Source: a virus
Direction: 5' to 3' (one strand)
DNA length: 64,000 nt
Virus record (IMG/VR): IMGVR_UViG_3300027749_000093
Span: 1 to 64,000 of that record
Positions 1-64,000 of the stretch are shown here, piece after piece. A program made the position numbers and the translations under genes. How positions within the stretch are numbered: the stretch's first letter is position 1; each line of letters starts with the position of its first letter. The notes beneath the pieces are model-generated. The model was not told the DNA's origin. It worked only from the letters and a program-made list of their open reading frames with translations, and ran no database searches.

Positions 1-160
1 TGTATTGATAATTGCAACGATGTTGCATTCTGTGAGTATTATATACGCATACAATTATTTTAAATCGTATTTTATTAAGCGTAGCCAAAAATACGATTTA
101 AAATAATTGTATGCGTATATAATACTCACAGAATGCAACATCGTTGCAATTATCAATACA
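1..160. repeat. Perfect 73-bp inverted repeat (1-73 / 88-160) with 14-nt loop at the window start
   Basis: Base i pairs with base 161-i for i=1..73; loop attaagcgtagcca. Confidence 0.97.
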
Positions 161-737
161 ATCTATCGTATTTATCAATAAACTGTTGTAGTATACCTCT
201 TTTCTCATTAAGCATACTCACCTTAGAATTAATCTTTTTAGGAGTACCTGACAATGTAATATCATCTAATTCAAATATCTCAACATTTAACTTAGGATTA
301 TAAAACCACCTATATTGTTCATAAATCTTGCAAGAAGGCAATTCTGCACCAATCTTTCTATTCATACGGATATTATATTTACCTACATTTAAACAATCAT
401 CATTATACCTTAAATTAAATAATATTTCACTTTCATAATAATCCATTTGTTTAGTGTTTGAACATGGTTGGATTAATTCTATATAACCAATTTTTATCTT
501 TGGATTATCAATTAAATATTTAATTAAATTTTTATACATTCCATATTCACTATATTTTAACCCATGTTTATAATATTCAAATGATTTCTTTATACATAAT
601 TCATGTTCAAACAATCTTCTATTAAGTAATTCTGTTTTACCTATATAATATTTATTACCAAATGTTATCTTATATATACCTCCCATATTCCTTTGCCATT
701 GCATATTTTTAGGATGCAGTATATAAATATTACTCAT
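153..737 (-). CDS. GIY-YIG family endonuclease
   Basis: GIYKI...YYIGKT..L..RL.EH motif; later LNV. Confidence 0.8.
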   Translation of the reverse strand: MSNIYILHPKNMQWQRNMGGIYKITFGNKYYIGKTELLNRRLFEHELCIKKSFEYYKHGLKYSEYGMYKNLIKYLIDNPKIKIGYIELIQPCSNTKQMDYYESEILFNLRYNDDCLNVGKYNIRMNRKIGAELPSCKIYEQYRWFYNPKLNVEIFELDDITLSGTPKKINSKVSMLNEKRGILQQFIDKYDRLY

Positions 738-1189
738 ATTAGATTGTCTTTACTAGAAAAATCAGGTATATTAAAAATAAACTCTATCCAACCATTTTCT
801 GCATTAACCCATTTTTTAGTTACTCTTACATCTGCTATTTCTTTATCTTCTACCATTAGGGCATCAAAAAAACCTTTAGCTAAATTATCCCAATCAGGTC
901 TTGATTGATGTAATCTTAAATGCATTAATTCTTTTTTCTTTTTTCTCCATGATTTAGGAACATTTATATAAAATATTAAATGTCCTCCTTGTTCAGGTGG
1001 TGTAAACTTTTTAGATTTAGCTATTGCAGAAAGAGAAAGTTTATAATTATTATATCTTTCTATTCTAAGTAATCTTTTTAATCCTGATGGTCGCAAATGT
1101 TGTCTTGGTATTCTAAAGAATATTCTATCATTTTGAGTAGTTCTTATATTTGTTTGTGGATTAATATTAAATACTACCTTTTTTAACAT
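734..1189 (-). CDS. rusA: RusA-like Holliday junction resolvase
   Basis: RPDWDNLAKGFFDAL..EDKEI...V.KKW catalytic pattern. Confidence 0.85.
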   Translation of the reverse strand: MLKKVVFNINPQTNIRTTQNDRIFFRIPRQHLRPSGLKRLLRIERYNNYKLSLSAIAKSKKFTPPEQGGHLIFYINVPKSWRKKKKELMHLRLHQSRPDWDNLAKGFFDALMVEDKEIADVRVTKKWVNAENGWIEFIFNIPDFSSKDNLI

Positions 1190-1332
1190 TTTATTTTTTT
1201 TCTATTTCGTTCTTTAATTGCTCTTTCTAGTAATATTGAAATTACTTGTGATTCACTTCTTTTTTCTTTTTCTTGGATTAGTTTTATTTCATCCTTTATT
1301 AATTGTGTAACTGTTCCGCTTACCTGTGGCAT
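1183..1332 (-). CDS. Small ribbon-helix-helix-like DNA-binding protein (49 aa, not in ORF track)
   Basis: Hand translation MPQVSGTVTQLIKDEIKLIQEKEKRSESQVISILLERAIKE; RS.SQ.I..LL pattern; atactt repeats just upstream (1333-1370). Confidence 0.65.
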   Translation of the reverse strand: MPQVSGTVTQLIKDEIKLIQEKEKRSESQVISILLERAIKERNRKKIKC

Positions 1333-1428
1333 ATATACTTATTTTACTCAAATATACTTAAAATACTTATAATAAAAAAATCCCACTTTTTAGGGTGAGA
1401 TTTAATAATTTTTAAATTAAATTGTTAA

Positions 1429-2172
1429 TTACCTGTTAAAATCCATATGTCTATGTTCAAAATCAGCTAAAAACTCTCTAGCTTTTCTTATTTTTTGGTA
1501 TATGTTTTCAATCATTTCATCATCCCTATCAACTCGAAACTTTAATATTCTTTCATTAATTGGAATGTCTTCAAATATCATGTCATTATCTAATTCTAAT
1601 GAAGCTAATTTATATTCAGGAGATTCGTCTGATACAACATTCATCCTATATAATAACTTTCTTTTTTCGTCTTCTACGAGGCTATTAGGGGCTGATGTGA
1701 GGCAGTAGCATATCCAAGCAGTATTAGCACCCGATAAAGCCATATAGCCGTTTAATTGGGCAACATAATGCGGATTTAAGGGCTTGGCTACATTAGATAG
1801 GAAAGTCTCTAGATTCCAAGATGTTTTAATGTCTATAATCTCTGTTGCTGTATGGATTGTTTTACCTCTAAAAATATCAGGAGTGCCGCTAATGTAATCG
1901 TTTTGTAGCCAATCTTCGTTCTTCTGTAAAAATTCTTTCTCGTATTTACTTAGCAAGTCTATTGAATCTTCTTCAGCTAACTTTCCTTTCTCTAAATACT
2001 TAGATTGTATATCTTTTTTCCTGCCATACTTATGTTCAATGTAGACAGATACTAGGTATGATTTAGTTGTTTCACTAAGTTCACCGGCATCCTTTGCAGC
2101 CTTAGATTGTGGCTGAGTAAGCAAAGAACCTAATGCAGAACATCTGATTTTGATTCCGTTCCAATTTGTCAT
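1429..2172 (-). CDS. YqaJ/lambda-exonuclease-like recombination nuclease
   Basis: IRCS, G...E, GTPD, IDIKTSW, Y..QL.GYM motifs. Confidence 0.85.
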   Translation of the reverse strand: MTNWNGIKIRCSALGSLLTQPQSKAAKDAGELSETTKSYLVSVYIEHKYGRKKDIQSKYLEKGKLAEEDSIDLLSKYEKEFLQKNEDWLQNDYISGTPDIFRGKTIHTATEIIDIKTSWNLETFLSNVAKPLNPHYVAQLNGYMALSGANTAWICYCLTSAPNSLVEDEKRKLLYRMNVVSDESPEYKLASLELDNDMIFEDIPINERILKFRVDRDDEMIENIYQKIRKAREFLADFEHRHMDFNR

Positions 2173-2831
2173 GGTTTAATTTGTTTTAGTTTTAATTCGT
2201 ATTGTTTCTTAGTTAGTTCATTAGTTGCAGCAATTATCTTATAAGACTTTAATTCATCTTCTGTTTGGCAATCGCTAATCAATGATATTAGTCTTGATAA
2301 CTTTCTATCAGGTGATTCGTTTTCTATCTGCATTTCAGGCAATTCACCTTCATCAAATCCCCTAGATAACGACCTACCAAATAAGTCTCCTATCTGTTTA
2401 AAGCAAGCCTTCTTACAAGATGCTATAACCTTTCCTGTAACCAATGGCATAAGTGCTATGCTTGATGCTACTTCTGAAGCAAGTCCTTCGTAGAAGATAT
2501 GATTGATGCCATCCAAATGTCTGATTATTAATGATGCTTTTACTGTGATACAAACCTTACCTGATTTGTCAGATATAATTATTGGTTTGTCTATTTTGTC
2601 AATCCCCCAATAACCATATATTTTTTTGGCAATAGCTTCAAGCAATTCAATCTTAATAGTCTTATAGGTATCGCCTTCTTTTATTAAAGACTTATATTCT
2701 TTTACCCATTCTTTAGGTGGTTGTGTATTTTGAATGATTGAGTTAGCAAGTTTATAATCTTCTAAAGAAACAGCATCTGATATCGATTTAAATATATCAT
2801 TTCCATAATTTAATTGTTCATCTATATGCAT
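2169..2831 (-). CDS. Putative single-strand annealing protein (Rad52/Sak-like)
   Basis: Adjacent to exonuclease; KKAC...G.LFGR.L pattern. Confidence 0.55.
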   Translation of the reverse strand: MHIDEQLNYGNDIFKSISDAVSLEDYKLANSIIQNTQPPKEWVKEYKSLIKEGDTYKTIKIELLEAIAKKIYGYWGIDKIDKPIIISDKSGKVCITVKASLIIRHLDGINHIFYEGLASEVASSIALMPLVTGKVIASCKKACFKQIGDLFGRSLSRGFDEGELPEMQIENESPDRKLSRLISLISDCQTEDELKSYKIIAATNELTKKQYELKLKQIKP

Positions 2832-3022
2832 TCTAATAATTTTTGAAATTTAATAATAGATTCGTAAATTTTTTTAGACTCTAGTCTTAGCTTATCATCC
2901 ATATAAACTATTTCATTTTCTGAAACAAGTGCATCCCAAAAGACACACATTGTATCTACTCTGTCTGCAACAATTGCTAACTCTTTTTCTATTTCTGATG
3001 TTAAATTAAAAAAACTGTCCAT
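2822..3022 (-). CDS. Hypothetical protein
   Basis: ORF coupled to downstream gene. Confidence 0.55.
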   Translation of the reverse strand: MDSFFNLTSEIEKELAIVADRVDTMCVFWDALVSENEIVYMDDKLRLESKKIYESIIKFQKLLECI

Positions 3023-3201
3023 GGTTTATTTTTTTTTAGTTAGTGAATAAATTATTAATGGTGATAATACAATGCAGCAAAGGATAAAATACATTATCCT
3101 AAAAACGCAAATAACTTTTTTCATAATAATCATTTAGGCAAATAGACCTAAAATAAATTACAATAAAAAAAGTTAAATACTATTTTAACAAAACATTATG
3201 A

Positions 3202-3525
3202 CTATGCCATATCGCTATCTTCTTCGTCTTCGTCAAGCATCGCTGTGCCTTTGGCTTTTGCATCCATAAGCATTTTAGTTTTCTTAGATGCCCTATCAAT
3301 CATTTGAAGTTTTTTAGCCTTGTCAATTCTATTTTTTAAATCTTCTTTACCCCTAGACTCCCATTGCTTCTGCATACCCATTTCAAAGTCACGTTTATCA
3401 CTAGCCGCTTTTTCAGGAGTCGAAGTCTTACCTGTTTCAGTCTTAACCATAGTTTTTTTCGCCTTAACTTTCTCAATCTTTTGTTGTAAAGTTTCATCTG
3501 CTTCGTTATCCATTAACATTCCCAT
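3202..3525 (-). CDS. Small K/M/D-rich hypothetical protein
   Basis: ORF; N-terminus resembles that of 3834-4037 (L..KIEK.K.K.M.K). Confidence 0.65.
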   Translation of the reverse strand: MGMLMDNEADETLQQKIEKVKAKKTMVKTETGKTSTPEKAASDKRDFEMGMQKQWESRGKEDLKNRIDKAKKLQMIDRASKKTKMLMDAKAKGTAMLDEDEEDSDMA

Positions 3526-3545
3526 AATTATTTTTTTTTAATATT

Positions 3546-3830
3546 TTAAGATTTTTTATGTGCATTTGCAAAGTTACGAGCAGCTACAATACTTCCGAAT
3601 CCCCATGCTTTTAAAGCTAATGCTTTCCTTGTTGGTTCACCATTAGGTTTTTTCATAGCACCTACCATACCTGAAAATCTAGCTGCAAAAGAAACTCTAC
3701 GAGGATTAACTCCGCTTTTAACAGGTGCTTTTAAATGACCTCCATGAGAATGATTATATGAATCACGACCTTTTTGGTTTAAGCCACCTGAAGGATTTTT
3801 TCCTTCTTTTCTTTCCCAAGCTTCCGACAT
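3546..3830 (-). CDS. Small basic conserved phage protein (DUF6321-like)
   Basis: AW.RKEGKNPSGGLN.KGR.SYN...RR.SF.AR..GM...GEPTR.ALALKAW. Confidence 0.75.
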   Translation of the reverse strand: MSEAWERKEGKNPSGGLNQKGRDSYNHSHGGHLKAPVKSGVNPRRVSFAARFSGMVGAMKKPNGEPTRKALALKAWGFGSIVAARNFANAHKKS

Positions 3831-3833
3831 AAA

Positions 3834-4037
3834 TTACATTTTTTCTTGTGCCTTAATCTTTTTTTCTTGTTTCAACATTTCAGCAGTTGGCTCTTTACCA
3901 CTTCCTTTATTGGCACGAATATTATCCCATAATCCACGAGGAGAACTTGAACCATCTGCCCTCTTCATCATATGCTTACTCTTAGCCTTCTCAATTTTTT
4001 TATGTAAACTTTCATGCATCATCATTGCCATAAACAA
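3834..4037 (-). CDS. Small basic phage protein
   Basis: GLWDNIRA.KGSGK.PT..ML motif seen in aquatic phages. Confidence 0.7.
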   Translation of the reverse strand: MFMAMMMHESLHKKIEKAKSKHMMKRADGSSSPRGLWDNIRANKGSGKEPTAEMLKQEKKIKAQEKM

Positions 4038-4179
4038 ATTTTAATTCCTAAAGATACAACAAATCCATAAATCACAAAAAACCTTTTAATTCGCAATTCG
4101 CAAATCACAAAACCACCCTGTAAAAAATAAAAAAAACATACCAAAATAAAATCCCAATCCTATTTAACAAAAATAACAG

Positions 4180-4515
4180 CTAGGTGTCTTGGGGGTGTCA
4201 CGCAATAAACGTGGGGGGCGGCAGCCCAAAGGGGAACTAGGAATTGGGCGATAGGGCTATGCCTAGATTTCGATTTCACTTTTGGTTTTGGGGTGGGGTG
4301 GGGTGCTTAGACAGATGGGATAGGCGATAGGTTATATATATGCGATTCTAAGTAGGCTTCCTTGCCATATCTTTTTAAAGTAGGGTGATTGTATGCCTTG
4401 TGTTTTTATAGGGGTGATTTGGGGTGGTTTTATGGTTTGTCTGTTTGTACGGGGATTTGGTGTTATTAGGGTAGTTATGGGTAGGTGGGAGGTAATGTGG
4501 GTGTTTATGTAGAGT
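4180..4515. other. Non-coding G/T-rich skewed segment between divergent gene blocks
   Basis: Many G runs (ggggtggggtggggtg at 4290-4305) in an AT-rich genome; A/C-rich segment to its left. Confidence 0.8.
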
Positions 4516-4530
4516 TGTAACTAAAATATG

Positions 4531-4587
4531 TTTGTTTCGTAACGTAACGATATGTATATTTGTGTCTTAACGTAACGTAACGATATG
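4531..4587 (+). promoter_or_regulatory. Bacteroidota housekeeping-sigma promoter flanked by direct repeats
   Basis: TTTG 4531-4534, TATATTTG 4555-4562 (20-nt spacer); cgtaacgtaacgatatg at 4538 and 4571. Confidence 0.75.
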
Positions 4588-4932
4588 AAAAAATGTATAA
4601 CTTGTAAAACCAACTTTGAAGAAAAGCATAATAAAGCTATTTTTTGTTCAAATAAATGCCGTCAAAAAAATCACAGGGAGAAGATTAAAGTTTTAATAAA
4701 TTCTATTAATGTAAAAAAAACAATAAAAACACCTGAAATAAAAATTAAAAAAACAAATGATGAATATGATTTTTCAAAAATTGATTTTTTTATTATAGAA
4801 GATTTTACAAAATATCCAAAATCAGATAAGCCTTCAGAATTCTTAAAAGCTAAAGAATGGAATTTATTAAAATTAAAATCAGATGAAGAAATAAGACAAA
4901 AATGGCTTAAATATAAAGGAATTGTAAAATGA
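4585..4932 (+). CDS. Zinc-finger protein, probable DNA-binding regulator
   Basis: C..C...F......A.FCS.KCRQK..R N-terminus. Confidence 0.7.
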   Translation: MKKCITCKTNFEEKHNKAIFCSNKCRQKNHREKIKVLINSINVKKTIKTPEIKIKKTNDEYDFSKIDFFIIEDFTKYPKSDKPSEFLKAKEWNLLKLKSDEEIRQKWLKYKGIVK

Positions 4933-5300
4933 AAAAACTAAATGACTTAAATGTTATTCCAAAAGGATTAAGTCTTCAAGAACAAAAATATTGGCTAGAA
5001 CATAATAAAAAACAACATATGGATTTACAATTAATTTTAGAAACAGCAAAAGATTGTTTAGCATTAAAACCCGATGGATTTGATGGAAACCTTGATGGGT
5101 ACGATAAAGCTATTTTAGGTTTAACAGACAACGGACAATTAGTTTATAGTAAAGAAATTATGGTTAAACTTGCAATACAATCAGCACTTCCTGAAATATT
5201 AACCGAAGAAGATGCATGGGAATTTCTTGAATTTAATACGTTTTCCGCCTATGTTGGAGAACAAACACCAATTTATGTTAATACTTTTAAAACTATTTAA
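4929..5300 (+). CDS. Conserved hypothetical phage protein
   Basis: DG.D.AILG....LVYS...EEDA.EFLEFN...AYVGE.TP pattern. Confidence 0.75.
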   Translation: MKKLNDLNVIPKGLSLQEQKYWLEHNKKQHMDLQLILETAKDCLALKPDGFDGNLDGYDKAILGLTDNGQLVYSKEIMVKLAIQSALPEILTEEDAWEFLEFNTFSAYVGEQTPIYVNTFKTI

Positions 5301-5302
5301 TT

Positions 5303-5452
5303 ATGTATATGAATTGGTTAAAGCAGATTTTTTGCCATCATAGATGGAGATGTATATATAAGTATGGAACTTTTGCTGATTGGAGATGCCGTAAATGTGG
5401 TAAAATAAAGAGAGGATTAGCACCTATATATAATATAGAAGTTGATAAATAG
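5303..5452 (+). CDS. Small Cys/His protein (49 aa, not in ORF track)
   Basis: Hand translation ...FCHHRW...CRKCGK. Confidence 0.6.
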   Translation: MYMNWLKQIFCHHRWRCIYKYGTFADWRCRKCGKIKRGLAPIYNIEVDK

Positions 5453-5832
5453 TTTGATTTAGGTAGTATTACTACTTAAATAATGTTGGATATGTCCGAT
5501 ATATGGCGCAAATAAGCCGTTAATGTCGGAAATAACGTACTTGTCAATTTTACACCTTATAAGGTATATACTTTACGATTTAGTATTTTTTATACCATAA
5601 AAGGTACGTTTTGGCTGAGTTTAAAAATCTATACTCAGCCAAAACTATAGTAATAAAGCTATTTTTGATTAATAAATCTTATCACTTTATTGTCGCAAAT
5701 ATGTCACTTATTTGCGAAAAATTTTGACAAATAACTATGTAAATATGTTACGAGATTTGCATGAATTTTACATTGATTGGCGGTGATTTACTTCGGAGAT
5801 TTGCACAATAACATAAATTTTGTTAGTGTGCA
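5453..5832. repeat. Non-coding array of different short palindromes (array 1)
   Basis: gtagta-t-tactac 5463-5475; accttataaggt; 13-bp arms 5608-5645; 9-bp arms 5693-5717; 10/11-bp arms 5803-5831. Confidence 0.8.
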
Positions 5833-6075
5833 TTAAATTGTCCTGCGATAACCTTGTTCCCAAAGTAACTTTGCCATTTCTTTTGCGTGTCCTTCTACTT
5901 TGATTTCACTCCAACGTGGATTTTGGATATGTGTAATTTCATGAATTAAGACTTCAAGATGCCTTTCGCCATTAATTCTAGAGTCTATATGTATAACTCC
6001 TGATTCGCAATAAGCTAACCCATGCGCTTTTTGTTTGCCTAATTTTCTGTGTATTATTTCTTTTACTGTATTCAA
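5833..6075 (-). CDS. Small HExxH metallopeptidase-like protein
   Basis: HGLA....IHID.R......EVLIHEITH. Confidence 0.65.
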   Translation of the reverse strand: MNTVKEIIHRKLGKQKAHGLAYCESGVIHIDSRINGERHLEVLIHEITHIQNPRWSEIKVEGHAKEMAKLLWEQGYRRTI

Positions 6076-6257
6076 GACTTTAGTATTGCAAGGTCAGGTC
6101 TATCAATTTCTTGTGGTTCAAATATCTTATTATTTCTAGCTTCCTGAGATATTTTTTTCCATTGTTCGTATACCAAAAAAGCATCATTCATTTCTTTTAC
6201 AGCATATTGCACTTGTTCTATCTTGGTTAGTTTATAGAATTTTTTTGGAGGAATCAT
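6072..6257 (-). CDS. Hypothetical protein
   Basis: Overlapping operon arrangement. Confidence 0.55.
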   Translation of the reverse strand: MIPPKKFYKLTKIEQVQYAVKEMNDAFLVYEQWKKISQEARNNKIFEPQEIDRPDLAILKS

Positions 6258-6432
6258 AATTTCTAATTGCTGATTTTAAATATAATGCTTTGTCTAAAGT
6301 TTCTTCGTATGCGTGTTGTAACCAATCTATCATGTTTAAATCTTCCCTATCTACTGTGCATCCGTATTTTTTAAGTCCTAATGATTCTCTATCTCTCATG
6401 TCTTTAATGACTGCATCTAAAGTTTTACTCAT
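6232..6432 (-). CDS. Small helical phage protein, possibly MazG-like nucleotide pyrophosphohydrolase
   Basis: R...G.KKYG.T.DR.DL...DWLQHAYEE.LD.ALY. Confidence 0.6.
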   Translation of the reverse strand: MSKTLDAVIKDMRDRESLGLKKYGCTVDREDLNMIDWLQHAYEETLDKALYLKSAIRNYDSSKKIL

Positions 6433-6441
6433 AGTACTAAA

Positions 6442-7113
6442 TTATTTATTATTTCTTATAGATTCAGGTATTTCATTAATATTTCTAGTAAAATAAAAAC
6501 CTTTATACCCATTTGTATTAGTACATAAACATTTATCTACATATTGAACTGATAATCCGGAATAATTAGCTGCATCTATTGGGAATGTAGCTTCATATAA
6601 TATTTTATCTAAATTATAAACATAAACTATTCCCCTATATTTAGGATTATTAACTCCTTTATATATTATTTTATTTCTTTCGCTAGCACATTTTTTAGCA
6701 TATTCAGATATAATTCTTCCTTTGTTTTTAAATGACATTATTTTTTTTGTTTCTTCAGTATGTTTTTTCCCTTTCCAAATGCCTAATTTATTTCTTTCTG
6801 ATAATTTTGGATTTTTTAATCCTAAAACACCATCTCCACCATCTGTTAAATTAACGAGAGTACCTCCATCTGAAATTTTTTTATGAATTGCTATAAATTC
6901 AATTTCTTTTTTCTTTGCAAAATCATAAGAAACATTTTCAAATAATATTTCTACTTCTATTTGTGTGCTATTATAAATATTTACCCAATGTCTATTTCTT
7001 GTTTTGTTGTGACTAGAATAAGCCCTTTCATAATTTGAAGTATTTTTATTGCTTATTCCAATATAAAATGGTTCATTTTTATCTAATCTAATATGACGAT
7101 AAACATATGCCAT
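6442..7113 (-). CDS. Free-standing homing endonuclease (GIY-YIG-like with NUMOD3)
   Basis: YVYRH...FYIG, L.NLTDGGDG, GKKHTEETKK.MS. Confidence 0.8.
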   Translation of the reverse strand: MAYVYRHIRLDKNEPFYIGISNKNTSNYERAYSSHNKTRNRHWVNIYNSTQIEVEILFENVSYDFAKKKEIEFIAIHKKISDGGTLVNLTDGGDGVLGLKNPKLSERNKLGIWKGKKHTEETKKIMSFKNKGRIISEYAKKCASERNKIIYKGVNNPKYRGIVYVYNLDKILYEATFPIDAANYSGLSVQYVDKCLCTNTNGYKGFYFTRNINEIPESIRNNK

Positions 7114-8114
7114 TATAAAATTTTTCCGTTAAAAATACGTTTATTTCTAAATTCAAAATCTTCTCCATTATCATCTAAATCGACAATACCAAAACCATGA
7201 TTCCATTTGTTTAAAGGCATATATGCAGGATGTAACTCACTCATACAACCTAAACTCCAAGTAGTAACCATTTTTCCTGATAGTGTTGGTTCAGTATGTT
7301 CTGAAGTCTGATGATTATGCCCTTGTATACAAGATACTTTTGCTTTTAGAAACAATCCCCTAGCAGGATTTACAGGCGCAGTAATACCTCCTACATACTC
7401 ATGCCCATGAATTGCCCAAAGATTATTTAATTTCATTGGTCGTTTATCACCTATAATTTCTATTCCTTTTGCCCTAGCTTTAATAATATTTTCAAAAGTA
7501 AATTCTTCTATTCCTACTAATTCGCTAGCTTTTTCTTGCAAAAAATGTTCGTATCGTTCTTCGTGGTTACCTATTTTAAAATAAATTTTACAACCTAATT
7601 CTTTTTCAAATACATCAAATAATGCACGAAAAGTATCTAATTCTAATGCAAAATTTCTTTTTTTAGGGTCTTTAATAAATCTTGAAAGCCTATGACAATC
7701 AATAGTATCACCCATTAATAATAATGCATCAGGCTTTTCTTTTTTACAAAAATCTAATGCAGCAGTTAATGAAGGAATATTATGATAAGGTACATGAATG
7801 TCTGAAAATACTGCTATTTTTTTATGCCCTTTAATTGTATATGGCTCAAATTCTGTTTCGTCTGATGCAGGTATGTTATAAGGATTTTTAGGTCTTTCAG
7901 GATACGGATGAGTAACTATTGCATTACCTTGTTTACCTGTTTTACCTTCAATAGCCCTTAATCTACATCTAGCATCCTCTACATCCCTAAATAATAAATT
8001 ATTTTCTGCGTATACTATTCTAGCCAACTTTAATGTCGGCATTTCCATTCCGTATTTTTCCCTATATTGTCTTGCTATTGTTACCTTTGAATGGATTACA
8101 TTATTCTTAGACAT
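7113..8114 (-). CDS. Calcineurin-like metallophosphoesterase
   Basis: SDIH, GD..D, GNHE, HGH, GH.H motifs. Confidence 0.9.
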   Translation of the reverse strand: MSKNNVIHSKVTIARQYREKYGMEMPTLKLARIVYAENNLLFRDVEDARCRLRAIEGKTGKQGNAIVTHPYPERPKNPYNIPASDETEFEPYTIKGHKKIAVFSDIHVPYHNIPSLTAALDFCKKEKPDALLLMGDTIDCHRLSRFIKDPKKRNFALELDTFRALFDVFEKELGCKIYFKIGNHEERYEHFLQEKASELVGIEEFTFENIIKARAKGIEIIGDKRPMKLNNLWAIHGHEYVGGITAPVNPARGLFLKAKVSCIQGHNHQTSEHTEPTLSGKMVTTWSLGCMSELHPAYMPLNKWNHGFGIVDLDDNGEDFEFRNKRIFNGKIL

Positions 8115-8256
8115 GAGATGGTTTTATTAACAAAGATAACCAATAATCGTCAATATAGTTAATAAAATGACGATAAAAAGAAAAACCTAACACTTTTATA
8201 TTAGGTCAAAAGAATTTGTTTAGTAAATCTATCTTTTATTATCTACCAAATATACA

Positions 8257-8469
8257 TTATTTTATGTGCCTTATTGCGAAATTTCCGTTCAAACTTTCTA
8301 TGTATATTGGTGTTTTATTAGCTATTGTTCTTTTTAATGTTGTATGACTTATATTAGTTTTAGCCGATGCATACTTAATTGAATTATATACTATTACCTT
8401 ATCTTTTCTTTCTTTTAACGGTATATCTAAATTATACAAACCAATCTTTACACTATTATTTAATGCCAT
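8257..8469 (-). CDS. Small NUMOD1/HTH-like protein
   Basis: YNSIKYAS..TNIS..TL. Confidence 0.5.
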   Translation of the reverse strand: MALNNSVKIGLYNLDIPLKERKDKVIVYNSIKYASAKTNISHTTLKRTIANKTPIYIESLNGNFAIRHIK

Positions 8470-8656
8470 CTTTTACTATTTCTTTTAATTGATTAAATAT
8501 ATTTTCTGCATTCTCTCCCCAATACATATCGCATTTACCATCCTTAATGGGTGCATCTACAAAGTAAGATTGGTATTCATCAGCCTTAGCCGTAAAGCGG
8601 TAACACTTTTCTTTAACAGGGCAATTTAATCCCTTACATTTAGTTATGTCTGTCAT
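8456..8656 (-). CDS. Small Cys-rich phage protein (start reassigned to MTDITKC)
   Basis: DITKC.G.NCP.KE.CYRF...QSYF...P....C.MYW. Confidence 0.7.
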   Translation of the reverse strand: MTDITKCKGLNCPVKEKCYRFTAKADEYQSYFVDAPIKDGKCDMYWGENAENIFNQLKEIVKDGIK

Positions 8657-8669
8657 TTTTTTAAGTTTA

Positions 8670-8972
8670 TTTCGGATTATTTCCAAGTTGATTAGGTTTA
8701 TATATCAGATTTATGTCTGAATTAGTATCTTATCTTGTTTAAATACCTAAAGTTTATTTGATTTAAACAAAAAACACTTTTTAAAATTAGTGTCAAATGT
8801 TTAGTTTTTTATTAGTATCAAAACTTGATATTTATTAATGTTTTGATACTAATATTTTTTTCGTTTAATTAATTGCAATTAACTACGTTTTAAGTAGTAG
8901 ATAGTAAATAAGTTTAATTCATAAATTTGTTATTTTTAACAATTAAAAGAAACAGGGGTAAATTTGTCCCCT
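8670..8972. repeat. Non-coding array of different short palindromes (array 2)
   Basis: 10-bp arms 8735-8770; 15-bp arms 8810-8854; ttaattgcaattaa 8869-8882; agggg-N9-cccct 8954-8972. Confidence 0.8.
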
Positions 8973-9228
8973 AGTTGATTAGTTTATCTATATTAACATC
9001 ATGTTCCTCTAATAACTCTCCAATCCTTTTATAAACCATATCTAATGCATCATATCTATTAATGCTATCAGATTCCATTGCCCATTCCAATGTTTTCTTA
9101 CTATTATGCACTAACTCCCATAACACTAAAGCCATATCAGTTGCCTTTATGCATCTTGTATGTGCCATTGAATCCTCTGCATCATCCAAATTAAAATGTA
9201 ATTCTGCTTTCATAATTATTCTGTCCAT
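8971..9228 (-). CDS. Conserved hypothetical phage protein
   Basis: MKA.L.FNL.D.ED..AH..C.KA.DMA..LWE. Confidence 0.7.
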   Translation of the reverse strand: MDRIIMKAELHFNLDDAEDSMAHTRCIKATDMALVLWELVHNSKKTLEWAMESDSINRYDALDMVYKRIGELLEEHDVNIDKLIN

Positions 9229-9434
9229 TTATGGAGTGGACAACCATTTTCTATTTTAGCAAATACTTTTATTTTGGTTGTGCAACCACATTGTTTACAA
9301 TAATCCCTAATAGTTCCATTTACCCATTGGTCGCAACTAAAACATATCTCTAACCTTTTTTCAGCTATTTCTTTTTGTTCTTCAGTTGGATTTATATAAG
9401 CTGCATATGATTCTATAATGTTTTTTATATTCAT
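9216..9434 (-). CDS. Small zinc-binding protein (DUF6171-like)
   Basis: RLEIC..C...C..CGC....K......CP..KW. Confidence 0.7.
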   Translation of the reverse strand: MNIKNIIESYAAYINPTEEQKEIAEKRLEICFSCDQWVNGTIRDYCKQCGCTTKIKVFAKIENGCPLHKWTE

Positions 9435-9781
9435 AGTATTTCTTTTATAGGTATAAGCACTCCTAATGAAGTATTATTATCACCACCTTTTGTAAATTTT
9501 CCTTTGTAAAACAATTTAACTAATTCTTTTAGTCTTTTAGTTGAAACAATTATTGCAGTATCATTATTGCTTAAACGATAAATCCAATAATCTGATATAG
9601 TTGTTGAAATTCCTGATGGGTTTTCTTTGTGATAAACTTCTATGTATATATTTCCTGTTTTATTAGCAATTCTATCACTTTTTACTTCAACTTTATATCC
9701 ACCATCAAATAATTCTTTAACCCACTTTTCAGATATTTCACCAAACTCTAAATCGTAATAAAATGAACTGCTGTACTTCAT
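9431..9781 (-). CDS. PD-(D/E)XK nuclease-like protein
   Basis: DL..GE..E, VEVKSD....TGNIYIE....PSGI.TT..DYW. Confidence 0.7.
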   Translation of the reverse strand: MKYSSSFYYDLEFGEISEKWVKELFDGGYKVEVKSDRIANKTGNIYIEVYHKENPSGISTTISDYWIYRLSNNDTAIIVSTKRLKELVKLFYKGKFTKGGDNNTSLGVLIPIKEIL

Positions 9782-10077
9782 TATATAGACTTTATTGCTT
9801 TAGAATCTCTTATCTCTATTTTGTCTTTATTAAGATGCAGTAAAAGAATTAATAGTTGTTCTGCTTCTGAATAGTCTAAAACAAATTTAGTTTCACCTAT
9901 CTTAAATTTAATATCGTTTTCACGTTCTTTAGCTTCAGCACATAGTTCACCTCGAAGCCCTTCTATCCAATCTCTATTACATGAATAATATAGAAAATGC
10001 TTGTCTTCTAATTCAAACAAATTATAGTCATGCTGTAATTCATCATCAAAACCATGTTGTGTCATTACTTGTATCAT
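9781..10077 (-). CDS. Hypothetical protein
   Basis: ORF in operon. Confidence 0.6.
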   Translation of the reverse strand: MIQVMTQHGFDDELQHDYNLFELEDKHFLYYSCNRDWIEGLRGELCAEAKERENDIKFKIGETKFVLDYSEAEQLLILLLHLNKDKIEIRDSKAIKSI

Positions 10078-10082
10078 AGTGG

Positions 10083-10571
10083 TTATTTTATTTTTGATTC
10101 AATAAAGTCAATTATTTCAGTATAGTTTAAGTTTTTCAATGAAATTTCTTTTTCTACAGTACGAACACTATGTATAATAGTAGTATGGTCTTGATTGTTT
10201 AAAAAATTACCAATAGTTGCTAAACTCATTCCAATATGTTTCCTGCATAAATAACTAAAGCATTGTCTGTAAATAACAAATGGTTCTTTTCTAGTTTTAT
10301 TATTAAATCCTTCAAAATAATCTTTAAATAAACTATGTATTTGTTCAAATTTAGAAGCATCAAAAACTTTACTTTTAGCCCTTTCGGGATATAATAAATT
10401 AAACTGAGTTGTTAATATATCAACCGATATCATCATTTTATTTAATAATTGGTTAAACTCACTCATTTTTAATTCTAAAATTCCTCTTGAAGTAAGCGCA
10501 TAACAATCTTTTATATGTTTTTCGCAATTTTTTAGGTTTAAGTAGCTTTGTCGATTGGTTGTTTTCATCAT
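10083..10571 (-). CDS. Protein with DnaA C-terminal (domain IV) DNA-binding domain
   Basis: R...V..RQ...YL.R....SL..IG..L...DHTTIIHS. Confidence 0.85.
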   Translation of the reverse strand: MMKTTNRQSYLNLKNCEKHIKDCYALTSRGILELKMSEFNQLLNKMMISVDILTTQFNLLYPERAKSKVFDASKFEQIHSLFKDYFEGFNNKTRKEPFVIYRQCFSYLCRKHIGMSLATIGNFLNNQDHTTIIHSVRTVEKEISLKNLNYTEIIDFIESKIK

Positions 10572-11116
10572 TTTAGTTTCGTTTTTACAAGATTTAATTT
10601 ATGTCTATATTCAAAAAGCATTTGTTTGATTTCATCCCTAGTAGGCTTATATACTTGCCTTGATTGTTCAGCTAACCAATCTGTGATGCCATTGTTTTCT
10701 TTTTCTAATCGTATTGTGTATTCTTCAATATTACCGTCTTTATACTCATTGCAGGTTTTACATTGAGGTCTGCAATTCTGTTGTAAAAACCTAGTACCTA
10801 AATTTGCCCTAGGTATAAAATGTCCGCATTGCAAGGTTGTATAATGTTCCTTTTTACCACAAGTAAAGCATTCAGAATTACCATCATTATCGCTGTATTT
10901 AATCCTTATGTACCTACTAAATACTGCATCTAAATCATTTATTAAATTCTGTAGTGATTCATCTGATTCATTACCCTGTTCAAGTTCATATTTTTCAACC
11001 CTTTTACTTGTACTAGATACTGTAGCACATTGCTTGCACATCTTTTTTGAAAAATGGTAGTCAATCTTACCACAATTTAAGCATCTTTTTTTCTTATTTA
11101 TTATAGTAGAATTCAT
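10568..11116 (-). CDS. ninG: NinG/Rap-like recombination endonuclease
   Basis: FS.YIR, CFTCG, QCGHF..R....RF...N...QC..CN...GN..EY. Confidence 0.85.
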   Translation of the reverse strand: MNSTIINKKKRCLNCGKIDYHFSKKMCKQCATVSSTSKRVEKYELEQGNESDESLQNLINDLDAVFSRYIRIKYSDNDGNSECFTCGKKEHYTTLQCGHFIPRANLGTRFLQQNCRPQCKTCNEYKDGNIEEYTIRLEKENNGITDWLAEQSRQVYKPTRDEIKQMLFEYRHKLNLVKTKLK

Positions 11117-11388
11117 TATAAAATACTTAATTCATCAATAATAGCATCCCTTTGTGCGCCACTTAAAAATGGTAAAATATCAATACTTTGACCAAATACA
11201 ATAACTTCAACACTTGTTAAATTAACTTCAATTAATTCATTCTCATCTATCTCATGTATGCCATGAAATTCAATCTTTTGTGGTGGATAAATAGCATAAG
11301 TTCCATCATATCCAATTACAAAATCAATAGACGGGGTAATACTAATAATTTCAGTTTCATGTTTAATTTCTTTCCTAAATGCACTCAT
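11116..11388 (-). CDS. Hypothetical protein
   Basis: ORF in operon. Confidence 0.6.
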   Translation of the reverse strand: MSAFRKEIKHETEIISITPSIDFVIGYDGTYAIYPPQKIEFHGIHEIDENELIEVNLTSVEVIVFGQSIDILPFLSGAQRDAIIDELSIL

Positions 11389-11525
11389 TTTATTTTATTT
11401 TTATTGGTTTGTTTAATTGGTAATCCCACATCCAATGAGTAATAATTCCATTACTATTAACCTCCATATATCCAAGTAACTTTAGCAATAAATATATGTT
11501 ATCTCTGTTCTCATTCATTGTTACA

Positions 11526-11611
11526 CAAAGATAAGATAAAACATTCTTAATCCACAACTTTTTTTAATAAATAAATAAATTTGTTTATTAATTTATTTGT
11601 ATTTATGTTTG
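11526..11611. promoter_or_regulatory. Back-to-back Bacteroidota promoters
   Basis: Minus: TATCTTTG (11533-11526) with TTG at 11557-11555; plus: TTTG 11580-11583 and TATGTTTG 11604-11611. Confidence 0.75.
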
Positions 11612-11631
11612 CGACACACAAAAATTAAAAA

Positions 11632-11820
11632 ATGAAAAAAGAAAAAAACCTTCCTGAAGAAATTAAAACTGCATTAGATGGTAGAACACAAAGATGGTTA
11701 TCATTAAATGCCAAGATTCCTGAATCTGAATTATCTAGAAAAATGAAAGGTAAGAATAATTTTATAGATTCTGAATTACAAAGAATAAATGAATTATTGA
11801 AAACAAATTTTACTAATTAG
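11632..11820 (+). CDS. Cro/XRE-like HTH protein
   Basis: GRTQRWLS....I.ESELSRKM.G...F...EL..I. Confidence 0.8.
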   Translation: MKKEKNLPEEIKTALDGRTQRWLSLNAKIPESELSRKMKGKNNFIDSELQRINELLKTNFTN

Positions 11821-11834
11821 TTAATTAATATCAA

Positions 11835-12221
11835 ATGAGTATAACATCAAAAGATAAAGTTGCATTAAAAATCAAACTTTATAATAAAACAAATGGATGT
11901 TGTGCATATTGTGGATGCGAATTACATAACGGAAATTTTCAAATAGACCATATTATTCCAAAAAGACGTGGCAGTAATAGTCAATACCATAGTAATTATA
12001 ACAAAGAAAAAGGTAGTGATAATGAAAATAATTTAATTGCTTGTTGCGGTTCTTGTAATTCTTCTAAATCAGATTTAGACTTAGAAGATTTTAGAGAAAG
12101 AGTTTTAGATAGAATTAAAAGACTTAATGATTATTCAACGGAATATAATATTGCTAAGAGATTTGGATTAATTAAAGAATTAGATATTCCTATTATATTT
12201 TATTTTGAAAAATTAACTTAA
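11835..12221 (+). CDS. HNH endonuclease
   Basis: CAYCG, IDHIIP, NL..CC..CN..K. Confidence 0.9.
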   Translation: MSITSKDKVALKIKLYNKTNGCCAYCGCELHNGNFQIDHIIPKRRGSNSQYHSNYNKEKGSDNENNLIACCGSCNSSKSDLDLEDFRERVLDRIKRLNDYSTEYNIAKRFGLIKELDIPIIFYFEKLT

Positions 12222-12225
12222 AATA

Positions 12226-12777
12226 ATGGCTAAAGATAGTTTTTGGTTTCGGCATGATTATAATGCTAGAAACGATGAAAAAATATTAGAATTAATGTCA
12301 GAATATGGTGCTGAATCATACGGTATTTATTGGATGATTATAGAAACTATGGCTGAAAATGAGAATGGATGTATTAAAGCATCATTACTAGGGGGGCTTT
12401 CGCATGGCTTTAGGGTGGCTAAAACTAGATTAATTGAAATAATTCAATGTTGTATTAGGGTTGAATTATTACACGAAAAAGATGGTAACTACTTTAGTAA
12501 CAGGCTTTTAAAGCATAAAGAAGAACGTAAGTTTTTCTCTGATAAAGGTAAAGAAGGTGCTGCTATTAAAAAAGAAAAAAATAGGGGGGCTTCAGGGGGC
12601 TTTAACAGAGGAAAGGATATAACAGGATATAACAATATAAAAAAGGGAATTAATTTTGAAAATGATAGGGTTTATTTTGAAGATGGAAGTTTTCAAGAAC
12701 TAGGAAAAGACCAAAAGGCATTATTTGAAGATGGTAGAATCAAACCAAGCGATATTACTAAAGGACTTATAAATTAA
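12226..12777 (+). CDS. Putative replication initiator (DUF4373/Lin1244-like)
   Basis: WF.HD.NARND.KI..L...YG...YG.YW.IIE; precedes primase-helicase. Confidence 0.75.
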   Translation: MAKDSFWFRHDYNARNDEKILELMSEYGAESYGIYWMIIETMAENENGCIKASLLGGLSHGFRVAKTRLIEIIQCCIRVELLHEKDGNYFSNRLLKHKEERKFFSDKGKEGAAIKKEKNRGASGGFNRGKDITGYNNIKKGINFENDRVYFEDGSFQELGKDQKALFEDGRIKPSDITKGLIN

Positions 12778-12786
12778 AATTAAAAT

Positions 12787-14667
12787 ATGTACTACGACCA
12801 ATTAAGTGATTTAGGAATTAAATTAAGGAGAAGAAGTGGACAAGAGAAAACTACTTGCCCACAATGTTCTGAAAGTAGAAGAAATAAAAAAGATACTTCA
12901 TTGTCGGTAAATATTACAGAAGGAACTTATAATTGCCATCACTGTAGTTGGAAGGGTAGTGTCAAGCAATTTCAGCAAAAAGAAATGAAGAAGAAGTTTG
13001 AGAAGCCTGACCAATCAATGCTAAAAAGCATAAGTCTAAACGAAAAAGTTGTAGCATATTCAAAAGCAAGAGGAATATCTGAAGAGACTTTAAAACGATT
13101 TATGATTCATGCAAAAGAAGAATGGATGCCACAGACTCAGAAGAAAGAAAGATGTATTGTATTTCCATATATTCGTAGTGGTGAATTAATTAATGCAAAG
13201 TTTAGGGATGGCGCAAAAAATTTCAGATTATGTAAAGATGCTGAAATGACTTTTTTTGGTATGCAAACATTAGATGGAAAACATTGTGCAATAATTACGG
13301 AAGGAGAATGGGATGCCTTAGCAGCTTATGAAGCAGGATTTGGTAAGAATTATGAAACAGTAGCAGACAAAGATGGAGTTGTGGTTGAACATGATTTGGG
13401 TAGATGGGCAGTATTATCAGTTCCAAATGGCGCAAGTATGGGAAGTCAGAAGTTAGAATACCTTGATAATTGTTCTGATTGGTTAAGTTCTATTGATGAA
13501 TTTGTAATAGCAACAGATGGTGATGAAGCAGGTATTTCTTTAAGGGATGAATTGGTAAGAAGATTAGGAGTTGAGAAGTGCAGGATACTACATTATCCTT
13601 CAGATGCCGTTATTTCGAACATAGATGGCTCAAAACGGGCTTGTAAGGATTTAAATGAGGTTTTACTTGTCTTTGGAAAAGATGCCCTTATTTCGCTTGT
13701 AAATGAGTCTGATGCGCTACCTGTAGATGGGATTACATATTTAGGCGATATATTTCCTACTATGTTAGAGAATTTTAGAAATGGTGTTAAATTATCTCCA
13801 ACAACAAGATTTGGTGATTTTGATGAATATTTTAGATGGAAGAAAGGTGACATTAACGTAGTTATTGGATATGGAAATCATGGTAAAACTACATTTTGGT
13901 TACAAATGATGCTTACCAAAAGTATTTATGATGGTTGGAAATGGGCTATTTTTAGTCCTGAAAATTATCCTGCAAATGATTTTTATGATGATTTGGTTGA
14001 AATGTATGCAGGAAAATGGTTAGATAAAATGGATGAAAAAGAATATGTAGAAGCCTGTGGATTTGTTAATGACCATATTTTTTATGTGTATCCTGAAAAC
14101 GAACATGATATTGAATCTATACATGAAAAATTTAGATATTTAATATTAAAAAAGGGTTGCGATGGAGTAATGATTGACCCATTTAATCAATTGGATAAAA
14201 CACAAAAACCTTACGAAAGGGATGACCAATATATTGGAAATGTGCTGAAGGATATAAAAAGATTTGCGTTACTTAATGCTGTTTCGTACAATATTGTTAT
14301 GCACCCTAAAAATCCAAATTATAATAATGATAAATCATTACCTGTCGTAGATATGTACGATATTGCAGGTGGTGCTATGACAGGCAATAAATCTGACCAA
14401 ATAATTTCATATTACCGACCTAATTTTCATTTAGATAAAAACGACCCTAATGTTCAGGTTTATATTCAAAAATTAAAAAGAAGAAGAACAGGTGGTAAAT
14501 TAGGGCAGTTTGATATCAAGTTAAATTGGAGTACAAAAAGGTATTCAGATATGTTTGACCATACTTATTGCGACCCTGAAAGAGCAAAAAGAATATTATT
14601 TCAAGAAAATAATGGCATATTGCAAAATCCACAACAGCAAGAATTAACCGATGAAACACCATTCTAA
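12787..14667 (+). CDS. Primase-helicase (Zn finger + TOPRIM + SF4 helicase, Twinkle/T7 gp4-like)
   Basis: CPQC..CHHC; ITEGEWDAL; SVPNGA; D.D.AG; KDLNE; G.GNHGKT; IDPFN; HP. Confidence 0.92.
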   Translation: MYYDQLSDLGIKLRRRSGQEKTTCPQCSESRRNKKDTSLSVNITEGTYNCHHCSWKGSVKQFQQKEMKKKFEKPDQSMLKSISLNEKVVAYSKARGISEETLKRFMIHAKEEWMPQTQKKERCIVFPYIRSGELINAKFRDGAKNFRLCKDAEMTFFGMQTLDGKHCAIITEGEWDALAAYEAGFGKNYETVADKDGVVVEHDLGRWAVLSVPNGASMGSQKLEYLDNCSDWLSSIDEFVIATDGDEAGISLRDELVRRLGVEKCRILHYPSDAVISNIDGSKRACKDLNEVLLVFGKDALISLVNESDALPVDGITYLGDIFPTMLENFRNGVKLSPTTRFGDFDEYFRWKKGDINVVIGYGNHGKTTFWLQMMLTKSIYDGWKWAIFSPENYPANDFYDDLVEMYAGKWLDKMDEKEYVEACGFVNDHIFYVYPENEHDIESIHEKFRYLILKKGCDGVMIDPFNQLDKTQKPYERDDQYIGNVLKDIKRFALLNAVSYNIVMHPKNPNYNNDKSLPVVDMYDIAGGAMTGNKSDQIISYYRPNFHLDKNDPNVQVYIQKLKRRRTGGKLGQFDIKLNWSTKRYSDMFDHTYCDPERAKRILFQENNGILQNPQQQELTDETPF

Positions 14668-14843
14668 TGACATCACTAGAAAAGTTTATGCTACACATGA
14701 AGCAATTTGATTATCATTTGAGTAAAGACTTAATTGAACTTTACCAAAAATTGGTAAAAGAAGAATTAGAGATGCAAAAAGAATTGATACAATTAAAAAT
14801 AGAAAACGAAAGACTTAGTACTTTAAATTTAAATAACAAATAA
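14667..14843 (+). CDS. Small coiled-coil hypothetical protein (58 aa, not in ORF track)
   Basis: TAATG-coupled ORF filling the gap to ssb. Confidence 0.5.
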   Translation: MTSLEKFMLHMKQFDYHLSKDLIELYQKLVKEELEMQKELIQLKIENERLSTLNLNNK

Positions 14844-14855
14844 AAACAAAACAAA

Positions 14856-15236
14856 ATGAGTTTCTTAAAACTACAATTAATCGGAAATCTAGGAAATGAT
14901 GCTATCGTTAACGATGTTAATGGCAAAAAAGTAATTAATGCTAACGTAGCTGTTTCAGAAAAATGGAAAGATGCCCAAAACAATCCAAAAGAAAAAACAA
15001 CATGGGTATCTATTAGTTATTGGACTGATAAAACAGGTTTGATTCCTTACCTTACAAAGGGTTGTTTAGTGTATATTGAAGGAAAGCCTGAAAGTAAAAT
15101 ATACACTAACAAAGAAGGAGTTGCAATACCACAGTTACACCTTACAGTAGCTTCTTTGCAGCTTTTATCAAGCAATAAAACTCAGCAAGTAGAAAAAAAT
15201 ATTTCTGATGATGATAATCTTGGATTGCCTTTTTAG
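14856..15236 (+). CDS. ssb: Single-stranded DNA-binding protein
   Basis: LIGNLG.D, TTW, YL.KG..VYIEG, acidic tail ending LPF. Confidence 0.93.
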   Translation: MSFLKLQLIGNLGNDAIVNDVNGKKVINANVAVSEKWKDAQNNPKEKTTWVSISYWTDKTGLIPYLTKGCLVYIEGKPESKIYTNKEGVAIPQLHLTVASLQLLSSNKTQQVEKNISDDDNLGLPF

Positions 15237-15256
15237 GATAAACAAAAAATGTTTTT

Positions 15257-16198
15257 ATGGAATTAAATAAAATATATCAAGAACCTTGCTTAGATACACT
15301 TAAACGTATGCCTAATAATTATTTAGATTGCGTTATTACATCACCACCTTATTGGCAATTAAGAGATTATGGCTACGATGGACAATGGGGATTAGAACCA
15401 ACATTTCAAGAATATCTTGAACACCTTTGGGAAATGATGGATGAAATTTGGCGAGTGTTGAAAAACGATGGTACGGTTTGGATTAACTTGGGAGATACTT
15501 ATGGTGGTGGTATTAGTGGACAAGGGGGGAATACAAGTAAACATACAGAAGAAAAAGCAAGTATAAAAGGAACAAAATTTGAAAGTGGAATTAAAAAACC
15601 TTTAAATAAGTGTCTTTTGCTTATACCACACCGTTTTGCTATTGGTTGTATAGATAGAGGTTGGATAATAAGAAACGATATAATTTGGGCAAAACGTAAT
15701 GGGATGCCCGAAAGTACAAAAGATAGATTTAGCAAGAAACACGAGTATTTCTTTTTAATAGTTAAATCTGAAAAGTATTTTTTTGATTTAGATGCTATAA
15801 GAGATAAACATAATGCTGCTTCTTTAGAAAGATATAAATATGAATTTAGTGGCAATAAATTAGATGCAGATAGAGATAAAATTGGTACTCCTAGTGGTAT
15901 TTTTGAAAATAAAAAAGGCAAAAATCCTGGTTCTGTATCTGATTTTTGGGATATACCAACAAAACCATCTTCAAATGAACATTATGCTGCATACAATGAT
16001 AAATTATTAGAGAAACCAATATTAGCAGGTTGTCCTATTGGTGGCATAGTTTACGACCCATTTATGGGAACAGGTAGTACTGCAGAAATTTCTTTACGAA
16101 CTAATAGAAATTATATTGGAAGCGAAATGAGTATTGAATATTGTAAAATAGCAGAACAAAGACTAAATCCATACAAACAACAAATTTCATTATTTTAA
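15257..16198 (+). CDS. DNA N4-cytosine/N6-adenine methyltransferase (beta class)
   Basis: TSPPYW near N-terminus; DPFMGTGST near C-terminus. Confidence 0.92.
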   Translation: MELNKIYQEPCLDTLKRMPNNYLDCVITSPPYWQLRDYGYDGQWGLEPTFQEYLEHLWEMMDEIWRVLKNDGTVWINLGDTYGGGISGQGGNTSKHTEEKASIKGTKFESGIKKPLNKCLLLIPHRFAIGCIDRGWIIRNDIIWAKRNGMPESTKDRFSKKHEYFFLIVKSEKYFFDLDAIRDKHNAASLERYKYEFSGNKLDADRDKIGTPSGIFENKKGKNPGSVSDFWDIPTKPSSNEHYAAYNDKLLEKPILAGCPIGGIVYDPFMGTGSTAEISLRTNRNYIGSEMSIEYCKIAEQRLNPYKQQISLF

Positions 16199-16199
16199 T

Positions 16200-16421
16200 A
16201 TGATACACGAATTTAAAACCCCATTAGCAGTTCATACACCACATGGTGAAGGAGAAGCTTATTTATTAGTTGACTATGGGTTAAATACAAATAGTGTTTG
16301 GATAGTCCGTATAAAAGGTGGAAGAATTAACCATTATTATTCTGATGATATTAGAATTTATGATAACCCTATGAATGGAAAAGGATGGGATACTGAAATA
16401 CCTGAAAATTGGAAAAAATAA
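16200..16421 (+). CDS. Conserved hypothetical phage protein
   Basis: V.TP.G.G.A....DYG...N..W. Confidence 0.7.
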   Translation: MIHEFKTPLAVHTPHGEGEAYLLVDYGLNTNSVWIVRIKGGRINHYYSDDIRIYDNPMNGKGWDTEIPENWKK

Positions 16422-16466
16422 GAATATAATAAAAAATCATATCTTTATCACCCAAAAACACACAAT

Positions 16467-16730
16467 ATGAGTTCGTTTAAACCTTTAGGACAAAGAATTT
16501 TAGTTGAAGAATTGCCATTAGAAAAGCAAACTGAAAGCGGATTAATTATCCCTGATACAGTTGCTAAAATATATGCAAAAGGAATTGTAAGGTACAAAAG
16601 TGATGAAGTTACTAAGGTAGAAGTAGGAGATAAAATTTTATTCCCTGCTAACATTGGTAACATTATTACTCAAGATGGAGTAGATATGAAGTTGATGCTT
16701 GTAGAGATGGTTGATGGAATTATTTCTTAG
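16467..16730 (+). CDS. groES: Co-chaperonin GroES
   Basis: FKPLG.RILVE, TESGLIIPDT, V.VGDKILF. Confidence 0.9.
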   Translation: MSSFKPLGQRILVEELPLEKQTESGLIIPDTVAKIYAKGIVRYKSDEVTKVEVGDKILFPANIGNIITQDGVDMKLMLVEMVDGIIS

Positions 16731-16771
16731 TTTAAGATAATTTTCTTAATATTGGGTATAAATTTTTAGTT

Positions 16772-16972
16772 ATGGCAATGGAAACTTTACCTCCGCAACA
16801 AGGAAAACCTTCAATAAAATTTCATAAAGGTGGCTTACATGAGTCACTTGGAGTTGCCGCAGACAAAAAAATACCTAAAGAAAAAATTCAAGCAGCATTA
16901 GCAGGTTCATATGGCGATAAAGCCCAAAAACAAGCACAATTTGCAAAAAATGTATTAGTTGGAAGTAAGTAA
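16772..16972 (+). CDS. Small basic phage protein
   Basis: KGGLH.SLGV...KKIP..KI..A......A.K.AQFA.N. Confidence 0.7.
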   Translation: MAMETLPPQQGKPSIKFHKGGLHESLGVAADKKIPKEKIQAALAGSYGDKAQKQAQFAKNVLVGSK

Positions 16973-17003
16973 TTTCCCCCCGTAACAAGTTACTTACTAA
17001 ATT

Positions 17004-17027
17004 GCAGCCCTAACAGGCTGCTTTTTT
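17004..17027 (+). terminator. Intrinsic terminator
   Basis: gcagcc-ctaaca-ggctgc followed by T6. Confidence 0.8.
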
Positions 17028-17070
17028 ATTTTGTTAATTGTCCGAAATATTTAATAAATTCGTGGTTAAT

Positions 17071-17901
17071 ATGACTAATACCAATATAAAAGCAGTAAAT
17101 AGTGTTCTTTTAAAACTAAAAGAACCTGTTAAAACTGTGATTGAAACCGAAAGCGGATTTAAACTAGAACTTGCAGGAAACTTTAACATCGAATGGAATG
17201 TAACCGTACAAGGTGTTATAGAGTCATTACCAAAAAATAGCCCATACTTGGGTGAAATAAAAAAAGGAGACGAGGTTTGTTTTTCTTATTTTATTGTAAA
17301 TGACAGAAGTTTTGATACTGATGTAGATATGTTTAATCCATCAATTGAAAGCAATTATATGCAGCAGTTTATTGATGGCAGGGGTGCTAGGATTAATATT
17401 ATAGCAGTACCGGGAATTATAACCAAAAAATGGGTTTGTTCTTACATCGATGAAAATGGAAACTTTGTTCATGGCTTTGAGGGAACAGAATCAGAAATGG
17501 AAAGATGGAAGTCTCAGTATAAATTTGGTAGTGTACAAAGATTTAAGTTTGAAAATTTAATAGATTATAATTCTGAACACTATTGGAGATGTGACAACCA
17601 ATTTTTATTTGCTAAGATAGTGGATGGTAAACTTGTTTCACTTGGAGACAGAGTAATTTTAACTCCCATAGACATAGATGTTCCTAAAGAAACATTGACT
17701 GCAATGGGTATTAAAATACCTGATACTTCAGTTCAGGCAAGGCTTTCAGATAGGGCTATGGTTTATTCAGGTGGCGAAAGAATGGGGATTAAGCAAGGAG
17801 ATACGGTAGGGTTTGACCCAAGATTTGTAGAAAAATATGAATTCAATAATAAACAATACTTTTTACTTAGAGAAGATAGAGTTCTAGGTACTTGGAATTA
17901 A
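17071..17901 (+). CDS. Protein with tandem GroES-like domains
   Basis: TESG..L...G.I..LP...IKKGDEV.F; second unit LGDRVIL.P...GIKQGDTVGF. Confidence 0.65.
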   Translation: MTNTNIKAVNSVLLKLKEPVKTVIETESGFKLELAGNFNIEWNVTVQGVIESLPKNSPYLGEIKKGDEVCFSYFIVNDRSFDTDVDMFNPSIESNYMQQFIDGRGARINIIAVPGIITKKWVCSYIDENGNFVHGFEGTESEMERWKSQYKFGSVQRFKFENLIDYNSEHYWRCDNQFLFAKIVDGKLVSLGDRVILTPIDIDVPKETLTAMGIKIPDTSVQARLSDRAMVYSGGERMGIKQGDTVGFDPRFVEKYEFNNKQYFLLREDRVLGTWN

Positions 17902-17912
17902 AAATTAATATT

Positions 17913-18407
17913 ATGGCAGTAAAATTATTATTAAATGCAAACATGAAAAAGTGGTTGCAAAAATCAATAGAAAGCGAATTATACGCATCAAATTTGTATA
18001 AGCATTTAGCTAATCAACTTCAAAGATTAGGACTATTTGGTACTCAAGCATTTTTCTTAAATGAAAGTGCTGATGAATTAAAGCATTATCAAATTATTGT
18101 TGAATTTATCAATGATATGGGGGATGTAGCAAGTATGCCAAAGGTTGATGCTTGTGCAGATAAGGTTACTTGTATTGGTGATGCATTAGATATTGCCTAT
18201 GAAACCGAATATGATTTGTTAGAACACTACAAAGAGTTTTATGACATGGCAGAAGAAGATGATTGTATTGTTGGGCAATTCTTATTGCAATTTATTGAAA
18301 TTCAAAGAAAATCAGTTGGTGATTATGGTGATTTGTTATCTAAATATGAAATAGCTAAAGAAAACAAAGAAATACTATTTTTCGACAAACAAATAGGTAA
18401 AATCTAA
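17913..18407 (+). CDS. Ferritin-like protein
   Basis: I..ELYAS..Y, G...FF..ES.DE..H, YE.E, FL..FI..Q. Confidence 0.85.
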   Translation: MAVKLLLNANMKKWLQKSIESELYASNLYKHLANQLQRLGLFGTQAFFLNESADELKHYQIIVEFINDMGDVASMPKVDACADKVTCIGDALDIAYETEYDLLEHYKEFYDMAEEDDCIVGQFLLQFIEIQRKSVGDYGDLLSKYEIAKENKEILFFDKQIGKI

Positions 18408-18410
18408 GAT

Positions 18411-19088
18411 ATGGGATGGAATATAAATACTATTTATAATTTTTTAAATTATATGGTTAGGAAGGAAAGAGGTGCTTTTATCTCTCCTGAAGAAGCATCT
18501 ACTGCCCTAGATAGTGCGCAAATGGAATTATATGAAGGGTATTTTAAAATTTATGGTATTAACCAACAGGTACACGATAGCCTTTCTCCATTTAAAGTTA
18601 GATTGCAATTTACATCTGCATCTAATGGTATAGTTACACAACCTAATGATTATCAACATTTATTAGGTGGTGTTTTTACAGTTTCAGGAAGTACAATTTG
18701 CCCATTAAGATTTATAAGCGAAGACGAATTACCTGATGCGCTTACAAATCAATTAAGACCCGTTAATATAAATAGTCCTGTTGCTTTAGATACACCTAAT
18801 GGTTTTCAAATATATCCACAAGTAACACAAATAGGATTTTATACTTATATGCGCAGACCTGCAGTACCAATTTTAGGGTATGTTCCGCAAGCACCGGGCA
18901 GTAGAACATTAGTATATAATCCAACACAATATAATGCTATAACAAATCCAACAGGAAGCCAACAAATAGAATTTTTAGATGCTTATATTAATAATATTAT
19001 GGCTAGGGCATTAAAGTTCTTAGGTGTAAACATGGATGAACAAAGTATCGTAGCATTTGCAGAATCACAAACTCAACAAACAGTATAA
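18411..19088 (+). CDS. Virion structural protein (putative tail ring/adaptor)
   Basis: Position before nozzle gene; P.DY, Y.R.P..P pattern. Confidence 0.6.
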   Translation: MGWNINTIYNFLNYMVRKERGAFISPEEASTALDSAQMELYEGYFKIYGINQQVHDSLSPFKVRLQFTSASNGIVTQPNDYQHLLGGVFTVSGSTICPLRFISEDELPDALTNQLRPVNINSPVALDTPNGFQIYPQVTQIGFYTYMRRPAVPILGYVPQAPGSRTLVYNPTQYNAITNPTGSQQIEFLDAYINNIMARALKFLGVNMDEQSIVAFAESQTQQTV

Positions 19089-19723
19089 TGCCAAATATAA
19101 CTAAGAGATTATTATCCGACCAACTGTTATTTAAATTAGATGGCAGTTTTCCTGAAGTATCTATGGCTGTTCAAAAGCAAGATGTTTGGAAAGCAATAGA
19201 ACAATGGATTAATTCAAAGTTTAAGTTAAAGCACTTTCAAGAAACACTTCCAACGGGTGAAACAATTCCTGAAGGCGCATCATTAGCAACTTACACAAGT
19301 ATAGCAGTTACCGCAGCAGGTAATAAGTCTATTTGTACTTTGCCTGTTATGCCAATATCATTACCTAGAAATATGGGTGTTTATGATATTAATGATGGTA
19401 ATGGTTATAGTTTTATTCCTCTTCAAAAAGGACAAATAAATCTTTTAGGACAAGAGTTTTTAGCAAATACTTTATTAGGACAAATATGCTATGAAATAGC
19501 AGGCAGAAATGTAACATTTTCGCAAGACATTACTTTATTGAAAATGGATACAGTAAATATGGACTTAATGGTATTTGATATGTCTAAATATAGTGAAACC
19601 GATATATTGCCATTACCATCTGATATGGAACAACAATTATTAGATGATTTATATAAGATGTTTGCGCCAATTCAACCTGAACCTGCAACTGTTAGCAACT
19701 ATCCTGTAAATTTACAAAAATAA
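19088..19723 (+). CDS. Virion structural protein (putative tail ring)
   Basis: Synteny and size. Confidence 0.55.
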   Translation: MPNITKRLLSDQLLFKLDGSFPEVSMAVQKQDVWKAIEQWINSKFKLKHFQETLPTGETIPEGASLATYTSIAVTAAGNKSICTLPVMPISLPRNMGVYDINDGNGYSFIPLQKGQINLLGQEFLANTLLGQICYEIAGRNVTFSQDITLLKMDTVNMDLMVFDMSKYSETDILPLPSDMEQQLLDDLYKMFAPIQPEPATVSNYPVNLQK

Positions 19724-19727
19724 TAAA

Positions 19728-20507
19728 ATGACAGCTACATCGTTAGATTCAATAGTAAGAACAGCATTGATGAAAAAAGGTTACCCTTTACATCAATACG
19801 TTCAGTTTTTAATATATGCAAGAGAATGCTTGCAAGAACTTACAATGGATGATTTAAAAATATTTAATACAAAATTACTTCCCATAGATGCGTTTAATGC
19901 AATTGAATTGCCTAATGATTATCAAGATTATGTAATGGTAGGTGTTATGTCAAATCAAGGTATTAGACCTTTAGTAGAAAGTAGAAGATTAAATGTATTA
20001 AATAATTATAATACAGACTTAGAACAAGTTAAATGGACTTCTGATAACCAAACAGATACTCAAAATCAAAGTTTGCTTTATTATGGGGCATTCCCTTATT
20101 CACAATGGTATACGGTAAGATATAATGCTTATGGTGAAAATTTAGGTCGTTCATATGGTTCTAGAAGTGGATATGCAGATACATTTATAGTAGTAAAAGA
20201 AAGAAATCAAATACAACTTAATGAAAAAATGGGTGGATTTGATTATATTTATTTACAATATATGTCAGATGGTAGTGATAGTGGAAGTGCAACAATGATT
20301 GACCCGTATGCACAAATGACTATTCAAACATATTGCAATTGGATGCATAAAGAAAATAATAGAACTTATAATGAAGGTGAAAGGGCTAGAGCAAAACAAG
20401 AATACATTCAACAAAGACAAATAATGAGGGCTAGAAAATCAGACCTTACATTACCTACACTTAAACGAATTATTCAACGTACCTCTATTGCTTCTCCTAA
20501 AAATTAA
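19728..20507 (+). CDS. Virion structural protein (putative tail ring/tubular protein A-like)
   Basis: LP.DY..YV, L.Y.SDG; synteny. Confidence 0.6.
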   Translation: MTATSLDSIVRTALMKKGYPLHQYVQFLIYARECLQELTMDDLKIFNTKLLPIDAFNAIELPNDYQDYVMVGVMSNQGIRPLVESRRLNVLNNYNTDLEQVKWTSDNQTDTQNQSLLYYGAFPYSQWYTVRYNAYGENLGRSYGSRSGYADTFIVVKERNQIQLNEKMGGFDYIYLQYMSDGSDSGSATMIDPYAQMTIQTYCNWMHKENNRTYNEGERARAKQEYIQQRQIMRARKSDLTLPTLKRIIQRTSIASPKN

Positions 20508-20518
20508 TATAAGAACAA

Positions 20519-23500
20519 ATGGTAACTCAAAAACAGGTAAGGTTAGCAGGGATGAACTCAGACGATAACTTAGAGTTATTAGCTGAAGGCGATTATTTGA
20601 ATTTAATGAATGGCAGAATTGGTTTTAGTGAATATGGTAAGTCATTAAGAATAGAAAACATCCCCGGAACAACTGCCCTTACTAATAATAAATATCCTCC
20701 TTATGGAACAAATAAATGTATTGGTAGTTGCATAGATATTGAAGGGCAAAGACTAATATGGTTTATTTATAATACCTCAAACGACCACGGAATTTATTGT
20801 TATGATTTTAGAGACAAGCAAATCTATGCGGTATTGTATGATACTCAAATAATAGATACTTACAATTCAGGATTAGGTTTTGATAAAGATTTTAGAATAG
20901 ATAGAAACTGTAAGGTTGACCAAGGATTACTTTATTGGACAGATAATAAAAATGAACCTAAGAAAATTAATATTGACTCAGGTATAAAACTAAATCAACC
21001 TTCTTACGTTACAAAAGCAAGGGCTTACACTACATTACAAGATTCATATGAGATAACTGTAATTCGCAGACCTCCTACATATGCACCTGTAATAGAAAAA
21101 AAATATAAATCAACTTATGCCAATAACTTTATAAGCAAGCATTCTTGGCAATTTTCTTGGCAGTATATTTACTTTGATGGGGAAATATCTGTATTAGGAG
21201 AATATAGTCGTGCATCAATGCTTAATTTAGTTTATATAGTTTCAGGAACAGTTACTGCAGAAAATTATAATTATATTCAATGCGATTTGCCATTAGCAGA
21301 AAAAATACCACAAACAGCTAGAATTATTAGGTTAATTGCTAAAAATCAAGATACAGGTGTTGCTAGTGTTGTAAAAACATTTGACAAACTTATAAGTGAA
21401 GCACCTTTTATTGCACATAACGCAGGAACAAATAAACTTACATTTGATTATTATGGGGATTTAATTGGTGAAACAATTGATGCAGCAGATACTGTAAAAC
21501 CATACGATTCAGTTCCATTATTATCAAAAACGGCAGAAACAGCAGTTAATAGGTTATTTTTAGGTAATAACTTATCGGGTTATGATACACCTACAAAAAC
21601 TTCTTTGTCTGTATCACAAATACTAGCAAACTCTAGTACTTATCATAGATTTTTTAAAGCTGAATCATCTTATCAAGTAGGTATTGTATTTTATGACAAA
21701 GCAAGGAGAAAATGTGGAGTAACTACATTAAATGATGGTTTATTTACAACAGATAAAAAAACATATCCTGCTGCATCAGATTGTACTTTTTGGGATGTAA
21801 CTATTCAACAAGCAGATATAAATGATGCAACAGGAAATACAAACGGTAAAGATGGTATAGTATATGTAAATTATACAAGTTGTCAAGGTTCATCAACTTT
21901 GTTACAATATACATTTGCTGATACATTTTATAATCAACTTTGTTTACACCCTGCAGATGTAATGTCAATTCAATTGTCATATTTTAAAAATGACATTCAA
22001 ATGTTAGCTATTTCTACTGCTACAAATAATAGTATTTCATGTGATAATGGAGGTTTGACACAAACATATACAGTTAATTGGCAATTAAGCAATGCAAACC
22101 CATCATTAGAAATACCTATTTGGGCATATTATTATTCAATAGTTAGAACAAAAAATTTAAAGACAAGATACTTTATAGATTCTTTAAGTAATGACAATAA
22201 ATATGCTACTAAAGTAATTACGGCAGGCGTAGTTACTTATAATTATAGTCCAACATTTGCAACAGGTGCAATTTATTTAGCTATTGATACAACACCATTA
22301 ATAAATTCAGGTTTAGGTTATGTATACAACGAAGGAGATATGTGTGTATTACTTCGTTCAACAGGAGGTAAAAGATATGAAGTACCTGTAGTTGGAACTG
22401 ATGGAATTTATATTTTGGTTAGTTTAACAAATCAATTTAATATTGATAATGCTAGTTTATCAGGTACTTACTTTACTTATGAAATTTATACTCCTTATAC
22501 AAGAAGTGAAAATGAACCTTATTATGAAGTAGGTAATATTTATCCTGTAACAAACCCAACTCTTTCAAATAGACAGTATTCTACCCTTACAGGAAGTTTA
22601 ATAGGAGATATTTTTGCATTTCAAAGACTTTATATAGGCACTTATTATTGGGTAGAGGCAATGTCGCCAAGTGACTTATTTTATCAAAATTGGTTTACAG
22701 ATGGTGGTTTTATAAATTTTGTTACTTTATTGGGGCAAACTCAAAATAACCATGAAATAAGGTACTCTAATGTATTTACCCCCGGTACAAGTAATAACGG
22801 ACTTAGCACATTTGAAGCCCTAAATTTCAAGACTGTTCCACTAGGTACAGGTAATATACAAAAGTTACAATTAGCTTCTAAAACAGAGGAACAGGGGGTA
22901 ATAATGCTATCTATTGATGCATTCCAAACTGTATCATGTTACTTAGGTGAAGTTCAGGTAATTGGTTCTTCAAAAAATGCATTCTTGGCACAAGATTCTG
23001 CCGTAATAGGAACAATGAATGTGCTAAAAGGAATGTATGGTACAACTCATCCTGAAACAGTAATAGAATACTTAGGTAATGTATTTTGGTATGATTTGAA
23101 TAATGGCGCAATAGTTCAATATAGTGCAAATGGATTATACCCTGTTAGTTCATTTAAAATGGTTAATTTCTTTAGTAATTATGCTAAAGATTATACAAAT
23201 ACAAGTTCTGCTACTCTTGATTCGCTTAATGGGTTTCATCATATACCAACAGCAATAAATCCATTTACAAAAAGATTTCAAGTAACAACACCTGCATTAA
23301 TAGCAACAAATACTGCAGCCGTACTACCTAGTTATGATGGAGTAACACCTGATTATGCTAGTTCTATTATTAATAGGTTCAATCCATATACTAAATTATC
23401 GCAAACAGTATGTCTTGATATCATAGAAAATAGATGGAAAGAAGTATTTGAATACGCAGGAGAATGGTATGATTATTTTGAAAATCAAATGATTGGTTTT

Positions 23501-23944
23501 AAAAATGGTGCAATATATACTCACGAAACAAATACAACCAATTTAAATACATTCTACGGAACTCAGTATCCTATTAGATATTGCCTTACCCCTAACCAAC
23601 CATTATCATCAATAAAAGATGTAGTTGGAATAACAGTAGAAGGAAGTGTAATACCTGATTATTCTGTATGCTATAGTGTATACCCTTGGGAACAAATAAC
23701 AGATTTAATAAATGAAGATTTTAGAAACCAAGAAGGGGTAATGTACTCATCATTATTTAGGGATAGACTTTCTCCAAACACAACAGGAACAGCAATTAAT
23801 AAATTATATTACGGAGACATAGTTAAATCAAAAACACCATTAATTATGGTAGAGTTCCAACAATATACTAACTTAGTGTATATTTCATTTATTGATATAG
23901 ATTTTGCAGAAAGTTATGGTCAAACCAAAATATTAACAAAATAA
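20519..23944 (+). CDS. Tail nozzle/stabilisation protein (P22 gp10-like)
   Basis: GMNSD.......GDY...N.R start; LYWTD..NEP.KIN; NRL.LGN; YQVGIV.YD..R; 1141 aa. Confidence 0.75.
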   Translation: MVTQKQVRLAGMNSDDNLELLAEGDYLNLMNGRIGFSEYGKSLRIENIPGTTALTNNKYPPYGTNKCIGSCIDIEGQRLIWFIYNTSNDHGIYCYDFRDKQIYAVLYDTQIIDTYNSGLGFDKDFRIDRNCKVDQGLLYWTDNKNEPKKINIDSGIKLNQPSYVTKARAYTTLQDSYEITVIRRPPTYAPVIEKKYKSTYANNFISKHSWQFSWQYIYFDGEISVLGEYSRASMLNLVYIVSGTVTAENYNYIQCDLPLAEKIPQTARIIRLIAKNQDTGVASVVKTFDKLISEAPFIAHNAGTNKLTFDYYGDLIGETIDAADTVKPYDSVPLLSKTAETAVNRLFLGNNLSGYDTPTKTSLSVSQILANSSTYHRFFKAESSYQVGIVFYDKARRKCGVTTLNDGLFTTDKKTYPAASDCTFWDVTIQQADINDATGNTNGKDGIVYVNYTSCQGSSTLLQYTFADTFYNQLCLHPADVMSIQLSYFKNDIQMLAISTATNNSISCDNGGLTQTYTVNWQLSNANPSLEIPIWAYYYSIVRTKNLKTRYFIDSLSNDNKYATKVITAGVVTYNYSPTFATGAIYLAIDTTPLINSGLGYVYNEGDMCVLLRSTGGKRYEVPVVGTDGIYILVSLTNQFNIDNASLSGTYFTYEIYTPYTRSENEPYYEVGNIYPVTNPTLSNRQYSTLTGSLIGDIFAFQRLYIGTYYWVEAMSPSDLFYQNWFTDGGFINFVTLLGQTQNNHEIRYSNVFTPGTSNNGLSTFEALNFKTVPLGTGNIQKLQLASKTEEQGVIMLSIDAFQTVSCYLGEVQVIGSSKNAFLAQDSAVIGTMNVLKGMYGTTHPETVIEYLGNVFWYDLNNGAIVQYSANGLYPVSSFKMVNFFSNYAKDYTNTSSATLDSLNGFHHIPTAINPFTKRFQVTTPALIATNTAAVLPSYDGVTPDYASSIINRFNPYTKLSQTVCLDIIENRWKEVFEYAGEWYDYFENQMIGFKNGAIYTHETNTTNLNTFYGTQYPIRYCLTPNQPLSSIKDVVGITVEGSVIPDYSVCYSVYPWEQITDLINEDFRNQEGVMYSSLFRDRLSPNTTGTAINKLYYGDIVKSKTPLIMVEFQQYTNLVYISFIDIDFAESYGQTKILTK

Positions 23945-24417
23945 TGGTAAATAGCATTATACATAGGGTAAATGACGATAGAATTGACGAGTTAGAATCG
24001 ACAATGGTAAATAATTTCCCACCCGTAGAATGTCCATTAATACATAGGTTTACCAAAGGAATGTATATAAGAGAAATATTTATGCCTAAAGATTCTCTAA
24101 TAACATCTAAAATACACAATACTAACCATCCTTTTGTCGTTTCACAAGGCACAGTAGCAGTAGCAATAGATGGAGATAATTGGCAAGAAATACAAGCACC
24201 ATATACAGGAATAACACAAGCAGGAACTAGAAGAGTATTAATTATACTTGAAGATACAACTTGGATTACATTTCATCCATTGCCTTATATAACAGGTGAT
24301 GAAAATGAATTTAGTGATGATGAAAAGTTAAAATTAGTAGAGAAAATAGAAGATGAAATATTAAGCAAATACGAAAATTTGCTTTTATATAAAGAACAAG
24401 ATTTATTAAAAGATTAA
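23944..24417 (+). CDS. Cupin-fold protein
   Basis: HRF..GMY.RE..MP.......KIH...H...V..G; G..R......DT.W.T.H. Confidence 0.7.
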   Translation: MVNSIIHRVNDDRIDELESTMVNNFPPVECPLIHRFTKGMYIREIFMPKDSLITSKIHNTNHPFVVSQGTVAVAIDGDNWQEIQAPYTGITQAGTRRVLIILEDTTWITFHPLPYITGDENEFSDDEKLKLVEKIEDEILSKYENLLLYKEQDLLKD

Positions 24418-24428
24418 AATAAAATATC

Positions 24429-25061
24429 ATGAGTTTCGTAGCCATTGGAGCAGGATTAGGAGCAGCATCAGCAGGGTATAAATTATACTCAGGAATTAAA
24501 CAAGTTGGACAAGCCAATAAAATAAATCCCGTATATACCCCATATACAGCTTCTAATGCAGTAAAACAACAATTAGGAACTGTACAAAATGCGTATCAAG
24601 GTAGAATGGCAGGCGCAGTATCTGCATCAGATAGAATACTTCAATCACAAGCTAATACATTAGCAAATGCATCAAGAGGTGCTACAGATGCTTCTCAATT
24701 ACTTGCATTAGGTGCTTCTACAGAAGGTACTGCAGACCAAGCATCAGTTGATTTAGCAGCTAGAGAAGGACAAAATAAAGCAGGTATTTTAGATAATCTA
24801 CAAAATGCTTATAATAAAATGACTGAAGATGAAAGACAGGTATATCAATCAAAACTTCAGAAATATCAAATGGATACACAAGCTAAACAAGCACTAGGAC
24901 AAGCAGGTATGAGTAATATATATGGTGCAGGAAGTGACTTAGCAGGTATGGCATTACAAGGTGCGCAATTAGGAAATGTAGGAAGTTTTAAGTCAGGTTT
25001 TGGCGCAGCAAATAAAGTTGCAGGCGCAGGCAAACAACTTGGACAATTAATAGGCGGTTAA
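24429..25061 (+). CDS. Putative ejection/pilot protein
   Basis: A/G/Q-rich, hydrophobic G/A N-terminus; follows nozzle gene. Confidence 0.65.
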   Translation: MSFVAIGAGLGAASAGYKLYSGIKQVGQANKINPVYTPYTASNAVKQQLGTVQNAYQGRMAGAVSASDRILQSQANTLANASRGATDASQLLALGASTEGTADQASVDLAAREGQNKAGILDNLQNAYNKMTEDERQVYQSKLQKYQMDTQAKQALGQAGMSNIYGAGSDLAGMALQGAQLGNVGSFKSGFGAANKVAGAGKQLGQLIGG

Positions 25062-25085
25062 TAATAAAATACAAATAGTAATAAA

Positions 25086-26678
25086 ATGGCAGATGATACT
25101 CAAGGTTACGCAACAGTGTTGCCAAATCAATTTCCAAGTCCGGGGCAAGCACTTCAAGGTTTAATTCAATCTAAAGAAAGACAGCAAGAAAAACAAGCTG
25201 CTTTAGATGAAAGACAACAAGAACAAAAGCAGAAAATAGCTGCTGCCCAACAAGAACGCACTAGACAAAATGAATTATATAATTTAGCTGCCCTAAATAA
25301 ACAAACAGAAGCAAAACAATACGAAACTGCTGATGAACAGGTTAATAATTTAACTAGAAAAACATTAGCAGATATATATAACGAAGGAATAAAAGGAACA
25401 AGATTAGACCCAATGGAATTTGAGCAAATGCTAAAAGGAAAATTAGGTGATTTAGTTCAATGGAATGGAAATGTTAAAGACCAATTGAGGACTATAGGAA
25501 CACAAAGAGCAGATTTTTTTAAAGTACTTCCAAATACAGACCAAACAGGAGTAGATAGAAGAGTAACAAAAGATTTTTTACAAAATGTCGCAAATTTAGA
25601 TGAAAACGGAAATATAATATCAATTAAACCATTAAATCAAATCAAACCAAATGTAAATTATTTTGGTGCATTTGCAGACCCTAAAGTTTTAGCAGGTGTA
25701 ACTAATGATACTACACCATTGCCTGAATTTTTTGCTAAAATACCTAAAGAAAAAACATCTGAAAGTCATTTTAAAAATTTATCAGGTAATATTGATTCTA
25801 GAGGATATAATGCTATGGTTACTCCTCATTCTGAAATGTATACAAACGAATCAGGTAAAGTAGCAGTAAGACCTAAATCTGAAGTTGCAATGGTTACTGA
25901 TAATGGAGAACCTATAAGAGTAGCTTCAGAAGAACTTAAAAATTCAATGGCAGGAAATCCAAAAGTAGAAGCTGCATTCAATAAACAATGGCAAGATTAT
26001 GTACAACAACATAATTTAGAAGCTGCTACTAATCAAGACCCACACGCACTTGATGTTTTAAAAGAAAATTATAGATATAAATTAGCAGAGCAATATTTAC
26101 CACATCAAGTTAATCCAATTGAGAAACAAGTAACTCCTACAATTGTCAATAAATTAAGTATAGAAAATAGGCATAAAGAAGATGTAATAGATGATAATGC
26201 AGGAACTTTAAAATCTCATTTAGAAAATGCATTTACAAATAATCCTGTAACATTTAGGTTGCCTATAAAAGGAGGAGGAACAGGAACTCAAACATGGGGT
26301 AATTTAGGACATTCAGATATAACAACTCCATTTACTATAAAAGTAGAGGAAAAAGAACAAGATAAACAAACAATAACTAAAGTAGTTTCTTTTGATGATT
26401 ACTTTGTATCTCCTGATAATAAAATATATGGTGTTTATTATAAAAGAACACCAACAGGAGAAATATCAGATGATGTTAAACAAAAACAAGAAATACCATT
26501 AGAAAGATATGCTGAAAGATTATTTGAAAAATCTACACCACAAAAGTATAGGGCAGAAGTAGTTAAAAATAATGTAAATGAAGTATTAGGTGTAACTGAA
26601 AAACCTAAAACAAAAACAACTACTAAAGTAGCTACAAAAAAAGACAATAAAAATACAAAAACAGGAGAATTAGACTAA
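25086..26678 (+). CDS. Putative internal virion/ejection protein
   Basis: Q/E-rich coiled-coil N-terminus; synteny. Confidence 0.6.
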   Translation: MADDTQGYATVLPNQFPSPGQALQGLIQSKERQQEKQAALDERQQEQKQKIAAAQQERTRQNELYNLAALNKQTEAKQYETADEQVNNLTRKTLADIYNEGIKGTRLDPMEFEQMLKGKLGDLVQWNGNVKDQLRTIGTQRADFFKVLPNTDQTGVDRRVTKDFLQNVANLDENGNIISIKPLNQIKPNVNYFGAFADPKVLAGVTNDTTPLPEFFAKIPKEKTSESHFKNLSGNIDSRGYNAMVTPHSEMYTNESGKVAVRPKSEVAMVTDNGEPIRVASEELKNSMAGNPKVEAAFNKQWQDYVQQHNLEAATNQDPHALDVLKENYRYKLAEQYLPHQVNPIEKQVTPTIVNKLSIENRHKEDVIDDNAGTLKSHLENAFTNNPVTFRLPIKGGGTGTQTWGNLGHSDITTPFTIKVEEKEQDKQTITKVVSFDDYFVSPDNKIYGVYYKRTPTGEISDDVKQKQEIPLERYAERLFEKSTPQKYRAEVVKNNVNEVLGVTEKPKTKTTTKVATKKDNKNTKTGELD

Positions 26679-26680
26679 TA

Positions 26681-29600
26681 ATGGCAGAAGAATCAGTTCA
26701 ACCCGAAGTTCAAGATGTTAATCAAGAAGCACCTAAAACAGGTGAAATTGATAAATTATTTAATGTAGTTTCAAGTAAAGGATTATATACTAAGTCTAAA
26801 GATGAATTTATTCAAAAGTATAGTACACCTGAAAGTGTAGATAAATTATTTCAAGTTGTTTCAGATAAAGGATTATATACAAAATCTAAAGGAGATTTTT
26901 ATTCTAAATATTATCCAAATTTATCATCACAAAAAAATACAGAACAAGTTGGAGGATTAACAGCATATAGTGATTCAAGACAAAAAACAATACCTACAGA
27001 AGAAATTAAAAGACCTTCAAAACTAACAGACTATACAAGTGCGCCATTAGAAATGGTTTCTAAAGCAAAAGCAACTGAAGTTTCTAGAAAACCATCTACA
27101 CAACCTGTTAGAAAAATAGCAACAGAAGAAAAAGCAGCAGCAGAAGGAACAAGTACTAATTTACAATTACCAACAACATTAAAGGGTGGACAATTTGGAA
27201 TAGTTGCAGAACCACAACAAGAAGGAGAATTACAACAAAAATTACAAAAAAGGGAAGATGATAAACAAACTGCAATAAAAAATTCTCTTTTAAATCAAGG
27301 AATAAAACCTAATACACAACAATATTTACAAAAAGAAAGAGATTTAAATAATCAATTATCTAATGATAATTTAGTTGTAGATAAAGATAATAGTGGAGAA
27401 CCAAAATTATTTAGAAGTGAAGGGTTTGCGGAAACATTAGGTAAAACAATTTACAATAGTTTTAAAGCACCTATAGATGCATATGATGTAAATAAAATAA
27501 GCGACCCGAATCAGTTTGTTCAAAAAATGAATGAACAAACAGAAGAAGAATCATCTAAACCATCTAAAATATTGGGTAGTGGGGCTGAATTAATAGGGGG
27601 TGTAGTTAAACCTATATCATTATTAGCATTAAATGCTGTAGCAGGTGGAATGGGAACTACTGCTATGGTAGCTGAAGCATATTATAGTGCATTAGCAAAT
27701 GAAAAAAGAAAATTATATATAGCAGGAAAACAACAAGGATTAAGTGATGTAGATGCTGCAAAAAAAGCAATGGATGTTGCTACATATACGGCATTACCTG
27801 ATGCTGCTATGGCTTTTGTAATGTCAGGTGAATTAGGAAATTTACCTAAGACAGTACCTGCAGTAGCAGATAATACATTTAAAAATGCATTAATAAAATC
27901 AGGTAAAAGTGTATTAAAAATTGCAGCATTAGGTGGTGCATCTGAAATAGGTAAAATAGGTGTTGAATCATTAGGAGGATATAAGGAAACACTTCCAAAT
28001 GCTATTGGTAGAGTTTGGGGAAGTACAGCAGAGTGGGGTAAAATGGATTTAGGATTTAGAATTATAGGAGGAATAATTCCTGCAGCAGGTTATTTAAAAG
28101 CAGCAGCTAAGAATTGGTTAAAAAATGTACCCGAAGAACTAATACAATTAAAATCAGAGCAATATGGTGATGCAGGAGAAAAAATAAAACAATCAATAGC
28201 AGATTATAAAAATGCTGCATCTAATGTAGAAGGATATGTACCTGATGAACATTTAGCATCATTTGCAGGTAAAATAGAAAAATCAAATAAACTACAAGAC
28301 GATATAACACAAAAACAATTAGATAAAATAGGCAAACCTGAATTTGTTCAAAATAAAATAGATGAAGAAATATCAGATATTCAAAAGCAAATAGATGGTA
28401 TAAATAAAGAAGTAAATACAGCAGCTAAAAAAGGAGTAGAACCAAAAGAAATAGATGATGCAACAGGTATTGAAGCAGGTGTAGAACCTAAAATAAATGT
28501 AGAACCTATTAAAACTGAAACTAAACTTGAAAAACAAGCCCCTGAAGTACAGCAGCCCACAGAAACTCAAAAGCCTACAGTTGAAGCAATTACTGAAGTT
28601 AAGCCAACAACAGAAAAAACAGAAACTAAAACAATAGAAGAAGTAACTCCTGTAGTTGAAGAAGTTAAACCTACAATAGCAAAAGAAGAAGTTAAACCTG
28701 TCAAAGAAGTTTACGATAGAAATGATACTCCAATTAATATAGATGATATTGGAGAAGGATTTGTATTGCATAGAGGAGGTCAAGAAGTTTTAGATAAAGG
28801 ATTTCATTCAATAGATAAAATTGGTGCAGAAGGATATGCAGGCGATGAGGGTAAAACGACATCTTCTACAATTAAAAAAGATGCAAAAATATTAAAATTA
28901 GTAAGTGGCGATAGTGAAAACTATTCTGACAATGCAAAAGATATTGATGAATTTTATAGGATAATCGGAGAAAAGGAAAGAAAAAAAGGTTCTGAATGGG
29001 CTACAGGAGAAAATCCATCTGATATCACAACAAGGCTTTGGGATAATAAATCTGCCCAAGAAAAATTAAAAAAAGCAGGAGTTGATATTGTAATTGGAAA
29101 TACAATAGACGGAGTAGATGCCTTTGTAGTAAATAAAGATGCACTAGAGCCAATATCAAAACCTAAATCAGAAACACCTAAAGAACAAGTAAATGCAGTA
29201 GCTAAAAATAAAACTAAAAAAGTAAAGGATAATGATAATGAGCAAGTAATAGAAACTGTAAAAAGCCTATTACAAGTTATAAAATCGGCAGAAGCTAGAT
29301 TAAGCGAATACCCAAAAGAAGCATCAATGCAAATAAATGAAGCTATTGGGCTATTGAAACCATTTTTAGATTTATTACCTGAATCAGAAAAGAAAAGCCA
29401 ATTAAAACAACTTACGGGTACATACCCACAATTAGAAGGTGCTAAAGAACAATTAAAACCAAAAGAAGAAAAAACAACAGCAGATACAGTACATGATGAT
29501 TTATTAACTCATTTAGGAATAATAGAAGAACCTAAAGGTGAAACAAAACCTGCTAAAAAATATACTTCTAAAAATATAGATACAATAACAGAAGAAGGAT

Positions 29601-32600
29601 TAAATGACACACAAAAGAAAGTAGTTAAAGATGTTAAAAATGTAGTTAAAGCTGTTTCTAAATTAGTAGAAAAAACTACAGGAAACCCATTAGAAGTAAA
29701 CATACACGAAACACCATCTAGTTATGAAAAAGCAGTAATAGATGCAGGTGGAACAAAACAAGATTCTACTACAAAAGGATTTTATTTAGATGCTGATGGA
29801 ACTATCCATCTAAACATGGAAAGAGTTACTACAGATACTATGCTTCATGAAGGGTTTCATCCTGTTTTAGATTATATGGCTAAAAATAGACCTGATATAA
29901 TTGACAACCTACATAGTCAATTAGAAGGTTTAAAAGGTGGTAAAGAAGTCATAGATAACGCAAACAAACTTTATGAAGGTTCAGATGCAACAACTATAAA
30001 AAAAGAAGCAATTACTGATTTTATAGCAAAAGTAGCAGATGGAACAATTAAAATAGATAAAACAAATTTTCAAAAAGTAAAAGACTTTTTTGTAAATGCT
30101 GTAAATAAGTTAGGATTTGAATTAGGAAAAGATATAAATACTATTACTGACCTTAAAAAATTAGCAGAATTAGTTTCTGAGAAATTTACCAAAGGAGAAG
30201 AAATAGAAATTAAAAATGGTTCAAAAGCAAATTCAAGTGAAAGAGTACAATTTCAATCAGATTTTAAACATCAAGAAAGTGGAATAGAGTGGAAATATTT
30301 TAAAAATTCAAAAGAATTTAAAAAATTAGTAGATGATGGTTATGTAACTTTTGATAAAAATATAGATGATTTTAAAGGGGCAGTCGTACTTCATGCGCCC
30401 GATGCAGGTTTCTCAGGACAAATATTAAAAGATGGACAATTAATTGCTAATGGTAAGGGTGGAATGTATTACCCTATGGTGTTTCATGAAAATGGTGATT
30501 TTTGGGCAGCTACATCAAGAGGTGCATCTAAATTAGCAGAAACATTAAATGAAGCTAGAAAAAAATCTCCTGATGGTAAAGTTAGAATGGTTTTAATTTC
30601 TGCCCCAATTGATAAATTAATGTCTTCATCTTTGAATGGCATTGGGTTGGTAGATATTTTAACATCAAAGGCTTTTAGTGAAAAATCAGGTATTACTCCT
30701 GAGCAATTAAGAAAAGCTATAATAAAAGGCATAAAAACTACTGAAAAACTAAAGAATGAAAACAAAGATGGCATGAAACCATCTCAAAAACCATTACCTA
30801 AAATAACAGGTAATGAAACTATGGCTGATTTACATATAAAATTAAAAGATTTTTATCCTGCTGAAAATTCTGACTTTCCCGTTAGAAAATCTTTAAATCA
30901 AAATATACTAGAAGGAATTGCATCTTATTCATCATCTCCAAAAGTAGCTAAACAATTAGCTGAATTTCTTGGGGCAGGAACTTTTAATGAAAAACTTAAA
31001 AGCACAGGAGGAAAACTTTCAAGGGCTAATTTAACTCAAGGTTTTTCTAATATTTTAGCTGAACCTACATTAAGGGGTGAACAGTCAGGTAAAATGTATG
31101 CCATAATTGAATTAGGGGCAGATGTTAAGCCTGTAAAAACTTCTGAACATGAATCATACCCTTATACATTAAGGTCTACAGATGCCAACGAAAAGCCAAC
31201 TATACACATTTTATCTCAAAGAGATTATTGGTATAATCATGTAAATGATGAGAATGGCAATTCGATAGCAAGTAATAAAGAAAAACAAGCATCTATGCTT
31301 CCTGCATCAGCAGGTATTAGTTCGGTTGTAAATTTAAATCCAACTAAAACAGAAGGGGTTTCTCCATTAGCAGAAAAAGCAAAACCACAATTTTCAAGAG
31401 AAGAAAATGAAAATGAAGATATAGTTTCTGCATCTGTAAATGTTGCCCCATTATATTCTACTAGAGTAGATAGTCCTGAGCAAGCTGCTTTATTACAAAA
31501 TTCTGAATTTTATAAAGAATTTAAAAATAAAAATGAAAAATTAGCAGGTTATTTTAATTTAAAAGTTGATAATCAAAAAGATGGAATAGGAGGATTTGCA
31601 GGTGTAAGTGAAGTAACTACAGTAGTTAATGTAACAGGAAAGTTTGAAGATATTGTTAAATATGCAGCAATTAATGGTTCTTTAACTCCTGAAGTTCAGG
31701 AATCAACCATTGCAGGTATGTATGTAGAAAAAGGTAGCAAATACCATAATGCAGATAAGATAGAGGTTGGTATTAATGATATGAAAGCTGCTATGAGGGC
31801 TGTAAAAGATGCAGGATTTGATGAAAATGGTTATACTCTTTTAAACGATGAAATATCATTTTTTAACATACATGAATTTAAAATAGATGGTTTTGAAGAA
31901 AAAATTAATATCTTTGAATCTAAATACAAAGAATATGGAGGACAAATTACAAGAGAAGATTACCACGCAGTCAGAAGTGAATACATCGATGCTGAAAGAA
32001 GAAAAGCCATTATATCAAAGATTGATGGAGAAGGGTTACAGCGAGAGCAAGATAGGACAGGGCTTCGTAATGAATTGGAAAATGCCAAAGAAAGAAACGA
32101 AAACTTCTTAAATTGGAAGAAAATAAATGAATCTGATGCTGCTATAGAATATAGAGATTTAAGGCAAAAACAATTAGAATTAGCTGATAAAGGTGAATCA
32201 CTTTCTGATAAAGATGATGCTAGAATAAAAGAATTAGAAGGCAAATTATCTGAGCCATTAGCATCAATAATATCATCTGATAAAAAACAATACGAAAAAG
32301 CTAAAAAAGAAATAGACACTATAGCTAATGATGTTGCATCATTGGTAGCAGGTGGATTTAAATCTGAATTTGGTATTAAAAGACCTTCAAGGGCTGCTGT
32401 AAAAGTAGTTAGATGGTACGATGTTCAACCTAATTTATTGGCAGATGGTGCTAGGGCAAATGTAATTGTTAATACAAATGCTGATGCAGATTTTTTATTT
32501 AATGAAATAAAAAGAAGATTTAATTCCACATTAAATAGAAATGAGGGAGAAACCACTAATTTAGGTTATCCTAAAAGACTTATTGAATTAAGAACTAAAA

Positions 32601-35600
32601 GTGGTAAAATAGCCGAAATACAGGTAATGACACCTCAAGGCTATTTAGCAAAAGATGGTATTTCGCATTTTCCTGAAGATGCAAAATCAAAAGCAAAAGA
32701 ATCTTTAAAAGAAGTTAGAAATAAATTAGGATGGGATATACCTGATGGTGTAGGACATTATTTTTATGAAATACATAGAGACCCTAATGTTCCAAAATCA
32801 TTAAAAATACAAGCAGAAGAATTAAGTAATAAATATTATAAAGCATTTTTAGATTCAGAATCAAAACTTACAGATAGTGAATTTAGAAAAGATATTACTA
32901 ATTTTAAAGATAAAGTAGATGCTGCTAATAAATCTAAATGGGATAATGGCAATGAAGGAAAATCTCCAAAAACATTAGATAAATATTTAGAGCAACCAAT
33001 TTTAGAAAATAAACAACAATTTTCTAAAGAAGACCAAGATTCTAAAATAAAAGACTTTATAGAAATACAAAGACAAAAAGGTATTTCAGATAAAGACATA
33101 CAAGCAGGATTAGAAAAAGCATCTGAAAAGATAGGGATAGATAAGGCTAAGATAGATGAATTAATGTCTACTCCTAAAGTAAAAGAAAAAGGCGATTTAC
33201 AAAGCCAATACGATAGTATTAAATCAGAAAAAGCAAAGAAAAAATTCATTACAAAGAATTTTGGAGAAGTATCTGATGAACAACTATCTGATATAGTAAA
33301 AAACAACACAGATTTACAAACAATTAAAGATAAAATAGATGCCATACAAAAGTCAGGCGCAGGAGAAGTACTTCAACGCAAACAGGAAGGAGATGGAAGC
33401 CAAGGGGGTAAACGTGGAGGAATGGAACAAGGAGAGCAAGGGAATGAAACTACCACCGAGAAAAACGGAGAAGAAAATGGGAATGGGCAAAGGGTTGGTA
33501 TCTCCCATAAATCGTTAACTGAATTAGCTGATAAATTAGGATTAGAACAACCTCAAACAGGTGATGTTTTAACACCTGAAGAATATTCTGAAAGAGGTAA
33601 GTTACTTATTAAAAATGGTGCAGACCCAATAAAAGCAGCAGAAGAATTTAAAAAAGATAATAAAGTAAATTCTGATATAATATCTGTTGCTAGGGCGCAT
33701 TTTAATGAATTAATAAGGGATGCTAATGATGCACGAATAAAATTTGGCATTGGTAGTGAAGAATATAAAAAATCAATTAAAGAAGCAAATGATTGGGCTA
33801 AAAATGTCGTTAAGCCAATGGGAACTGCTTTTGGTGAAATAGGTCGTTCATTACAAGGGCAAGTTGATTTAGATACAGGTAATTTTGTTAGTGTATCAAT
33901 GGCTGTGCAAGAAAAGACAGGAAAAGATTTAAGTACAGAACAAACAAAAGAAGTAGAAAGATTAACAAAAAATGTTAGTGATTTAAATAACAAAATACAA
34001 GATTTAGAAAAAAAATTAACTGATACTATTAGCAAAGGTGAAAAAACTGAACCTAAAGCAAAAGAAGGAATAAAAGAAAAATCAAAAGAAATTGCTAATG
34101 TTATTAGAAAAGGTAAATTATCAAGACCTGATATATTTTCTTCTGCTAGTCCTGCTTCATTAGTTTGGGATGCAGCAGTAGAAATTACGGCTAAAACAGT
34201 AGAAGTAAGTGGTGATATTGCACAAGCTATTGCAGATGGATTAGAACATATTAAAAATAGTGATTGGTATAAAAATTCTGATTCCGATAAACAAAAAGCA
34301 GCACAAAAAGCCTTTAGAGATTTTGTACAAAATCAAGATATAAAAATAAAATTTGCAGAAAAGAAAGACAATAAGTTTACAACAGAAGAAGCAAAATCTA
34401 TATGGGAATATGCTAAAGAAGAATATTTAGACAAAGGAAGTGACTATAGAGAAATGCTTAATGGAGTTTCAAAAGACTTAGGATTAAATAGAGACCAAGT
34501 AAGAACTGCTATTTCTCAGCCAAAAGGTGCAAAAGAAATAACAGATGAAATGTATCGTAATATAAACAAAAGAAATAATGCTATTAATGAAGCAAAACAA
34601 TGGGTAGAAGAACAGGGTAATTCTAAAATTAAAAATTTTAGAAAATCTATTCCTAGTGCATTTTTTAAATTAAAAACATTTGGACATGGAACTGTAGGAG
34701 GAATTACTCACGCAGGTACTAATATATTTCAACCATCAAAATGGAAAAGTTATTTACCTTTTTTTGCTAAACAATTCAAGTATGCATTTGGTGATACTGC
34801 CAAATATGAAATGGCAATGGAAGATTTAAAAAATGACCCACAATTTACTTTTTGGCAAAGGGCAGGATTAGCGGTTGACCCTAAAATTAAATATGATGAT
34901 TATCAAGGAAATTATGTAGATGCAGAAGGAAAAATAAATGGTATTAAAAAATTGTTTAATAGATTGGGAGTTACAGGTGATAGAGGATTTAATGCTTTAA
35001 AAGTATATAGACTTGATTTAGCCAAAGGATTTTATGATAGATTATCTAATGAAGAAAAGGCTGACCCTAATACAGCAAAAGAAATAGCTAAATTAGTAAA
35101 TCATTCTACAGGCACAAGTGAATTAGATTTAGGAAGAGGTAGAATATCTAAAATTGTTAATACTACATTTTTTGCACCTAAATTAGAAGCATCAAGATGG
35201 CAAGGATTAATTGGAGACCCTGTAAAAGCAGCCAAAACATTTACAAATTGGAAAGAAGCTAGTCCTGCAGAAAAAGCAGGTGCTAAATTAGTTGCTAGAA
35301 ATGCAGGAGAAAAAATTGCTACTTATGTAGCTTTATTAGCAGCTAATTCAGCATTGTTATCATTAATGGGTTCTAAACAAAAAATTAATTATACTAATCC
35401 ATTAAGTTCTGATTGGCTTAAATTTAAAACAGGTGGCGGTAAAACATTAGATGTAACAGGTGGAACATTAGCATCTATGAAACTATTAGGTACTTTACTT
35501 GATAATACAGTTATAGGTTATACAGGTAATAAAAAACAATTATGGAAAAAACCTGCTGAAAAAGATTATCAAACAATTTTAACTCAAGCAAGATATAAAC

Positions 35601-35902
35601 TATCTCCTTTTGCAAGTACAATAGCAGATATAGTAGAAACTACAGATGCTATGGGTAGACCATTGCCATATTCTCATGTTAAACCTAAAAAAGGAGAAAC
35701 TCAATATACTATTGGAAGCTATATAGTACAACAACAAGCACCTATACCTGTTTCAGCAGGTGTTAGAGAAGCTATTGGAAGTATGAAAGAAAGAGGAATG
35801 ACAAATCTTCAAATAGAAGATGTATTAATGGGTACTTTATATTTTACAGTAGAAGGATTTACAGGTGCTAAATTAGGGAACGAACCAAAAAAGAAAAAAT
35901 AA
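26681..35902 (+). CDS. Giant polyvalent ejection protein (ART-like, zincin MPTase-like and RelA/SpoT-like domains)
   Basis: 3073 aa; VLHRGG...AEGYA (~28760); TMLHEGFH (~29840); IK...R...K, GY, EIQVMT, GH.FYE (32370-32780). Confidence 0.8.
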   Translation: MAEESVQPEVQDVNQEAPKTGEIDKLFNVVSSKGLYTKSKDEFIQKYSTPESVDKLFQVVSDKGLYTKSKGDFYSKYYPNLSSQKNTEQVGGLTAYSDSRQKTIPTEEIKRPSKLTDYTSAPLEMVSKAKATEVSRKPSTQPVRKIATEEKAAAEGTSTNLQLPTTLKGGQFGIVAEPQQEGELQQKLQKREDDKQTAIKNSLLNQGIKPNTQQYLQKERDLNNQLSNDNLVVDKDNSGEPKLFRSEGFAETLGKTIYNSFKAPIDAYDVNKISDPNQFVQKMNEQTEEESSKPSKILGSGAELIGGVVKPISLLALNAVAGGMGTTAMVAEAYYSALANEKRKLYIAGKQQGLSDVDAAKKAMDVATYTALPDAAMAFVMSGELGNLPKTVPAVADNTFKNALIKSGKSVLKIAALGGASEIGKIGVESLGGYKETLPNAIGRVWGSTAEWGKMDLGFRIIGGIIPAAGYLKAAAKNWLKNVPEELIQLKSEQYGDAGEKIKQSIADYKNAASNVEGYVPDEHLASFAGKIEKSNKLQDDITQKQLDKIGKPEFVQNKIDEEISDIQKQIDGINKEVNTAAKKGVEPKEIDDATGIEAGVEPKINVEPIKTETKLEKQAPEVQQPTETQKPTVEAITEVKPTTEKTETKTIEEVTPVVEEVKPTIAKEEVKPVKEVYDRNDTPINIDDIGEGFVLHRGGQEVLDKGFHSIDKIGAEGYAGDEGKTTSSTIKKDAKILKLVSGDSENYSDNAKDIDEFYRIIGEKERKKGSEWATGENPSDITTRLWDNKSAQEKLKKAGVDIVIGNTIDGVDAFVVNKDALEPISKPKSETPKEQVNAVAKNKTKKVKDNDNEQVIETVKSLLQVIKSAEARLSEYPKEASMQINEAIGLLKPFLDLLPESEKKSQLKQLTGTYPQLEGAKEQLKPKEEKTTADTVHDDLLTHLGIIEEPKGETKPAKKYTSKNIDTITEEGLNDTQKKVVKDVKNVVKAVSKLVEKTTGNPLEVNIHETPSSYEKAVIDAGGTKQDSTTKGFYLDADGTIHLNMERVTTDTMLHEGFHPVLDYMAKNRPDIIDNLHSQLEGLKGGKEVIDNANKLYEGSDATTIKKEAITDFIAKVADGTIKIDKTNFQKVKDFFVNAVNKLGFELGKDINTITDLKKLAELVSEKFTKGEEIEIKNGSKANSSERVQFQSDFKHQESGIEWKYFKNSKEFKKLVDDGYVTFDKNIDDFKGAVVLHAPDAGFSGQILKDGQLIANGKGGMYYPMVFHENGDFWAATSRGASKLAETLNEARKKSPDGKVRMVLISAPIDKLMSSSLNGIGLVDILTSKAFSEKSGITPEQLRKAIIKGIKTTEKLKNENKDGMKPSQKPLPKITGNETMADLHIKLKDFYPAENSDFPVRKSLNQNILEGIASYSSSPKVAKQLAEFLGAGTFNEKLKSTGGKLSRANLTQGFSNILAEPTLRGEQSGKMYAIIELGADVKPVKTSEHESYPYTLRSTDANEKPTIHILSQRDYWYNHVNDENGNSIASNKEKQASMLPASAGISSVVNLNPTKTEGVSPLAEKAKPQFSREENENEDIVSASVNVAPLYSTRVDSPEQAALLQNSEFYKEFKNKNEKLAGYFNLKVDNQKDGIGGFAGVSEVTTVVNVTGKFEDIVKYAAINGSLTPEVQESTIAGMYVEKGSKYHNADKIEVGINDMKAAMRAVKDAGFDENGYTLLNDEISFFNIHEFKIDGFEEKINIFESKYKEYGGQITREDYHAVRSEYIDAERRKAIISKIDGEGLQREQDRTGLRNELENAKERNENFLNWKKINESDAAIEYRDLRQKQLELADKGESLSDKDDARIKELEGKLSEPLASIISSDKKQYEKAKKEIDTIANDVASLVAGGFKSEFGIKRPSRAAVKVVRWYDVQPNLLADGARANVIVNTNADADFLFNEIKRRFNSTLNRNEGETTNLGYPKRLIELRTKSGKIAEIQVMTPQGYLAKDGISHFPEDAKSKAKESLKEVRNKLGWDIPDGVGHYFYEIHRDPNVPKSLKIQAEELSNKYYKAFLDSESKLTDSEFRKDITNFKDKVDAANKSKWDNGNEGKSPKTLDKYLEQPILENKQQFSKEDQDSKIKDFIEIQRQKGISDKDIQAGLEKASEKIGIDKAKIDELMSTPKVKEKGDLQSQYDSIKSEKAKKKFITKNFGEVSDEQLSDIVKNNTDLQTIKDKIDAIQKSGAGEVLQRKQEGDGSQGGKRGGMEQGEQGNETTTEKNGEENGNGQRVGISHKSLTELADKLGLEQPQTGDVLTPEEYSERGKLLIKNGADPIKAAEEFKKDNKVNSDIISVARAHFNELIRDANDARIKFGIGSEEYKKSIKEANDWAKNVVKPMGTAFGEIGRSLQGQVDLDTGNFVSVSMAVQEKTGKDLSTEQTKEVERLTKNVSDLNNKIQDLEKKLTDTISKGEKTEPKAKEGIKEKSKEIANVIRKGKLSRPDIFSSASPASLVWDAAVEITAKTVEVSGDIAQAIADGLEHIKNSDWYKNSDSDKQKAAQKAFRDFVQNQDIKIKFAEKKDNKFTTEEAKSIWEYAKEEYLDKGSDYREMLNGVSKDLGLNRDQVRTAISQPKGAKEITDEMYRNINKRNNAINEAKQWVEEQGNSKIKNFRKSIPSAFFKLKTFGHGTVGGITHAGTNIFQPSKWKSYLPFFAKQFKYAFGDTAKYEMAMEDLKNDPQFTFWQRAGLAVDPKIKYDDYQGNYVDAEGKINGIKKLFNRLGVTGDRGFNALKVYRLDLAKGFYDRLSNEEKADPNTAKEIAKLVNHSTGTSELDLGRGRISKIVNTTFFAPKLEASRWQGLIGDPVKAAKTFTNWKEASPAEKAGAKLVARNAGEKIATYVALLAANSALLSLMGSKQKINYTNPLSSDWLKFKTGGGKTLDVTGGTLASMKLLGTLLDNTVIGYTGNKKQLWKKPAEKDYQTILTQARYKLSPFASTIADIVETTDAMGRPLPYSHVKPKKGETQYTIGSYIVQQQAPIPVSAGVREAIGSMKERGMTNLQIEDVLMGTLYFTVEGFTGAKLGNEPKKKK
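26750..26912 (+). repeat. Two-copy 30-aa tandem repeat at N-terminus of giant protein
   Basis: DKLF.VVS.KGLYTKSK..F..KY at 26750 and 26840. Confidence 0.9.
33339..33518 (+). CDS. Nested +1-frame small basic protein (59 aa) inside giant gene
   Basis: MPYKSQAQEKYFNANRKEMEAKGVNVEEWNKESKGMKLPPRK...; resembles stand-alone MP(F/Y)KS.AQ small phage proteins. Confidence 0.7.
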   Translation: MPYKSQAQEKYFNANRKEMEAKGVNVEEWNKESKGMKLPPRKTEKKMGMGKGLVSPINR

Positions 35903-35906
35903 ACCA

Positions 35907-36479
35907 ATGTACACCGAAAAAGACTTTAACAAATGCCTATTTAACCCATGCAAAAAAGATTTATTTGTAGTATATCCTAGATTGATGACTATAAAAAATG
36001 TAAAGGAGAAACTTATAAGATATATCATAGCGGTATATGATTATAATTCTCCTATTGTAAAGGAATATAGGGATTTAAGAATTAGAAAGCAACAAGCAGC
36101 AGAATTTGCAGGATATAACCTATCTTCGGATGGCAGTTACCTAGAGTCTTTATTTAGCTTAAAGGACAATGATGCATTAGACTGTATAGATAGATTTATT
36201 AAGGAGTTTATTAATAGCCGATTATGGGCTAGAATAATGGCAGATGAAGAATTCTATTGGCAAACATTTAAGAGAATGACAAAGCCAATTGAAGATAGTA
36301 CAGATGGCAGGGATAAAGCAAATGTAGATGCATTTCTAAGTAAGGGTAAACTTGGCGAAGAAATGGAAAAAATCGAATTGAGAATTGATGCAGCATATAG
36401 AAAATTGTATGGTGATGAAGATGCGAGTAAGTTTGTTGTAAAACGTGCTACTCCTGAAGATATGGCTGCTACTAACTAA
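35907..36479 (+). CDS. Conserved protein upstream of terminase (terminase small subunit candidate)
   Basis: Position; YI...YDY.SP; helical. Confidence 0.5.
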   Translation: MYTEKDFNKCLFNPCKKDLFVVYPRLMTIKNVKEKLIRYIIAVYDYNSPIVKEYRDLRIRKQQAAEFAGYNLSSDGSYLESLFSLKDNDALDCIDRFIKEFINSRLWARIMADEEFYWQTFKRMTKPIEDSTDGRDKANVDAFLSKGKLGEEMEKIELRIDAAYRKLYGDEDASKFVVKRATPEDMAATN

Positions 36480-36483
36480 TCTT

Positions 36484-38517
36484 ATGTTTAAAAAAATTGA
36501 TGGCGCATCAGTAATTGAATTGCATGGGTTAACCATGAATATTCCGTCATTAGGATATGGTATATCTGAAAGTGGGGATGTAAAATCTGTAGAGGTATTT
36601 AAAAGAAGTAATGTAGATTCAGAACAATATTGGGAAGTAGATGCATTACCTGACAATTGGGAAGATTTAAGATATCAAGAAAAGCAAAAACAAGAGATAG
36701 ATGAAGACTATTTTGACCCAATCTTAGAAGAAATAAGGGCTAAATGGTGGCATAGAAGAATATACGGGGTATGGTTTTACAATAATGGGATGGAAATATA
36801 CCTTACAGGACTGCATTGGTTTTACCTTACTTGTTGGCAGCTAGATACAGGATTACCTTTATTTAGGATGATTGACTTAGAGGTATTTTATATGTGGATG
36901 TATTGTGTTGAAGACCCTGATTGTTTTGGATTGCTTTATACCTGTAAAAGGCGGAACGGTAAGACGGCAATTTCATCTTGTATGATTTACGAATGTATTT
37001 CTAGGAGTACAAGGGCTTTAGGAGGTATGCAATCCAAGACATTAGAAGATGCAGCAGAAATATTTGACTACCATATTGTACCTGCATTCCAACAATTACC
37101 TGATTTTTTTATACCTGTATACGATAAATCAAGGGGTAGTACACCTAAAAAAGAATTGCTATTTCAACTTACATCTGTTAAGGGTAGAGATTCATCGTCT
37201 AACTTTAGGGGAAAACAATTACGTTCTGTAATAGACTATAAAGAAAGCAATCCTAAAGCATACGATGGTAAAAGACTTAAAAGATATGTAGGTGATGAAA
37301 GGGGTAAGGTAGAGTTTGATGTAATACAAGGACATATTATGATAAGGAAGTGTCTTGTAGACATCCAAAGAAGAATTATAGGTAAGATGCTTATTACTAC
37401 TACAGTAGAGGAATTGGGTATTAAATATAGATATGATGAGTTGTGGAAGTGGAGTGACCAAAGAAAAAGACAAGAAGACGGAAGAACAAAAAGTGGGCTA
37501 TATAAATTATTTATTCCTGCAGATAGGTCAGGAGAGTTTAATGTATATGGTGAACCACACATACTAAAAAATCGGAAGTCCATACTAGAAGAGAGAGAAA
37601 GACTAAGAGACAGCCCTAGAGATTTAATTGCAGAGATAAGAAAAGAACCACTAACAGAAGAAGAAGCATTTAAAGTATCTAACAACGAATGCCATTTTAA
37701 TCAGCTACTATTAGAAGATGCATATTCAAATATTACTGCAATAGAAAAAGAAGTAATGTGTTATGGGAATCTAATATGGAAGGACAACAAAATGATGTCT
37801 GATGTAGAATGGAAGGATGGTGACAGGGATTCTAAATTTAAAGTACCTAAATCATTCTTAACACATTGGCTAGAAACTAGAAAATTTGATGATATAATAG
37901 AAAAAAGAGGTAACATATTTATACCTAAAAATTATATCAGATTCACGAGTGCTATTGACCCATTCGCAAATAACATTACAGTAGATTCTATAAATAGTAA
38001 GGCAGCAAGCTATGTATACAATAGACATGATAATAGTGTAATGTCTAAGACTTTTGATAAATCGTTCATATGGCAGTACCATGCAAGACCTAACACAACA
38101 TCCTTGCAGAATGAGGATATGATTAAACAATGTTTCTTTTTTGGATGCCAATTATTAATAGAAAATAACAGAGAGGGTGGTATAAGAAATGACTTCAAAA
38201 ACTTTGGTTGTGAAGCATTTATGATGAAGCTAGACCAATATCCTGACTATGGAATCCCATCATCAGAATCAAATAAATCACTAGGAGTAAACTTACTAGA
38301 ACAACACATAGAAAGGGAAGGAAGAGACAACAAAATATACTTTTCTGAATTAATATACGATTTGATACGTTTTAATGTAAACGAAACAGAGAAATCTAAT
38401 TTATCAATGGCAGCTATGTGGACACTTGTAGCATCTTATTATAAGCAATACAACATAAAAACAGATACAAAAGCTATTCAAGTAGGAGATTTCTTCAAAA
38501 AGAAAAAAATAGTATAA
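36484..38517 (+). CDS. terL: Terminase large subunit
   Basis: YLTGLHWFYL; KRRNGKT Walker A; YVGDERGK Walker B; IDPF and IENN nuclease motifs; ATG at 36484. Confidence 0.9.
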   Translation: MFKKIDGASVIELHGLTMNIPSLGYGISESGDVKSVEVFKRSNVDSEQYWEVDALPDNWEDLRYQEKQKQEIDEDYFDPILEEIRAKWWHRRIYGVWFYNNGMEIYLTGLHWFYLTCWQLDTGLPLFRMIDLEVFYMWMYCVEDPDCFGLLYTCKRRNGKTAISSCMIYECISRSTRALGGMQSKTLEDAAEIFDYHIVPAFQQLPDFFIPVYDKSRGSTPKKELLFQLTSVKGRDSSSNFRGKQLRSVIDYKESNPKAYDGKRLKRYVGDERGKVEFDVIQGHIMIRKCLVDIQRRIIGKMLITTTVEELGIKYRYDELWKWSDQRKRQEDGRTKSGLYKLFIPADRSGEFNVYGEPHILKNRKSILEERERLRDSPRDLIAEIRKEPLTEEEAFKVSNNECHFNQLLLEDAYSNITAIEKEVMCYGNLIWKDNKMMSDVEWKDGDRDSKFKVPKSFLTHWLETRKFDDIIEKRGNIFIPKNYIRFTSAIDPFANNITVDSINSKAASYVYNRHDNSVMSKTFDKSFIWQYHARPNTTSLQNEDMIKQCFFFGCQLLIENNREGGIRNDFKNFGCEAFMMKLDQYPDYGIPSSESNKSLGVNLLEQHIEREGRDNKIYFSELIYDLIRFNVNETEKSNLSMAAMWTLVASYYKQYNIKTDTKAIQVGDFFKKKKIV

Positions 38518-39137
38518 TGTGGACAGATTTTTTTGACCGTATAGTAGTAATAAATCTACCCAAAAGAGTAGATAGACTAATAGAAGTATCAGAAGAACTT
38601 GACAATTACGGAATTGAATTTGACTTAGTTGATGGAATAGAACATGAAAAAGGCGCAGAAGGGTTAAGACAAACAGTAGAAAACATACTAAAAGATTCTA
38701 TACAAAAGAAGCACAAAGCAATATTGATATTTGAAGATGATTGTTTATTCGTAGAACCAAAGGATGTAGTAGATAGGACAATGGAAGATGCCATAAAAGA
38801 CTTACCTGAATATTGGCACATATTATACCTATCTGCACAAGCTACAGATGGTTTTAAAAGAAGACATTCATCCGCATTACTACAACTAGATAAGGCTTTT
38901 GCTACACATAGTTGGGCTATATCATTACAAGGTATGAAAGAAATCATTGCAGTAGGGCTAGAAGCCCCTATCGATAACTCAATAGTTGATAAGGTTCAAC
39001 CAATGCAAAGGTGCTTCATAACGTATCCAATTTTGACAACACAGAGGGCAGGGGTAAGTGACATAGGTAATACATTTATAGATTGGCATCCGTTTTTAAT
39101 TGGTAGGTATAATCAAAAATTAGCAGAATTAAAATGA
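38517..39137 (+). CDS. Glycosyltransferase family 25-like
   Basis: VINLP.R.DR, ILIFEDD, W.ILYL, THSW.IS, PID. Confidence 0.85.
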   Translation: MWTDFFDRIVVINLPKRVDRLIEVSEELDNYGIEFDLVDGIEHEKGAEGLRQTVENILKDSIQKKHKAILIFEDDCLFVEPKDVVDRTMEDAIKDLPEYWHILYLSAQATDGFKRRHSSALLQLDKAFATHSWAISLQGMKEIIAVGLEAPIDNSIVDKVQPMQRCFITYPILTTQRAGVSDIGNTFIDWHPFLIGRYNQKLAELK

Positions 39138-39832
39138 AAAAAATATCCATCGCAATTCCATCATGGAATAGGTACGAAATGACATTAGAATCCTTTGCAT
39201 CTGTAATGGATGACGAAAGAATAGAAGAAATAATTATTTCAGATGATGCAAGTGACATAGACTTGTATTATACACTAAAGGCAGCAGTAAGTTCTATGCC
39301 TAAAATAAAGATATTTAGAAACAAAGAAAACCAAGATTGCTATAAGAACAAATGTATAGCAGCAAGTTTGTGTAAGTCAGAATTTATAATTATATTTGAT
39401 AGCGATAACCAATTGAATAAAGCATATTTAGATGCGATTTATAATGAAGAATGGGATGAGAAAGTAATTTTTGCCCCTTCATTTGCTAAACCAACATTTG
39501 ATTATCGTGCATTTTCAGGTTTGACAATAACAAAAGAGAATATAAACGAATACTTTGATAAACCAATGTTTTCTACGATGCTTAACACAATGAATTTTTT
39601 TATAAATAGAAAACAATACTTAGACATTTGGGATGGCGAGGTAAACCCTGTGACAGCAGATAGTATTTATTTTAATTATTGTTGGTTAGCAACAGGAAAT
39701 AAAATAAAGGTAGTAGAAGGAATGGAATACAAACACTTAGTACATTCAGGAAGTCATTATGTAAATAATGTTTCTAGAACAGGAAACTTTTACGAAGAAG
39801 TAGAAACCAAAATAAGAAATATATGTCAATAG
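39134..39832 (+). CDS. Glycosyltransferase family 2 (GT-A)
   Basis: ISIAIP.WNR, EIIISDDAS, IFDSDN. Confidence 0.88.
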   Translation: MKKISIAIPSWNRYEMTLESFASVMDDERIEEIIISDDASDIDLYYTLKAAVSSMPKIKIFRNKENQDCYKNKCIAASLCKSEFIIIFDSDNQLNKAYLDAIYNEEWDEKVIFAPSFAKPTFDYRAFSGLTITKENINEYFDKPMFSTMLNTMNFFINRKQYLDIWDGEVNPVTADSIYFNYCWLATGNKIKVVEGMEYKHLVHSGSHYVNNVSRTGNFYEEVETKIRNICQ

Positions 39833-40575
39833 TTCAATCAAGAAGTTACGGGAGACTTGGGAACGTATTGTTTCAAATAGCTGCTGCTGCATCTTACGCA
39901 TTAAAACATAACCTAGAATTTTCTGTACCAAATGAAACTAATGATGAATATTGGAATCCATTATACTTACAACACTTACATAACGACAAATGGGTTAATG
40001 GCATAGAAGACATACTTGTAAACGAAAACGGATTTAGATTTCAAGACATTCCATTTGACGAATATTGGAGGGGAAAACAAATAGTCTTAAATGGTTATTG
40101 GCAGTCATGGAAGTACCTAGAAGAATACAGAAAGGAAATATTATACCTATTTGATTTAAGATGGAAACTAAAGCCACAGACTGCATCTATACATATTCGC
40201 AGAGGTGACTACTTACATTTAACCGATAAGCATCCACCATACACATTAGAATACCTAAACGATGCCATTAATTATTTAATAAACAATACAGGAGTAGAAA
40301 ACTTTGAAGTTTATTCAGATGATACAGCATGGTGTTTGGAAAATTTAAACCACATACCAAACATTAAAATAATTGAAACAGGAAACGAATTAGAAGATAT
40401 GGTTGAAGCATCATGTTGTGCATTTAACATTTGTTGTTCTAGTACATTCTCGTTTTGGATTGCTTGGCTTAACAGAAACCCAAATAAAATTTGTATATTC
40501 CCTAAACTATGGTTTGTGGAAGGATATCATCTAGATACAACCGATTTACTAGACCCATCATGGATAAAACTTTAA
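39823..40575 (+). CDS. Glycosyltransferase family 11 (alpha-1,2-fucosyltransferase-like)
   Basis: GRLGN.LFQ, GYWQS.KY, HIRRGDY, YSDD..WC, STFS.W.AWL. Confidence 0.92.
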   Translation: MSIVQSRSYGRLGNVLFQIAAAASYALKHNLEFSVPNETNDEYWNPLYLQHLHNDKWVNGIEDILVNENGFRFQDIPFDEYWRGKQIVLNGYWQSWKYLEEYRKEILYLFDLRWKLKPQTASIHIRRGDYLHLTDKHPPYTLEYLNDAINYLINNTGVENFEVYSDDTAWCLENLNHIPNIKIIETGNELEDMVEASCCAFNICCSSTFSFWIAWLNRNPNKICIFPKLWFVEGYHLDTTDLLDPSWIKL

Positions 40576-40577
40576 AT

Positions 40578-41177
40578 ATGTACGCATTAACAATTGAACC
40601 CGATAGTGTAATGTTTGACTTTGCATTATACTATGATATGGTAGCAGAAAGACTACCTGATAACTGTAAGATTGCAGAAGTAGGAATAGCTAATGGTAAA
40701 TCAGCCATATACCTAGCAGAAAAAATATTGTCTTTAGGTAAAAAAATAGACAGATTTGTATTAATAGATTCTATGCAATATGGTGGTAATGTACAGATAC
40801 AAACAATAGTAAATCACTTAGTAAAAAGTGGTGTAGGGGAAAGTTGTGAACTTATTATAAAAGGAAGCCTTGATGCTAGTTGCGAATTCCCTGATGATTA
40901 TTTTGATTATGTTTTTATAGATGCATCACACGAATACGAATTAACAAAAGCAGATATAAGACTTTGGCACAGAAAAGTAAAAGGAGACGGATTTCTTTCA
41001 GGACACGATTACAATGCAACAGATGTAAGAAATGCAGTAGATGAAGTACTACCTACATTTACGGTATATGTTAACCAACAAACTCCAACTAAAATATTAG
41101 AATCCATTATAACAGATAATAATTGGGGTATTTGGGAATACACAATTAATTGGCAAACTAAAAAAGTAATAAAATGA
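40578..41177 (+). CDS. Class I SAM methyltransferase (Methyltransf_24-like)
   Basis: EVG...GKS, FIDASH.YE...DI..W...VK..G...GHDY. Confidence 0.88.
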   Translation: MYALTIEPDSVMFDFALYYDMVAERLPDNCKIAEVGIANGKSAIYLAEKILSLGKKIDRFVLIDSMQYGGNVQIQTIVNHLVKSGVGESCELIIKGSLDASCEFPDDYFDYVFIDASHEYELTKADIRLWHRKVKGDGFLSGHDYNATDVRNAVDEVLPTFTVYVNQQTPTKILESIITDNNWGIWEYTINWQTKKVIK

Positions 41178-42169
41178 AAACAGCATTAGTTTTAGGTGGA
41201 CATGGAATGATAGGAATGCAACTTGTCAAAAGACTTAAAAAAGAAGGATTTTGGGTAAGGTCGGTAGATATAAAACAACCTGAATTTAGTAAGTCAGAAG
41301 CAGACCAAAGTTTAATATTAGATTTAAGAAGTGAATTTAATATGTCTAAAGTTTTATTTTCACCAAATCAATTAAATATTTCAGATAAAGAAAATTCTTT
41401 TGATGAAGTGTATATGTTGGCAGCGCAAATGGGCGGTGCTTTGTATGTATTCAGTAAAGAAAATGATGCAGATATTATACATGATTCAGCTATAATGAAT
41501 CTTCATGTAGCATCAATAGCAGCTAAATTAAGTATCAAAAAATTATTTTTTAGTAGTTCAGCTTGTTGTTATTCAGAAAGATTACAAGAAGATTTAAATA
41601 GTGCAGCATTAAAAGAAAGTAGTGCATGGGAAGGAAAACCTGATTCTGTTTATGGAATAGAAAAATTAATATCAGAACAAGTATATGATTCTTATCGCAG
41701 AAATTATGGATTAGATGTAAGAATAGGCAGATTTCATAATATATTTTCAACAGAATGTACATACAAAGGAGGAAGAGAAAAATCACCTGCAGCAGTATGT
41801 AGAAAAGTTGCCGAAGCAAAAGATGGAGATTCGATTGAAATATGGGGAGATGGATTGCAACAAAGGTCATTTCTATGGATAGAAGAATGCTTGGATGGAA
41901 TCAGAAAACTAATGGATAGCGATTATGTGCATCCTATCAATATTGGTTCTGACGAAATGATTTCAATTAATGATTTAGCAAAAATGGTTATTGAAATTAG
42001 TGGCAAAAATCTTACAATAAAAAATGTAGAATCAAATGCTATTGGTGTTAGGGGTAGAAATAGCGACAATACACTTATAAAAGAAGTATTAGATTGGACT
42101 CCAACACAACCACTTAGAAAAGGAATGGAAAGTCTTTATTCATGGATTAATAAACAAGTATCATGCTAA
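41174..42169 (+). CDS. GDP-mannose 3,5-epimerase-like extended SDR
   Basis: GG.G.IG; AA.MGG; SSACCY; YG.EKL; GGREK.PAA.CRK; WGDG.Q.RSF; GVRGRNSDN. Confidence 0.88.
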   Translation: MKTALVLGGHGMIGMQLVKRLKKEGFWVRSVDIKQPEFSKSEADQSLILDLRSEFNMSKVLFSPNQLNISDKENSFDEVYMLAAQMGGALYVFSKENDADIIHDSAIMNLHVASIAAKLSIKKLFFSSSACCYSERLQEDLNSAALKESSAWEGKPDSVYGIEKLISEQVYDSYRRNYGLDVRIGRFHNIFSTECTYKGGREKSPAAVCRKVAEAKDGDSIEIWGDGLQQRSFLWIEECLDGIRKLMDSDYVHPINIGSDEMISINDLAKMVIEISGKNLTIKNVESNAIGVRGRNSDNTLIKEVLDWTPTQPLRKGMESLYSWINKQVSC

Positions 42170-42795
42170 TACCATTACAACCAATACTAGAGAAATATAA
42201 TATTAAACTTAATGGTGTTGCACATATTGGCGCACATTGGGCGCAAGAGAATTCTACTTATATCGAATGCGGATGTAAGGAGTTTTTATATGTCGAACCT
42301 GTTAAACAAGCGTTTAATATTTTAGTAGAAAAGTTTAAGGATAACGATAATGTAATACTTAAAAACTTTGCAATAGGAAGTACTCCATCAATAGGGGTAA
42401 TGTATGTTGATACCACAAATCAAGGGCAAAGCAATAGTTTATTAGAACCATTAGTACACCTAGAACAACACAAAGAAGTAATATTTAATGGAGAACCTGA
42501 AGTAGTAAAAGTTGTGACACTAGATTCATTAAACATTTCTAAGAACTTGAACTTATTAATGATAGATACGCAAGGGTATGAATTAGAAGTTTTAAAAGGT
42601 TCTACTTCTGTATTGAATCAATTTGATTTATTATATCTAGAAGTAAATAGGGAAGAAACATATAAAGGATGCCCTATGGTAGAAGAATTAGATGAGTTTT
42701 TAAAAGAATATAAATTTACAAGGGTAGAAACAAAATGGGCTTCTGACTACCATTCTTGGGGTGATGCAGTTTGGATTAAAAATAATTTGTTATGA
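42163..42795 (+). CDS. FkbM-family methyltransferase
   Basis: HIGAH, EP, SNSLLEP, IDTQGYELEVLKG, EVN....Y.G, WGDA. Confidence 0.9.
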   Translation: MLIPLQPILEKYNIKLNGVAHIGAHWAQENSTYIECGCKEFLYVEPVKQAFNILVEKFKDNDNVILKNFAIGSTPSIGVMYVDTTNQGQSNSLLEPLVHLEQHKEVIFNGEPEVVKVVTLDSLNISKNLNLLMIDTQGYELEVLKGSTSVLNQFDLLYLEVNREETYKGCPMVEELDEFLKEYKFTRVETKWASDYHSWGDAVWIKNNLL

Positions 42796-43547
42796 TAGGT
42801 ATTTATAAAATAACTTCTCCTAATAATAAAATATATATAGGGCAAAGTATTGATATAGAAAATAGAGTTAAAAAAAATTATAGTAAAGGATTATGTAAAA
42901 ATCAAATATTTCTTTATAATTCTATAAAAAAATATGGTTGGAATAATCATAAATTTGAAATAGTAAAAGAATGCATGATTAATGAATTAAATTATTTAGA
43001 AAAATTTTATATTAAATTTTATAATAGTTTTAATACAAAAAATGGATTAAATTTAAGAAGTGGTGGCAGTTCTACTTCTAAAGTATCAGAAATAACTAAA
43101 GAAAAAATGTCTAAATCTTGGGAAAACGGGAAAAGGACAAATAAATCTAAAGAATTACATAATGCTGCAAGAAAAATAAATCAATATACAATAGATAATG
43201 TTTTTATAAGAACATGGGATTATATCTCTCAAGTAGAAAATGAATTAGGTTTTTATAGAAGCAATATATGTAAGGCTTGTAAAGGAAAATGTTATTCCGC
43301 ATATGGTTATAGATGGTCGTATATAGATGAAGAAAAAACATATAATACAATGCGTATGGGAATGAAACAAAGAATACCTGTTTATCAATATTCATTAAAT
43401 GGAGAATTTATTAAAAAATGGGATTTTGTAAATGATGCTGCGATATATGTAAATGGAAGTGTTGTTGGTATAAATAAATGTTGTCATGGTATTTATAAAA
43501 AAGCATATAAATATATATGGTCTTTTAATTTTAATCAAAAATCATAA
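42792..43547 (+). CDS. GIY-YIG homing endonuclease with NUMOD1 repeats
   Basis: GIYKITSP..KIYIGQS; two QY...G.FI..W...I...C.G....AY.Y.W units. Confidence 0.88.
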   Translation: MIGIYKITSPNNKIYIGQSIDIENRVKKNYSKGLCKNQIFLYNSIKKYGWNNHKFEIVKECMINELNYLEKFYIKFYNSFNTKNGLNLRSGGSSTSKVSEITKEKMSKSWENGKRTNKSKELHNAARKINQYTIDNVFIRTWDYISQVENELGFYRSNICKACKGKCYSAYGYRWSYIDEEKTYNTMRMGMKQRIPVYQYSLNGEFIKKWDFVNDAAIYVNGSVVGINKCCHGIYKKAYKYIWSFNFNQKS

Positions 43548-43550
43548 TTT

Positions 43551-44354
43551 ATGATTGACGTACCTGATTGGGCAAAACCTCAAATTTTTACTGTATATCC
43601 ATACGAAAATTTATTAATTTTTGAAGAGTGGGTAATAATGCAATCATTGCCTGAAACCAATCGTGAATATCTACCTGTAATGTGGACATCTTATCAAGTA
43701 AATAATAATTATGGAAATGATGTAGAAGCACTAGTAAGACTTCAGAATTTTATAAACGAACTACCAAAGGACAAAAAGTATTGGACAATTGTTCAGTATG
43801 ATGATGGTATTTTAGTAGATGTTTCAAGAATAGATTTGTTACAGTTTAGTATGAGTAAAAATATAGGTATTCCAATTCCTTTATTATCTATGCCACATTC
43901 TTATGTTCCCATTAAAGAAAAGAATTACATCGCATCATTTATAGGCACACATACGCATCCAATAAGAGAAAAAATATTTAACATAACTAGCAAGGGTTAT
44001 TACATATCTGATGCAGCACATAATACAAAAGAATTTTGTAAAATAATATCAGAGTCTGATTTTGGTTTGTGTCCTCGTGGATATGGACTTAATAGCTTTA
44101 GAATAGGGGAATGTATGCAGTATGGTACAATACCGGTTTATATATCAGATGAGTTTGTTATACCACTCGATTTAGATTTCTCAGAATACGGGATATTAAT
44201 ACCTGAATGCGATGCTGATAACATTGAAAGAATACTGAAAAGTTACACCCCGTTGCAAATAATTGATATGCAAGATAAGTGTAAGCAAGTTTATCAAGAA
44301 TATTATACATATGCAGGGGCTTTAAACAAAATTATGAAATATCTTGAAATCTAA
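43551..44354 (+). CDS. Exostosin-like glycosyltransferase (GT47)
   Basis: S.F.LCPRGYG..SFR..E....G.IPVYISD...P. Confidence 0.85.
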   Translation: MIDVPDWAKPQIFTVYPYENLLIFEEWVIMQSLPETNREYLPVMWTSYQVNNNYGNDVEALVRLQNFINELPKDKKYWTIVQYDDGILVDVSRIDLLQFSMSKNIGIPIPLLSMPHSYVPIKEKNYIASFIGTHTHPIREKIFNITSKGYYISDAAHNTKEFCKIISESDFGLCPRGYGLNSFRIGECMQYGTIPVYISDEFVIPLDLDFSEYGILIPECDADNIERILKSYTPLQIIDMQDKCKQVYQEYYTYAGALNKIMKYLEI

Positions 44355-44904
44355 TATTATTCATAGCATATATTATCAAGAACGATTACCTAGATTATTA
44401 AACGAATTGTCTAGTAATGGTATAACTGATTATGAATTATGGGAAGGTATAATTGACCAAAAGTCAAGTCAAAAAGGTATCAATCAAAGCCACAAACAAA
44501 TAGTAGAATACGCACAATTAGCTAAGTGGGATGAGGTACTAATAATGGAAGATGATATTAGATTCTGTGGTGAAGGTTCATTTGAATATTTCTTACAAAA
44601 CAAGCCTGAATCATTTGATATTTATTTAGCAGGCATTTACATGGGGGAAATACTACCTGATAATACGGTAAAAACATTCTCAGGACTTCATTGCTACATA
44701 GTACATTCTAAGTTCTATGAAAAGTTTTTATCTACACCAACCGATGCGCATATTGATAGGGCTTTATCTGAGTTAGGTGAGTTTAAAGTATGCAATCCTT
44801 TTGCTGCAATTCAATACAATGGATTCTCTTCAAACACTAGAAAAGAAGAAAATTATGATTATTTACTAAATAATCGGGAATTATATGGTAATTTTGTACT
44901 ATAA
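44344..44904 (+). CDS. Second GT25-like glycosyltransferase
   Basis: G...SH..I, VLIMEDD..F, P..FDI..G, HCYIV, HID. Confidence 0.82.
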   Translation: MKSNIIHSIYYQERLPRLLNELSSNGITDYELWEGIIDQKSSQKGINQSHKQIVEYAQLAKWDEVLIMEDDIRFCGEGSFEYFLQNKPESFDIYLAGIYMGEILPDNTVKTFSGLHCYIVHSKFYEKFLSTPTDAHIDRALSELGEFKVCNPFAAIQYNGFSSNTRKEENYDYLLNNRELYGNFVL

Positions 44905-44969
44905 ATATATTTATTTGTTTTTTTAACAAAATTTTAAGTACTTTGGGTACGGATTAAAATTCCTTAACA

Positions 44970-47381
44970 TTGGCAGAGAACAATTTATACGGATACCCTG
45001 ATTCACAAATAGACCCAAGGTTGAAAAACTACGATTGGATTCTTCAATTTGTGAAAGCAGCATACTACGATAATAGAGGGTTTATTCCTTCTACACCTCT
45101 TAATTCAGGGCAATCAAAAATGCAGGAGATTAAGGAATATGCGCTTGGGCAACAAAGTATTAATAAGTACAAGAAAGAACTTCTTGCCGATGAGCAACAA
45201 GATACTACTTGGCAAGCAATAGATTGGACACCTTTAGCATTATTACCTAAGTACAGGGAGATTGCTATTTCTAAGATGTTTCAAGAAAAATACGACATTC
45301 AAGCATTCGCAGTAGACCCATTAGCAAAAAGTGAAGAAGATGATTATTTTAACAAAATGAAGGTTAAGATAATGCTTCGTGAGGAAGCTATGAAAATGGG
45401 TGATGCAGGTAAAGAAATAGCAGACAATCCTATCCTAAAGCCACAGCAAGGTGAACCACAGGACATGGAACAACTAGCTATGGAACAAAACTATGGCTAC
45501 AAACACATCATGTCAATGGAAGCAGAAGAGTTAAATACTCTTATAATGCAACAAAATGATGGCGAAGAACTAAGAAAAAGAACTGTTGAATATTTATACG
45601 ATTTTGGTATTGGTGGGTATACACAATGGATTGATGAGAATGGCATGGTAAAAGTGAGGGAGATTAATCCTGAACAATTAGTAATGTCTTATTGTTCTAA
45701 AAATAACTTTTCTGATTTAACACATTGGGGAGAAATTATTGAAGTTTATGTAGGTGATTTAGCCCCATACTTTACAGAAGAACAACTAAAAACAATAGTA
45801 CAAAGTGTAGCAGGTAAATATGGTAACCCATCTAACTTTGCATATGGTGCTGACTTGTCTAAGTATTGGAACAGATTTAAAGTACTTGTATTAGACTTTA
45901 AATTCTTATCATGGAATACAACTTACTACAAAAACGAAATTGACGGAAGAGGTAACACAAGATTTAATAAAACTAAGTTTCAAACAATTGGTGCTGATGG
46001 AATACTTAGAGATGAATATAAAGAACCATTTGAAGAATCAGGTTATAAAGGAAGTGAAGACCCTAAGTTTATGGATATTACTAGAAAAGTAGTATACAAA
46101 TGCAAGTGGCTTATCCAAACTAATTTCATGTACGATTATGGTTTGTCCGAAAATATGGTTCGGAAGCCGTCATCATGGTGGGATACTACCTTAGATGTAC
46201 AATTGTATTCATGGAACTTTTACAAAATGAAGTTCTCAGGTATTACCGAAAGACTAATACCACTAGAAGACAAGGCTTGTTTGACATGGTATAAATTGCA
46301 GAATTTAACCAACAAACTTGTACCTTATTTAATAAACTTGGATTTGACTGCTTTTGAAGGAGTAAACTTTGGTAAGGGTGGTGGAAATGCCACCCCATCA
46401 GAGATTATTGACTTCATCTTTACCAACTTTGTTGTACCGCACAGAAGCCATGACTTATTAAGGCAGAACCCTAACTACAAACCTGTAAGTATTGAAGCTA
46501 GTGGACAATTAGCCCTATTTACTCAGTTGTATGAAGACTTAAACAATACTATCGCTATGATGCGACAAGTATCAGGTTTAAATGAAGTAACAGATGCTAG
46601 CACACCTAATTCTAAGAATCTTAATTCTACTAACGCAGCAGCAGTACAAAGTACAAACAATGCGTTATTTCTTATACAGAATGCTGACAAACAATTGATA
46701 GTAAAATTAGCTGATGCTAATATAGCAAAAGGACAGATAGCAGTTAAGTTAGGAAAGGTTTCAGGATACAGAAAAGCATTAGGACAGGAGACAGTAAGTT
46801 TCTTACAGATTAATCCTAATATATCTAACCATGAATTTGGTATTTTCTTAGAAGATGCACCATCTGAAGAGCAAAGACAAATGTTTTGGCAAAACCTAAA
46901 TAACAAAGAATATCAAGGACTAATAGAACCTGAAGATAAAATACTTATAATGAGTGTTAGAAATCTTAAACAGGCAGATATTGTCTTAGCATATAGAATC
47001 AAAAAACGCAAAGAAGCAGCACAAGCAGCTAAAATGCAAGAGATTCAAGCACAACAACAAGGACAAGCGCAATTGCAAATGCAGGCTGAACAAATGAAGC
47101 AACAAACACTTCAAATGCAAAGTCAATTAGCAATTCAACTTGAAAACTTGAAAGGAGAATGGCTTTGGAGAATAGAAAGCATGAAGAAAGAAAACGATGC
47201 CAACGAAGCACATATCCAAGCCCAAAGCAAAATAGTATCAAATCAAGTAATGGCAAAAGCTAAAACTGATTCAGCTAACATTGCAGCAGGTAGTCATATT
47301 ACAGGTACACACATGAAAAACCAAGCCGATATGGCAATGACTGAAATAAGTAACGAAACCAAAAAACAAACCAAAAAATAA
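44970..47381 (+). CDS. Portal protein
   Basis: 803 aa, TTG start; YA.G.Q....YK, AVDP, .SGLNE..D, Q-rich C-terminal coil; precedes scaffold and capsid. Confidence 0.85.
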   Translation: MAENNLYGYPDSQIDPRLKNYDWILQFVKAAYYDNRGFIPSTPLNSGQSKMQEIKEYALGQQSINKYKKELLADEQQDTTWQAIDWTPLALLPKYREIAISKMFQEKYDIQAFAVDPLAKSEEDDYFNKMKVKIMLREEAMKMGDAGKEIADNPILKPQQGEPQDMEQLAMEQNYGYKHIMSMEAEELNTLIMQQNDGEELRKRTVEYLYDFGIGGYTQWIDENGMVKVREINPEQLVMSYCSKNNFSDLTHWGEIIEVYVGDLAPYFTEEQLKTIVQSVAGKYGNPSNFAYGADLSKYWNRFKVLVLDFKFLSWNTTYYKNEIDGRGNTRFNKTKFQTIGADGILRDEYKEPFEESGYKGSEDPKFMDITRKVVYKCKWLIQTNFMYDYGLSENMVRKPSSWWDTTLDVQLYSWNFYKMKFSGITERLIPLEDKACLTWYKLQNLTNKLVPYLINLDLTAFEGVNFGKGGGNATPSEIIDFIFTNFVVPHRSHDLLRQNPNYKPVSIEASGQLALFTQLYEDLNNTIAMMRQVSGLNEVTDASTPNSKNLNSTNAAAVQSTNNALFLIQNADKQLIVKLADANIAKGQIAVKLGKVSGYRKALGQETVSFLQINPNISNHEFGIFLEDAPSEEQRQMFWQNLNNKEYQGLIEPEDKILIMSVRNLKQADIVLAYRIKKRKEAAQAAKMQEIQAQQQGQAQLQMQAEQMKQQTLQMQSQLAIQLENLKGEWLWRIESMKKENDANEAHIQAQSKIVSNQVMAKAKTDSANIAAGSHITGTHMKNQADMAMTEISNETKKQTKK

Positions 47382-47386
47382 CCAAT

Positions 47387-48514
47387 ATGGAAGAAGTAGT
47401 TGTAGAACCAATAGTAGCAGCAGAACCAATAGCAGATGTTAAACCTTCGTTTAGCGCAACTGTATTCGGTAATGAACAACCTGCCGTACAAGATGCCCCT
47501 GTGCATCCTACAGAAGTACACCAAGAATCAACACAAGAAAACCAAACACAATCAGAACCTATAATAGATGAAGATGGTGTAAGTAGTTTCTCAATGCCTA
47601 GCTATGGTGACGAACCTGTAACAGCAGAAGCAACTGCAGAAACTAATCTTGCTTGGAAAGAAGCACTTAAACAAGCGGATAGAAAAGAAGTATTAAAAGA
47701 ACTAGGATTAGATGATTTTGATATTGAATTTTCAGAGTTTAGAAAGAATGGTAACGACCCATACAAATACTTAGAAGCAAAATCATTTGATTGGGAACAA
47801 GTTCCTGATATAGATATCGTTATTGAAGACTTTATCAAACAATACCCAACATTTGACTCAAACCAATTAGATAGACTAATCTCTAAAAAATATGGCTATA
47901 TCGATGGTGGAGATGAGGAAGATAATGCCGATGCATTAATTTTAATGAAAGCGGATGCGCATCTGTCAAGACAACAAAGAATAGCAGAACAGAAAAACTT
48001 CAAAATACCACAATCACCGCAAGAGGCGGCAAGTAGTAAAGTAGAACAGTTATATGCAGAACAACAGGAAATAGCCATGCAAAATTATCAGCAGCAGGTT
48101 AACTTCTACAAATCGCATGAGGCTACGCAAAATCTAGTGCAATCCAAAAGAGTTGGAGTTGAAATAGGTGGCGATAAACCTTTTTACTTTAGTGTAGACA
48201 AACCTGAATTGATAACAAAGGCTATTACCGATGGGGAATTATGGCAAAGAATAACCGCAGTTAATCCGCAAGAGGCTGATGCTGCTAAGTTAATTCCTGA
48301 TGTGGCTAAACTTCAAAAATTAGTCATTGCCGCTATGAACCCGAATTATGAAAAAGACTTAGTAAACTATGGCAAATCTTTGGGTTTGAAAAACATAGTT
48401 GAAGAAGGTCAAAATGCTCGCAAACCAAATGGTACTGTTCCCACCGTATCAAATGATTCCCCGTCTATGGCTTGGGGAAGGGCAACACAATCAAACTTTG
48501 GTGGGAGGAAATAA
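47387..48514 (+). CDS. Putative capsid scaffolding protein
   Basis: Acidic, low-complexity N-terminus; between portal and MCP. Confidence 0.7.
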   Translation: MEEVVVEPIVAAEPIADVKPSFSATVFGNEQPAVQDAPVHPTEVHQESTQENQTQSEPIIDEDGVSSFSMPSYGDEPVTAEATAETNLAWKEALKQADRKEVLKELGLDDFDIEFSEFRKNGNDPYKYLEAKSFDWEQVPDIDIVIEDFIKQYPTFDSNQLDRLISKKYGYIDGGDEEDNADALILMKADAHLSRQQRIAEQKNFKIPQSPQEAASSKVEQLYAEQQEIAMQNYQQQVNFYKSHEATQNLVQSKRVGVEIGGDKPFYFSVDKPELITKAITDGELWQRITAVNPQEADAAKLIPDVAKLQKLVIAAMNPNYEKDLVNYGKSLGLKNIVEEGQNARKPNGTVPTVSNDSPSMAWGRATQSNFGGRK

Positions 48515-48539
48515 ATTTTAATGCCCTAAAACAAATATA

Positions 48540-49892
48540 ATGGCAACTTCACAAGGTATATTAAATAAACAGTATGTCTCCTCTTTGGATTCTTTCCTTG
48601 ATACAAGAGAGATTAATAAATTGGTAACAGATGTTCAGAATGAAGATAATCTTACTGACATCTTGGACTTAGCTAGTCGTAAAAAGCCAATCGCTACAGG
48701 ACAACCTTTCTACAACACTTATGTAAATGATAAGTTATTCTTTTTACTTGATACCACAGGTGGTACTGTAAACGGAAGCGGAACTGTATCTGTAAACTTT
48801 ACTTGTACTGCAGCTACTTCAGGCTTAGTTCGTAAAGATGATATCGTTCTTGCACCTACGAATGTAATTTCTTGTATCGTTACTAACGTAATTTCTGCAT
48901 CAGGTATTGATACAGTTTATGTTAAGAGTGTATCAGGTGCTAACATCACCCTTACTGCAGGACAAAAACTTTCTGTTTACTCAGTAGCAGTTGGTGAAAA
49001 CTCAGTAAGTCAGTCTAACCTACGTTTCGGTTTGACTCGTTATTTCAACAAATATCAAATCTTTAGAGAGATTTCAATCGTAACTGATGTTCAGACTGCA
49101 GCTACAATCGAAACTACTTTCAACGGTCAACCTTACTTCGCAGTTAAAGACCATTTGGAGAAGCAAATCAAATTGAAGGGTGACATCAACGCAGCATTCA
49201 TTGCAGGCGATATGTCTAGCACTTCATTTGCTGACACAACTCCATTCTTGACTGATGCTAACACTAGCAACGGTAATGGTGGTGGTGCAGTTCAAACTAC
49301 TCGTGGTATCCACAAATACATTGAACTATATGGTAATACTATTGTTGATGGTACTCCGGGTGCTTTTGGTAAATCAGACTTAGATAATGCAGTTTCTACT
49401 CTTATCGCTTCTCGTGCGCCTAAAGAACAATTAGTATTCGGTTCTAGTGTTAGCCGTTCTGCAATTGATACTTACTACAAAAATTTAGGTTCTGCAGGTG
49501 TTACATCTGTTCGTCTAGTAGTAGATGGCAAAGAACTTGACTTGAATGTAGACAAAGTTTCTTACGCAGGTTTCCAATTCAATTACATGACAATGCCTAT
49601 TCAAGACCATCCTGTATTGTTTAGTCAAACTGTAATTAATGCATCAGTTTACTACTTACCTTACAACTTGAAAGTTCCTGTTCAAGGTGGTGGATTTGAT
49701 GCTGCTGTTGCAGTTCGTTATATTCCTTCTCAAACCAAATATGGTAACGGAATGATTGACGAGATTCATACAGGTGCGTTAGCTTGGAATGGTATTCCAA
49801 ACGGAGACTTCATGAATGCAACTACATCTTGGACTACCAAACAAGGTTTGGAAGTTTTAGGTGCGCAGTTCATGCTTCGTCAACAAATCTAA
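48540..49892 (+). CDS. Major capsid protein
   Basis: 450 aa; N..QIFRE...T, T.G....I; high-expression codon bias (ttc, atc, cgt); followed by terminator. Confidence 0.85.
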   Translation: MATSQGILNKQYVSSLDSFLDTREINKLVTDVQNEDNLTDILDLASRKKPIATGQPFYNTYVNDKLFFLLDTTGGTVNGSGTVSVNFTCTAATSGLVRKDDIVLAPTNVISCIVTNVISASGIDTVYVKSVSGANITLTAGQKLSVYSVAVGENSVSQSNLRFGLTRYFNKYQIFREISIVTDVQTAATIETTFNGQPYFAVKDHLEKQIKLKGDINAAFIAGDMSSTSFADTTPFLTDANTSNGNGGGAVQTTRGIHKYIELYGNTIVDGTPGAFGKSDLDNAVSTLIASRAPKEQLVFGSSVSRSAIDTYYKNLGSAGVTSVRLVVDGKELDLNVDKVSYAGFQFNYMTMPIQDHPVLFSQTVINASVYYLPYNLKVPVQGGGFDAAVAVRYIPSQTKYGNGMIDEIHTGALAWNGIPNGDFMNATTSWTTKQGLEVLGAQFMLRQQI

Positions 49893-49900
49893 ATACAACT

Positions 49901-49934
49901 TTAGTGGGTAGCCAAGTGCTGCCCACTAATTTTT
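49901..49934 (+). terminator. Intrinsic terminator after MCP
   Basis: ttagtgggtagc-caagt-gctgcccactaa followed by T5. Confidence 0.85.
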
Positions 49935-49962
49935 AAAAACGAAAACAAAAAAACCAAATAAA

Positions 49963-50853
49963 ATGAAAGTAGTTAAAGGTAAATTCAATGACTTGTCAGA
50001 TGAATTGATGAAAAGAATTCCTGTCTTAAAAAGAGGAGAACAAGTTACTTACATCATGAACAACGGGCTAAAGAACCCTGACCCTGACCCTGACGAACAA
50101 AAGAAACGACCAATGCTTTACCCAAAGCAAAACTTACCCATGAGTGATTACATCAAAGACCTTGATGGAACATGGAAACATATTGTAGTAGCCGATAGTT
50201 GGGATGGAGACAAGCCTGCAAGAGAAAGATTCTTTATGCCGGGGCTAGACTTAGGTGGTTTATTTAATGGCAAATTTACTTTAGTAGGTGGAAATGCAAA
50301 GGATGAAGAATTATATGAATTTCTTTGTGTAACTAACTATAATGAGTCTTCTGTATTAGGAGAAAATAAGGATGAAACAAAACCATCTTTATTTAAACAA
50401 ATGAACTTAAAAGCAGAAGCTAAAGAAACAACTAATAAAATAGCAATTCTTAGAAAAGCACTTGACTTGGCAGTATCTATGGATGAGAAAGATGCACAAG
50501 AGTTTGCAGCATCATTGAATTGGAGTGTATATACTGAATGGGTTGAATTACAGGCTAAAGTAGTAGACTTTGCTAGAACAAACCCTGACGAATTCTTAAA
50601 GTATTATCAAGACCCACAAAAAATGATTAAGGCGCAAATTAAAACAGCCTTAGATAAGGGTATTATTACATACGATTTGAATAAAGGTGAAGTAAAAATG
50701 GGAGATAATTCATTAGTAGTCCTTAAAAAAGAAGACAGAAATAATTTCTTAAATACTTTTGCGCTTTGGTTTAATACAGCTAAGAATGGTAAATCAATCT
50801 TAGAACAAATCAATCAGCAGTTAGCCGAAAAGAAAGAAGCAGTATTGTTTTAA
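49963..50853 (+). CDS. Conserved protein downstream of MCP
   Basis: A...P..FL......K..I..A...GII pattern seen after MCP in Bacteroidota podoviruses. Confidence 0.65.
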   Translation: MKVVKGKFNDLSDELMKRIPVLKRGEQVTYIMNNGLKNPDPDPDEQKKRPMLYPKQNLPMSDYIKDLDGTWKHIVVADSWDGDKPARERFFMPGLDLGGLFNGKFTLVGGNAKDEELYEFLCVTNYNESSVLGENKDETKPSLFKQMNLKAEAKETTNKIAILRKALDLAVSMDEKDAQEFAASLNWSVYTEWVELQAKVVDFARTNPDEFLKYYQDPQKMIKAQIKTALDKGIITYDLNKGEVKMGDNSLVVLKKEDRNNFLNTFALWFNTAKNGKSILEQINQQLAEKKEAVLF

Positions 50854-50876
50854 TACACCTTTTTTCTTAAATAAAG

Positions 50877-50909
50877 AATAGCAACCCTAAAAAAGTTGCT
50901 ATTTTTTTT
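50877..50909 (+). terminator. Intrinsic terminator
   Basis: aatagcaac-N9-gttgctatt followed by T-tract. Confidence 0.75.
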
Positions 50910-50930
50910 ATATTAATGGTATTTTAATCA

Positions 50931-50938
50931 TAAATTTG
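50931..50938 (+). promoter_or_regulatory. Bacteroidota -7 promoter element
   Basis: TAAATTTG 13 nt before ATG; similar TATATTTG at 58508 and minus-strand TATCTTTG at 8131-8138. Confidence 0.5.
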
Positions 50939-50951
50939 GAAAACATTTAAA

Positions 50952-51467
50952 ATGGCACTTACAGTAAATTTTTCGGTAGCAAGTAATATTACGACACCTA
51001 CCGTTATAACTTTGGCTGATACCTCAACAGGAACAGATAACACTATTACCCAAAGAAGAGTATATCTTCAAAAGGCAGATGGTAGCTATTTAACCCCTAA
51101 AGGTTCAACTACTAATTATATCACTTGGATTTATGCAGATAGTACGATAGCTATCTCGGTGCTAGACCAAGACTATGCATTAAACATTACAGTACAATGG
51201 TTAGCCTCATCTACTATAGCTTATACAAAAGCAACACTAGCAGAGTTTAATAATTATGCAGTTACTTATAGAATTAAATTATTAAAAGCACAAGCATCAA
51301 ATCCAAGATTCATTAATAGCCAAAACTTTTTCCAAGTAGAGTCTAATGTAACAACTTATATAGATGGTGCTAATAGTGCAGTATCTATAGCAGGAGATAT
51401 AGACTTAGCACAATTGTGTAATGAAAAAAATAAGGTTATTATTGCCAATCCTAAATTAGTATACTAA
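50952..51467 (+). CDS. Putative virion protein
   Basis: T/S-rich beta-type N-terminus; structural region. Confidence 0.55.
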   Translation: MALTVNFSVASNITTPTVITLADTSTGTDNTITQRRVYLQKADGSYLTPKGSTTNYITWIYADSTIAISVLDQDYALNITVQWLASSTIAYTKATLAEFNNYAVTYRIKLLKAQASNPRFINSQNFFQVESNVTTYIDGANSAVSIAGDIDLAQLCNEKNKVIIANPKLVY

Positions 51468-52285
51468 TGTCAGTATCAAATAATATTCAAATAGCAAAGG
51501 TTACAATACCGCTAGTAATTAGGGATATTGACTTACAATTAGAAACTGATAGACAATTGCCTAGAAAAATCTATATGGCATATAAAGCCCTAAATGATTT
51601 ATATACACAAGACCCAAACAATGCAAGTGTAACTTTACTTAGTAATTACTTGTACGCAATGTGTGGAGGGTATTACTTTGAAGCACAAAATATAATTACA
51701 GTTGGCGGTGGTGGTACTTTAGTAAATCCATCAACAGGATTTGCTTCTTCTTTGGTTGCATTTAATATACAATTTACAGTAGGTGTAAGTGGAATGGTAG
51801 CAGGAGATAAGGTTTATACTGTAACATATCCTTATATTATGAATGGAAGTATTACGGTTGAAATGCCGCAATCTAACTTACCTATAGATGAACCAAACCA
51901 ACTTTCTTACGAAATTGTTTACACAAATACTTATGCTACAATTACATTCCTAAATGGTTCACCTAATATTGGAGTGCAAAATGGTATGTTATTCTTAATT
52001 AAAGGATTTAGATTTATTTCTGCACAAGCAAGTGGAAGTACATCATCTTCTCAGCCTAAGTTAACATGGTTAAATGTACCTACAGATTGTACTACATTTA
52101 ATACACCATTGTCAGGATATACTGTACAGATAGTATTTAGAGGTGGATTGGCAGGTGGTGAAATAATTTTAGGAGGAACTCCTACAGGTACACAAATATT
52201 ATTTGATTCTAATACAGGTAATTTAACTGTAGCAGCAAGCAATGGATTTGTAGCAGGAGAACAATTGGCGGTGCAATATATTTAA
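51467..52285 (+). CDS. Putative virion protein (fibre-attachment or decoration)
   Basis: Helical N-domain, GGGG linker, beta-rich C-domains. Confidence 0.55.
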   Translation: MSVSNNIQIAKVTIPLVIRDIDLQLETDRQLPRKIYMAYKALNDLYTQDPNNASVTLLSNYLYAMCGGYYFEAQNIITVGGGGTLVNPSTGFASSLVAFNIQFTVGVSGMVAGDKVYTVTYPYIMNGSITVEMPQSNLPIDEPNQLSYEIVYTNTYATITFLNGSPNIGVQNGMLFLIKGFRFISAQASGSTSSSQPKLTWLNVPTDCTTFNTPLSGYTVQIVFRGGLAGGEIILGGTPTGTQILFDSNTGNLTVAASNGFVAGEQLAVQYI

Positions 52286-52303
52286 TTTTAAAATTTTTTT
52301 AGT

Positions 52304-55300
52304 ATGCGTAAAATACTTTTTTTTATAGTTTTTATTTTTATGTACTTTTTTGGGCAATCTCAATACGCACCAACTTCGGCTAAAACTAGATTTGTAAATG
52401 GTATTGGATTATCTACAAAAGATACCGCTAGTTTATCAAATGCAGGTGATACATTAGCAATGATTGTAGGAAAAGATAGTTTGGTTTATTTTAAATATAA
52501 AGGTTATTGGAAACCTATTGCATATAATAGTTCTTTAAATTTTTATGTTAAATATAGTGACACCGCAACAATGTTAAGCAGTTATTATAATAAAACTGCT
52601 ACCAATTCATTACTAAGTAACAAATTAAATATAAGTGATACAGCTAGTATGTTATCGGGGTATAAAACATATTACCCAAGAAATGCAATTAGCGGAGGAA
52701 CAGGAATATCATATAATCCTAGTACGGGTGTTATTACTAATACCTCTAGCGGAACGGTTACAAGTGTGGCAACAAACAATGCAAGTGGAATTACAGGAGG
52801 AACAATTACAACTAGTGGAACTATTGCAGCAGATACTTCTATTCTTGCTACTAGATTAAGAGTTCAAAAAGGAATTGATTCAGTAAGTGCAAATGTCAAT
52901 TTAAGGGTTATATATACTGACACATCTAGTATGCTATCGCCTTATTATCGAACCGCAACCGCAACTTCAGCACTAGCTTTAAAACTTAATATTAGCGATA
53001 CAGCAGCAATGTTATCACCTTATGCAAGAAGTGCAGTTGGCGGTTATGTTCCGTACACAGGTGCAACAAGTAATGTAAATTTAGGTACTAAAAATATTTA
53101 CGCAAACGCAATATACACGGGATTTAGTGCTATTACGGCATCGGGTACACAAGTTGTGTTAACGGTCAATTCAGCACCCGAAATTTTAGTAAGCGGAAGC
53201 GGTGGGCAAACTATAAAACTACCCGATGCAACTACTTTACAAAACGGAACAACTTATAGTTTTAATAACAACCAAAGTAGTGGGGCAATAACAATAAATA
53301 ATAACTCTAACACATTAGTAGTTTCTATCCCATCGGGCGGATATGCCGAGGTTATTTTATTAGATAATTCAATTGCTGCGGGTAGTTGGGATAGACACTT
53401 CCAAGCACCCGCAAACGTAAGTTGGAGTACAAATACTTTTGACTATCCGGGTTCTATAACATCGGCTACTTGGAATGGTTCTACTATTGCAATTAATAGG
53501 GGCGGAACAGGCGCAACAACGGCAAGCGCAGCATTAACTAATTTGGGTGGGTTATCGATTAGCGACACGGCTACAATGCTATCACCATACATAAGAACGG
53601 CAAACTATGGGTTAACTAAAACAGGTCAAGGATTAGGGGTTGATACTGCTTTAATCGCTACAAGATTAAGAGTGCAAAAGGGGATTGATTCGTTGGCTAG
53701 TGTTGTAACGGGTGGTTACGTTCCATACACAGGAGCAACAGGAGCAGTTAATTTAGGGGCTTATGGGTTAACATCAAGCGATATATTAGTTAGTAAAAAT
53801 CAAAATGCAGAAACAAAGAGTACAATATCTAACACAACTGCAGGTACAGGTTCAGGAAGTAAATTAAGATTAATATCTGAGTCTACAACTGCAGGGGAAG
53901 GTTCACTTGCTAAATTTTCAGGAAGTTACACACCTTATAAAACTATTGGAGCAGGTGATTTAGTTTTATATAATACTACTGCAGGTAATATTACTATTTT
54001 AAATGATAAAATTAATAAAAATATAAACTTTGCAGCAGGTGGTGTATCTACTGCTCAAGCAACATTATTTAGCACAGGAAACTTTGCCATAGGTTCTACT
54101 ACGGATGATGGGAGCAATCAGTTACAGGTAACGGGGAGTAGTAAGTTTACGGGTAATGTTACAACAGATGGAACATTTGCAAGTAATTCTGCAACACTTT
54201 TAACAAATGGAACAACAGGTGGTGTTTCTATAACATCAACTAATAATAGAGTTAGAATAAATGGAGGAGTAGATGTTAGTGTAACTAATTTATCCGCAAT
54301 TTCAGGAAGTTTAAATATTAAAAACGCACCTGCAGGTGCTGTTAGTAGCACAGGTTCATTAATAGATGTATTAGCAACTATAAATGGTGGGGCATCAGCA
54401 GGTATTGCAAATGTATTAAATTTATCTTCTCCTCAATCAACACAAGCAAGTGGAGATATGAGGATAATTAATATATCTCCAACATTTACAAAAGATGCAG
54501 GTACAGGGGTGTCATTTAGAGGTATTTATTATAATCCAAATATTTCGGGTTTAACAAGTGGATTTACTCATAATGCTTATGAAAATACATCGGGAAATGT
54601 CTTATTAGGTACAACTAGTGGAAGCACAGGAATAGGAGCAACAAGTACAATTAACGCATCTGCTATTTTACAAGTAACAAGCACAACACAAGGGATATTA
54701 CCACCTAGAATGACCACTACACAAAGAGATGCAATATCATCACCTGCAACGGGTTTACAAGTATATAATACAACAACAAACACTAATGACTTTTACAATG
54801 GTACTGCTTGGGCTAGTGGTGCATCAGGTACTTACGTTACATCCGTTACAGGAACTTCACCAATAGTTTCTAGCGGTGGAACTACTCCTGCTATTTCTAT
54901 ACCTGTGGCTACTACTTCGGTAAGTGGATATTTAAGTAGTACGGATTGGACTACTTTTAATAATAAACAAGCGGCATTAACAAACCCCGTTACAGGTACA
55001 GGTACTACTAACTACCTACCTAAATTTACAGGTGCAAGTACAATAGGGAATAGTGCAATTACTGATGATGGTACTACTGTTACTTTAAATAGTAGAGCAT
55101 TGAGTGGAACAAGTGCAAGTTTTAGTGGAGGAATAAATTTTACAGGAACTCTTGGTTCTAGTTCACCATTAACTATAATACAATCATCGTATGCGGGTGG
55201 GGGAAATTCAGCTACAAAAATTGTAGTTTATAATCCGTTTAATGGACTTGATTCTAGGCTTGGAATGAGTGTAATGAATACATCAGGTAGTTTTGTAGAA

Positions 55301-57550
55301 TTAATAAGACTTGATGGTTCTACATCAATAACTAATATTTATGGTGCATTAAGTGGAACAAGTGCTACATTCTCTAGTAGTGTACAATCTACAAATATTG
55401 GAGTAGGTTATGCTCCGCAATCAAATATTGGAGCATTTATTTATAGAAACGCATCTGATTATGCATTAGCAGTTCAACAAGATGGTTCAGGTGTACCATT
55501 TCAAGTAACAAGCGGTGCAGTAATTAGATTGTATGTCGCTAATGGAGGAAATGTAGGTATAAATACAACAAGTCCTTCTTACTTACTAGATGTTAATGGT
55601 ACAGGAAGGTTTAGTGGGATATTAACTACAAGTGGCGGTAGAGTAACTATTCAAGGCACTAATCAAAATGCAGTATGGTTTAATCAAAATGGAGGGGGTA
55701 CAAGTACAGGTTATTTAGTAGGTAGAAGTTATTCATCAGACGATGCAAATGATTTCTTTATTTATAATGTAGCAACTTCAACAAGAAATTTAGCCATATC
55801 CTCAACAGGAGCAGCTACATTTAGTAGTAGTATTAATAATTTAGGATTAAATGCTGCCCCTACTTCAACAGGTACAGGAGTTTCTTATTTACAATTTAGA
55901 AATACAGGGAATGATTTTTATATAGGAAATGAAAGTAGTACGGCAGGAGGATTCTTTACAGGCTCTAGTGCTTATGCAAGTGTTTTATATAGTAGTACGG
56001 CACAAGAATTTATAATAGGAGGAGTAAGAAGATTACAAATAGCTACTACAGGAGCAGCTACATTCTCTAGTAGTGTAACGGCAGGTAGTATTACTGCAAA
56101 TGGTACAGGATATTCAATCTTTCAAGGTAGTGCATATCTGCAAACTCCTGCATCAACAGGATTATCTTTTGGTTGGAATAGAAGTGGTGGCAATGGTGAG
56201 GCAACAATAGTTTGGGGAGCAGCCGCAGCAGGATATAATTTTGAGATTGCAAGTGTATTAAGTGGAACAATTACTCCAAGACTTACTATATTAACAACAG
56301 GTGCTGCCACATTTTCAAGTTCAGTTACCGCAACATCATTTATAAAAACAAGTGGCACATCTGCTCAAATATTAGCTGCGGATGGTTCGGTTATTACCGC
56401 AGGAGCAAACATTACAATAAGTGGAGGTACAATATCATCAAGTGGAGTTTCAATAACATTATCTGCAATTGGTTCAACTCCTAATGCTAATGCTGCGACA
56501 TTAACAGGTTCAGCATTAAATTTAGAACCTGCATCTGCATCATTTGGTGGTGTGGTTACAACAGGAACACAAACATTTGCAGGTACTAAAACATTTAGTT
56601 CAACTACTGCACAAGTAGTAACAATAAGAGGAACAAGTGGAGGTGGCACAAATAATTCACAATTAAGATTTTATGGTTCTGCTTCAGCTGCTGATTTATG
56701 GGCAATAGGAAGTGAAGTTGCAACAGGTACAAGTGGAACTGCATTTGATTTTTATAGTATAGCAGGTGCAGCAAATAGATTAAGAATAGATGGAAGTGGT
56801 AATGTAGGAATCGGAACAATTACAATCGGTTCTACATTACAAGTCAATGGTAACGCTGCAATCGGTTATTCAGCAAGTACAGCAGGACCTACTAATGGTC
56901 TAGCCGTTGCAGGTGGTGTAACAATAGGAACTACAACAGACGCAGGATACAAACTAGATGTTAATGGTACAGGAAGGTTTAGTGGTGCATTGAGTGGAAC
57001 TACTGCTACATTCTCTAGTAGTGTTAATGCAGCACAATTAAGTTTAACAGGAACTTTACCATCGGGTAATGTTGCGTTTTATTTAAGTTCAACCATAGGA
57101 ACACCATCTCCAATCGGAATGTATTTAGCCCCTAATTATACAACTGCAGGAACAAGTACAATGACTGATTTTACAATTCAAGCAAGTAGTGATAATGGGA
57201 CAAGAACAACATCAATACATAATGCATTAGTAATTAATGATATTGTTAAAGGAACAGGACATACAATTACTGATAATTATGGATTAATAATCAATAACAT
57301 AGCAGCAGGAACAAATAATACTGCACTTGCAGTAGGCATGGGGTTAAGTCAATTTCTTGATAAAATTGAATTATCAAGTACTTTAAAATTAGGAGCATAT
57401 TCAGTATCAGGATTACCTACGGCAGGTACGGCAGGTAGAATTGCTTATGTTACCGATGCACTTGCGCCTACATATAATGCAACTGTAGTTGGTGGTGGTT
57501 CTGTGAAAACTTTAGTATTTGATAACGGAACTAATTGGACAGTACATTAA
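52304..57550 (+). CDS. Long tail-fibre-like protein with N-terminal Sec signal peptide
   Basis: T/S/G-rich; YVPYTGAT..VNLG, GTVTSV, GNVGI.T, TGAATFSSSV repeats; MRK + hydrophobic core + GQS|Q. Confidence 0.8.
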   Translation: MRKILFFIVFIFMYFFGQSQYAPTSAKTRFVNGIGLSTKDTASLSNAGDTLAMIVGKDSLVYFKYKGYWKPIAYNSSLNFYVKYSDTATMLSSYYNKTATNSLLSNKLNISDTASMLSGYKTYYPRNAISGGTGISYNPSTGVITNTSSGTVTSVATNNASGITGGTITTSGTIAADTSILATRLRVQKGIDSVSANVNLRVIYTDTSSMLSPYYRTATATSALALKLNISDTAAMLSPYARSAVGGYVPYTGATSNVNLGTKNIYANAIYTGFSAITASGTQVVLTVNSAPEILVSGSGGQTIKLPDATTLQNGTTYSFNNNQSSGAITINNNSNTLVVSIPSGGYAEVILLDNSIAAGSWDRHFQAPANVSWSTNTFDYPGSITSATWNGSTIAINRGGTGATTASAALTNLGGLSISDTATMLSPYIRTANYGLTKTGQGLGVDTALIATRLRVQKGIDSLASVVTGGYVPYTGATGAVNLGAYGLTSSDILVSKNQNAETKSTISNTTAGTGSGSKLRLISESTTAGEGSLAKFSGSYTPYKTIGAGDLVLYNTTAGNITILNDKINKNINFAAGGVSTAQATLFSTGNFAIGSTTDDGSNQLQVTGSSKFTGNVTTDGTFASNSATLLTNGTTGGVSITSTNNRVRINGGVDVSVTNLSAISGSLNIKNAPAGAVSSTGSLIDVLATINGGASAGIANVLNLSSPQSTQASGDMRIINISPTFTKDAGTGVSFRGIYYNPNISGLTSGFTHNAYENTSGNVLLGTTSGSTGIGATSTINASAILQVTSTTQGILPPRMTTTQRDAISSPATGLQVYNTTTNTNDFYNGTAWASGASGTYVTSVTGTSPIVSSGGTTPAISIPVATTSVSGYLSSTDWTTFNNKQAALTNPVTGTGTTNYLPKFTGASTIGNSAITDDGTTVTLNSRALSGTSASFSGGINFTGTLGSSSPLTIIQSSYAGGGNSATKIVVYNPFNGLDSRLGMSVMNTSGSFVELIRLDGSTSITNIYGALSGTSATFSSSVQSTNIGVGYAPQSNIGAFIYRNASDYALAVQQDGSGVPFQVTSGAVIRLYVANGGNVGINTTSPSYLLDVNGTGRFSGILTTSGGRVTIQGTNQNAVWFNQNGGGTSTGYLVGRSYSSDDANDFFIYNVATSTRNLAISSTGAATFSSSINNLGLNAAPTSTGTGVSYLQFRNTGNDFYIGNESSTAGGFFTGSSAYASVLYSSTAQEFIIGGVRRLQIATTGAATFSSSVTAGSITANGTGYSIFQGSAYLQTPASTGLSFGWNRSGGNGEATIVWGAAAAGYNFEIASVLSGTITPRLTILTTGAATFSSSVTATSFIKTSGTSAQILAADGSVITAGANITISGGTISSSGVSITLSAIGSTPNANAATLTGSALNLEPASASFGGVVTTGTQTFAGTKTFSSTTAQVVTIRGTSGGGTNNSQLRFYGSASAADLWAIGSEVATGTSGTAFDFYSIAGAANRLRIDGSGNVGIGTITIGSTLQVNGNAAIGYSASTAGPTNGLAVAGGVTIGTTTDAGYKLDVNGTGRFSGALSGTTATFSSSVNAAQLSLTGTLPSGNVAFYLSSTIGTPSPIGMYLAPNYTTAGTSTMTDFTIQASSDNGTRTTSIHNALVINDIVKGTGHTITDNYGLIINNIAAGTNNTALAVGMGLSQFLDKIELSSTLKLGAYSVSGLPTAGTAGRIAYVTDALAPTYNATVVGGGSVKTLVFDNGTNWTVH

Positions 57551-57561
57551 TAAATTAATTT

Positions 57562-57873
57562 ATGTTATACTTAATATTAGCAGCAATATTTAACGCAATG
57601 ATGGATACACTTACGCATCACTTTGATACTAGCGTATTTAAGGGCTTAAACCCTAAGTGGTGGAATCCTAATGTGTCGTGGCAATACAACAATAATTTTC
57701 TAGGAATTGTACGTTTAGATGCGTGGCATTTGGCTAAGTTTGGGATGATAGGTTCAATTTGTATGGCTATGATTTCTTACCATCAAATTTTGGGAAATTT
57801 TAGTATATTTGTATTGCCGATAATTTGGTCGGTAACATTTGAAACATTTTATAAACTATTAAGAAAACCATGA
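57562..57873 (+). CDS. Small membrane protein
   Basis: Three hydrophobic stretches; WWNP..SW, DAWHLAK. Confidence 0.7.
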   Translation: MLYLILAAIFNAMMDTLTHHFDTSVFKGLNPKWWNPNVSWQYNNNFLGIVRLDAWHLAKFGMIGSICMAMISYHQILGNFSIFVLPIIWSVTFETFYKLLRKP

Positions 57874-58115
57874 AAAAAACAATCGCAACCATCGCAATCG
57901 TAAGTCTTTTAGCATTTACCGCAGACAAGTTTATTACGATTAAGTTTACTGAACCACAAATTAACTACCATTGGCAAACATTAAACAACATTAAAGCATT
58001 GGTAGACAAATCAGAGATGCCGCATACGCAAGTTCAGTACATTGTAAAGGGTATCGATTCATTACAACACGACATTCAATTGTCGGCTAAAATTGATTCA
58101 ACATCTAAAAAATAA
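57870..58115 (+). CDS. Small protein with signal peptide (fibre-associated)
   Basis: MKKTIATIAIVSLLAF; helical remainder. Confidence 0.65.
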   Translation: MKKTIATIAIVSLLAFTADKFITIKFTEPQINYHWQTLNNIKALVDKSEMPHTQVQYIVKGIDSLQHDIQLSAKIDSTSKK

Positions 58116-58118
58116 AAT

Positions 58119-58502
58119 ATGAAACATTTATTTATTGCACTTTTACTTTTGCCTTTTGCAGCATTTGCACAAATTGGAAATATTACACAAGACACAACCG
58201 TAGTTAATGGTGATACTGTTTATTATACGCATGGTGCTGCTTTAATTAACCCATGTATTGTAAATGCCAAAGGCGATACTGCTTATAGTCTTACATGGAG
58301 TGCATTTGGCTTAAATCAAGCAGGAGGTAGTTGTAATACTTATGTTGTATTACATGACAAAAAGAATGCACAAGTAGCTGACTTTAATCAACTTATTCCT
58401 GCTGATGTAGTAGCAGTATGGGGAGTAGATTCTGCACCCGTAACTGATTACATTTTGTTTATGAATAAGCGGTTTATCAAGTACACGGCTAAATCAAAAT
58501 AA
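58119..58502 (+). CDS. Small protein with signal peptide (fibre-associated/chaperone-like)
   Basis: MKHLFIALLLLPFAAFA|Q. Confidence 0.7.
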   Translation: MKHLFIALLLLPFAAFAQIGNITQDTTVVNGDTVYYTHGAALINPCIVNAKGDTAYSLTWSAFGLNQAGGSCNTYVVLHDKKNAQVADFNQLIPADVVAVWGVDSAPVTDYILFMNKRFIKYTAKSK

Positions 58503-58522
58503 AACCTTATATTTGGTACATA

Positions 58523-59443
58523 ATGAGATTAATAACTTTTATATGTGTTTTGTTTTTTGCGTTATCAATTAATGCACAAACTCAATATCCTCGTGGGTTA
58601 CCATCTCCATCATCAAATGGGTACATTAAAGAAGGTTATACTCAAATTGATAGCGGTATTATTACCAATGTCAGAGATACATTCCTTGCAAAGTACCCTA
58701 CGTTAATTAAATGGTCAGGTAATAATAAATACTACTATACCAACGGGAATGGTACTGCATGGTATCCGCTTACAACTAATGCTACTATATTTTCTGTAAA
58801 TTCAGGATGGGGATTAGTAAAAGTAAATGATTCTACTTTAAAGGCAGATACATCTATCAATGGTGTAGCTACATGGGCTTTACTGAAAAAGAAAATAGAT
58901 AGCATAGGTGCATTAAAGGTTAATTATACCGATACCGCATCTATGCTTTCTCATTATATCCGTACAGGTTCAGCCGGAACTGTTACATCTGTAGCTACAG
59001 GATTTGGTTTGTTAGGAGGAACAATAACTACTACAGGTACACTTAAAGCAGATACATCTAATGGAGGGCTTACTACATGGGCTTTGACTAAAAAGAAAGT
59101 TGATAGTCTTGGTGCAGTAAAAGTAAACATAGCAGACACCGCTTCCATGCTTACACCATATGTACGCAAATCTTCTACAAATTCTATTTTATATTCGGGT
59201 TCAGTAAACGTAGGTAATATTGTTACGGGTGGGGTTAATATAACCGTTACATTTCCATCTGCGCTAAGTACATCATCTTATTTTATCCTAGGCAGTATTG
59301 TAAGCAATGGAACTCCTGAATTAGATGCTACCGTTTTATGGGTTATTACAAACAGAAGTACAACAAGTTTTACTATACATTTTAGGGAGGATGCAGAAGT
59401 AGCACAAAACATAGCATTTGAATATATTTTATTTGCAAAATAA
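58523..59443 (+). CDS. Short fibre-like protein with signal peptide and C-terminal H-type-lectin/gp53-like domain
   Basis: MRLITFICVLFFALSINA|Q; GTVTSVATG..L.GGTITT.GT shared with long fibre; ITVTFP.A.....Y...TN..TTSFTI. Confidence 0.72.
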   Translation: MRLITFICVLFFALSINAQTQYPRGLPSPSSNGYIKEGYTQIDSGIITNVRDTFLAKYPTLIKWSGNNKYYYTNGNGTAWYPLTTNATIFSVNSGWGLVKVNDSTLKADTSINGVATWALLKKKIDSIGALKVNYTDTASMLSHYIRTGSAGTVTSVATGFGLLGGTITTTGTLKADTSNGGLTTWALTKKKVDSLGAVKVNIADTASMLTPYVRKSSTNSILYSGSVNVGNIVTGGVNITVTFPSALSTSSYFILGSIVSNGTPELDATVLWVITNRSTTSFTIHFREDAEVAQNIAFEYILFAK

Positions 59444-59449
59444 TTAAAG

Positions 59450-59701
59450 ATGGAACAAGGCTTACCGCAAAAAAGAAGATTAGGAATAACACAAGGGGAA
59501 CTTGCAGGGGTTGCAATACTTGTCGTAGGCGCAATATTGATGTTTTGGAAAACAACCGATGTGAGATTATCAGCATTAGAAATTCGTCTTAATGGACAGG
59601 ATAAAATGCAAGAACAAATTAATACAAAACTAGACAAGCTACAAGAAAGCATTAATACTGTCAACTTAACATTAAAAGATAAGGTTGATAAAAAACAATA
59701 A
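59450..59701 (+). CDS. Putative holin/antiholin (one TM plus coiled coil)
   Basis: Hydrophobic segment then heptad coil; lysis region. Confidence 0.55.
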   Translation: MEQGLPQKRRLGITQGELAGVAILVVGAILMFWKTTDVRLSALEIRLNGQDKMQEQINTKLDKLQESINTVNLTLKDKVDKKQ

Positions 59702-59718
59702 CAATTAAAACTACAATT

Positions 59719-59859
59719 ATGATTCAATTCATTACAGACAACAAAGCAGCCCTTTTAGGTGCAGCACTAGCAATCAGCGAAGTACTTGCTTCTATCCCAT
59801 CGGTTAAAGCAAATAGTTTATTTCAATTAATTTTCGGTTGGCTAAGTAAAAAACCATAG
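59719..59859 (+). CDS. Small holin-like membrane protein (46 aa, not in ORF track)
   Basis: MIQFITDNKAALLGAALAISEVLASIPSVKANSLFQLIFGWLSKKP. Confidence 0.65.
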   Translation: MIQFITDNKAALLGAALAISEVLASIPSVKANSLFQLIFGWLSKKP

Positions 59860-59860
59860 C

Positions 59861-60436
59861 ATGAAATACCTTATAGTATTTATTCTCATCTTGTCCTGTA
59901 ACCCACAAAAAAGGATAGCTAGACAAGATGAGAAAGCTATTAACTATGTATCTGCAAAAAAACCATTGCTAGATAGACTAACACCAATCGTATTAGCTAT
60001 ACATCCATGCGTTACAGAAGTAGTACGAACAGATAGCATAACTACATACGTTACAGATACTATAACACAAAGAATAAACGTACCCTACTCTGTATACAAA
60101 AACAAGGTACTTGATACAATTATAAACAACATATCTATTTTTGCTGATTCAACTACCATAATGCTTAAATACTTAGGTTCAGTAAAGATTCAAACAAATA
60201 CGGTTTTTAAGACGATTAAAGACGAGTCAGAGTTAAATCGATACAAAGACACACTAATTGTATTTAAGGTCAAGGAAGGGCAGTATATAGGGCAAATAAA
60301 GCAATTGCAGGATGATGTAATGGTTGCGGATAAGGGAAAAGACACATGGTTAAGAAACTTTTGGGTATTACTTGTATCTATGATATCAATTCAAATGCTT
60401 TTGTTGTACTTTAAATTAAAGAAAGGAAAACTATAA
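59861..60436 (+). CDS. Putative unimolecular spanin
   Basis: Lipoprotein signal ending ILSC, beta-rich middle, C-terminal TM helix and basic tail. Confidence 0.7.
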   Translation: MKYLIVFILILSCNPQKRIARQDEKAINYVSAKKPLLDRLTPIVLAIHPCVTEVVRTDSITTYVTDTITQRINVPYSVYKNKVLDTIINNISIFADSTTIMLKYLGSVKIQTNTVFKTIKDESELNRYKDTLIVFKVKEGQYIGQIKQLQDDVMVADKGKDTWLRNFWVLLVSMISIQMLLLYFKLKKGKL

Positions 60437-60948
60437 TGACAAAAAATTATTACACAGAATTCCTTGAGATAGAATACAAAAAAACATCTATCGATATGCC
60501 TACAGTAGTAGTATATGCTAAGACATTAGTGGGTAAGTACGATAAGGAGGTTGTAAGGGCTGCGTATTGTTGTTTCAGAAATGAAAGCGGTAATGGTAAG
60601 AATGGAGTCAACGGAAATTTTTCAGGAATTCAAGCAGACCAAGCTAAGTGGGAAGGATTAGATTTAACCAACGTAATAGGCACATCAGTTAAGAAAGATA
60701 ATTTTGGAGATGTAAGGAGATTCCTTTGCTTTAATGAGAAGGGATACCAAGCCTGTTTTGAATTTCTTTGTTATAAGTTCAAACAACGTGGTGTTTATAT
60801 TGGCGCAGAAAATATTGAAGATTCTAATAAATTAGCACTAGCCTATCTTACTAAATGGGTGGGCTTGTCGGCTAAAGATGCAGCAACGAAAACTGAAGAC
60901 ATAACCAACTTTAAGAGTTTATACAAAAGCAGTATAACCGCAATATAA
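60436..60948 (+). CDS. Putative endolysin (lysozyme-like/GH73-related)
   Basis: NESGNG...NFSGIQ...F..F pattern; end of lysis cassette. Confidence 0.55.
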   Translation: MTKNYYTEFLEIEYKKTSIDMPTVVVYAKTLVGKYDKEVVRAAYCCFRNESGNGKNGVNGNFSGIQADQAKWEGLDLTNVIGTSVKKDNFGDVRRFLCFNEKGYQACFEFLCYKFKQRGVYIGAENIEDSNKLALAYLTKWVGLSAKDAATKTEDITNFKSLYKSSITAI

Positions 60949-61000
60949 TTAAAGATTGTTTTCGTTTTTTTCGTGTGTTCATGGTTTATTGGTAGTGAAA

Positions 61001-61035
61001 ATGCCCCCGAAGTGGTTATCGGGGGTATCTTTTTT
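61001..61035. terminator. Probable bidirectional terminator between convergent units
   Basis: atgcccccga-N8-tcgggggtat with T-tract after and A-run before. Confidence 0.8.
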
Positions 61036-61149
61036 CATCTAGTCTTTTCTTGAATTACCATTCTTATCTACAAATTCTGAAGACTTGTACATAAAATACA
61101 GAAATCCAATATAAAATGCTAATAAGATGTAAGTCATAATTTTATTTTT

Positions 61150-61335
61150 TTAATATATTGAATCTGTTTCGGGAAGAATAATAACCCCATCTAAAACTCC
61201 TCTCGCTTTTGCGTAGGATATTAAATCCATACCTTTTTGAAATGTTTTGTCATCGTTTTGTATTGCGTGAATAATTTCCCCTACTATGGTTATTTTTTCG
61301 GGTAGTGACAGGTTGTTGTAGTTTTGGCAAATCAT
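61150..61335 (-). CDS. Hypothetical early protein
   Basis: ORF in tightly packed minus-strand block. Confidence 0.55.
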   Translation of the reverse strand: MICQNYNNLSLPEKITIVGEIIHAIQNDDKTFQKGMDLISYAKARGVLDGVIILPETDSIY

Positions 61336-61345
61336 GTTTTCGTGT

Positions 61346-61531
61346 TTAGTTAAGAGATAAAATTTCTAGCATTAGTTCTTCAAAGTATTCGTTGCATTCT
61401 CGCTTTGTTCCTTCGTGTACTTTCTTGTATCCTGAGTTAATCATCTCCCAATAATCTACAGAGTTTTGGCTATAGACTACGGGGCTACCTCCTTCTATTG
61501 GAGTTAATACTGCATAGGTTGTTGCATTCAT
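61346..61531 (-). CDS. Hypothetical early protein
   Basis: ORF in operon. Confidence 0.55.
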   Translation of the reverse strand: MNATTYAVLTPIEGGSPVVYSQNSVDYWEMINSGYKKVHEGTKRECNEYFEELMLEILSLN

Positions 61532-61821
61532 TTTAAGTTGATTTTAAGGTACTCAATTGCAGCCTTGATGGCTTCTAGTTTTAATTCGCTATCAGATACT
61601 TTATCGCTTTCAAATTGAACCATTTCTTGCCCATCTGAATGAATATTATATTGTTTAGTCATGTGGTTAATTATTAGTTCTACTGATATATCTTCTTCGG
61701 AAGAATTTATACTTTTTGCTTTAAAATGTATAATCTCCCATTCTTTGTTTGTTTCTACCATGTTTAATAATTTTCGGTGTGAATAGTTGTTTCTATTTTT
61801 TGTGTGGAATCCTTTAACCAT
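61528..61821 (-). CDS. Hypothetical early protein (true start probably MVETNK)
   Basis: ORF in operon. Confidence 0.55.
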   Translation of the reverse strand: MVKGFHTKNRNNYSHRKLLNMVETNKEWEIIHFKAKSINSSEEDISVELIINHMTKQYNIHSDGQEMVQFESDKVSDSELKLEAIKAAIEYLKINLK

Positions 61822-61982
61822 TTACAATATAGCATTGCTTTTTCTATGGCTACATCCCTAGTTAATATTTTTGATTCTGTTTTGTATAGAAAAAATTTTA
61901 TGTTTTTCCCGTTTAGCCTAATAACAATCCATGTTCCATCGGAATCAAATAAATCCACAACTTCTAATGTATTGTTTTGCAT
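61764..61982 (-). CDS. Hypothetical early protein
   Basis: ORF in operon. Confidence 0.55.
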   Translation of the reverse strand: MQNNTLEVVDLFDSDGTWIVIRLNGKNIKFFLYKTESKILTRDVAIEKAMLYCKWLKDSTQKIETTIHTENY

Positions 61983-61985
61983 GGC

Positions 61986-62171
61986 TTATTTTTTTACTAA
62001 TATAATTGAAAGTTCGGGAATTTCAAGGATATCAATCGGATTATTTGTTGTACCATCCCTACTGCGCTTTACCCATTGCGACAATGTGCCTAGTTTAATG
62101 CCATCTCGCTTTGCTTTCTGCGCTTGTGTACACCATACATCTAAATCAATAACTATTTTTTTCTTTGTCAT
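61986..62171 (-). CDS. Small HTH-like protein
   Basis: W.TQAQKA...GI...TLSQWV.R. Confidence 0.55.
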   Translation of the reverse strand: MTKKKIVIDLDVWCTQAQKAKRDGIKLGTLSQWVKRSRDGTTNNPIDILEIPELSIILVKK

Positions 62172-62343
62172 TTGTTTTGTTTTATTGTGATAAAAAATTT
62201 TCCCATCGTTGTTTGTCTTTAGCTATTTTAAGACGATTCTGAAGGGTTTTCACTTTGTTTAGTGCTGCGTATTTGTTTTTGCATTGCCCTGTCTCAATTC
62301 GCCTTAAAATAGCCTTAATTTGCATTTCTATTGGGTGCATAGC

Positions 62344-62607
62344 TTATACATTTATAATTTTAGTTTCTAAGCTATCTACATTTTCTAGGTGTAGCTGAAG
62401 GATAGTATTTTCAATGTTACCCATACAGGAAATAACTTTCCACATATTGATAGGGTTGTAATCATCTATCCTGTTATTAGTTACACCAACAATGTCACCA
62501 ATTACTATCCTTCTTTTTCTATTGTCAGGATACACAAAGATTGGTTTGTCAATCCAAATTGCTGCCAATGGCATTGGTTCTATTATTGCTTTTAAATACT
62601 TTTCCAT
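62344..62607 (-). CDS. Hypothetical early protein
   Basis: ORF in operon. Confidence 0.5.
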   Translation of the reverse strand: MEKYLKAIIEPMPLAAIWIDKPIFVYPDNRKRRIVIGDIVGVTNNRIDDYNPINMWKVISCMGNIENTILQLHLENVDSLETKIINV

Positions 62608-62792
62608 GCATCGTATTGTTTTAATTTGTCCTTTAATTTTAATAAATCTTTCCTGTCTTTTGTAAATGTTTCAAATACATATTTGTCTTCGTCATCTCTA
62701 AACGCATCAATAACTTTTTCAATTCTTTCAATGCGTGAATCCAACGCAACCAATAATGTAATTTTTTCTTCATACGTTAATTCTAAACTCAT
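62592..62792 (-). CDS. Hypothetical early protein
   Basis: ORF in operon. Confidence 0.55.
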   Translation of the reverse strand: MSLELTYEEKITLLVALDSRIERIEKVIDAFRDDEDKYVFETFTKDRKDLLKLKDKLKQYDAWKSI

Positions 62793-62804
62793 GGTTTTTA
62801 ATTT

Positions 62805-63446
62805 TTAATTTACGGAATATAATAAATAAGAATTGCACTTTTCTTTAGCAAAATAGTCAGCAAATAATTCTCTAGCTTTTTCTATTTTACTTGGTGGAAC
62901 AATCACATACTTATGTACACAAAATACATTGCTAGATTCTGTTACAATAATCTTGTACGGAATATCACCGAGACAAACAACTGCCTGTTGTAATTGTTCA
63001 TCACCATCTTTACTTGGACATGGGCTATCTGAAAACATACCCGTATCATTAGCCCCACAGATTGCGTATATAGGCTGCTGATAACCTCTCCAACCATCTG
63101 TCTTAATATACTGCAAGGTAGTATCAAAAATAGGCGCAACATTCTCCTCTGCTACTACTACCTCATCAGATACCTTAATCCATTTACCATCCCATTCTAC
63201 CCCGTTTAAATACCATTGAAAGTTACGTTGGTAGATAGTTACATTGGGTAGCTTGTTTAAGTGATTTTTAGTTGTGTTGGTTTGATAGCCGCAGTTAGTT
63301 ATCCACAACCCATCTGCCCTATGTTCAGCAATTCTATTACCGAATAGCAACAGGATTGTGCCATCTGTCTGAGAGTTACCATACTTTTTTGCTTTGCCAT
63401 TAATGAAAGCATTTTCTACAATTGGATTAAAATTTGAATAGCCCAT
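62805..63446 (-). CDS. Conserved two-domain hypothetical early protein
   Basis: L.GN.IA, G..T.TTK..LN.L...I.Q.NF.WY; TDGWRGY. Confidence 0.65.
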   Translation of the reverse strand: MGYSNFNPIVENAFINGKAKKYGNSQTDGTILLLFGNRIAEHRADGLWITNCGYQTNTTKNHLNKLPNVTIYQRNFQWYLNGVEWDGKWIKVSDEVVVAEENVAPIFDTTLQYIKTDGWRGYQQPIYAICGANDTGMFSDSPCPSKDGDEQLQQAVVCLGDIPYKIIVTESSNVFCVHKYVIVPPSKIEKARELFADYFAKEKCNSYLLYSVN

Positions 63447-63555
63447 GTTTTTTAGTTTTTTAGTTTATTAATAATTTTCTAAAATAGCACATAAAATAAA
63501 TGCTACTATAACGGCAATAATACCTTCGATTACTTCTTTTTTCATTTGGTTGATT

Positions 63556-63981
63556 TTAGGCTGCTGTTTCTTTAGCATCAATTCGTAATATCTCAATGAA
63601 TTTAGCATTGGCAGTTTCTACCAATCTCTTAATATTAGGGTAAATAGTTTTCTTTTCAGATGGTGTAAAATCAGGATAACTATTGTCTATAAATTTAGAG
63701 AATTTAATGTCACCATAACTATTGACATACCTAAAAGATTGCAGTATATTTTTTGATGTATATGGTGAATAATCACCCATTGTTCTAATCATTAAGGTAG
63801 CAGTAATCATATTGAAATCACCCATTTTTGCAAGTGATTTTTTAACTAGGGATTTAACAATTTCGTAATCCATTTGCCTGTCATATTCCGTAAAAATTGA
63901 TTCCTTTACTTCATAGGTAACAGACAAATTAGATACCCTTGTGTTTTCTAATAAAATTTCTAATGTAATAACTTTACTCAT
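63556..63981 (-). CDS. Hypothetical early protein
   Basis: 141-aa ORF. Confidence 0.6.
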   Translation of the reverse strand: MSKVITLEILLENTRVSNLSVTYEVKESIFTEYDRQMDYEIVKSLVKKSLAKMGDFNMITATLMIRTMGDYSPYTSKNILQSFRYVNSYGDIKFSKFIDNSYPDFTPSEKKTIYPNIKRLVETANAKFIEILRIDAKETAA

Positions 63982-64000
63982 GGTTGGTAGTTTTAAAATT

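Follow-up and report, generated by a model that had tools for sequence, protein, structure and literature searches.

Two modules of a gene-less palindrome cluster in a phage match control DNA in front of hipBST and PDC-S27 loci of Bacteroidota

Between two converging genes of the 64,000-nucleotide stretch of phage DNA analysed here (the window), 380 bases carry a series of palindromes, and the sequences of two adjoining modules among them match the cis-regulatory DNA of accessory immunity loci in Chitinophagaceae-type Bacteroidota. One module (5548-5606) resembles the operator pair in front of hipB-hipS-hipT operons and the other (5608-5645) resembles the site in front of PDC-S27, a gene that is only a candidate for anti-phage defence. 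The explanation that we favour, although with somewhat less than even confidence, is that the gap gathers protein-binding palindromes in a cluster without genes, copies of hipBST and PDC-S27 sites among them, and would act as a DNA decoy. It would then be neither a terminator nor one folded RNA. With these sites the phage may sequester host immune regulators or monitor them.

The gap, 5453-5832, is non-coding, and the open reading frames (ORFs) at 5303-5452 (+ strand) and 5833-6075 (- strand) converge on it, as the initial annotation of this DNA had described; all the dyads that it listed were found again. Every frame of a six-frame translation is interrupted, with no hidden ORF or pseudogene, and tblastx against 102 related loci gave no coding similarity at E<0.2. 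The source is an uncultured freshwater phage of Bacteroidota with a 72-kb genome, and homing endonuclease genes lie close by the gap, at 6442-7113. Elsewhere the genome is compact, with 14 gaps of 80 bp or more in a crude ORF call in which at least one gap is an artefact. Similarity searches with the DNA of the gap found nothing matching in cultured phages or plasmids, Tandem Repeats Finder returned no rows for it, and a search of the window for tRNA and tmRNA genes found none. The gap hairpins have no other copies in the phage genome and thus do not behave as a dispersed repeat of the REP, BIME or MITE kind.

The 38-bp palindrome at 5608-5645 (GTTTTGGCTGAGTTTA-AAAATC-TATACTCAGCCAAAAC) has arms identical to those of host sites. 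Exact copies of both 13-nt arms are present in 15 genome contigs (14 from Bacteroidota), and a Pedobacter MAG shares 37 of the 38 nucleotides. In 22 of 27 host loci, a set that includes at least three pairs of duplicates or near-duplicates, a homologue of PDC-S27 starts beside the site and reads away from the array. These homologues are 50-100% identical to one host protein (L186) that is itself a full-length PADLOC match to PDC-S27 (E 5e-202), with ATPase_2 and DUF234/PD-(D/E)XK nuclease domains. The site family is limited to one locus in each of five host genomes and is therefore not a dispersed repeat. The phage site is of the PDC-S27 type in its length (exactly 38 bp in 28 of 30 distinct host sites), its half-site GTTTTGGCTGAGTWTA and its 6-bp A/T centre. 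A scan for TAnnTTTG predicted a -7 promoter box that points right (TATTTTTG, 5660-5667, + strand) and starts 14 nt past the site; TAnnTTT[GA] starts 10-14 nt past the gene-proximal site in 10 of 20 host S27 loci. By its sequence, 5608-5667 corresponds to one 38-bp site plus a predicted -7 box at the native distance, as they stand in front of PDC-S27. The host arrangement taken as the standard has two to four tandem sites about 54 bp apart, then a -7 box and the S27 gene within about 45 nt, whereas the phage has a single site and a predicted box with no gene. Elsewhere in the phage genome, TTTTGGCT and AGCCAAAA occur as isolated 8-mers only. The exact pattern of the site (hp4) had no match in IMG/VR, and its 16-nt half-site had 30, nearly all of them chance matches within coding sequence; L219 and L221 were the only ones with the look of a host-type array. 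Single-sequence patterns, which reach close relatives only, found no S27 relative in IMG/VR, and hence there is no sign of phages carrying the S27 gene. The palindrome array upstream of PDC-S27 is defined here; we found no published description of it, passages of PMC12988326 included.

Immediately to the left, 5548-5606 holds a candidate HipB-type operator pair, recognized by its similarity to host arrays. Box A (ACACCTTATAAGGTAT, core 5554-5565) and box B (ATACCATAAAAGGTAC, core 5594-5605) start 40 bp apart; box B is an exact TACC-N6-GGTA, and box A has C for T one base before ACC. Among the 401 Chitinophagaceae genomes searched, the pair matched one locus with 82% identity over 60 nt (L249) and another with 80% over 59 nt (L254), with E values of 1.1e-8 and 1.3e-5 per genome. 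Both matches lie immediately upstream of an operon with HTH_3, Couple_hipA and HipA_C domains. L246 comes from a further Chitinophagaceae genome that has a matching array. Host boxes have the form TACC-N6-GGTA, usually flanked by TA...TA, with two to four per array and a start-to-start phasing of 39-42 bp. In 30 fetched loci, a hipB homologue adjoins 16 of the 24 arrays with this phasing. Of 386 genomes, 62 had the two-box pattern and 28 had the reversed control pattern. In most host arrays the distance between the proximal box and the hipB start is between a few and about 20 nt, so that the host promoter falls within the array. The position of the Chitinophagaceae-type boxes suggests that HipB binds them, and the phage sequence at 5548-5606 reads as a HipB-type operator pair with the native 40-bp phasing of hipB-hipS-hipT fronts. 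In the phage, no HTH-HipS-HipT operon lies downstream of the pair, and tblastn searches of the phage genome and of 180 related loci found no HipB, HipS, HipT or S27 at E<1e-3.

The initial annotation proposed that the dyads are sites for host HTH repressors that control toxin-antitoxin or defence operons. Sequence supports this for these two of about nine modules, which host searches placed upstream of host genes; for hp1, hp2, hp5, hp6 and hp7 the host searches gave nothing above noise. The imperfect palindrome hp1 (5457-5481; ATTTAGGTAGTA-T-TACTACTTAAAT) has 12-nt arms that are 92% complementary and begins 5 nt past the stop of ORF 5303-5452. Its core, TAGTANTACTA, is present once in the window. 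Twelve of 102 related phage loci also have it; several of the twelve are redundant, and the number does not clearly exceed chance. Nor does the core qualify as a phage motif in many copies, since its 9 matches at no more than one mismatch compare with 5.3 expected. The hp2 region (5483-5540) consists of three diverged units of about 20 nt (TAATGTYGGAWAT...), each a potential small hairpin, that form direct repeats at 20 and 40 bp. On the other side, the perfect palindrome hp5 (5693-5717; TCGCAAATA-N7-TATTTGCGA, with a 9-nt arm) overlaps hp6, which came from the dyad search (5708-5734; TTATTTG-N13-CAAATAA), and the imperfect palindrome hp7 (5802-5832; TGCACAATAACA-N7-TGTTAGTGTGCA) abuts the stop of ORF 5833-6075. 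The host matches of hp2 (83% over 42 nt, upstream of a PF05635 four-helix-bundle gene in L257; E 2.5e-4 per genome), of hp6 (25 of 27 nt, upstream of an imuA/imuB-like pair in L260; E 3-9e-4 per genome) and of hp7 (29 of 33 nt in L258) are at noise level and are no better than matches inside ORFs. Separate host searches with 5453-5547 and 5688-5832 gave noise-level matches only, and 16 of the 21 weaker matches from the latter lay inside ORFs; five host genomes searched again in depth added nothing. The matches are concentrated in one family: 16 of the 401 Chitinophagaceae genomes gave any, compared with 3 of 401 genomes sampled across the phylum, these three being the seed genome itself and two borderline matches to the AT-rich middle of the gap.

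Comparison with 1000 dinucleotide shuffles showed an excess of the longer palindromes only. Perfect dyads with arms of at least 5 are not enriched (11 against 10.1+-3.4), whereas there are seven with arms of at least 6 against 3.0 in shuffles (fraction 0.038) and two with arms of at least 9 against 0.09 (fraction 0.005), and the longest arm is 13 (fraction 0.001). Two short "chance-level" dyads, accttataaggt and tacc-N6-ggta, proved to be HipB-type boxes. The initial annotation also called the dyads unrelated and saw no shared repeat unit, and in both respects it was mistaken: some motifs are common to several dyads, and there are local duplications. The gap has six 13-mer repeats (up to two mismatches, 12-60 bp apart) against 0.58+-0.79, a number matched by 0 of 300 shuffles, at spacings of 20, 40, 40, 44, 44 and 59 bp. 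ATTTGC/GCAAAT occurs five times against 0.42 expected at the genome rate, and three of the five occurrences of TATTTGCG in 68 kb are inside the gap. Repeats D3 and D4 recur at 44 bp, and a stacked view shows three diverged 44-nt direct units on the + strand (5694-5825), each with a GATTTGCA/TATTTGCG box.

The gap is also predicted to fold strongly as RNA. The + strand reaches -105.3 kcal/mol against -68.6 in 100 shuffles (z -7.4) and the - strand -90.9 against -56.6, again in 100 shuffles (z -7.2). Among 1445 segments of 200 nt genome-wide, 5451-5650 ranks third from the bottom in GC-corrected energy (-4.5 sd), and only the two terminal palindromes of the contig are more structured. No terminal palindromes of at least 20 nt were found at the ends of the relatives' loci, few of which reach a contig end. 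The very low energy on both strands, together with the placement of hp1 5 nt after one stop and of hp7 against the other, and with the conservation of hp7 in relatives, where it follows gene blocks on their 3' side, would fit hairpins that work at the RNA level as 3'-end stabilizers, processing sites or factor-dependent terminators separating converging polymerases. We consider such a role quite improbable. No intrinsic-terminator-like site, with a GC stem and a T run, was found in 4500-7000, while classic ones occur at 49901-49929, at 50877-50903 and, in the other convergent gap, at about 60996-61030; in relatives, the convergent gap has one such hairpin. The host copies speak against RNA pairing as well. 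At least one arm mismatch is present in 18 of 30 distinct host 38-bp sites, several of them uncompensated, which together with the fixed length of 38 bp fits a protein site rather than a hairpin, and the ACC-N6-GGT boxes likewise keep their arms conserved and not their pairing partners. A single structured noncoding RNA, the alternative offered by the initial annotation, finds no support either, given these often non-complementary arms and the lack of any Rfam 15 covariance model match at gathering score in the whole window; the 15 Rfam hits in 5200-6100 are all weak and far under their gathering scores.

A second predicted -7 box (TAGTTTTG, 5640-5647, - strand), found in the same TAnnTTTG scan, points left and overlaps the right arm of the 38-bp site. 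Host operators combined with promoters might let host immune regulators repress or release short phage transcripts, with the phage sensing the presence or activation of HipBST or S27. A rightward transcript would start near 5674, traverse hp5 to hp7 and continue antisense to ORF 5833-6075; a leftward one, starting near 5633, would run antisense to ORFs 5303-5452 and 4929-5300. Such a switch would agree with the back-to-back arrangement of the two boxes at 5647 (-) and 5660 (+), with the host distance of the rightward box from the 38-bp site, with the promoter within the HipB array in hosts, and with hp7, which could close an RNA of about 160 nt. A lake metatranscriptome run (X10) has 31% of the sampled words of 4496-8200 taken whole, and DNA runs (X5-X9) contain 33-96% of the words. 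Nevertheless, we regard the switch as improbable. Two TAnnTTTG boxes in 380 bases only mildly exceed the number expected at the genome rate (about 0.5), both lack a clear -33 TTG element, and there is no conserved RNA and no Rfam match. In the genome scan for TAnnTTTG, 21 of 100 matches are intergenic, many of them ahead of genes.

Related phages do not share the cluster. Among 180 related loci it is absent, with no DNA match besides hp7, and this absence implies that it is dispensable for the phage family. The only piece kept is hp7, at 90-94% in six relatives (L025, L026, L027, L029, L030 and L104), where it lies within a co-directional regulatory gap. None of the relatives of gene G (22 IMG/VR loci and 72 metagenome-contig loci) has this gap, and a hairpin-rich gap is not a trait of the family, as seen in 15 relatives whose gaps reach at best -2.0 sd. 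Since an essential cis site should be conserved, the lack of conservation of sequence and of structure density in the 15 near-full-length relatives and the 180 loci counts against a replication origin or packaging signal, in which iteron-like repeats at helical phasing would surround the AT-rich core at 5646-5692. The direct repeats at 20, 40 and 44 bp, the 83% A+T centre of the gap and the initiator-like protein and primase-helicase encoded by the phage itself would suit an origin. However, the initiator and primase genes lie at 12.2-14.7 kb, the cumulative GC-skew minimum is at 10-12 kb and another AT-rich repeat gap (11117-11834) lies beside that minimum, and we give an origin here very little credence.

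Another reading is that of inert leftovers: captured host accessory DNA (morons or recombination debris of defence islands) whose genes were deleted and whose promoter-operator pieces have not yet decayed. We think this unlikely on balance, but it deserves serious attention. Mosaicism is high in the early regions of this phage group, the gene order around G and M differs in almost every relative, the cluster is unique among the 180 loci, and the homing endonuclease genes at 6442-7113 point to frequent DNA traffic. A host MAG (L187) likewise has an S27 site array without the gene, and the phage S27 module still has its predicted promoter. On the other hand, there is no coding trace of hipB, hipS, hipT or S27 on either side of the gap, so that this reading needs at least four clean deletions, and IMG/VR has no close S27 relative. 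Capture in one piece would be possible if a host had the two loci side by side in divergent orientation, an arrangement that was absent from 25 S27-type and 18 HipB-array loci. The 38-bp site is still whole, with perfect 13-nt arms, the canonical length and 37 of 38 nt shared with a host copy; the 40-bp phasing of the boxes is likewise intact, and 380 useless bases would be unusual in a genome that is otherwise tightly packed.

The decoy explanation that we prefer would work as follows. The phage sites would bind host HipB, alone or with HipS and HipT, during infection, and the 38-bp site would capture whatever protein recognizes the S27 site. Because the phage DNA is amplified, these sites would titrate the proteins off their own loci, or they would hold the complexes on phage DNA. 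The remaining palindromes may be further sites for other partners. The decoy is favoured by the lack of hip and S27 gene remnants and by the lack of an XRE-type HTH or integrase among the 62 phage ORFs in a Pfam search. Several points weigh against it: with HipB titrated away, hipBST transcription should rise, a result of no obvious benefit to the phage; there is one S27 site against two to four in tandem in hosts; the retained promoter is needless for a pure decoy; a host counterpart was found for only 2 of about 9 modules; and related phages lack the cluster. A stronger version, a compact "operator sponge" in a virulent phage in which sites from several host immunity loci, amplified a hundred-fold, disarm or misdirect these systems through captured regulators or effector complexes, is possible but doubtful. 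Equally tentative is the corresponding reading of the modules, in which HipBST and PDC-S27 are the loci identified and the other palindromes stand for further loci.

If the sites work, DNA operator mimicry would join the anti-defence repertoire, the 38-bp site and its binder would give a first functional handle on PDC-S27, and such mimics could predict phage hosts and find regulators of immune loci from sequence alone. PDC-S27 is a widespread defence candidate, and its control site appears to be copied here in non-coding phage DNA. Even if the cluster is inert, it shows that virulent phages infecting Chitinophagaceae-like hosts take up regulatory DNA from defence islands.

The two modules resemble known arrays in different ways. 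The E. coli hipBA operators are TATCC-N8-GGATA. Like hipBA and hipBST arrays in general, the boxes are short palindromes with conserved arms, a variable centre and fixed phasing, and those of Chitinophagaceae front HTH-HipS-HipT operons. According to PMC10653801, HipB of Legionella binds its own operators, three inverted repeats at even spacing, and HipB-HipT and HipB-HipS-HipT complexes form on that DNA. The Chitinophagaceae box, TACC-N6-GGTA with a phasing of 40-41 bp, differs from both the Legionella and the E. coli motif, and the phage pair differs from host hipBST arrays in that no hip gene follows. The S27 module is like the host PDC-S27 array in its 38-bp length, half-site, A/T spacer and the offset of its predicted -7 box and unlike it in its single copy and missing gene.

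To our knowledge, the phage counter-defences known so far are proteins or RNAs. The Racr RNA anti-CRISPRs are solitary CRISPR repeats that bind Cas proteins, and phage PhiTE carries ToxI-like pseudo-antitoxin repeats that act as RNA on the toxin. As in those cases, non-coding phage DNA here seems to copy an element of an immune locus without its protein genes. Racr and the PhiTE repeats act as RNA, whereas the elements copied here would be DNA operators and promoters, known from their sequence. If the operator sponge is real, it would be the DNA-level counterpart of the RNA anti-CRISPRs and of antitoxin mimics. RNA anti-CRISPRs of the Racr kind are named in PMC13687109. In repressor titration, extra high-affinity decoy sites draw on a scarce regulator, and the strength of the effect depends on how many copies there are (PMC8599769, PMC3322331, 10.1101/2020.05.05.079665). 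The decoy sites described in these sources are in cellular genomes, plasmids and synthetic circuits, whereas the gap is phage DNA, and our literature search found no phage that uses host operators as titration decoys. The "stoperators" of cluster A mycobacteriophages are many copies of one motif, scattered through non-coding phage DNA and bound by the phage's own repressor. Like the stoperators, the gap would place regulator sites in non-coding phage DNA; unlike them, its sites appear to belong to host loci and are of several kinds.

The virus contig, of which the window covers the first 64 kb, is a single sequence of 72,427 bp with a tailed-phage gene set: terminase, portal and structural proteins, primase-helicase, SSB, a RecE-like exonuclease, RusA and NinG/Rap. 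By terminase, its nearest cultured phages are those of Flavobacterium and Cellulophaga, yet at only 27% identity; hundreds of related contigs are present in IMG/VR and freshwater metagenomes. A Pfam scan found no integrase or XRE-type repressor among 62 phage ORFs. Between the terminase and portal genes lies a gene block (38517-44354) for glycosyltransferase, methyltransferase and sugar epimerase functions.

The dyad-rich gap comprises the 380 bases (5453-5832) between convergent ORFs at 5303-5452 (+) and 5833-6075 (-), and holds no open frame or coding remnant. All of the dyads listed in the initial annotation are present, but only long dyads set the gap apart from shuffles by count. Perfect dyads with arms of at least 5 are not enriched (11 versus 10.1 ± 3.4 in shuffles), whereas those with arms of at least 9 are (2 versus 0.09; longest arm 13, fraction 0.001). 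Folding energy is decisive in separating the gap from shuffles (z -7.4 and -7.2 for the two strands), and 5451-5650 ranks third of 1445 genome windows in structure, with only the terminal palindromes ahead. The statement that there is no shared repeat unit has to be abandoned: direct repeats at short range are ten times as frequent as in shuffles (6 versus 0.58, reached in 0 of 300 shuffles), with spacings of 20, 40, 40, 44, 44 and 59, ATTTGC is present five times where 0.42 would be expected, and the right third of the gap consists of three diverged 44-nt units. This much structure could be read as RNA hairpins for mRNA ends, which we consider improbable. No terminator-like site was found in the gap, nor any tRNA or Rfam family even at E<=10; textbook GC-stem and T-run terminators occur elsewhere in the genome, including its other convergent gap, and a single hairpin of this type closes the equivalent convergent gap in relatives.

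The largest dyad is a 38-bp palindrome (5608-5645), here called the S27-type site. Scanning its 13-nt arms across genomes of 185,579 species gave 15 loci, 14 of them from Bacteroidota MAGs (Chitinophagaceae, Ferruginibacter, Sediminibacterium, Flavihumibacter, Hanamia, Pedobacter, Arcicella and Saprospirales). There two to four tandem copies of the palindrome lie directly before a gene of about 477 aa with an ATPase_2 domain; the L183 copy also has DUF234, at the Pfam cut-off. The product is a full-length match (E 5e-202) to the PADLOC candidate defence system PDC-S27. PDCs are proposed by "guilt by embedding", most await validation, and S27 is described as a fusion of an ATPase with a PD-(D/E)XK domain (PMC12988326), the superfamily to which PMC3424549 assigns DUF234. 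When the arm-scan loci are pooled with those of the Chitinophagaceae sample (27 host loci, some of them duplicates), an S27 homologue with 50-100% identity to the L186 protein reads away from the array in 22. The site is not a dispersed repeat, since its family was found at no other place in five such host genomes. A length of exactly 38 bp is shared by 28 of the 30 distinct host sites, the 13-nt arms are perfectly complementary in only 12, and a sub-lineage retains two unlike half-sites, GGCTGAAT with GGACAAGT. Such fixed length with imperfect arms and unlike halves is how a predicted protein-binding site with a set geometry behaves, rather than a hairpin. With 38 bp and perfect arms, the copy in the phage is canonical; it matches a Pedobacter MAG at 37/38 nt and locus L246 at 38/40.

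Bacteroidota -7 boxes (TAnnTTTG) are concentrated in intergenic DNA of the phage (21 of 100 matches, many before genes). In 10 of 20 host loci a TAnnTTT[GA] box starts 10-14 nt past the gene-proximal S27-type site, and the phage has a -7 box, TATTTTTG, at offset 14. In seven S27 loci (L181, L182, L186, L190, L191, L195 and L246) a 430-aa tyrosine integrase (Arm-DNA-bind_5, Phage_int_SAM_5 and Phage_integrase domains) ends just before the array, so over part of its range the S27 gene is carried by an integrative element. Bacteria, too, have arrays that lack the gene, as in the Bacteroidetes MAG locus L187, where an S27-type array (1501-1650) lies between DUF5009 and Por_Secre_tail genes without an S27 gene; a neighbour shared with L187 flanks an S27 gene in the sister loci L192 and L193.

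Of 401 Chitinophagaceae genomes searched with the entire gap (E<=0.001 per genome), 16 gave matches: 11 at the 38-bp site, two at 5548-5606 (1.1e-8 and 1.3e-5) and three at other parts (2.5e-4 to 8.8e-4). In a phylum-wide sample only 3 of 401 genomes matched, namely the seed genome and two borderline cases at the AT-rich middle of the gap. Both matches to 5548-5606 (82% over 60 nt and 80% over 59 nt) lie immediately upstream of HTH_3, Couple_hipA and HipA_C operons, which is the tripartite HipBST-type toxin-antitoxin system. What is conserved is two TACC-N6-GGTA boxes, 40-41 bp apart. Of 386 genomes, 62 contain the two-box pattern and 28 its reversed control, and in 24 of 30 fetched loci the boxes keep a 39-42 bp phasing. 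A hipB homologue starts beside the array in 16 of these 24, accompanied by hipS and/or hipT in 12 of the 16; most remaining two-box loci are chance matches inside coding DNA. A Legionella study describes HipB binding three evenly spaced inverted-repeat operators, on which HipB-HipT and HipB-HipS-HipT complexes assemble (PMC10653801), and it is therefore reasonable to regard the Chitinophagaceae arrays as putative HipB operators. The phage boxes A (5554-5565) and B (5594-5605), 40 bp apart, correspond to the dyads first listed as accttataaggt and tacc-N6-ggta. The junction of box and S27-like half-site, GGTAC|GTTTTGGCT, is found at 5602-5616 of the phage and also inside a host HipB array (locus L318, G620, about 1572-1595), and L295 has AGCCAAAAC 15 nt past its last HipB-type box; the motif may belong to a promoter.

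The comparisons show the two modules to be copies of cis-regulatory sites from two accessory, immunity-type host loci. The proposal that the gap collects operators of host toxin-antitoxin and defence loci is thus supported by sequence for HipBST and PDC-S27. For hp1 (5457-5481) and hp5 (5693-5717) the searches made gave no host match. The host counterparts of hp2 (5483-5540), hp6 (5708-5734) and hp7 (5802-5832) are suggestive but unproven: they are intergenic, upstream of a PF05635 gene, an imuA/imuB-like pair and a small gene beside a cNMP-binding regulator, respectively, but matches within ORFs, where 16 of 21 weaker host matches fall, have E-values at least as good.

Among 180 related loci only seven, on six contigs, match the gap, all through hp7 alone, and it was rejected as a family feature. 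In 15 near-full-length relatives no gap goes lower than -2.0 sd; the value in this phage is -4.5 sd. The absence of the cluster from the family and the less structured gaps of relatives argue against an origin of replication or a packaging site, and we consider an origin very improbable. The co-directional gap at 8687-8990 is homologous to the gap after hp7 in relatives L025-L030; it contains a GGGG...CCCC terminator-like hairpin, a AATTGTTAAAAATAACAATT dyad and a promoter-like stretch, and at 8810-8854 a hairpin with 15-nt arms precedes a T run on the + strand, with the genes reading the other way.

The three-gene island F-G-H (4585-5452) is inverted relative to relatives L010-L017, where gene G is co-directional with E and D, and the convergent gap may have arisen together with this inversion. 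Just upstream of ORF 4585-4932, a perfect -7 box TATATTTG flanked by two direct copies of TAACGTAACGATATG (4538-4584) looks like an operator-promoter arrangement. ORF 5833-6075, which overlaps ORF 6072-6257 by 4 nt in a different frame, contains the motif HEITH and weakly matches the metallopeptidase DUF6782 (E 0.0015); it may be a small, possibly split metallopeptidase. One of three free-standing homing endonuclease genes (6442-7113, 42792-43547 and 11835-12221; two GIY-YIG/NUMOD and one HNH) lies near the gap, two to three genes away, which fits a mosaic, often rearranged early region.

The contig ends in inverted terminal repeats of 4,495 bp, 100% identical (1-4495 and 67933-72427), and each extremity (1-160 and 72268-72427) is a 160-nt palindrome with 73-nt arms and a 14-nt loop. 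An assembler reading round a covalently closed hairpin end would yield such ends, but they could also be an assembly artefact. Gene M lies 3-8 kb from a contig end in relatives, which suggests fixed ends; the terminal stretches fetched from these relatives showed no terminal palindrome. The loop holds AGCCAAAA (83-90), the core of the S27-type half-site, probably by coincidence, given 8 occurrences of this 8-mer in 68 kb. On the + strand the repeat is G-rich at its inner end (4180-4495; GGGGTG and GGGGTGG runs) in a genome of 30% G+C, and its boundary (4495/4496) falls within the divergent promoter gap.

No HipB, HipS, HipT or S27 homologue was found in the phage genome or the 180 related loci, and no close relative of S27 in IMG/VR. 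Both modules are bare regulatory DNA in native geometry, with no trace of the genes controlled in bacteria. They abut (5606/5608). In 25 S27-type and 18 HipB-array loci the two kinds of site are never neighbours, which lends no support to their capture as one piece. A reading of the modules as inert captured DNA appears rather unlikely. The best explanation, which we hold tentatively, is a decoy: the two modules would bind the corresponding host proteins during infection, and phage replication would amplify the sites. This fits because the genes are absent, the sites intact and the genome tightly packed, and replication would multiply them. Against the decoy, titration of a repressor should raise expression of its locus, there is only one S27 site, PDC-S27 is an unvalidated candidate, and relatives do without the cluster. 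The predicted promoter retained in the S27 module also counts against it, and would instead suit a promoter switch under host regulators for short or antisense phage RNAs, a reading we find unlikely. The bolder version of the decoy reading, a multi-target operator sponge, is possible but doubtful.

In the literature searched we found no phage-borne operator decoys, and nothing of this kind on PDC-S27. To our knowledge the concepts that come nearest are RNA anti-CRISPRs and RNA mimics of antitoxins, both cases of nucleic-acid mimicry, together with generic transcription-factor decoy sites. The gap modules would be a form of such nucleic-acid mimicry.

What the first reader, a model, noticed from the sequence alone, without database searches (positions are those of the whole stretch)
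52304..59443. Tail-fibre module in which four proteins carry Sec signal peptides
Seen: the 1748-aa fibre-like protein (MRKILFFIVFIFMYFFGQS|Q), the 306-aa short fibre (MRLITFICVLFFALSINA|Q) and two small adjacent proteins (MKHLFIALLLLPFAAFA|Q; MKKTIATIAIVSLLAF) all start with a basic-hydrophobic-cleavage pattern. Three have Gln right after the likely cleavage site. Capsid, portal, ring and nozzle genes show no such leaders. Known: Gln at +1 (pyroglutamate) is typical of SPase I substrates in Bacteroidota, and phage fibres normally fold in the cytoplasm. Inference: the fibres and their helpers are exported, mature in the periplasm and join particles at lysis. Alternatively they act as exported receptor-blocking or surface proteins. 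Either would be an unusual pathway for a tailed phage.
Basis: partly seen in the sequence, partly recalled or inferred. Interest (0 to 1): 0.9.

Follow-up and report, generated by a model that had tools for sequence, protein, structure and literature searches.

The report
Phage tail fibres with export signals
An uncultured phage of Bacteroidota makes its two tail-fibre proteins and two small neighbours with its host's secretion signal, so its host-recognition gear probably matures outside the cytoplasm, a route not described for tailed phages.

Summary
Four of five consecutive ORFs at 52304-59443 start with Sec-type leaders. Three end small-x-small|Gln; the 81-aa one has no clear cleavage site. 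My own rule flags only 6 of 94 ORFs in the genome, and such clustering arose in 0.17% of shuffles.

The leaders are conserved and translated. 44 of 119 homologues of the long fibre and 26 of 41 of the short one carry them, always with Gln after the cut.

Leaders go with DTxxML repeats and with the Bacteroidota O-glycosylation sequon: 2.98 times the chance number in leader forms, 0.56 times in leaderless forms.

These proteins are the fibres. A sister phage has a leaderless fibre in the same slot, sharing a module at 77% identity. The short fibre models as an intertwined trimer (score 0.77, best control 0.00).

In cultured Cellulophaga phage phi18:3, three leader-bearing proteins beside the lysis genes are annotated from virion MS/MS.

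Export is well supported. Glycosylation and docking onto particles at lysis are inferred. Seven of my eight paper searches bore on this and found no description of it. This scan has noted the same pattern on other phage DNA.

The parts
52304..57550 (+). Long tail-fibre preprotein, 1748 aa
   Evidence: ORF. Residues 271-395 and 864-958 match leaderless GenBank proteins annotated 'chaperone of endosialidase' and 'tail fiber protein'. It has more than 700 homologues. In sister phage L100 a leaderless fibre with a module at 77% identity fills the same slot.
52304..52360 (+). Signal peptide of the long fibre (aa 1-19, cut predicted GQS|Q)
   Evidence: The n-region is RK, followed by 13 hydrophobic residues, with Gly at -3, Ser at -1 and Gln at +1. 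It is conserved as MRKIFLFIAFISMYFLGQA|Q in five relatives.
52361..53713 (+). Proximal part of the long fibre (aa 20-470): five DTxxML repeats, sequon-rich
   Evidence: 10 D-[ST]-[ALVIMT] sequons against 2.0 expected from composition, P=4e-5.
53714..57550 (+). Distal shaft and tip of the long fibre (aa 471-1748), free of sequons
   Evidence: 0 sequons against 4.7 expected, P(0)=0.009.
57562..57873 (+). 103-aa small membrane protein, function unknown
   Evidence: Hydrophobic segments are visible in the translation. The nearest Atlas clusters are unnamed viral proteins of 99-140 aa. No family was found.
57870..58115 (+). 81-aa protein with a hydrophobic N-terminus (leader or uncleaved anchor)
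   Evidence: Flagged, but no small-x-small|Q site. It resembles the 83-aa leader protein after the fibres in L014 (E=2e-4). 2 sequons against 0.4 expected.
58119..58502 (+). 127-aa exported protein (leader aa 1-17, AFA|Q)
   Evidence: 4 sequons against 0.4 expected, P=0.001. A homologue of 120 aa lies between the two leader-bearing fibres of L005 (E=1e-17).
58523..59443 (+). Short tail-fibre preprotein, 306 aa (leader aa 1-18, INA|Q)
   Evidence: It has a conserved N-domain after the leader, two DTxxML repeats, and a C-terminal tip shared with leaderless P0010, P0011 and P0014. 5 sequons against 1.2 expected. The trimer model scores 0.77 against a best control of 0.00.
59450..59701 (+). 83-aa one-pass membrane protein with a coiled-coil tail (candidate lysis protein)
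   Evidence: 49% identical to the 78-aa protein after the fibre module of myovirus-like L008 and L013.
59861..60436 (+). 191-aa lipoprotein with a C-terminal membrane helix (built like a one-piece spanin)
   Evidence: Lipobox LSC and a membrane segment at about residue 164. Similar proteins occur in L008 and L014. 5 sequons against 0.7 expected. The spanin reading rests on architecture alone.
60436..60948 (+). 170-aa protein, candidate endolysin by position only
   Evidence: Homologue in L008 at the same place (E=4e-17). No family hit.
61001..61028 (+). Terminator-like hairpin that ends the rightward late gene block
   Evidence: 10-pair stem with 6 GC pairs and a T run. It is the only strong + strand site after 49901-49929.

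Best explanation
The two fibre proteins (1748 and 306 aa) are this phage's tail fibres. They are made as Sec preproteins.

Proposed steps:
1. They are transcribed late, in one block with head genes upstream and lysis genes downstream.
2. The Sec machinery moves them unfolded across the inner membrane.
3. Signal peptidase I cuts before Gln.
4. In the periplasm they trimerise. Their proximal DTxxML repeat region is probably O-glycosylated by the host's general system at D-T-A type sequons, while the distal receptor-binding parts stay free of sequons.
5. The small exported neighbours (127 aa, perhaps 81 aa) act in the same compartment.
6. Fibres meet the DNA-filled, fibreless particles only when the holin opens the inner membrane or the cell lyses.

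Shown here: the leaders and their conservation, their link to sequon-rich repeats, and the tail-fibre identity by slot and homology.

Inferred: actual export, cleavage, glycosylation, and the time and place of docking.
For: 1. Leaders. Three have a basic n-region, a hydrophobic core, small residues at -3 and -1, and Gln at +1. This matches the Bacteroidetes Q-rule (PMC5837995, abstract in the listing).

2. Host phylum. The portal matches 87 GenBank phage records. 86 of them are from Flavobacterium, Cellulophaga, Tenacibaculum or Maribacter phages.

3. Conservation. By the same rule, 44 of the 119 best homologues of the long fibre have a leader (the window's own P0044 left out), and 44 of those 44 have Gln after a small residue. 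67 are leaderless and 8 are truncated or ambiguous. For the short fibre, 26 of 41 homologues have a leader, all 26 with Gln.

4. Link to repeats. Three or more DTxxML repeats occur in 41 of 44 leader forms and 0 of 67 leaderless forms (Fisher P=3e-27).

5. Link to sequons. Leader forms hold 846 sequons against 284 expected (2.98 times). Leaderless forms hold 187 against 334 expected (0.56 times). With the repeat motif itself left out, the densities are still 0.77 against 0.22 per 100 aa.

6. This genome. The four proteins hold 21 sequons against 8.6 expected. All other ORFs hold 61 against 48.4. The sequon and its restriction to non-cytoplasmic proteins come from passages of PMC12871550.

7. 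Other phages. In 12 IMG/VR loci, 13 of 13 ORFs with at least one DTxxML motif carry a leader. Where the surrounding genes are in view they lie at the end of tail modules of different phage types, before the lysis genes. In L008 the genes just upstream hit tape-measure and baseplate-hub families. The L014 leader fibre has a Peptidase_S74 domain at 50 bits against a cut-off of 22.

8. Same slot, both forms. The gene after the p272 homologue has a leader in L096, L097, L098 and L101. It is leaderless in L099 and L100.

9. Trimer. The model of residues 20-306 scores 0.77, with the best of 3 controls at 0.00. The runs share at least 75% of their contacts, and partner pLDDT is at least 67. The mark was reached by 20 of 30 solved pairs and 1 of 23 single chains. 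The tool says these counts hold only roughly here, because I used my own alignment and three copies.

10. Virion evidence in a relative. phi18:3 gp085, gp086 and gp087 have leaders ending YS|Q, SA|Q and NA|Q. Their GenBank notes read 'experimental MS/MS proteomics', and they lie next to the lysis genes. phi18:3 is a distant relative: TerL 28% identity, E=7e-48, and portal 24%, E=3e-29.

11. No T9SS C-terminal domain was found in either fibre.

12. No strong terminator lies between 49930 and 61000 on the + strand.
Against: No signal-peptide predictor was run, so the calls rest on my own rule.

No data show export, cleavage or glycans for this phage or any relative.

The phi18:3 note does not say which peptides were seen. 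Its three proteins are not homologous to these fibres by BLAST. Each has only 1 sequon against about 3 expected, so export is not always tied to glycosylation.

Two of the 41 homologues of the short fibre (P0030, P0032) have repeats but no leader.

Three of the 44 leader forms have fewer than three DTxxML repeats. Two of them, P0122 and P0137, have none and hold only 1 and 3 sequons.

DTxxML-repeat proteins with leaders also exist as chromosomal giants in non-phage settings. The repeats could therefore be a general surface-protein module.

The likeness between the mature N-terminus and the N-terminus of leaderless fibres is not significant (hhalign E=0.15). How an exported fibre would dock is therefore unknown.

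Docking after lysis would have to compete with dilution.
Confidence: 0.55

Rival explanations
1. The proteins are exported but are not parts of the particle. They stay in the envelope of the infected cell as receptor blockers, decoys that keep progeny from sticking to debris, or adhesins. Host recognition would then be done by other, unrecognised virion proteins.
For: Leader-bearing DTxxML-repeat giants occur in bacterial chromosomes with non-phage neighbours (L022, L050, L059, L062, L071), so the module is used by cells for exported proteins. A paper on Porphyromonas phages read Q-rule leader genes of unknown function as modifiers of the host envelope (PMC10367356, passages). The module lies next to the lysis genes.
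Against: In sister phages the same slot holds an ordinary leaderless fibre that shares a module at 77% identity. In myovirus-like L008 the leader protein is the only fibre-like gene between the baseplate-hub genes and the lysis genes. Leader forms carry the tail-fibre Peptidase_S74 domain. phi18:3 leader proteins are annotated from virion MS/MS. No T9SS signal for surface display was found. In this genome I found no other ORF with similarity to annotated fibres.
Confidence: 0.2
2. The leaders are uncleaved signal anchors. The fibres hang from the outer face of the inner membrane. Either they are released by another protease, or the particle docks at the membrane.
For: The 81-aa protein has no SPase I site. 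P0029 and P0031 have a hydrophobic segment about 50 residues in, which looks more like an anchor. The AlphaFold monomer shows residues 2-18 as its only fairly confident helix (pLDDT 76).
Against: Every one of the 44 plus 26 leader forms has a small residue followed by Gln at the expected distance after the hydrophobic core. That is the mark of cleaved SPase I substrates in this phylum (PMC5837995, abstract in the listing). The hydrophobic cores are 12-14 residues, short for a stable membrane span.
Confidence: 0.12
3. The leaders do not work as export signals. Either translation starts downstream, or the hydrophobic N-terminus is a cytoplasmic assembly element, and the fibres fold in the cytoplasm like other tail fibres.
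For: One pipeline started the long fibre at Met13 (P0044) and a relative of the short fibre inside the leader (P0004). No predictor and no experiment has been applied.
Against: Relatives keep an open, hydrophobic leader with conservative changes, and many have no internal Met. The next Met in the 306-aa and 127-aa proteins lies more than 100 residues in. The tie between leader and the periplasm-only glycosylation sequon has no reason to exist under this reading.
Confidence: 0.07

Closest known systems
Cellulophaga phage phi18:3 (Pachyviridae, NC_021794.1) gp085, gp086, gp087
   Same: Three consecutive large proteins just before the lysis genes. Each has a basic-hydrophobic leader ending small|Gln. 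The phage is a distant relative by TerL, portal and two tail proteins. GenBank notes say they were found by MS/MS of particles.
   Different: BLAST finds no similarity to the window's fibres. They have no DTxxML repeats and only 1 sequon each against about 3 expected. I read no paper text on them, and the peptide lists would be in supplements I could not see.
Ordinary leaderless tail fibres of sister phages (L099/L100) and of GenBank records MW202753.1 and MW202484.1
   Same: Same slot after the p272 homologue. One module is 77% identical to part of the 1748-aa protein. Residues 271-395 and 864-958 match annotated fibre proteins.
   Different: They have no leader, no DTxxML repeats, 2-3 sequons in 905-1474 aa, and no small leader-bearing proteins after them.
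Bdellovibrio bacteriovorus MAT fibres (PMC10769870, passages read)
   Same: Trimeric fibres built like phage tail fibres, many with the S74 chaperone domain. They are made with a signal peptide followed by a conserved N-domain. This shows that such fibres can fold outside the cytoplasm.
   Different: They are cell-encoded, used by a predator on its own surface, and not part of a virus particle. Homology to the window's proteins was not tested.
Substrates of the general O-glycosylation system of Bacteroidota (review PMC12871550, passages read)
   Same: Leader plus the sequon D-S/T-A/L/V/I/M/T, enriched about threefold.
   Different: The known substrates are cellular proteins. The word 'phage' does not occur in the review's main text. 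No glycan has been shown on these fibres.
Q-rule leader genes of unknown function in Porphyromonas gingivalis phages (PMC10367356, passages read)
   Same: Phage genes whose predicted signal-peptide cut exposes Gln.
   Different: There they are five genes of unknown function, read as modifiers of the host envelope. They are not tail fibres.
Chromosomal DTxxML-repeat giants of Chitinophagaceae, Pedobacter and Sediminibacterium (L022, L050, L059, L062, L071)
   Same: Leader ending small|Gln and the same repeat, 30-126 copies.
   Different: They have non-phage neighbours, their own conserved N- and C-termini, and a fixed three-gene set.

Membership tests
Sec / signal peptidase I substrate following the Bacteroidetes Q-rule | Basic n-region, hydrophobic core of about 7-15 residues, small residues at -3 and -1 | tested here: met
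   Met for the 1748-, 127- and 306-aa proteins by my own rule and by eye. The 81-aa protein has the core but no clear cut site.
Sec / signal peptidase I substrate following the Bacteroidetes Q-rule | Gln at +1 of the cut | tested here: met
   3 of the 4 proteins here. 44 of 44 and 26 of 26 leader-bearing homologues.
Sec / signal peptidase I substrate following the Bacteroidetes Q-rule | Score from a trained predictor (SignalP, DeepTMHMM) | not testable with these tools
Sec / signal peptidase I substrate following the Bacteroidetes Q-rule | Processed, pyroglutamate N-terminus in the mature protein | not testable with these tools
   This needs proteomics.
Tailed-phage tail fibre | Gene in the fibre slot of the structural module | tested here: met
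   The same slot holds a leaderless fibre in L099 and L100. In L008 the leader fibre follows baseplate-hub genes.
Tailed-phage tail fibre | Sequence similarity to annotated tail fibres | tested here: met
   Local matches only: 42% over residues 271-395 and 45% over 864-958, and 77% to the L100 fibre module. No Pfam, PHROG or PDB family covers the whole protein.
Tailed-phage tail fibre | Intertwined homotrimer | tested here: met
   Prediction only, for the 306-aa protein. Score 0.77, best control 0.00, 580-671 contacts, partner pLDDT 67-81. The monomer model was poor, pLDDT 38.
Tailed-phage tail fibre | Presence in purified particles | not testable with these tools
   The only evidence is the analogy with phi18:3 gp085-087 (GenBank MS/MS note).
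Bacteroidota O-glycoprotein | Non-cytoplasmic location | tested here: inconclusive
   Predicted from the leaders only.
Bacteroidota O-glycoprotein | Sequon D-S/T-A/L/V/I/M/T present above chance | tested here: met
   21 against 8.6 expected in the four proteins. 10 against 2.0 in residues 20-470 of the long fibre. 2.98 times chance across 44 leader homologues.
Bacteroidota O-glycoprotein | Glycan attached | not testable with these tools
   This needs glycoproteomics.
Type IX secretion cargo | C-terminal sorting domain (NCBIfam models) | tested here: not met
   0 NCBIfam families at E up to 0.1 for both fibres. No such Pfam hit either.
Lipoprotein (signal peptidase II substrate) | Lipobox with Cys at +1 | tested here: not met
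   None of the four has one. Only the 191-aa protein at 59861-60436 does.

The most novel reading that the evidence does not exclude
Many phages of Bacteroidota have a second branch of particle assembly outside the cytoplasm. Heads and tails are built inside the cell. The fibres are Sec-exported, capped with pyroglutamate, and coated on their proximal repeats with the host's own O-glycan in the periplasm. They snap onto finished particles only once the holin breaches the inner membrane. The phage's host-recognition gear would then wear host-type sugars. The small exported neighbours would be periplasmic fibre chaperones.
Probability: 0.35. Interest if true: 0.9.

Novelty: new variant of a known kind. 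Interest (0 to 1): 0.8.

Why it matters
Tailed-phage particles are taken to be built wholly in the cytoplasm. An exported, probably glycosylated fibre would add a compartment and a timing step to phage assembly.

It would also tie host range to the host's secretion and glycosylation machinery. It would explain why fibres of these phages may fail to fold or work when expressed in E. coli. And it would bear on how receptor-binding proteins are annotated: tools and papers often use a signal peptide as a reason to call a gene 'not a virion protein' (for example PMC6199706, passage read).

The pattern is not a curiosity of one contig. It occurs in many hundreds of metagenomic proteins and in several phage body plans.

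It can be tested now on a cultured phage, phi18:3.

Tried and rejected
Searches that found nothing useful:
- GenBank phages hold no near-identical DNA and no protein match for the short fibre or the capsid protein. Two other leader fibres (P0051, P0077) hit only short stretches of leaderless fibre proteins.
- Pfam, PHROGs and NCBIfam gave no family above threshold for any of the ten module proteins.
- PDB sequence searches gave none.
- The ESM Atlas gave no usable hit for the 127-aa protein and only unnamed viral clusters for the 103-aa protein.
- The AlphaFold monomer of the 306-aa protein was poor (mean pLDDT 38), so I ran no fold search on it.

Ideas tested and dropped:
- Idea 1: the mature N-terminus of leader fibres is the same anchor as the N-terminus of leaderless fibres. 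hhalign aligns 9 residues at E=0.15, which is not significant. Dropped.
- Idea 2: the phage's sugar-gene cassette (38517-44904) serves the exported fibres. The cassette is present with leader fibres (L096-L098) and with leaderless ones (L099, L100). It is nearly absent from L101, which has leader fibres. Not supported.

Scans and literature:
- The scan of bacterial genomes with the short-fibre alignment found no relative. The second scan, with the repeat alignment, found 176.
- The scan of viral contigs with the 272-aa neighbour found none.
- Of my eight paper searches, those looked for exported or glycosylated tail fibres and found no paper on them. One search retrieved the Q-rule papers. One search was badly framed and useless.
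- Supplements were closed. MS/MS peptide lists for phi18:3 may bear on whether the leaders are removed.

Not used: the search of protein representatives, the look-up of sequencing runs, read laying, the RNA tools, and the second structure job.


Full report
WHAT THE WINDOW IS. The window is the first 64 kb of a 72,427-bp IMG/VR virus record with inverted terminal repeats. GC is about 31%.

It encodes these recognisable genes:
- a primase-helicase
- a large terminase (phrog_6681)
- a portal (phrog_6547)
- a 1141-aa virion protein (phrog_14478)
- a 3073-aa giant protein

The portal matches 87 GenBank phage records at 23-26% identity. 86 of them are phages of Flavobacterium (68), Cellulophaga (15), Tenacibaculum (2) or Maribacter (1). 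The host is therefore very probably a member of Bacteroidota, which is the phylum of the Q-rule.

THE OBSERVATION. My own rule flags 6 of 94 non-duplicated ORFs. They are the four in the finding, a lipoprotein at 59861-60436, and a 61-aa ORF beyond the window. Four flagged ORFs in five consecutive ones arose in 0.17% of 200,000 shuffles of gene order. Head and tail-body genes are not flagged.

Three leaders end small-x-small|Gln. The 81-aa protein has no such site and may be an anchor.

The starts lie 3-20 nt after the upstream stop or overlap it. One pipeline started the long fibre at Met13 (P0044). Relatives nevertheless keep the whole leader with conservative changes, and many have no internal Met.

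ARE THE LEADERS CONSERVED? Yes.
- Among the 119 best homologues of residues 1-470 of the long fibre (the window's own P0044 left out), 44 have a leader and all 44 have Gln after a small residue. 67 are leaderless. 8 are truncated or ambiguous and were set aside.
- Among 41 homologues of the short fibre, 26 have a leader, all with Gln. 3 share only the C-terminal tip and are leaderless. 8 start inside the leader or the repeats. 2 (P0029, P0031) have the hydrophobic segment about 50 residues in. 2 (P0030, P0032) look truly leaderless yet have repeats.

WHAT GOES WITH THE LEADER. The fibres hold a repeat of the form (I/Y)(S/T/A)DT(A/S)(S/A/T)ML(S/T)(P/S/G/H)Y. There are five copies in the long fibre and two in the short one.

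The core of most copies, D-T-A, is the O-glycosylation sequon of Bacteroidota, D-S/T-A/L/V/I/M/T. That sequon is used only on non-cytoplasmic proteins (passages of PMC12871550).

Across the homologues:
- Three or more repeats occur in 41 of 44 leader forms and 0 of 67 leaderless forms (Fisher P=3e-27).
- Sequons number 846 against 284 expected in leader forms, and 187 against 334 in leaderless forms.
- With the repeat motif itself left out, leader forms still have 0.77 sequons per 100 aa against 0.22.

In this genome:
- The four proteins hold 21 sequons against 8.6 expected. All other ORFs hold 61 against 48.4.
- In the long fibre all 10 sequons lie in residues 20-470 (2.0 expected). The distal 1278 residues have none (4.7 expected).
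- The two other leader-type ORFs are also enriched: 5 against 0.7, and 2 against 0.1.

ARE THEY REALLY TAIL FIBRES? Several lines agree.

1. Residues 271-395 and 864-958 of the long fibre match GenBank proteins annotated as fibre proteins. Those proteins start without leaders.

2. Leaderless homologues share a module of the long fibre at 70-86% identity.

3. Seven loci hold relatives of this phage, with capsid identity of 53-81%. Six of them show the gene after the p272 homologue; L102 ends before it.
- In L096, L097, L098 and L101 that gene has a leader. In L097 and L098 small leader proteins follow the fibres.
- In L099 and L100 it is a leaderless fibre (905 aa cut by the locus end in L099; 1474 aa in L100) with a module 77% identical to the window's fibre. 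It has 2-3 sequons and no repeats, and in L100 a leaderless 98-aa protein follows it.

4. In 12 other loci, 13 of 13 ORFs with at least one DTxxML motif have leaders. Where the surrounding genes are in view they close tail modules of quite different phages. In L008 the upstream genes hit tail, tape-measure and baseplate-hub families. The L014 leader fibre has a Peptidase_S74 domain at 50 bits.

5. Residues 20-306 of the short fibre model as an intertwined trimer. The score is 0.77 in two runs and 0.76 in the third, and the best of three controls is 0.00. The runs agree in at least 75% of contacts, and partner pLDDT is at least 67. The mark was reached by 20 of 30 solved pairs and 1 of 23 single chains, counts that hold only roughly here. 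The monomer model was poor (pLDDT 38). This supports a fibre-like trimer; it does not show one.

DO LEADER PROTEINS REACH PARTICLES?

In NC_021794.1, gp085, gp086 and gp087 (547, 785 and 559 aa) lie just before the lysis genes.

phi18:3 is a distant relative of the window's phage: TerL 28% identity, portal 24%, and two tail proteins 26-27%.

Limits of this evidence:
- I saw only the GenBank notes, not the paper or its peptide lists.
- The three proteins are not similar to the window's fibres.
- They have few sequons, 1 each against about 3 expected.

Other cultured relatives, phi38:1 and an elemo phage, have leaderless fibres.

MECHANISM. The rightward block from the capsid gene to 61028 has no strong terminator inside it. 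The fibres are therefore probably made late, together with the lysis proteins that follow them:
- an 83-aa one-pass membrane protein
- a 46-aa membrane peptide
- a lipoprotein with a C-terminal helix
- a 170-aa protein
The lysis gene set is shared with myovirus-like L008.

I infer this sequence: Sec export; a cut before Gln; trimerisation; probable O-glycosylation of the proximal repeats in the periplasm; no further secretion, since no T9SS domain was found; and docking on particles once the inner membrane is opened.

That trimeric, S74-type fibres can be made with signal peptides is shown by the Bdellovibrio MAT fibres (PMC10769870, passages). That fibres can be added to finished particles is classical for T4; I recall this and did not check it here.

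RIVALS. There are three: exported proteins that never enter the particle, uncleaved anchors, and non-functional leaders. They are weighed in their own sections. The strongest point for the first is that the same repeat, with leaders, builds chromosomal giants of 1200-2700 aa in Chitinophagaceae, Pedobacter and Sediminibacterium, among non-phage genes.

IS IT KNOWN? I ran eight full-text searches. Searches looked for exported or glycosylated tail fibres, retrieved the Q-rule papers, and one search was useless. Ten papers were read in passages. None describes a tailed-phage fibre with a signal peptide.

The nearest is a remark on five Q-rule genes of unknown function in Porphyromonas phages (PMC10367356). 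One paper uses the lack of signal peptides as support for phage origin of DGR targets (PMC6199706).

This scan itself has noted the same pattern before on other DNA: 178 notes in at least 158 genomes hold the search words, and several follow-ups reached the same reading. Two other first readers noted the sequons on this same stretch. These notes are not independent evidence. I tested the claims I used.

VERDICT. Export is well supported by comparative evidence. Tail-fibre identity is well supported. Glycosylation and docking at lysis are plausible and testable but not shown.

Noticed in passing
window 1-4037, and 68391-72427 of the genome (beyond the window): About 4 kb of inverted terminal repeat. 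The ORFs at 153-4037 (-) recur mirrored at 68391-72275 (+). IMG/VR also classes the record as having inverted terminal repeats. Whether this is real or an assembly effect was not examined.
   Followed up: no
window 38517-44904: A block of sugar-metabolism genes lies between terminase and portal. An NAD-dependent epimerase and an exostosin GT47 are recognised by Pfam. Relatives L096-L100 have it whether their fibre has a leader or not. L101 keeps only a g9-like gene and L102 only some of the genes. The cultured relatives phi38:1, phi18:3 and elemo have the large terminase (so annotated in phi18:3; taken by position in the other two) next to the portal. It is therefore not tied to the exported fibres.
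   Followed up: partly
L022, L050, L059, L062, L071 (bacterial genomes): Chromosomal giants of 1200-2700 aa have leaders, 30-126 DTxxML repeats and a conserved C-terminus. In four of the five loci (not L062) they sit in a fixed set of three leader-bearing genes among housekeeping genes. The hosts are Chitinophagaceae, Pedobacter and Sediminibacterium. They are probably a cell-surface fibre family that shares modules with phage fibres.
   Followed up: partly
window 59861-60436: A lipoprotein with a C-terminal membrane helix, built like a one-piece spanin, holds 5 glycosylation sequons against 0.7 expected.
   Followed up: no
genome 65777-65962 (-), beyond the window: A 61-aa ORF among the early genes has a strong leader and 2 sequons against 0.1 expected.
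   Followed up: no
window 26681-35902: A 3073-aa giant ORF stands where the 1935-aa gp123 of phi18:3 (MS/MS virion note) and the 1691-aa gp101 of phi38:1 stand, that is, two genes after the gp120/gp099-like small protein. BLAST at E up to 1e-3 found no similarity to phi18:3 gp123. It was not studied.
   Followed up: no
window 58523-59443 and L004, L005, L096: The N-domain that follows the leader of the short fibre (P.GLPSPSSNG...RDTF.AKYPT...GNG..W) recurs on fibres of both podovirus-like and myovirus-like phages. It may bind something common to them, not a lineage-specific tail part.
   Followed up: partly
window 49901-49929: A 12-pair hairpin with a T run lies right after the capsid gene. 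This looks like the usual attenuator that sets the capsid-to-tail protein ratio.
   Followed up: no

What the first reader, a model, noticed from the sequence alone, without database searches (positions are those of the whole stretch)
52304..60436. Exported proteins are packed with the Bacteroidota O-glycosylation sequon D-(S/T)-x, and the distal fibre lacks it
Seen (hand count): in the first ~465 aa of the long fibre 12 of 16 Asp are followed by S/T (DTA x6, DTL, DSL x2, DSV, DTS x2), including the first nine in a row. In the remaining ~1280 aa only one of more than 30 Asp is (DSR), despite very high S/T content. The 306-aa fibre has 9 of 11, the 127-aa protein 4 of 8, the 81-aa protein 2 of 5, and the spanin has five canonical sites. 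A shared repeat (N/Y)x(S/T/A)DT(A/S)xMLS.Y occurs in both fibres. Known: the general O-glycosylation system of Bacteroidota modifies extracytoplasmic proteins at D-(S/T)-(A/I/L/M/T/V). Inference: the phage routes fibres through the periplasm so the host glycosylates the proximal shaft while the distal receptor-binding part stays bare.
Basis: partly seen in the sequence, partly recalled or inferred. Interest (0 to 1): 0.88.

Follow-up and report, generated by a model that had tools for sequence, protein, structure and literature searches.

The report
Exported, sequon-rich phage tail fibres
A phage of a Flavobacterium-like host gives its fibre-like proteins and several small late proteins secretion signals and packs their exported parts with the host's sugar-attachment motif, which suggests that the host decorates them with sugars outside the cytoplasm.

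Summary
The hand count is correct and far beyond chance. In six leader-bearing proteins, 35 of 54 Asp are followed by Ser/Thr, and 28 of these fit the canonical D-[ST]-[AILMTV]. In 83 leaderless ORFs of the same 72-kb genome the figures are 121 and 54 of 1107. The distal 1283 aa of the long fibre has 1 of 37.

The signal is not only the DT(A/S)xMLSxY repeat. Four small exported proteins without that repeat have 13 canonical sites in 27 Asp. Two other phage lineages repeat the pattern. In the 127-aa family the leader, the Gln after it and a D-T-T are invariant in 19 of 19 sequences.

The leaders end in Gln (the Bacteroidetes Q-rule), and all 87 phage records hit by the portal infect Flavobacteriia. 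Of 76 homologues read, 58 carry such a leader. Four of the six leaderless ones lack the repeat.

The 306-aa protein models as a homotrimer with a pyocin-fibre-like tip.

Export and selection for sequons are well supported. The glycan itself and virion membership are inferred, not shown. I found no published report of this. Python was lost, so later counts are by hand.

The parts
52304..52360 (+). Leader of the long fibre, aa 1-19: basic start, hydrophobic core, small residues, then Gln20
   Evidence: The translation is and the N-terminal hydrophobicity is 3.03. Homologues with unrelated leader sequences place Gln at the same register before Q-Y-(A/S)-P-T.
52361..53698 (+). Proximal part of the long fibre (aa 20-465). 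It holds an N-terminal module, five DT(A/S)xMLSxY repeats and a conserved central domain (aa 244-430). 12 of 16 Asp are followed by S/T.
   Evidence: Counts are. The search found 1933 representative proteins at E<=1e-3. The central domain is invariant at many columns in the alignment.
53699..57550 (+). Distal 1283 aa of the long fibre: rich in Gly, Ser and Thr, with only 1 of 37 Asp followed by S/T
   Evidence: Counts are. An internal motif near aa 800-840 is the C-terminal end in homologues P0046, P0051, P0059 and P0062.
57562..57873 (+). 103-aa membrane protein with three hydrophobic segments; the first loop carries DTL and DTS
   Evidence: Translation, counts. There was no family hit. A role in lysis is inferred from its position only.
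57870..58115 (+). 81-aa protein with a leader; 2 of 5 Asp are canonical sites
   Evidence: It has a weak match to phrog_30835 (E 0.0013). Positional counterparts are present in L011 and L008.
58119..58502 (+). 127-aa protein with a leader (cut predicted A17|Q18); 4 of 8 Asp are canonical sites; it contains no Glu
   Evidence: In the family alignment of 19 sequences, Q18 and D25-T26-T27 are invariant.
58523..59443 (+). 306-aa fibre: leader aa 1-18, Gln19, a sequon-rich shaft (9 of 11 Asp) and a tip domain at aa ~220-306 without sequons
   Evidence: The tip fold matches the R1 pyocin fibre structures 6cl5 and 6cxb (E 2e-5 and 5e-5). The homotrimer scores 0.77 against a best control of 0.00.
59450..59701 (+). 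83-aa protein with one membrane segment followed by a coiled coil; 0 of 5 Asp are in a sequon
   Evidence: It has only a weak FlaC_arch match. Whether it is a holin or an inner spanin part was not tested.
59861..60436 (+). 191-aa lipoprotein (lipobox Cys13) with a C-terminal membrane segment, so it looks like a one-piece spanin; 6 of 12 Asp are followed by S/T and 5 are canonical
   Evidence: Counterparts with the same build and with sequons are present in L011 (5 of 11) and L008 (6 of 11). A lipoprotein-like protein in the lysis region of the cultured Elemovirus has 4 of 10, but I did not check it for a C-terminal membrane segment.
38517..44354 (+). Phage-encoded sugar cluster without leaders: GT25, GT2, GT11, two methyltransferases, an epimerase/dehydratase and a GT47-like protein, with a GIY-YIG endonuclease inserted
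   Evidence: Pfam hits. Any link to the sequons is an untested idea.

Best explanation
The window belongs to a 72-kb podovirus of a Flavobacteriia (Bacteroidota) host. The end of its late operon encodes two trimeric proteins built like tail fibres (1748 and 306 aa). Around them are small proteins and a spanin-like lipoprotein. All of these start with Sec-type leaders.

Proposed sequence of events:
1. Signal peptidase I removes the leaders, in most cases exposing Gln.
2. The exported parts have been selected to carry many copies of D-(S/T)-(A/I/L/V/M/T/S), the host's general O-glycosylation motif.
3. The host's periplasmic machinery therefore attaches its O-glycan to the fibre shafts and to the small proteins.
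4. The receptor-binding tips carry no motif and stay bare.

The DT(A/S)xMLSxY repeat probably does two jobs: it is a building block of the trimeric shaft and it presents a sequon.

Status of each step: export is inferred from sequence, glycosylation is inferred from the host's published rules, and nothing has been measured. I consider it more likely than not that these are the virion's fibres. In that case they would join capsids only after the holin opens the inner membrane and before the outer membrane breaks. That last step is pure inference.
For: - Counts: 35 of 54 Asp in the leader set are followed by S/T, against 121 of 1107 in leaderless ORFs. Canonical sites are 28 of 54 against 54 of 1107 (hand sums).
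- Independence from the repeat: the four small exported proteins have 13 canonical sites in 27 Asp.
- Specificity for Asp: Glu followed by S/T is 1 of 14 (hand count).
- Replication in L011: 10 of 25 D[ST], 9 canonical.
- Replication in L008: 13 of 27 D[ST], 9 canonical, while the neighbouring leaderless endolysin has 0 of 7.
- 127-aa family: 19 of 19 have a leader. Gln18 and D25-T26-T27 are invariant down to 21% identity.
- Host: 87 of 87 phage records hit by the portal infect Flavobacterium, Cellulophaga, Tenacibaculum or Maribacter, or are unnamed.
- Leaders in the family: of 76 homologues read by eye, 58 have a leader followed by Gln, 2 have an internal anchor, 10 are fragments and 6 are leaderless.
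- Fibre nature, predicted structure: the homotrimer scores 0.77 (best control 0.00, partner pLDDT at least 75, runs agree in at least 66% of contacts). In the tool's calibration, 20 of 30 solved pairs and 1 of 23 single chains reached the mark. The tip resembles the R1 pyocin fibre (E 2e-5, 83 columns).
- Fibre nature, homology: the central domain is 59-70% identical to relatives in three contigs. Two of them were read. One is a leaderless fibre that sits directly after genes that look like baseplate genes (L014). The other is leaderless with a classic fibre start (L015).
- Fibre nature, family domain: the leader-bearing homologue P0038 carries PF13884, the endosialidase chaperone.
- Gene order: the order from structural genes to fibre, then small exported proteins, then lipoprotein, recurs in L011 and L008.
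- Published rules (review PMC12871550, passages read): the motif, near-full occupancy, the sufficiency of an engineered motif and cross-species glycosylation.
Against: - No glycan, no virion proteomics and no signal-peptide predictor were available. I judged the leaders by eye and by a hydrophobicity scan.
- Capsids assemble in the cytoplasm. I know of no tailed phage that takes its fibres from the periplasm.
- This phage also has leaderless tail candidates: the 1141-aa protein matches phrog_14478, and the 157-aa protein matches the short-tail-fibre and adhesin PHROGs.
- The trimer model lists repeat residues among inter-chain contacts, including D137/T138, T178 and T206 of the 306-aa fibre. 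The D-T could therefore be kept for packing, and a glycan there might not fit.
- P0030, and perhaps P0032, carry the repeat without a leader.
- The leaderless fibre in L015 keeps one D-S-T in the shared G-T-I-A-x-D module.
- The 83-aa protein has 0 of 5.
- The distal depletion is not significant against the genome-wide rate (about 0.08).
- The monomer model of the shaft was poor (pLDDT 47).
Confidence: 0.5

Rival explanations
1. The proteins are exported and glycosylated but are not virion parts. They act in the envelope of the infected cell, for example by masking receptors on the cell or its debris, by blocking superinfection, or by taking part in lysis.
For: - The 306-aa gene lies among membrane and lysis-type genes.
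- No T9SS C-terminal domain was found, so the proteins would stay in the periplasm (no Pfam hit at E<=0.1).
- The phage has other, leaderless tail candidates.
- Exported phage proteins obeying the Q-rule are already described for P. gingivalis phages as possible envelope modifiers (PMC10367356, passages).
Against: - The proteins have fibre architecture with receptor-binding-type tips.
- Domains are shared with leaderless tail fibres, one of which sits after genes that look like baseplate genes.
- An endosialidase-chaperone end is present in homologues (P0038).
- The distal ends are very diverse across the 1933 representatives. That is the pattern expected of host-range determinants.
- No leaderless copy of the same tips is present in the genome.
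Confidence: 0.22
2. The D-T/S pattern is purely structural. The repeat and the shared modules need Asp-Thr for folding of the trimer, and the match to the host sequon is a coincidence with no glycan involved.
For: - Repeat residues lie in the modelled trimer interface.
- The repeat occurs in leaderless P0030.
- One D-S-T is kept in the leaderless fibre in L015, and a D-T-G in P0062.
Against: - The small exported proteins without the repeat are as enriched as the fibres: 13 canonical of 27 here, and 9 of 25 and 9 of 27 in two other lineages.
- D-T-T next to the mature N-terminus is invariant in the 127-aa family.
- The third position of the repeat is always one of the residues the review lists as accepted (A, S, T, L).
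- Of the complete proteins read, the repeat occurs in only 2 without a leader or anchor (P0030, P0032), while 60 complete proteins carry one, most of them with the repeat.
- The review states that an exported motif is normally glycosylated.
Confidence: 0.15
3. The N-terminal hydrophobic stretch is not an export signal. It would be a membrane tether or an assembly handle, so the bulk of the fibre stays in the cytoplasm and is never glycosylated.
For: This would solve the assembly problem. One gene caller started the long fibre at the internal Met13 (P0042).
Against: - The leaders have a basic start, a core of 10-14 hydrophobic residues and small residues before a conserved Gln, across unrelated leader sequences.
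- Most homologues have no internal Met in the leader.
- This reading does not explain why only these proteins are sequon-rich.
Confidence: 0.05

Closest known systems
Substrates of the general O-glycosylation system of Bacteroidota (review PMC12871550, passages read)
   Same: They have a Sec leader and an extracytoplasmic location, and they carry D-(S/T) followed by L/I/V/T/A/S/M. The motif is enriched above chance in non-cytoplasmic proteins.
   Different: These are phage-encoded, and the site density is far higher: up to 9 sites in 306 aa, and dozens in homologues. The review has no occurrence of the word 'phage'. No glycan has been shown.
Signal-peptide proteins of Porphyromonas gingivalis phages that obey the Q-rule (PMC10367356, passages read)
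   Same: They are phage genes whose leaders end before a Gln, which was read as adaptation to the host's Sec and signal peptidase I pathway.
   Different: Those are five genes of unknown function. That paper has no occurrence of 'glycosylat' or 'tail fiber'. Here the exported proteins include fibre-like trimers.
Virion glycosylation in mycobacteriophages (recalled; the title is cited by papers listed, the paper itself was not read)
   Same: Tailed-phage structural proteins that carry sugars, in a phage genome that encodes glycosyltransferases.
   Different: As recalled, the phage's own enzymes act there on capsid and tail-tube proteins in the cytoplasm. Here the proposed route is export followed by the host's periplasmic system at a defined sequon.
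R-type pyocin and phage tail fibres and tailspikes (PDB 6cl5, 6cxb, 4ru5, 7eea)
   Same: The tip of the 306-aa protein has the same small beta-sandwich fold (E 2e-5, rmsd 2.8 over 83 columns). A trimer is predicted.
   Different: The known fibres have no leader and assemble in the cytoplasm.
Minor coat protein pIII of filamentous phages (recalled, no call)
   Same: A receptor-binding virion protein made with a Sec leader and assembled from the envelope side.
   Different: Filamentous phages assemble while extruding through the membrane. This is a tailed phage with a capsid filled in the cytoplasm.

Membership tests
Bacteroidota general O-glycosylation substrate | The protein is exported out of the cytoplasm (leader or membrane topology) | tested here: met
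   N-terminal hydrophobicity is 2.65-3.03 for the two fibres and the 81-, 127- and 191-aa proteins in the window. The 83-aa protein scores 2.91, but for a membrane segment starting near residue 20 rather than a leader. Other ORFs are mostly below 2.3. Leader build was read by eye. No SignalP-type tool was available.
Bacteroidota general O-glycosylation substrate | Asp, then Ser/Thr, then a hydrophobic or small residue | tested here: met
   28 canonical sites in 54 Asp of the exported set.
Bacteroidota general O-glycosylation substrate | The host belongs to Bacteroidota | tested here: met
   All 87 phage records hit by the portal are Flavobacteriia phages or unnamed. Leaders follow the Q-rule. 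This evidence is indirect, because the record is an uncultured viral contig.
Bacteroidota general O-glycosylation substrate | A glycan is attached to the Ser/Thr | not testable with these tools
   This needs glycoproteomics or a gel shift.
Signal peptidase I substrate obeying the Bacteroidetes Q-rule | Gln immediately after the predicted cleavage site | tested here: met
   This holds for the long fibre, the 306-aa fibre and the 127-aa protein, for 58 of 76 homologues read, and for 19 of 19 in the 127-aa family. It does not hold for the 81-aa and 61-aa proteins.
Phage tail fibre | Trimeric fibrous build | tested here: met
   The homotrimer of aa 20-306 scores 0.77 against a best control of 0.00, with contacts from aa ~87 to 306. 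This is the model's own confidence only. The tool notes its calibration held two copies.
Phage tail fibre | Distal receptor-binding domain of a known fibre fold | tested here: met
   Foldseek gives 6cl5_A at E 2.1e-5 and 6cxb at 4.6e-5, with tailspike tips at lower ranks. Pfam Gp53-like_C matches only at E 0.057.
Phage tail fibre | Present in the virion | not testable with these tools
   The genome is uncultured. Cultured relatives (phi38:1, Elemovirus) have no homologue of these fibres.
Phage tail fibre | Made and assembled in the cytoplasm (no leader) | tested here: not met
   Leaders are present here and in 58 of 76 homologues read.
Type IX secretion cargo | Conserved C-terminal sorting domain | tested here: not met
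   No Pfam family was found at E<=0.1 at the C-termini of either fibre.
One-piece (unimolecular) spanin | N-terminal lipobox plus C-terminal membrane segment, encoded in the lysis region | tested here: inconclusive
   Both features are visible in the 191-aa translation and in the counterparts in L011 and L008. There is no family hit. The neighbouring 170-aa ORF has no recognisable lysin domain.

The most novel reading that the evidence does not exclude
A large, uncultured group of Bacteroidota phages (1933 representative proteins) matures its tail fibres in the periplasm. The fibres are Sec-exported, capped with pyroglutamate and coated along the shaft with the host's O-glycan at a repeat that evolved as a sequon carrier. 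They are added to capsids only when the holin opens the inner membrane. The phage's own leaderless glycosyltransferase and methyltransferase cluster (38517-44354) would edit the lipid-linked glycan, so that the fibres receive a phage-specified sugar coat.
Probability: 0.25. Interest if true: 0.92.

Novelty: new variant of a known kind. Interest (0 to 1): 0.78.

Why it matters
If this is true, tailed phages of a major bacterial phylum use the host's export and protein-glycosylation pathways to finish their attachment organs. That would break the textbook rule that tailed virions are built entirely in the cytoplasm.

It would also add a sugar coat as a factor in phage stability, in recognition by host defences or grazers, and in sticking to mucus or particles. 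It would give glycobiologists natural proteins with dozens of sequons to study the still unidentified transferase.

It is testable. Any of these proteins can be expressed in Flavobacterium johnsoniae, whose glycosylated sites have been mapped according to the review. The result could then be compared with a glycosylation mutant.

Even the modest reading is, as far as my five searches show, unreported: exported phage proteins copy the host's sequon usage.

Tried and rejected
Searches that found nothing:
- Pfam and PHROGs gave no significant family for either fibre or for the small proteins.
- Megablast of the region and tblastn of the 306-aa fibre against 50,697 phage records found nothing.
- tblastn of the first 465 aa found one record, an uncultured phage, matching the central domain only.
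- The repeat could therefore not be looked for in cultured phages of other phyla. The test 'same repeat in non-Bacteroidota phages' remains open.
- The first scan of genome contigs with single-protein patterns found no relative.
- The second scan, with an alignment, found three contigs from metagenome bins. Two were read and look like phage DNA; the third (L016, 4 kb) was not read. Their bin labels (Bacteroides, Woesearchaeota, Rhodospirillales) are not reliable host calls.

Cultured relatives:
- phi38:1 was read and an Elemovirus was read.
- Their fibre candidates have no leader and are unrelated, so they give no virion evidence for this family.

Structure and atlas:
- The monomer model of the 306-aa fibre was poor in the shaft. 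I could not judge whether the acceptor threonines are exposed, because no coordinates could be analysed after the script machine was lost.
- The protein atlas gave only scores below 0.9. All hits were viral, so they are leads only.

Ideas rejected:
- A cytoplasmic isoform from the internal Met13 of the long fibre: most homologues have no Met there.
- Export for the sake of disulfide bonds: I saw no Cys outside the leaders in either fibre (read by eye).

Literature: five searches for phage together with Bacteroidota O-glycosylation found no report. Supplements were not opened. The supplementary tables of PMC10367356 and the glycoproteome papers cited in the review might list phage or prophage proteins that I could not see.
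Full report
WHAT THE WINDOW IS

The window is the first 64 kb of a single 72,427-base viral contig. IMG/VR classes the contig as having inverted terminal repeats, and CheckV rates it 66% complete. G+C is about 31%.

The late operon on the + strand contains, in order:
- a P22-type portal (phrog_6547, E 1e-55);
- a scaffold-sized ORF, a 450-aa capsid-sized ORF and three smaller ORFs;
- the genes of the finding.

tblastn of the portal hits 87 phage records at 23-26% identity. All infect Flavobacterium (68), Cellulophaga (15), Tenacibaculum (2) or Maribacter (1), or are unnamed (1). The host is therefore very probably a member of the Flavobacteriia. This matters because the O-glycosylation system in question is specific to Bacteroidota.

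THE OBSERVATION

- Long fibre, aa 1-465: 12 of 16 Asp are followed by Ser/Thr, including the first nine in a row. Ten sites are canonical D-[ST]-[AILMTV].
- Long fibre, remaining 1283 aa: 1 of 37.
- 306-aa fibre: 9 of 11.
- 127-aa protein: 4 of 8.
- 81-aa protein: 2 of 5.
- 191-aa lipoprotein: 6 of 12, with five canonical.

A crude ORF call of the whole genome shows two things. First, the proteins with the strongly hydrophobic N-termini are these proteins, plus the 83-aa membrane protein and a 61-aa protein at 65777-65962 outside the window (2 of 2 canonical). Second, the other 83 ORFs sit at background. My hand sums from that table give 1107 Asp, 121 followed by S/T (10.9%) and 54 canonical (4.9%). 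The exported set gives 35 of 54 and 28 of 54.

By a hand binomial, the four small proteins alone (13 canonical of 27) have a probability of about 1e-10. The depletion in the distal fibre is about 7e-5 against its own S+T content. Against the genome-wide rate it is only about 0.08, so I call it real but modest.

Glu, which the published motif does not tolerate, is followed by S/T in 1 of 14 cases in the same proteins. The 83-aa membrane protein is a miss: 0 of 5.

IS IT ONLY A STRUCTURAL REPEAT?

Four lines of evidence bear on it.

1. The small proteins have no DT(A/S)xMLSxY repeat, yet they are as enriched as the fibres.

2. The pattern recurs in other phages.
- L011 is a 55-kb viral contig with the same gene order. 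It has two leader-bearing fibres followed by 124-, 83- and 88-aa leader proteins and a 190-aa lipoprotein. Those four hold 10 D[ST] (9 canonical) in 25 Asp.
- L008 is a different phage type. It has a 1416-aa leader-bearing fibre followed by 123- and 85-aa leader proteins and a 170-aa lipoprotein, with 13 D[ST] (9 canonical) in 27 Asp. The next gene, a leaderless lysin-like protein, has 0 of 7.
- In a cultured Flavobacterium phage, a lipoprotein-like protein in the lysis region has 4 of 10.

3. In the 127-aa family, 28 proteins were found and I aligned 16 of them with the query and the two distant locus proteins. All 19 aligned sequences have a leader. Among the few invariant columns are Gln18, right after the leader, and D25-T26-T27. 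These stay invariant down to 21% identity.

4. The repeat goes with export. I read 76 homologues of the two fibres by eye (41 of 41; 35 of the 150 listed).
- 58 have a leader ending before Gln.
- 2 have an internal hydrophobic anchor.
- 10 are fragments.
- 6 are leaderless. Four of these (P0010, P0011, P0014, P0062) lack the repeat. P0030 has it. P0032 has it, but its start is doubtful.

Leaderless fibres that share the conserved central domain at 67-70% identity lack the repeat. The fibre in L014 follows genes that look like baseplate genes, and its first ~232 aa have 1 D[ST] in 21 Asp, none canonical. The fibre in L015 keeps a single D-S-T in a shared module.

EVIDENCE THAT THE REPEAT IS ALSO STRUCTURAL

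The homotrimer model of the 306-aa fibre passes the tool's test:
- score 0.77 against a best control of 0.00;
- partner pLDDT at least 75;
- runs agree in at least 66% of contacts;
- in the calibration, 20 of 30 solved pairs and 1 of 23 single chains reached the mark; the tool notes that three copies and my own alignment differ from its calibration.

The interface runs from about residue 87 to 306. It lists D137/T138, T178 and T206 among the contacts. In a thin fibre nearly every residue touches another chain, and I could not compute exposure, so this neither proves nor excludes room for a glycan. I conclude that the repeat is a shaft element that also presents a sequon.

ARE THESE EXPORT SIGNALS?

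Each leader has a basic start, 10-14 hydrophobic residues and small residues at -3 and -1. In the long fibre, the 306-aa fibre and the 127-aa protein a Gln follows. The same is true of unrelated leader sequences across the family.

Exposing Gln after signal peptidase I cleavage is a feature specific to Bacteroidetes (abstracts of PMC5837995 and PMC10653852). Phage genes that obey the rule have been noted in P. gingivalis phages (PMC10367356, passages).

No T9SS sorting domain was found, so the predicted destination is the periplasm. No dedicated signal-peptide predictor was available.

WOULD THEY BE GLYCOSYLATED?

Passages of the review PMC12871550 state the following:
- Glycosylation occurs on Ser/Thr preceded by Asp and followed most often by L, I, V, T, A, S or M.
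- About half of non-cytoplasmic proteins carry the motif.
- The site is generally nearly fully substituted.
- Introducing an engineered motif leads to glycosylation.
- Proteins are cross-glycosylated between species.

Given export in a Bacteroidota host, glycosylation of many of these sites follows from established knowledge. It has not been measured.

ARE THEY FIBRES, AND VIRION FIBRES?

Evidence that they are fibres:
- The tip of the 306-aa protein (aa ~220-306, pLDDT about 70-80) matches the foot of the R1 pyocin fibre (E 2e-5) and tailspike tips.
- A trimer is predicted.
- The central domain of the long fibre is shared with leaderless fibres, one of them in a tail-gene context.
- Homologue P0038 combines a leader, the repeat and the endosialidase-chaperone domain PF13884. 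I also read a similar ending in L011's 1509-aa fibre.
- The genes occupy the usual tail-fibre slot before the lysis genes in three lineages.

Evidence against virion membership:
- There is a topological problem, because capsids assemble in the cytoplasm.
- This phage has leaderless tail candidates.

My proposal is inference only: the fibres wait in the periplasm and bind particles once the holin opens the inner membrane. I put about 0.5 on 'exported, glycosylated and virion fibres' and about 0.22 on 'exported and glycosylated but acting in the cell envelope'.

COMPARISON WITH WHAT IS KNOWN, AND NOVELTY

Host glycoproteins of Bacteroidota, Q-rule phage proteins, glycosylated mycobacteriophage virions (recalled) and pyocin-type fibres each share one aspect with this case. 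None combines a Sec leader, a dense sequon array and a fibre build.

Five literature searches and the review (no occurrence of 'phage') gave no report of phage proteins as substrates of this system. I rate it a new variant of known kinds. The family is large: 1933 representative proteins at E<=1e-3, 487 at E<=1e-30. It is almost absent from cultured phages.

LIMITS

- The script machine was lost. All later counts and probabilities are by hand from printed translations.
- Leaders were judged by eye.
- The homologues read are the top-ranked or repeat-rich ones, not a random sample.
- Host assignment is indirect.

Noticed in passing
window 1-4495 and genome 67933-72427: The contig ends in a perfect 4,495-base inverted terminal repeat (100% identity). 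The outermost 160 bases are themselves palindromic (94%). It could be a real genome end structure or an assembly artefact. CheckV completeness is 66%.
   Followed up: partly
window 38517-44354: There is a leaderless sugar cluster between the giant ORF and the portal: GT25, GT2, GT11 (fucosyltransferase family), two methyltransferases (one FkbM type), an NAD-dependent epimerase/dehydratase and a GT47-like protein. It is interrupted by a GIY-YIG/NUMOD1 homing endonuclease at 42792-43547. It might edit a host glycan.
   Followed up: partly
window 26681-35902: A 3073-aa ORF lies in the position where phi38:1 has its 1691-aa structural protein gp101. I ran no family search on it.
   Followed up: no
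genome 65777-65962 (-), outside the window: A 61-aa ORF has a leader, and both of its Asp are in canonical sequons (DSV, DTT).
   Followed up: no
window ~54700-54830 (aa ~800-840 of the long fibre): An internal motif (L-P-P-R-M-T-T-T-Q ... Y-N-T-T) is the C-terminal end in several homologues: P0046, P0051, P0059, P0062 and P0039. This suggests the 1748-aa protein is two fibre units fused head to tail.
   Followed up: no
window 58119-58502: The 127-aa exported protein contains no Glu at all. It has two Cys that could form a periplasmic disulfide.
   Followed up: no
L015 and L016: Contigs binned as a Woesearchaeota archaeon and a Rhodospirillales bacterium carry the phage fibre's central domain at 59-67% identity. 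L015 reads like a phage genome. L016 was not read. Such bin labels may be phage DNA swept into the bins.
   Followed up: partly
L017 9811-10365 (Flavobacterium phage vB_FspP_elemoC_14-1A): In this cultured phage the fibre candidates have no leader. The 184-aa lipoprotein-like ORF next to the lysis genes has 4 of 10 Asp followed by S/T.
   Followed up: partly
window 60436-60948: The 170-aa ORF in the endolysin position has no Pfam or PHROG hit, so this phage's lysin remains unidentified.
   Followed up: no
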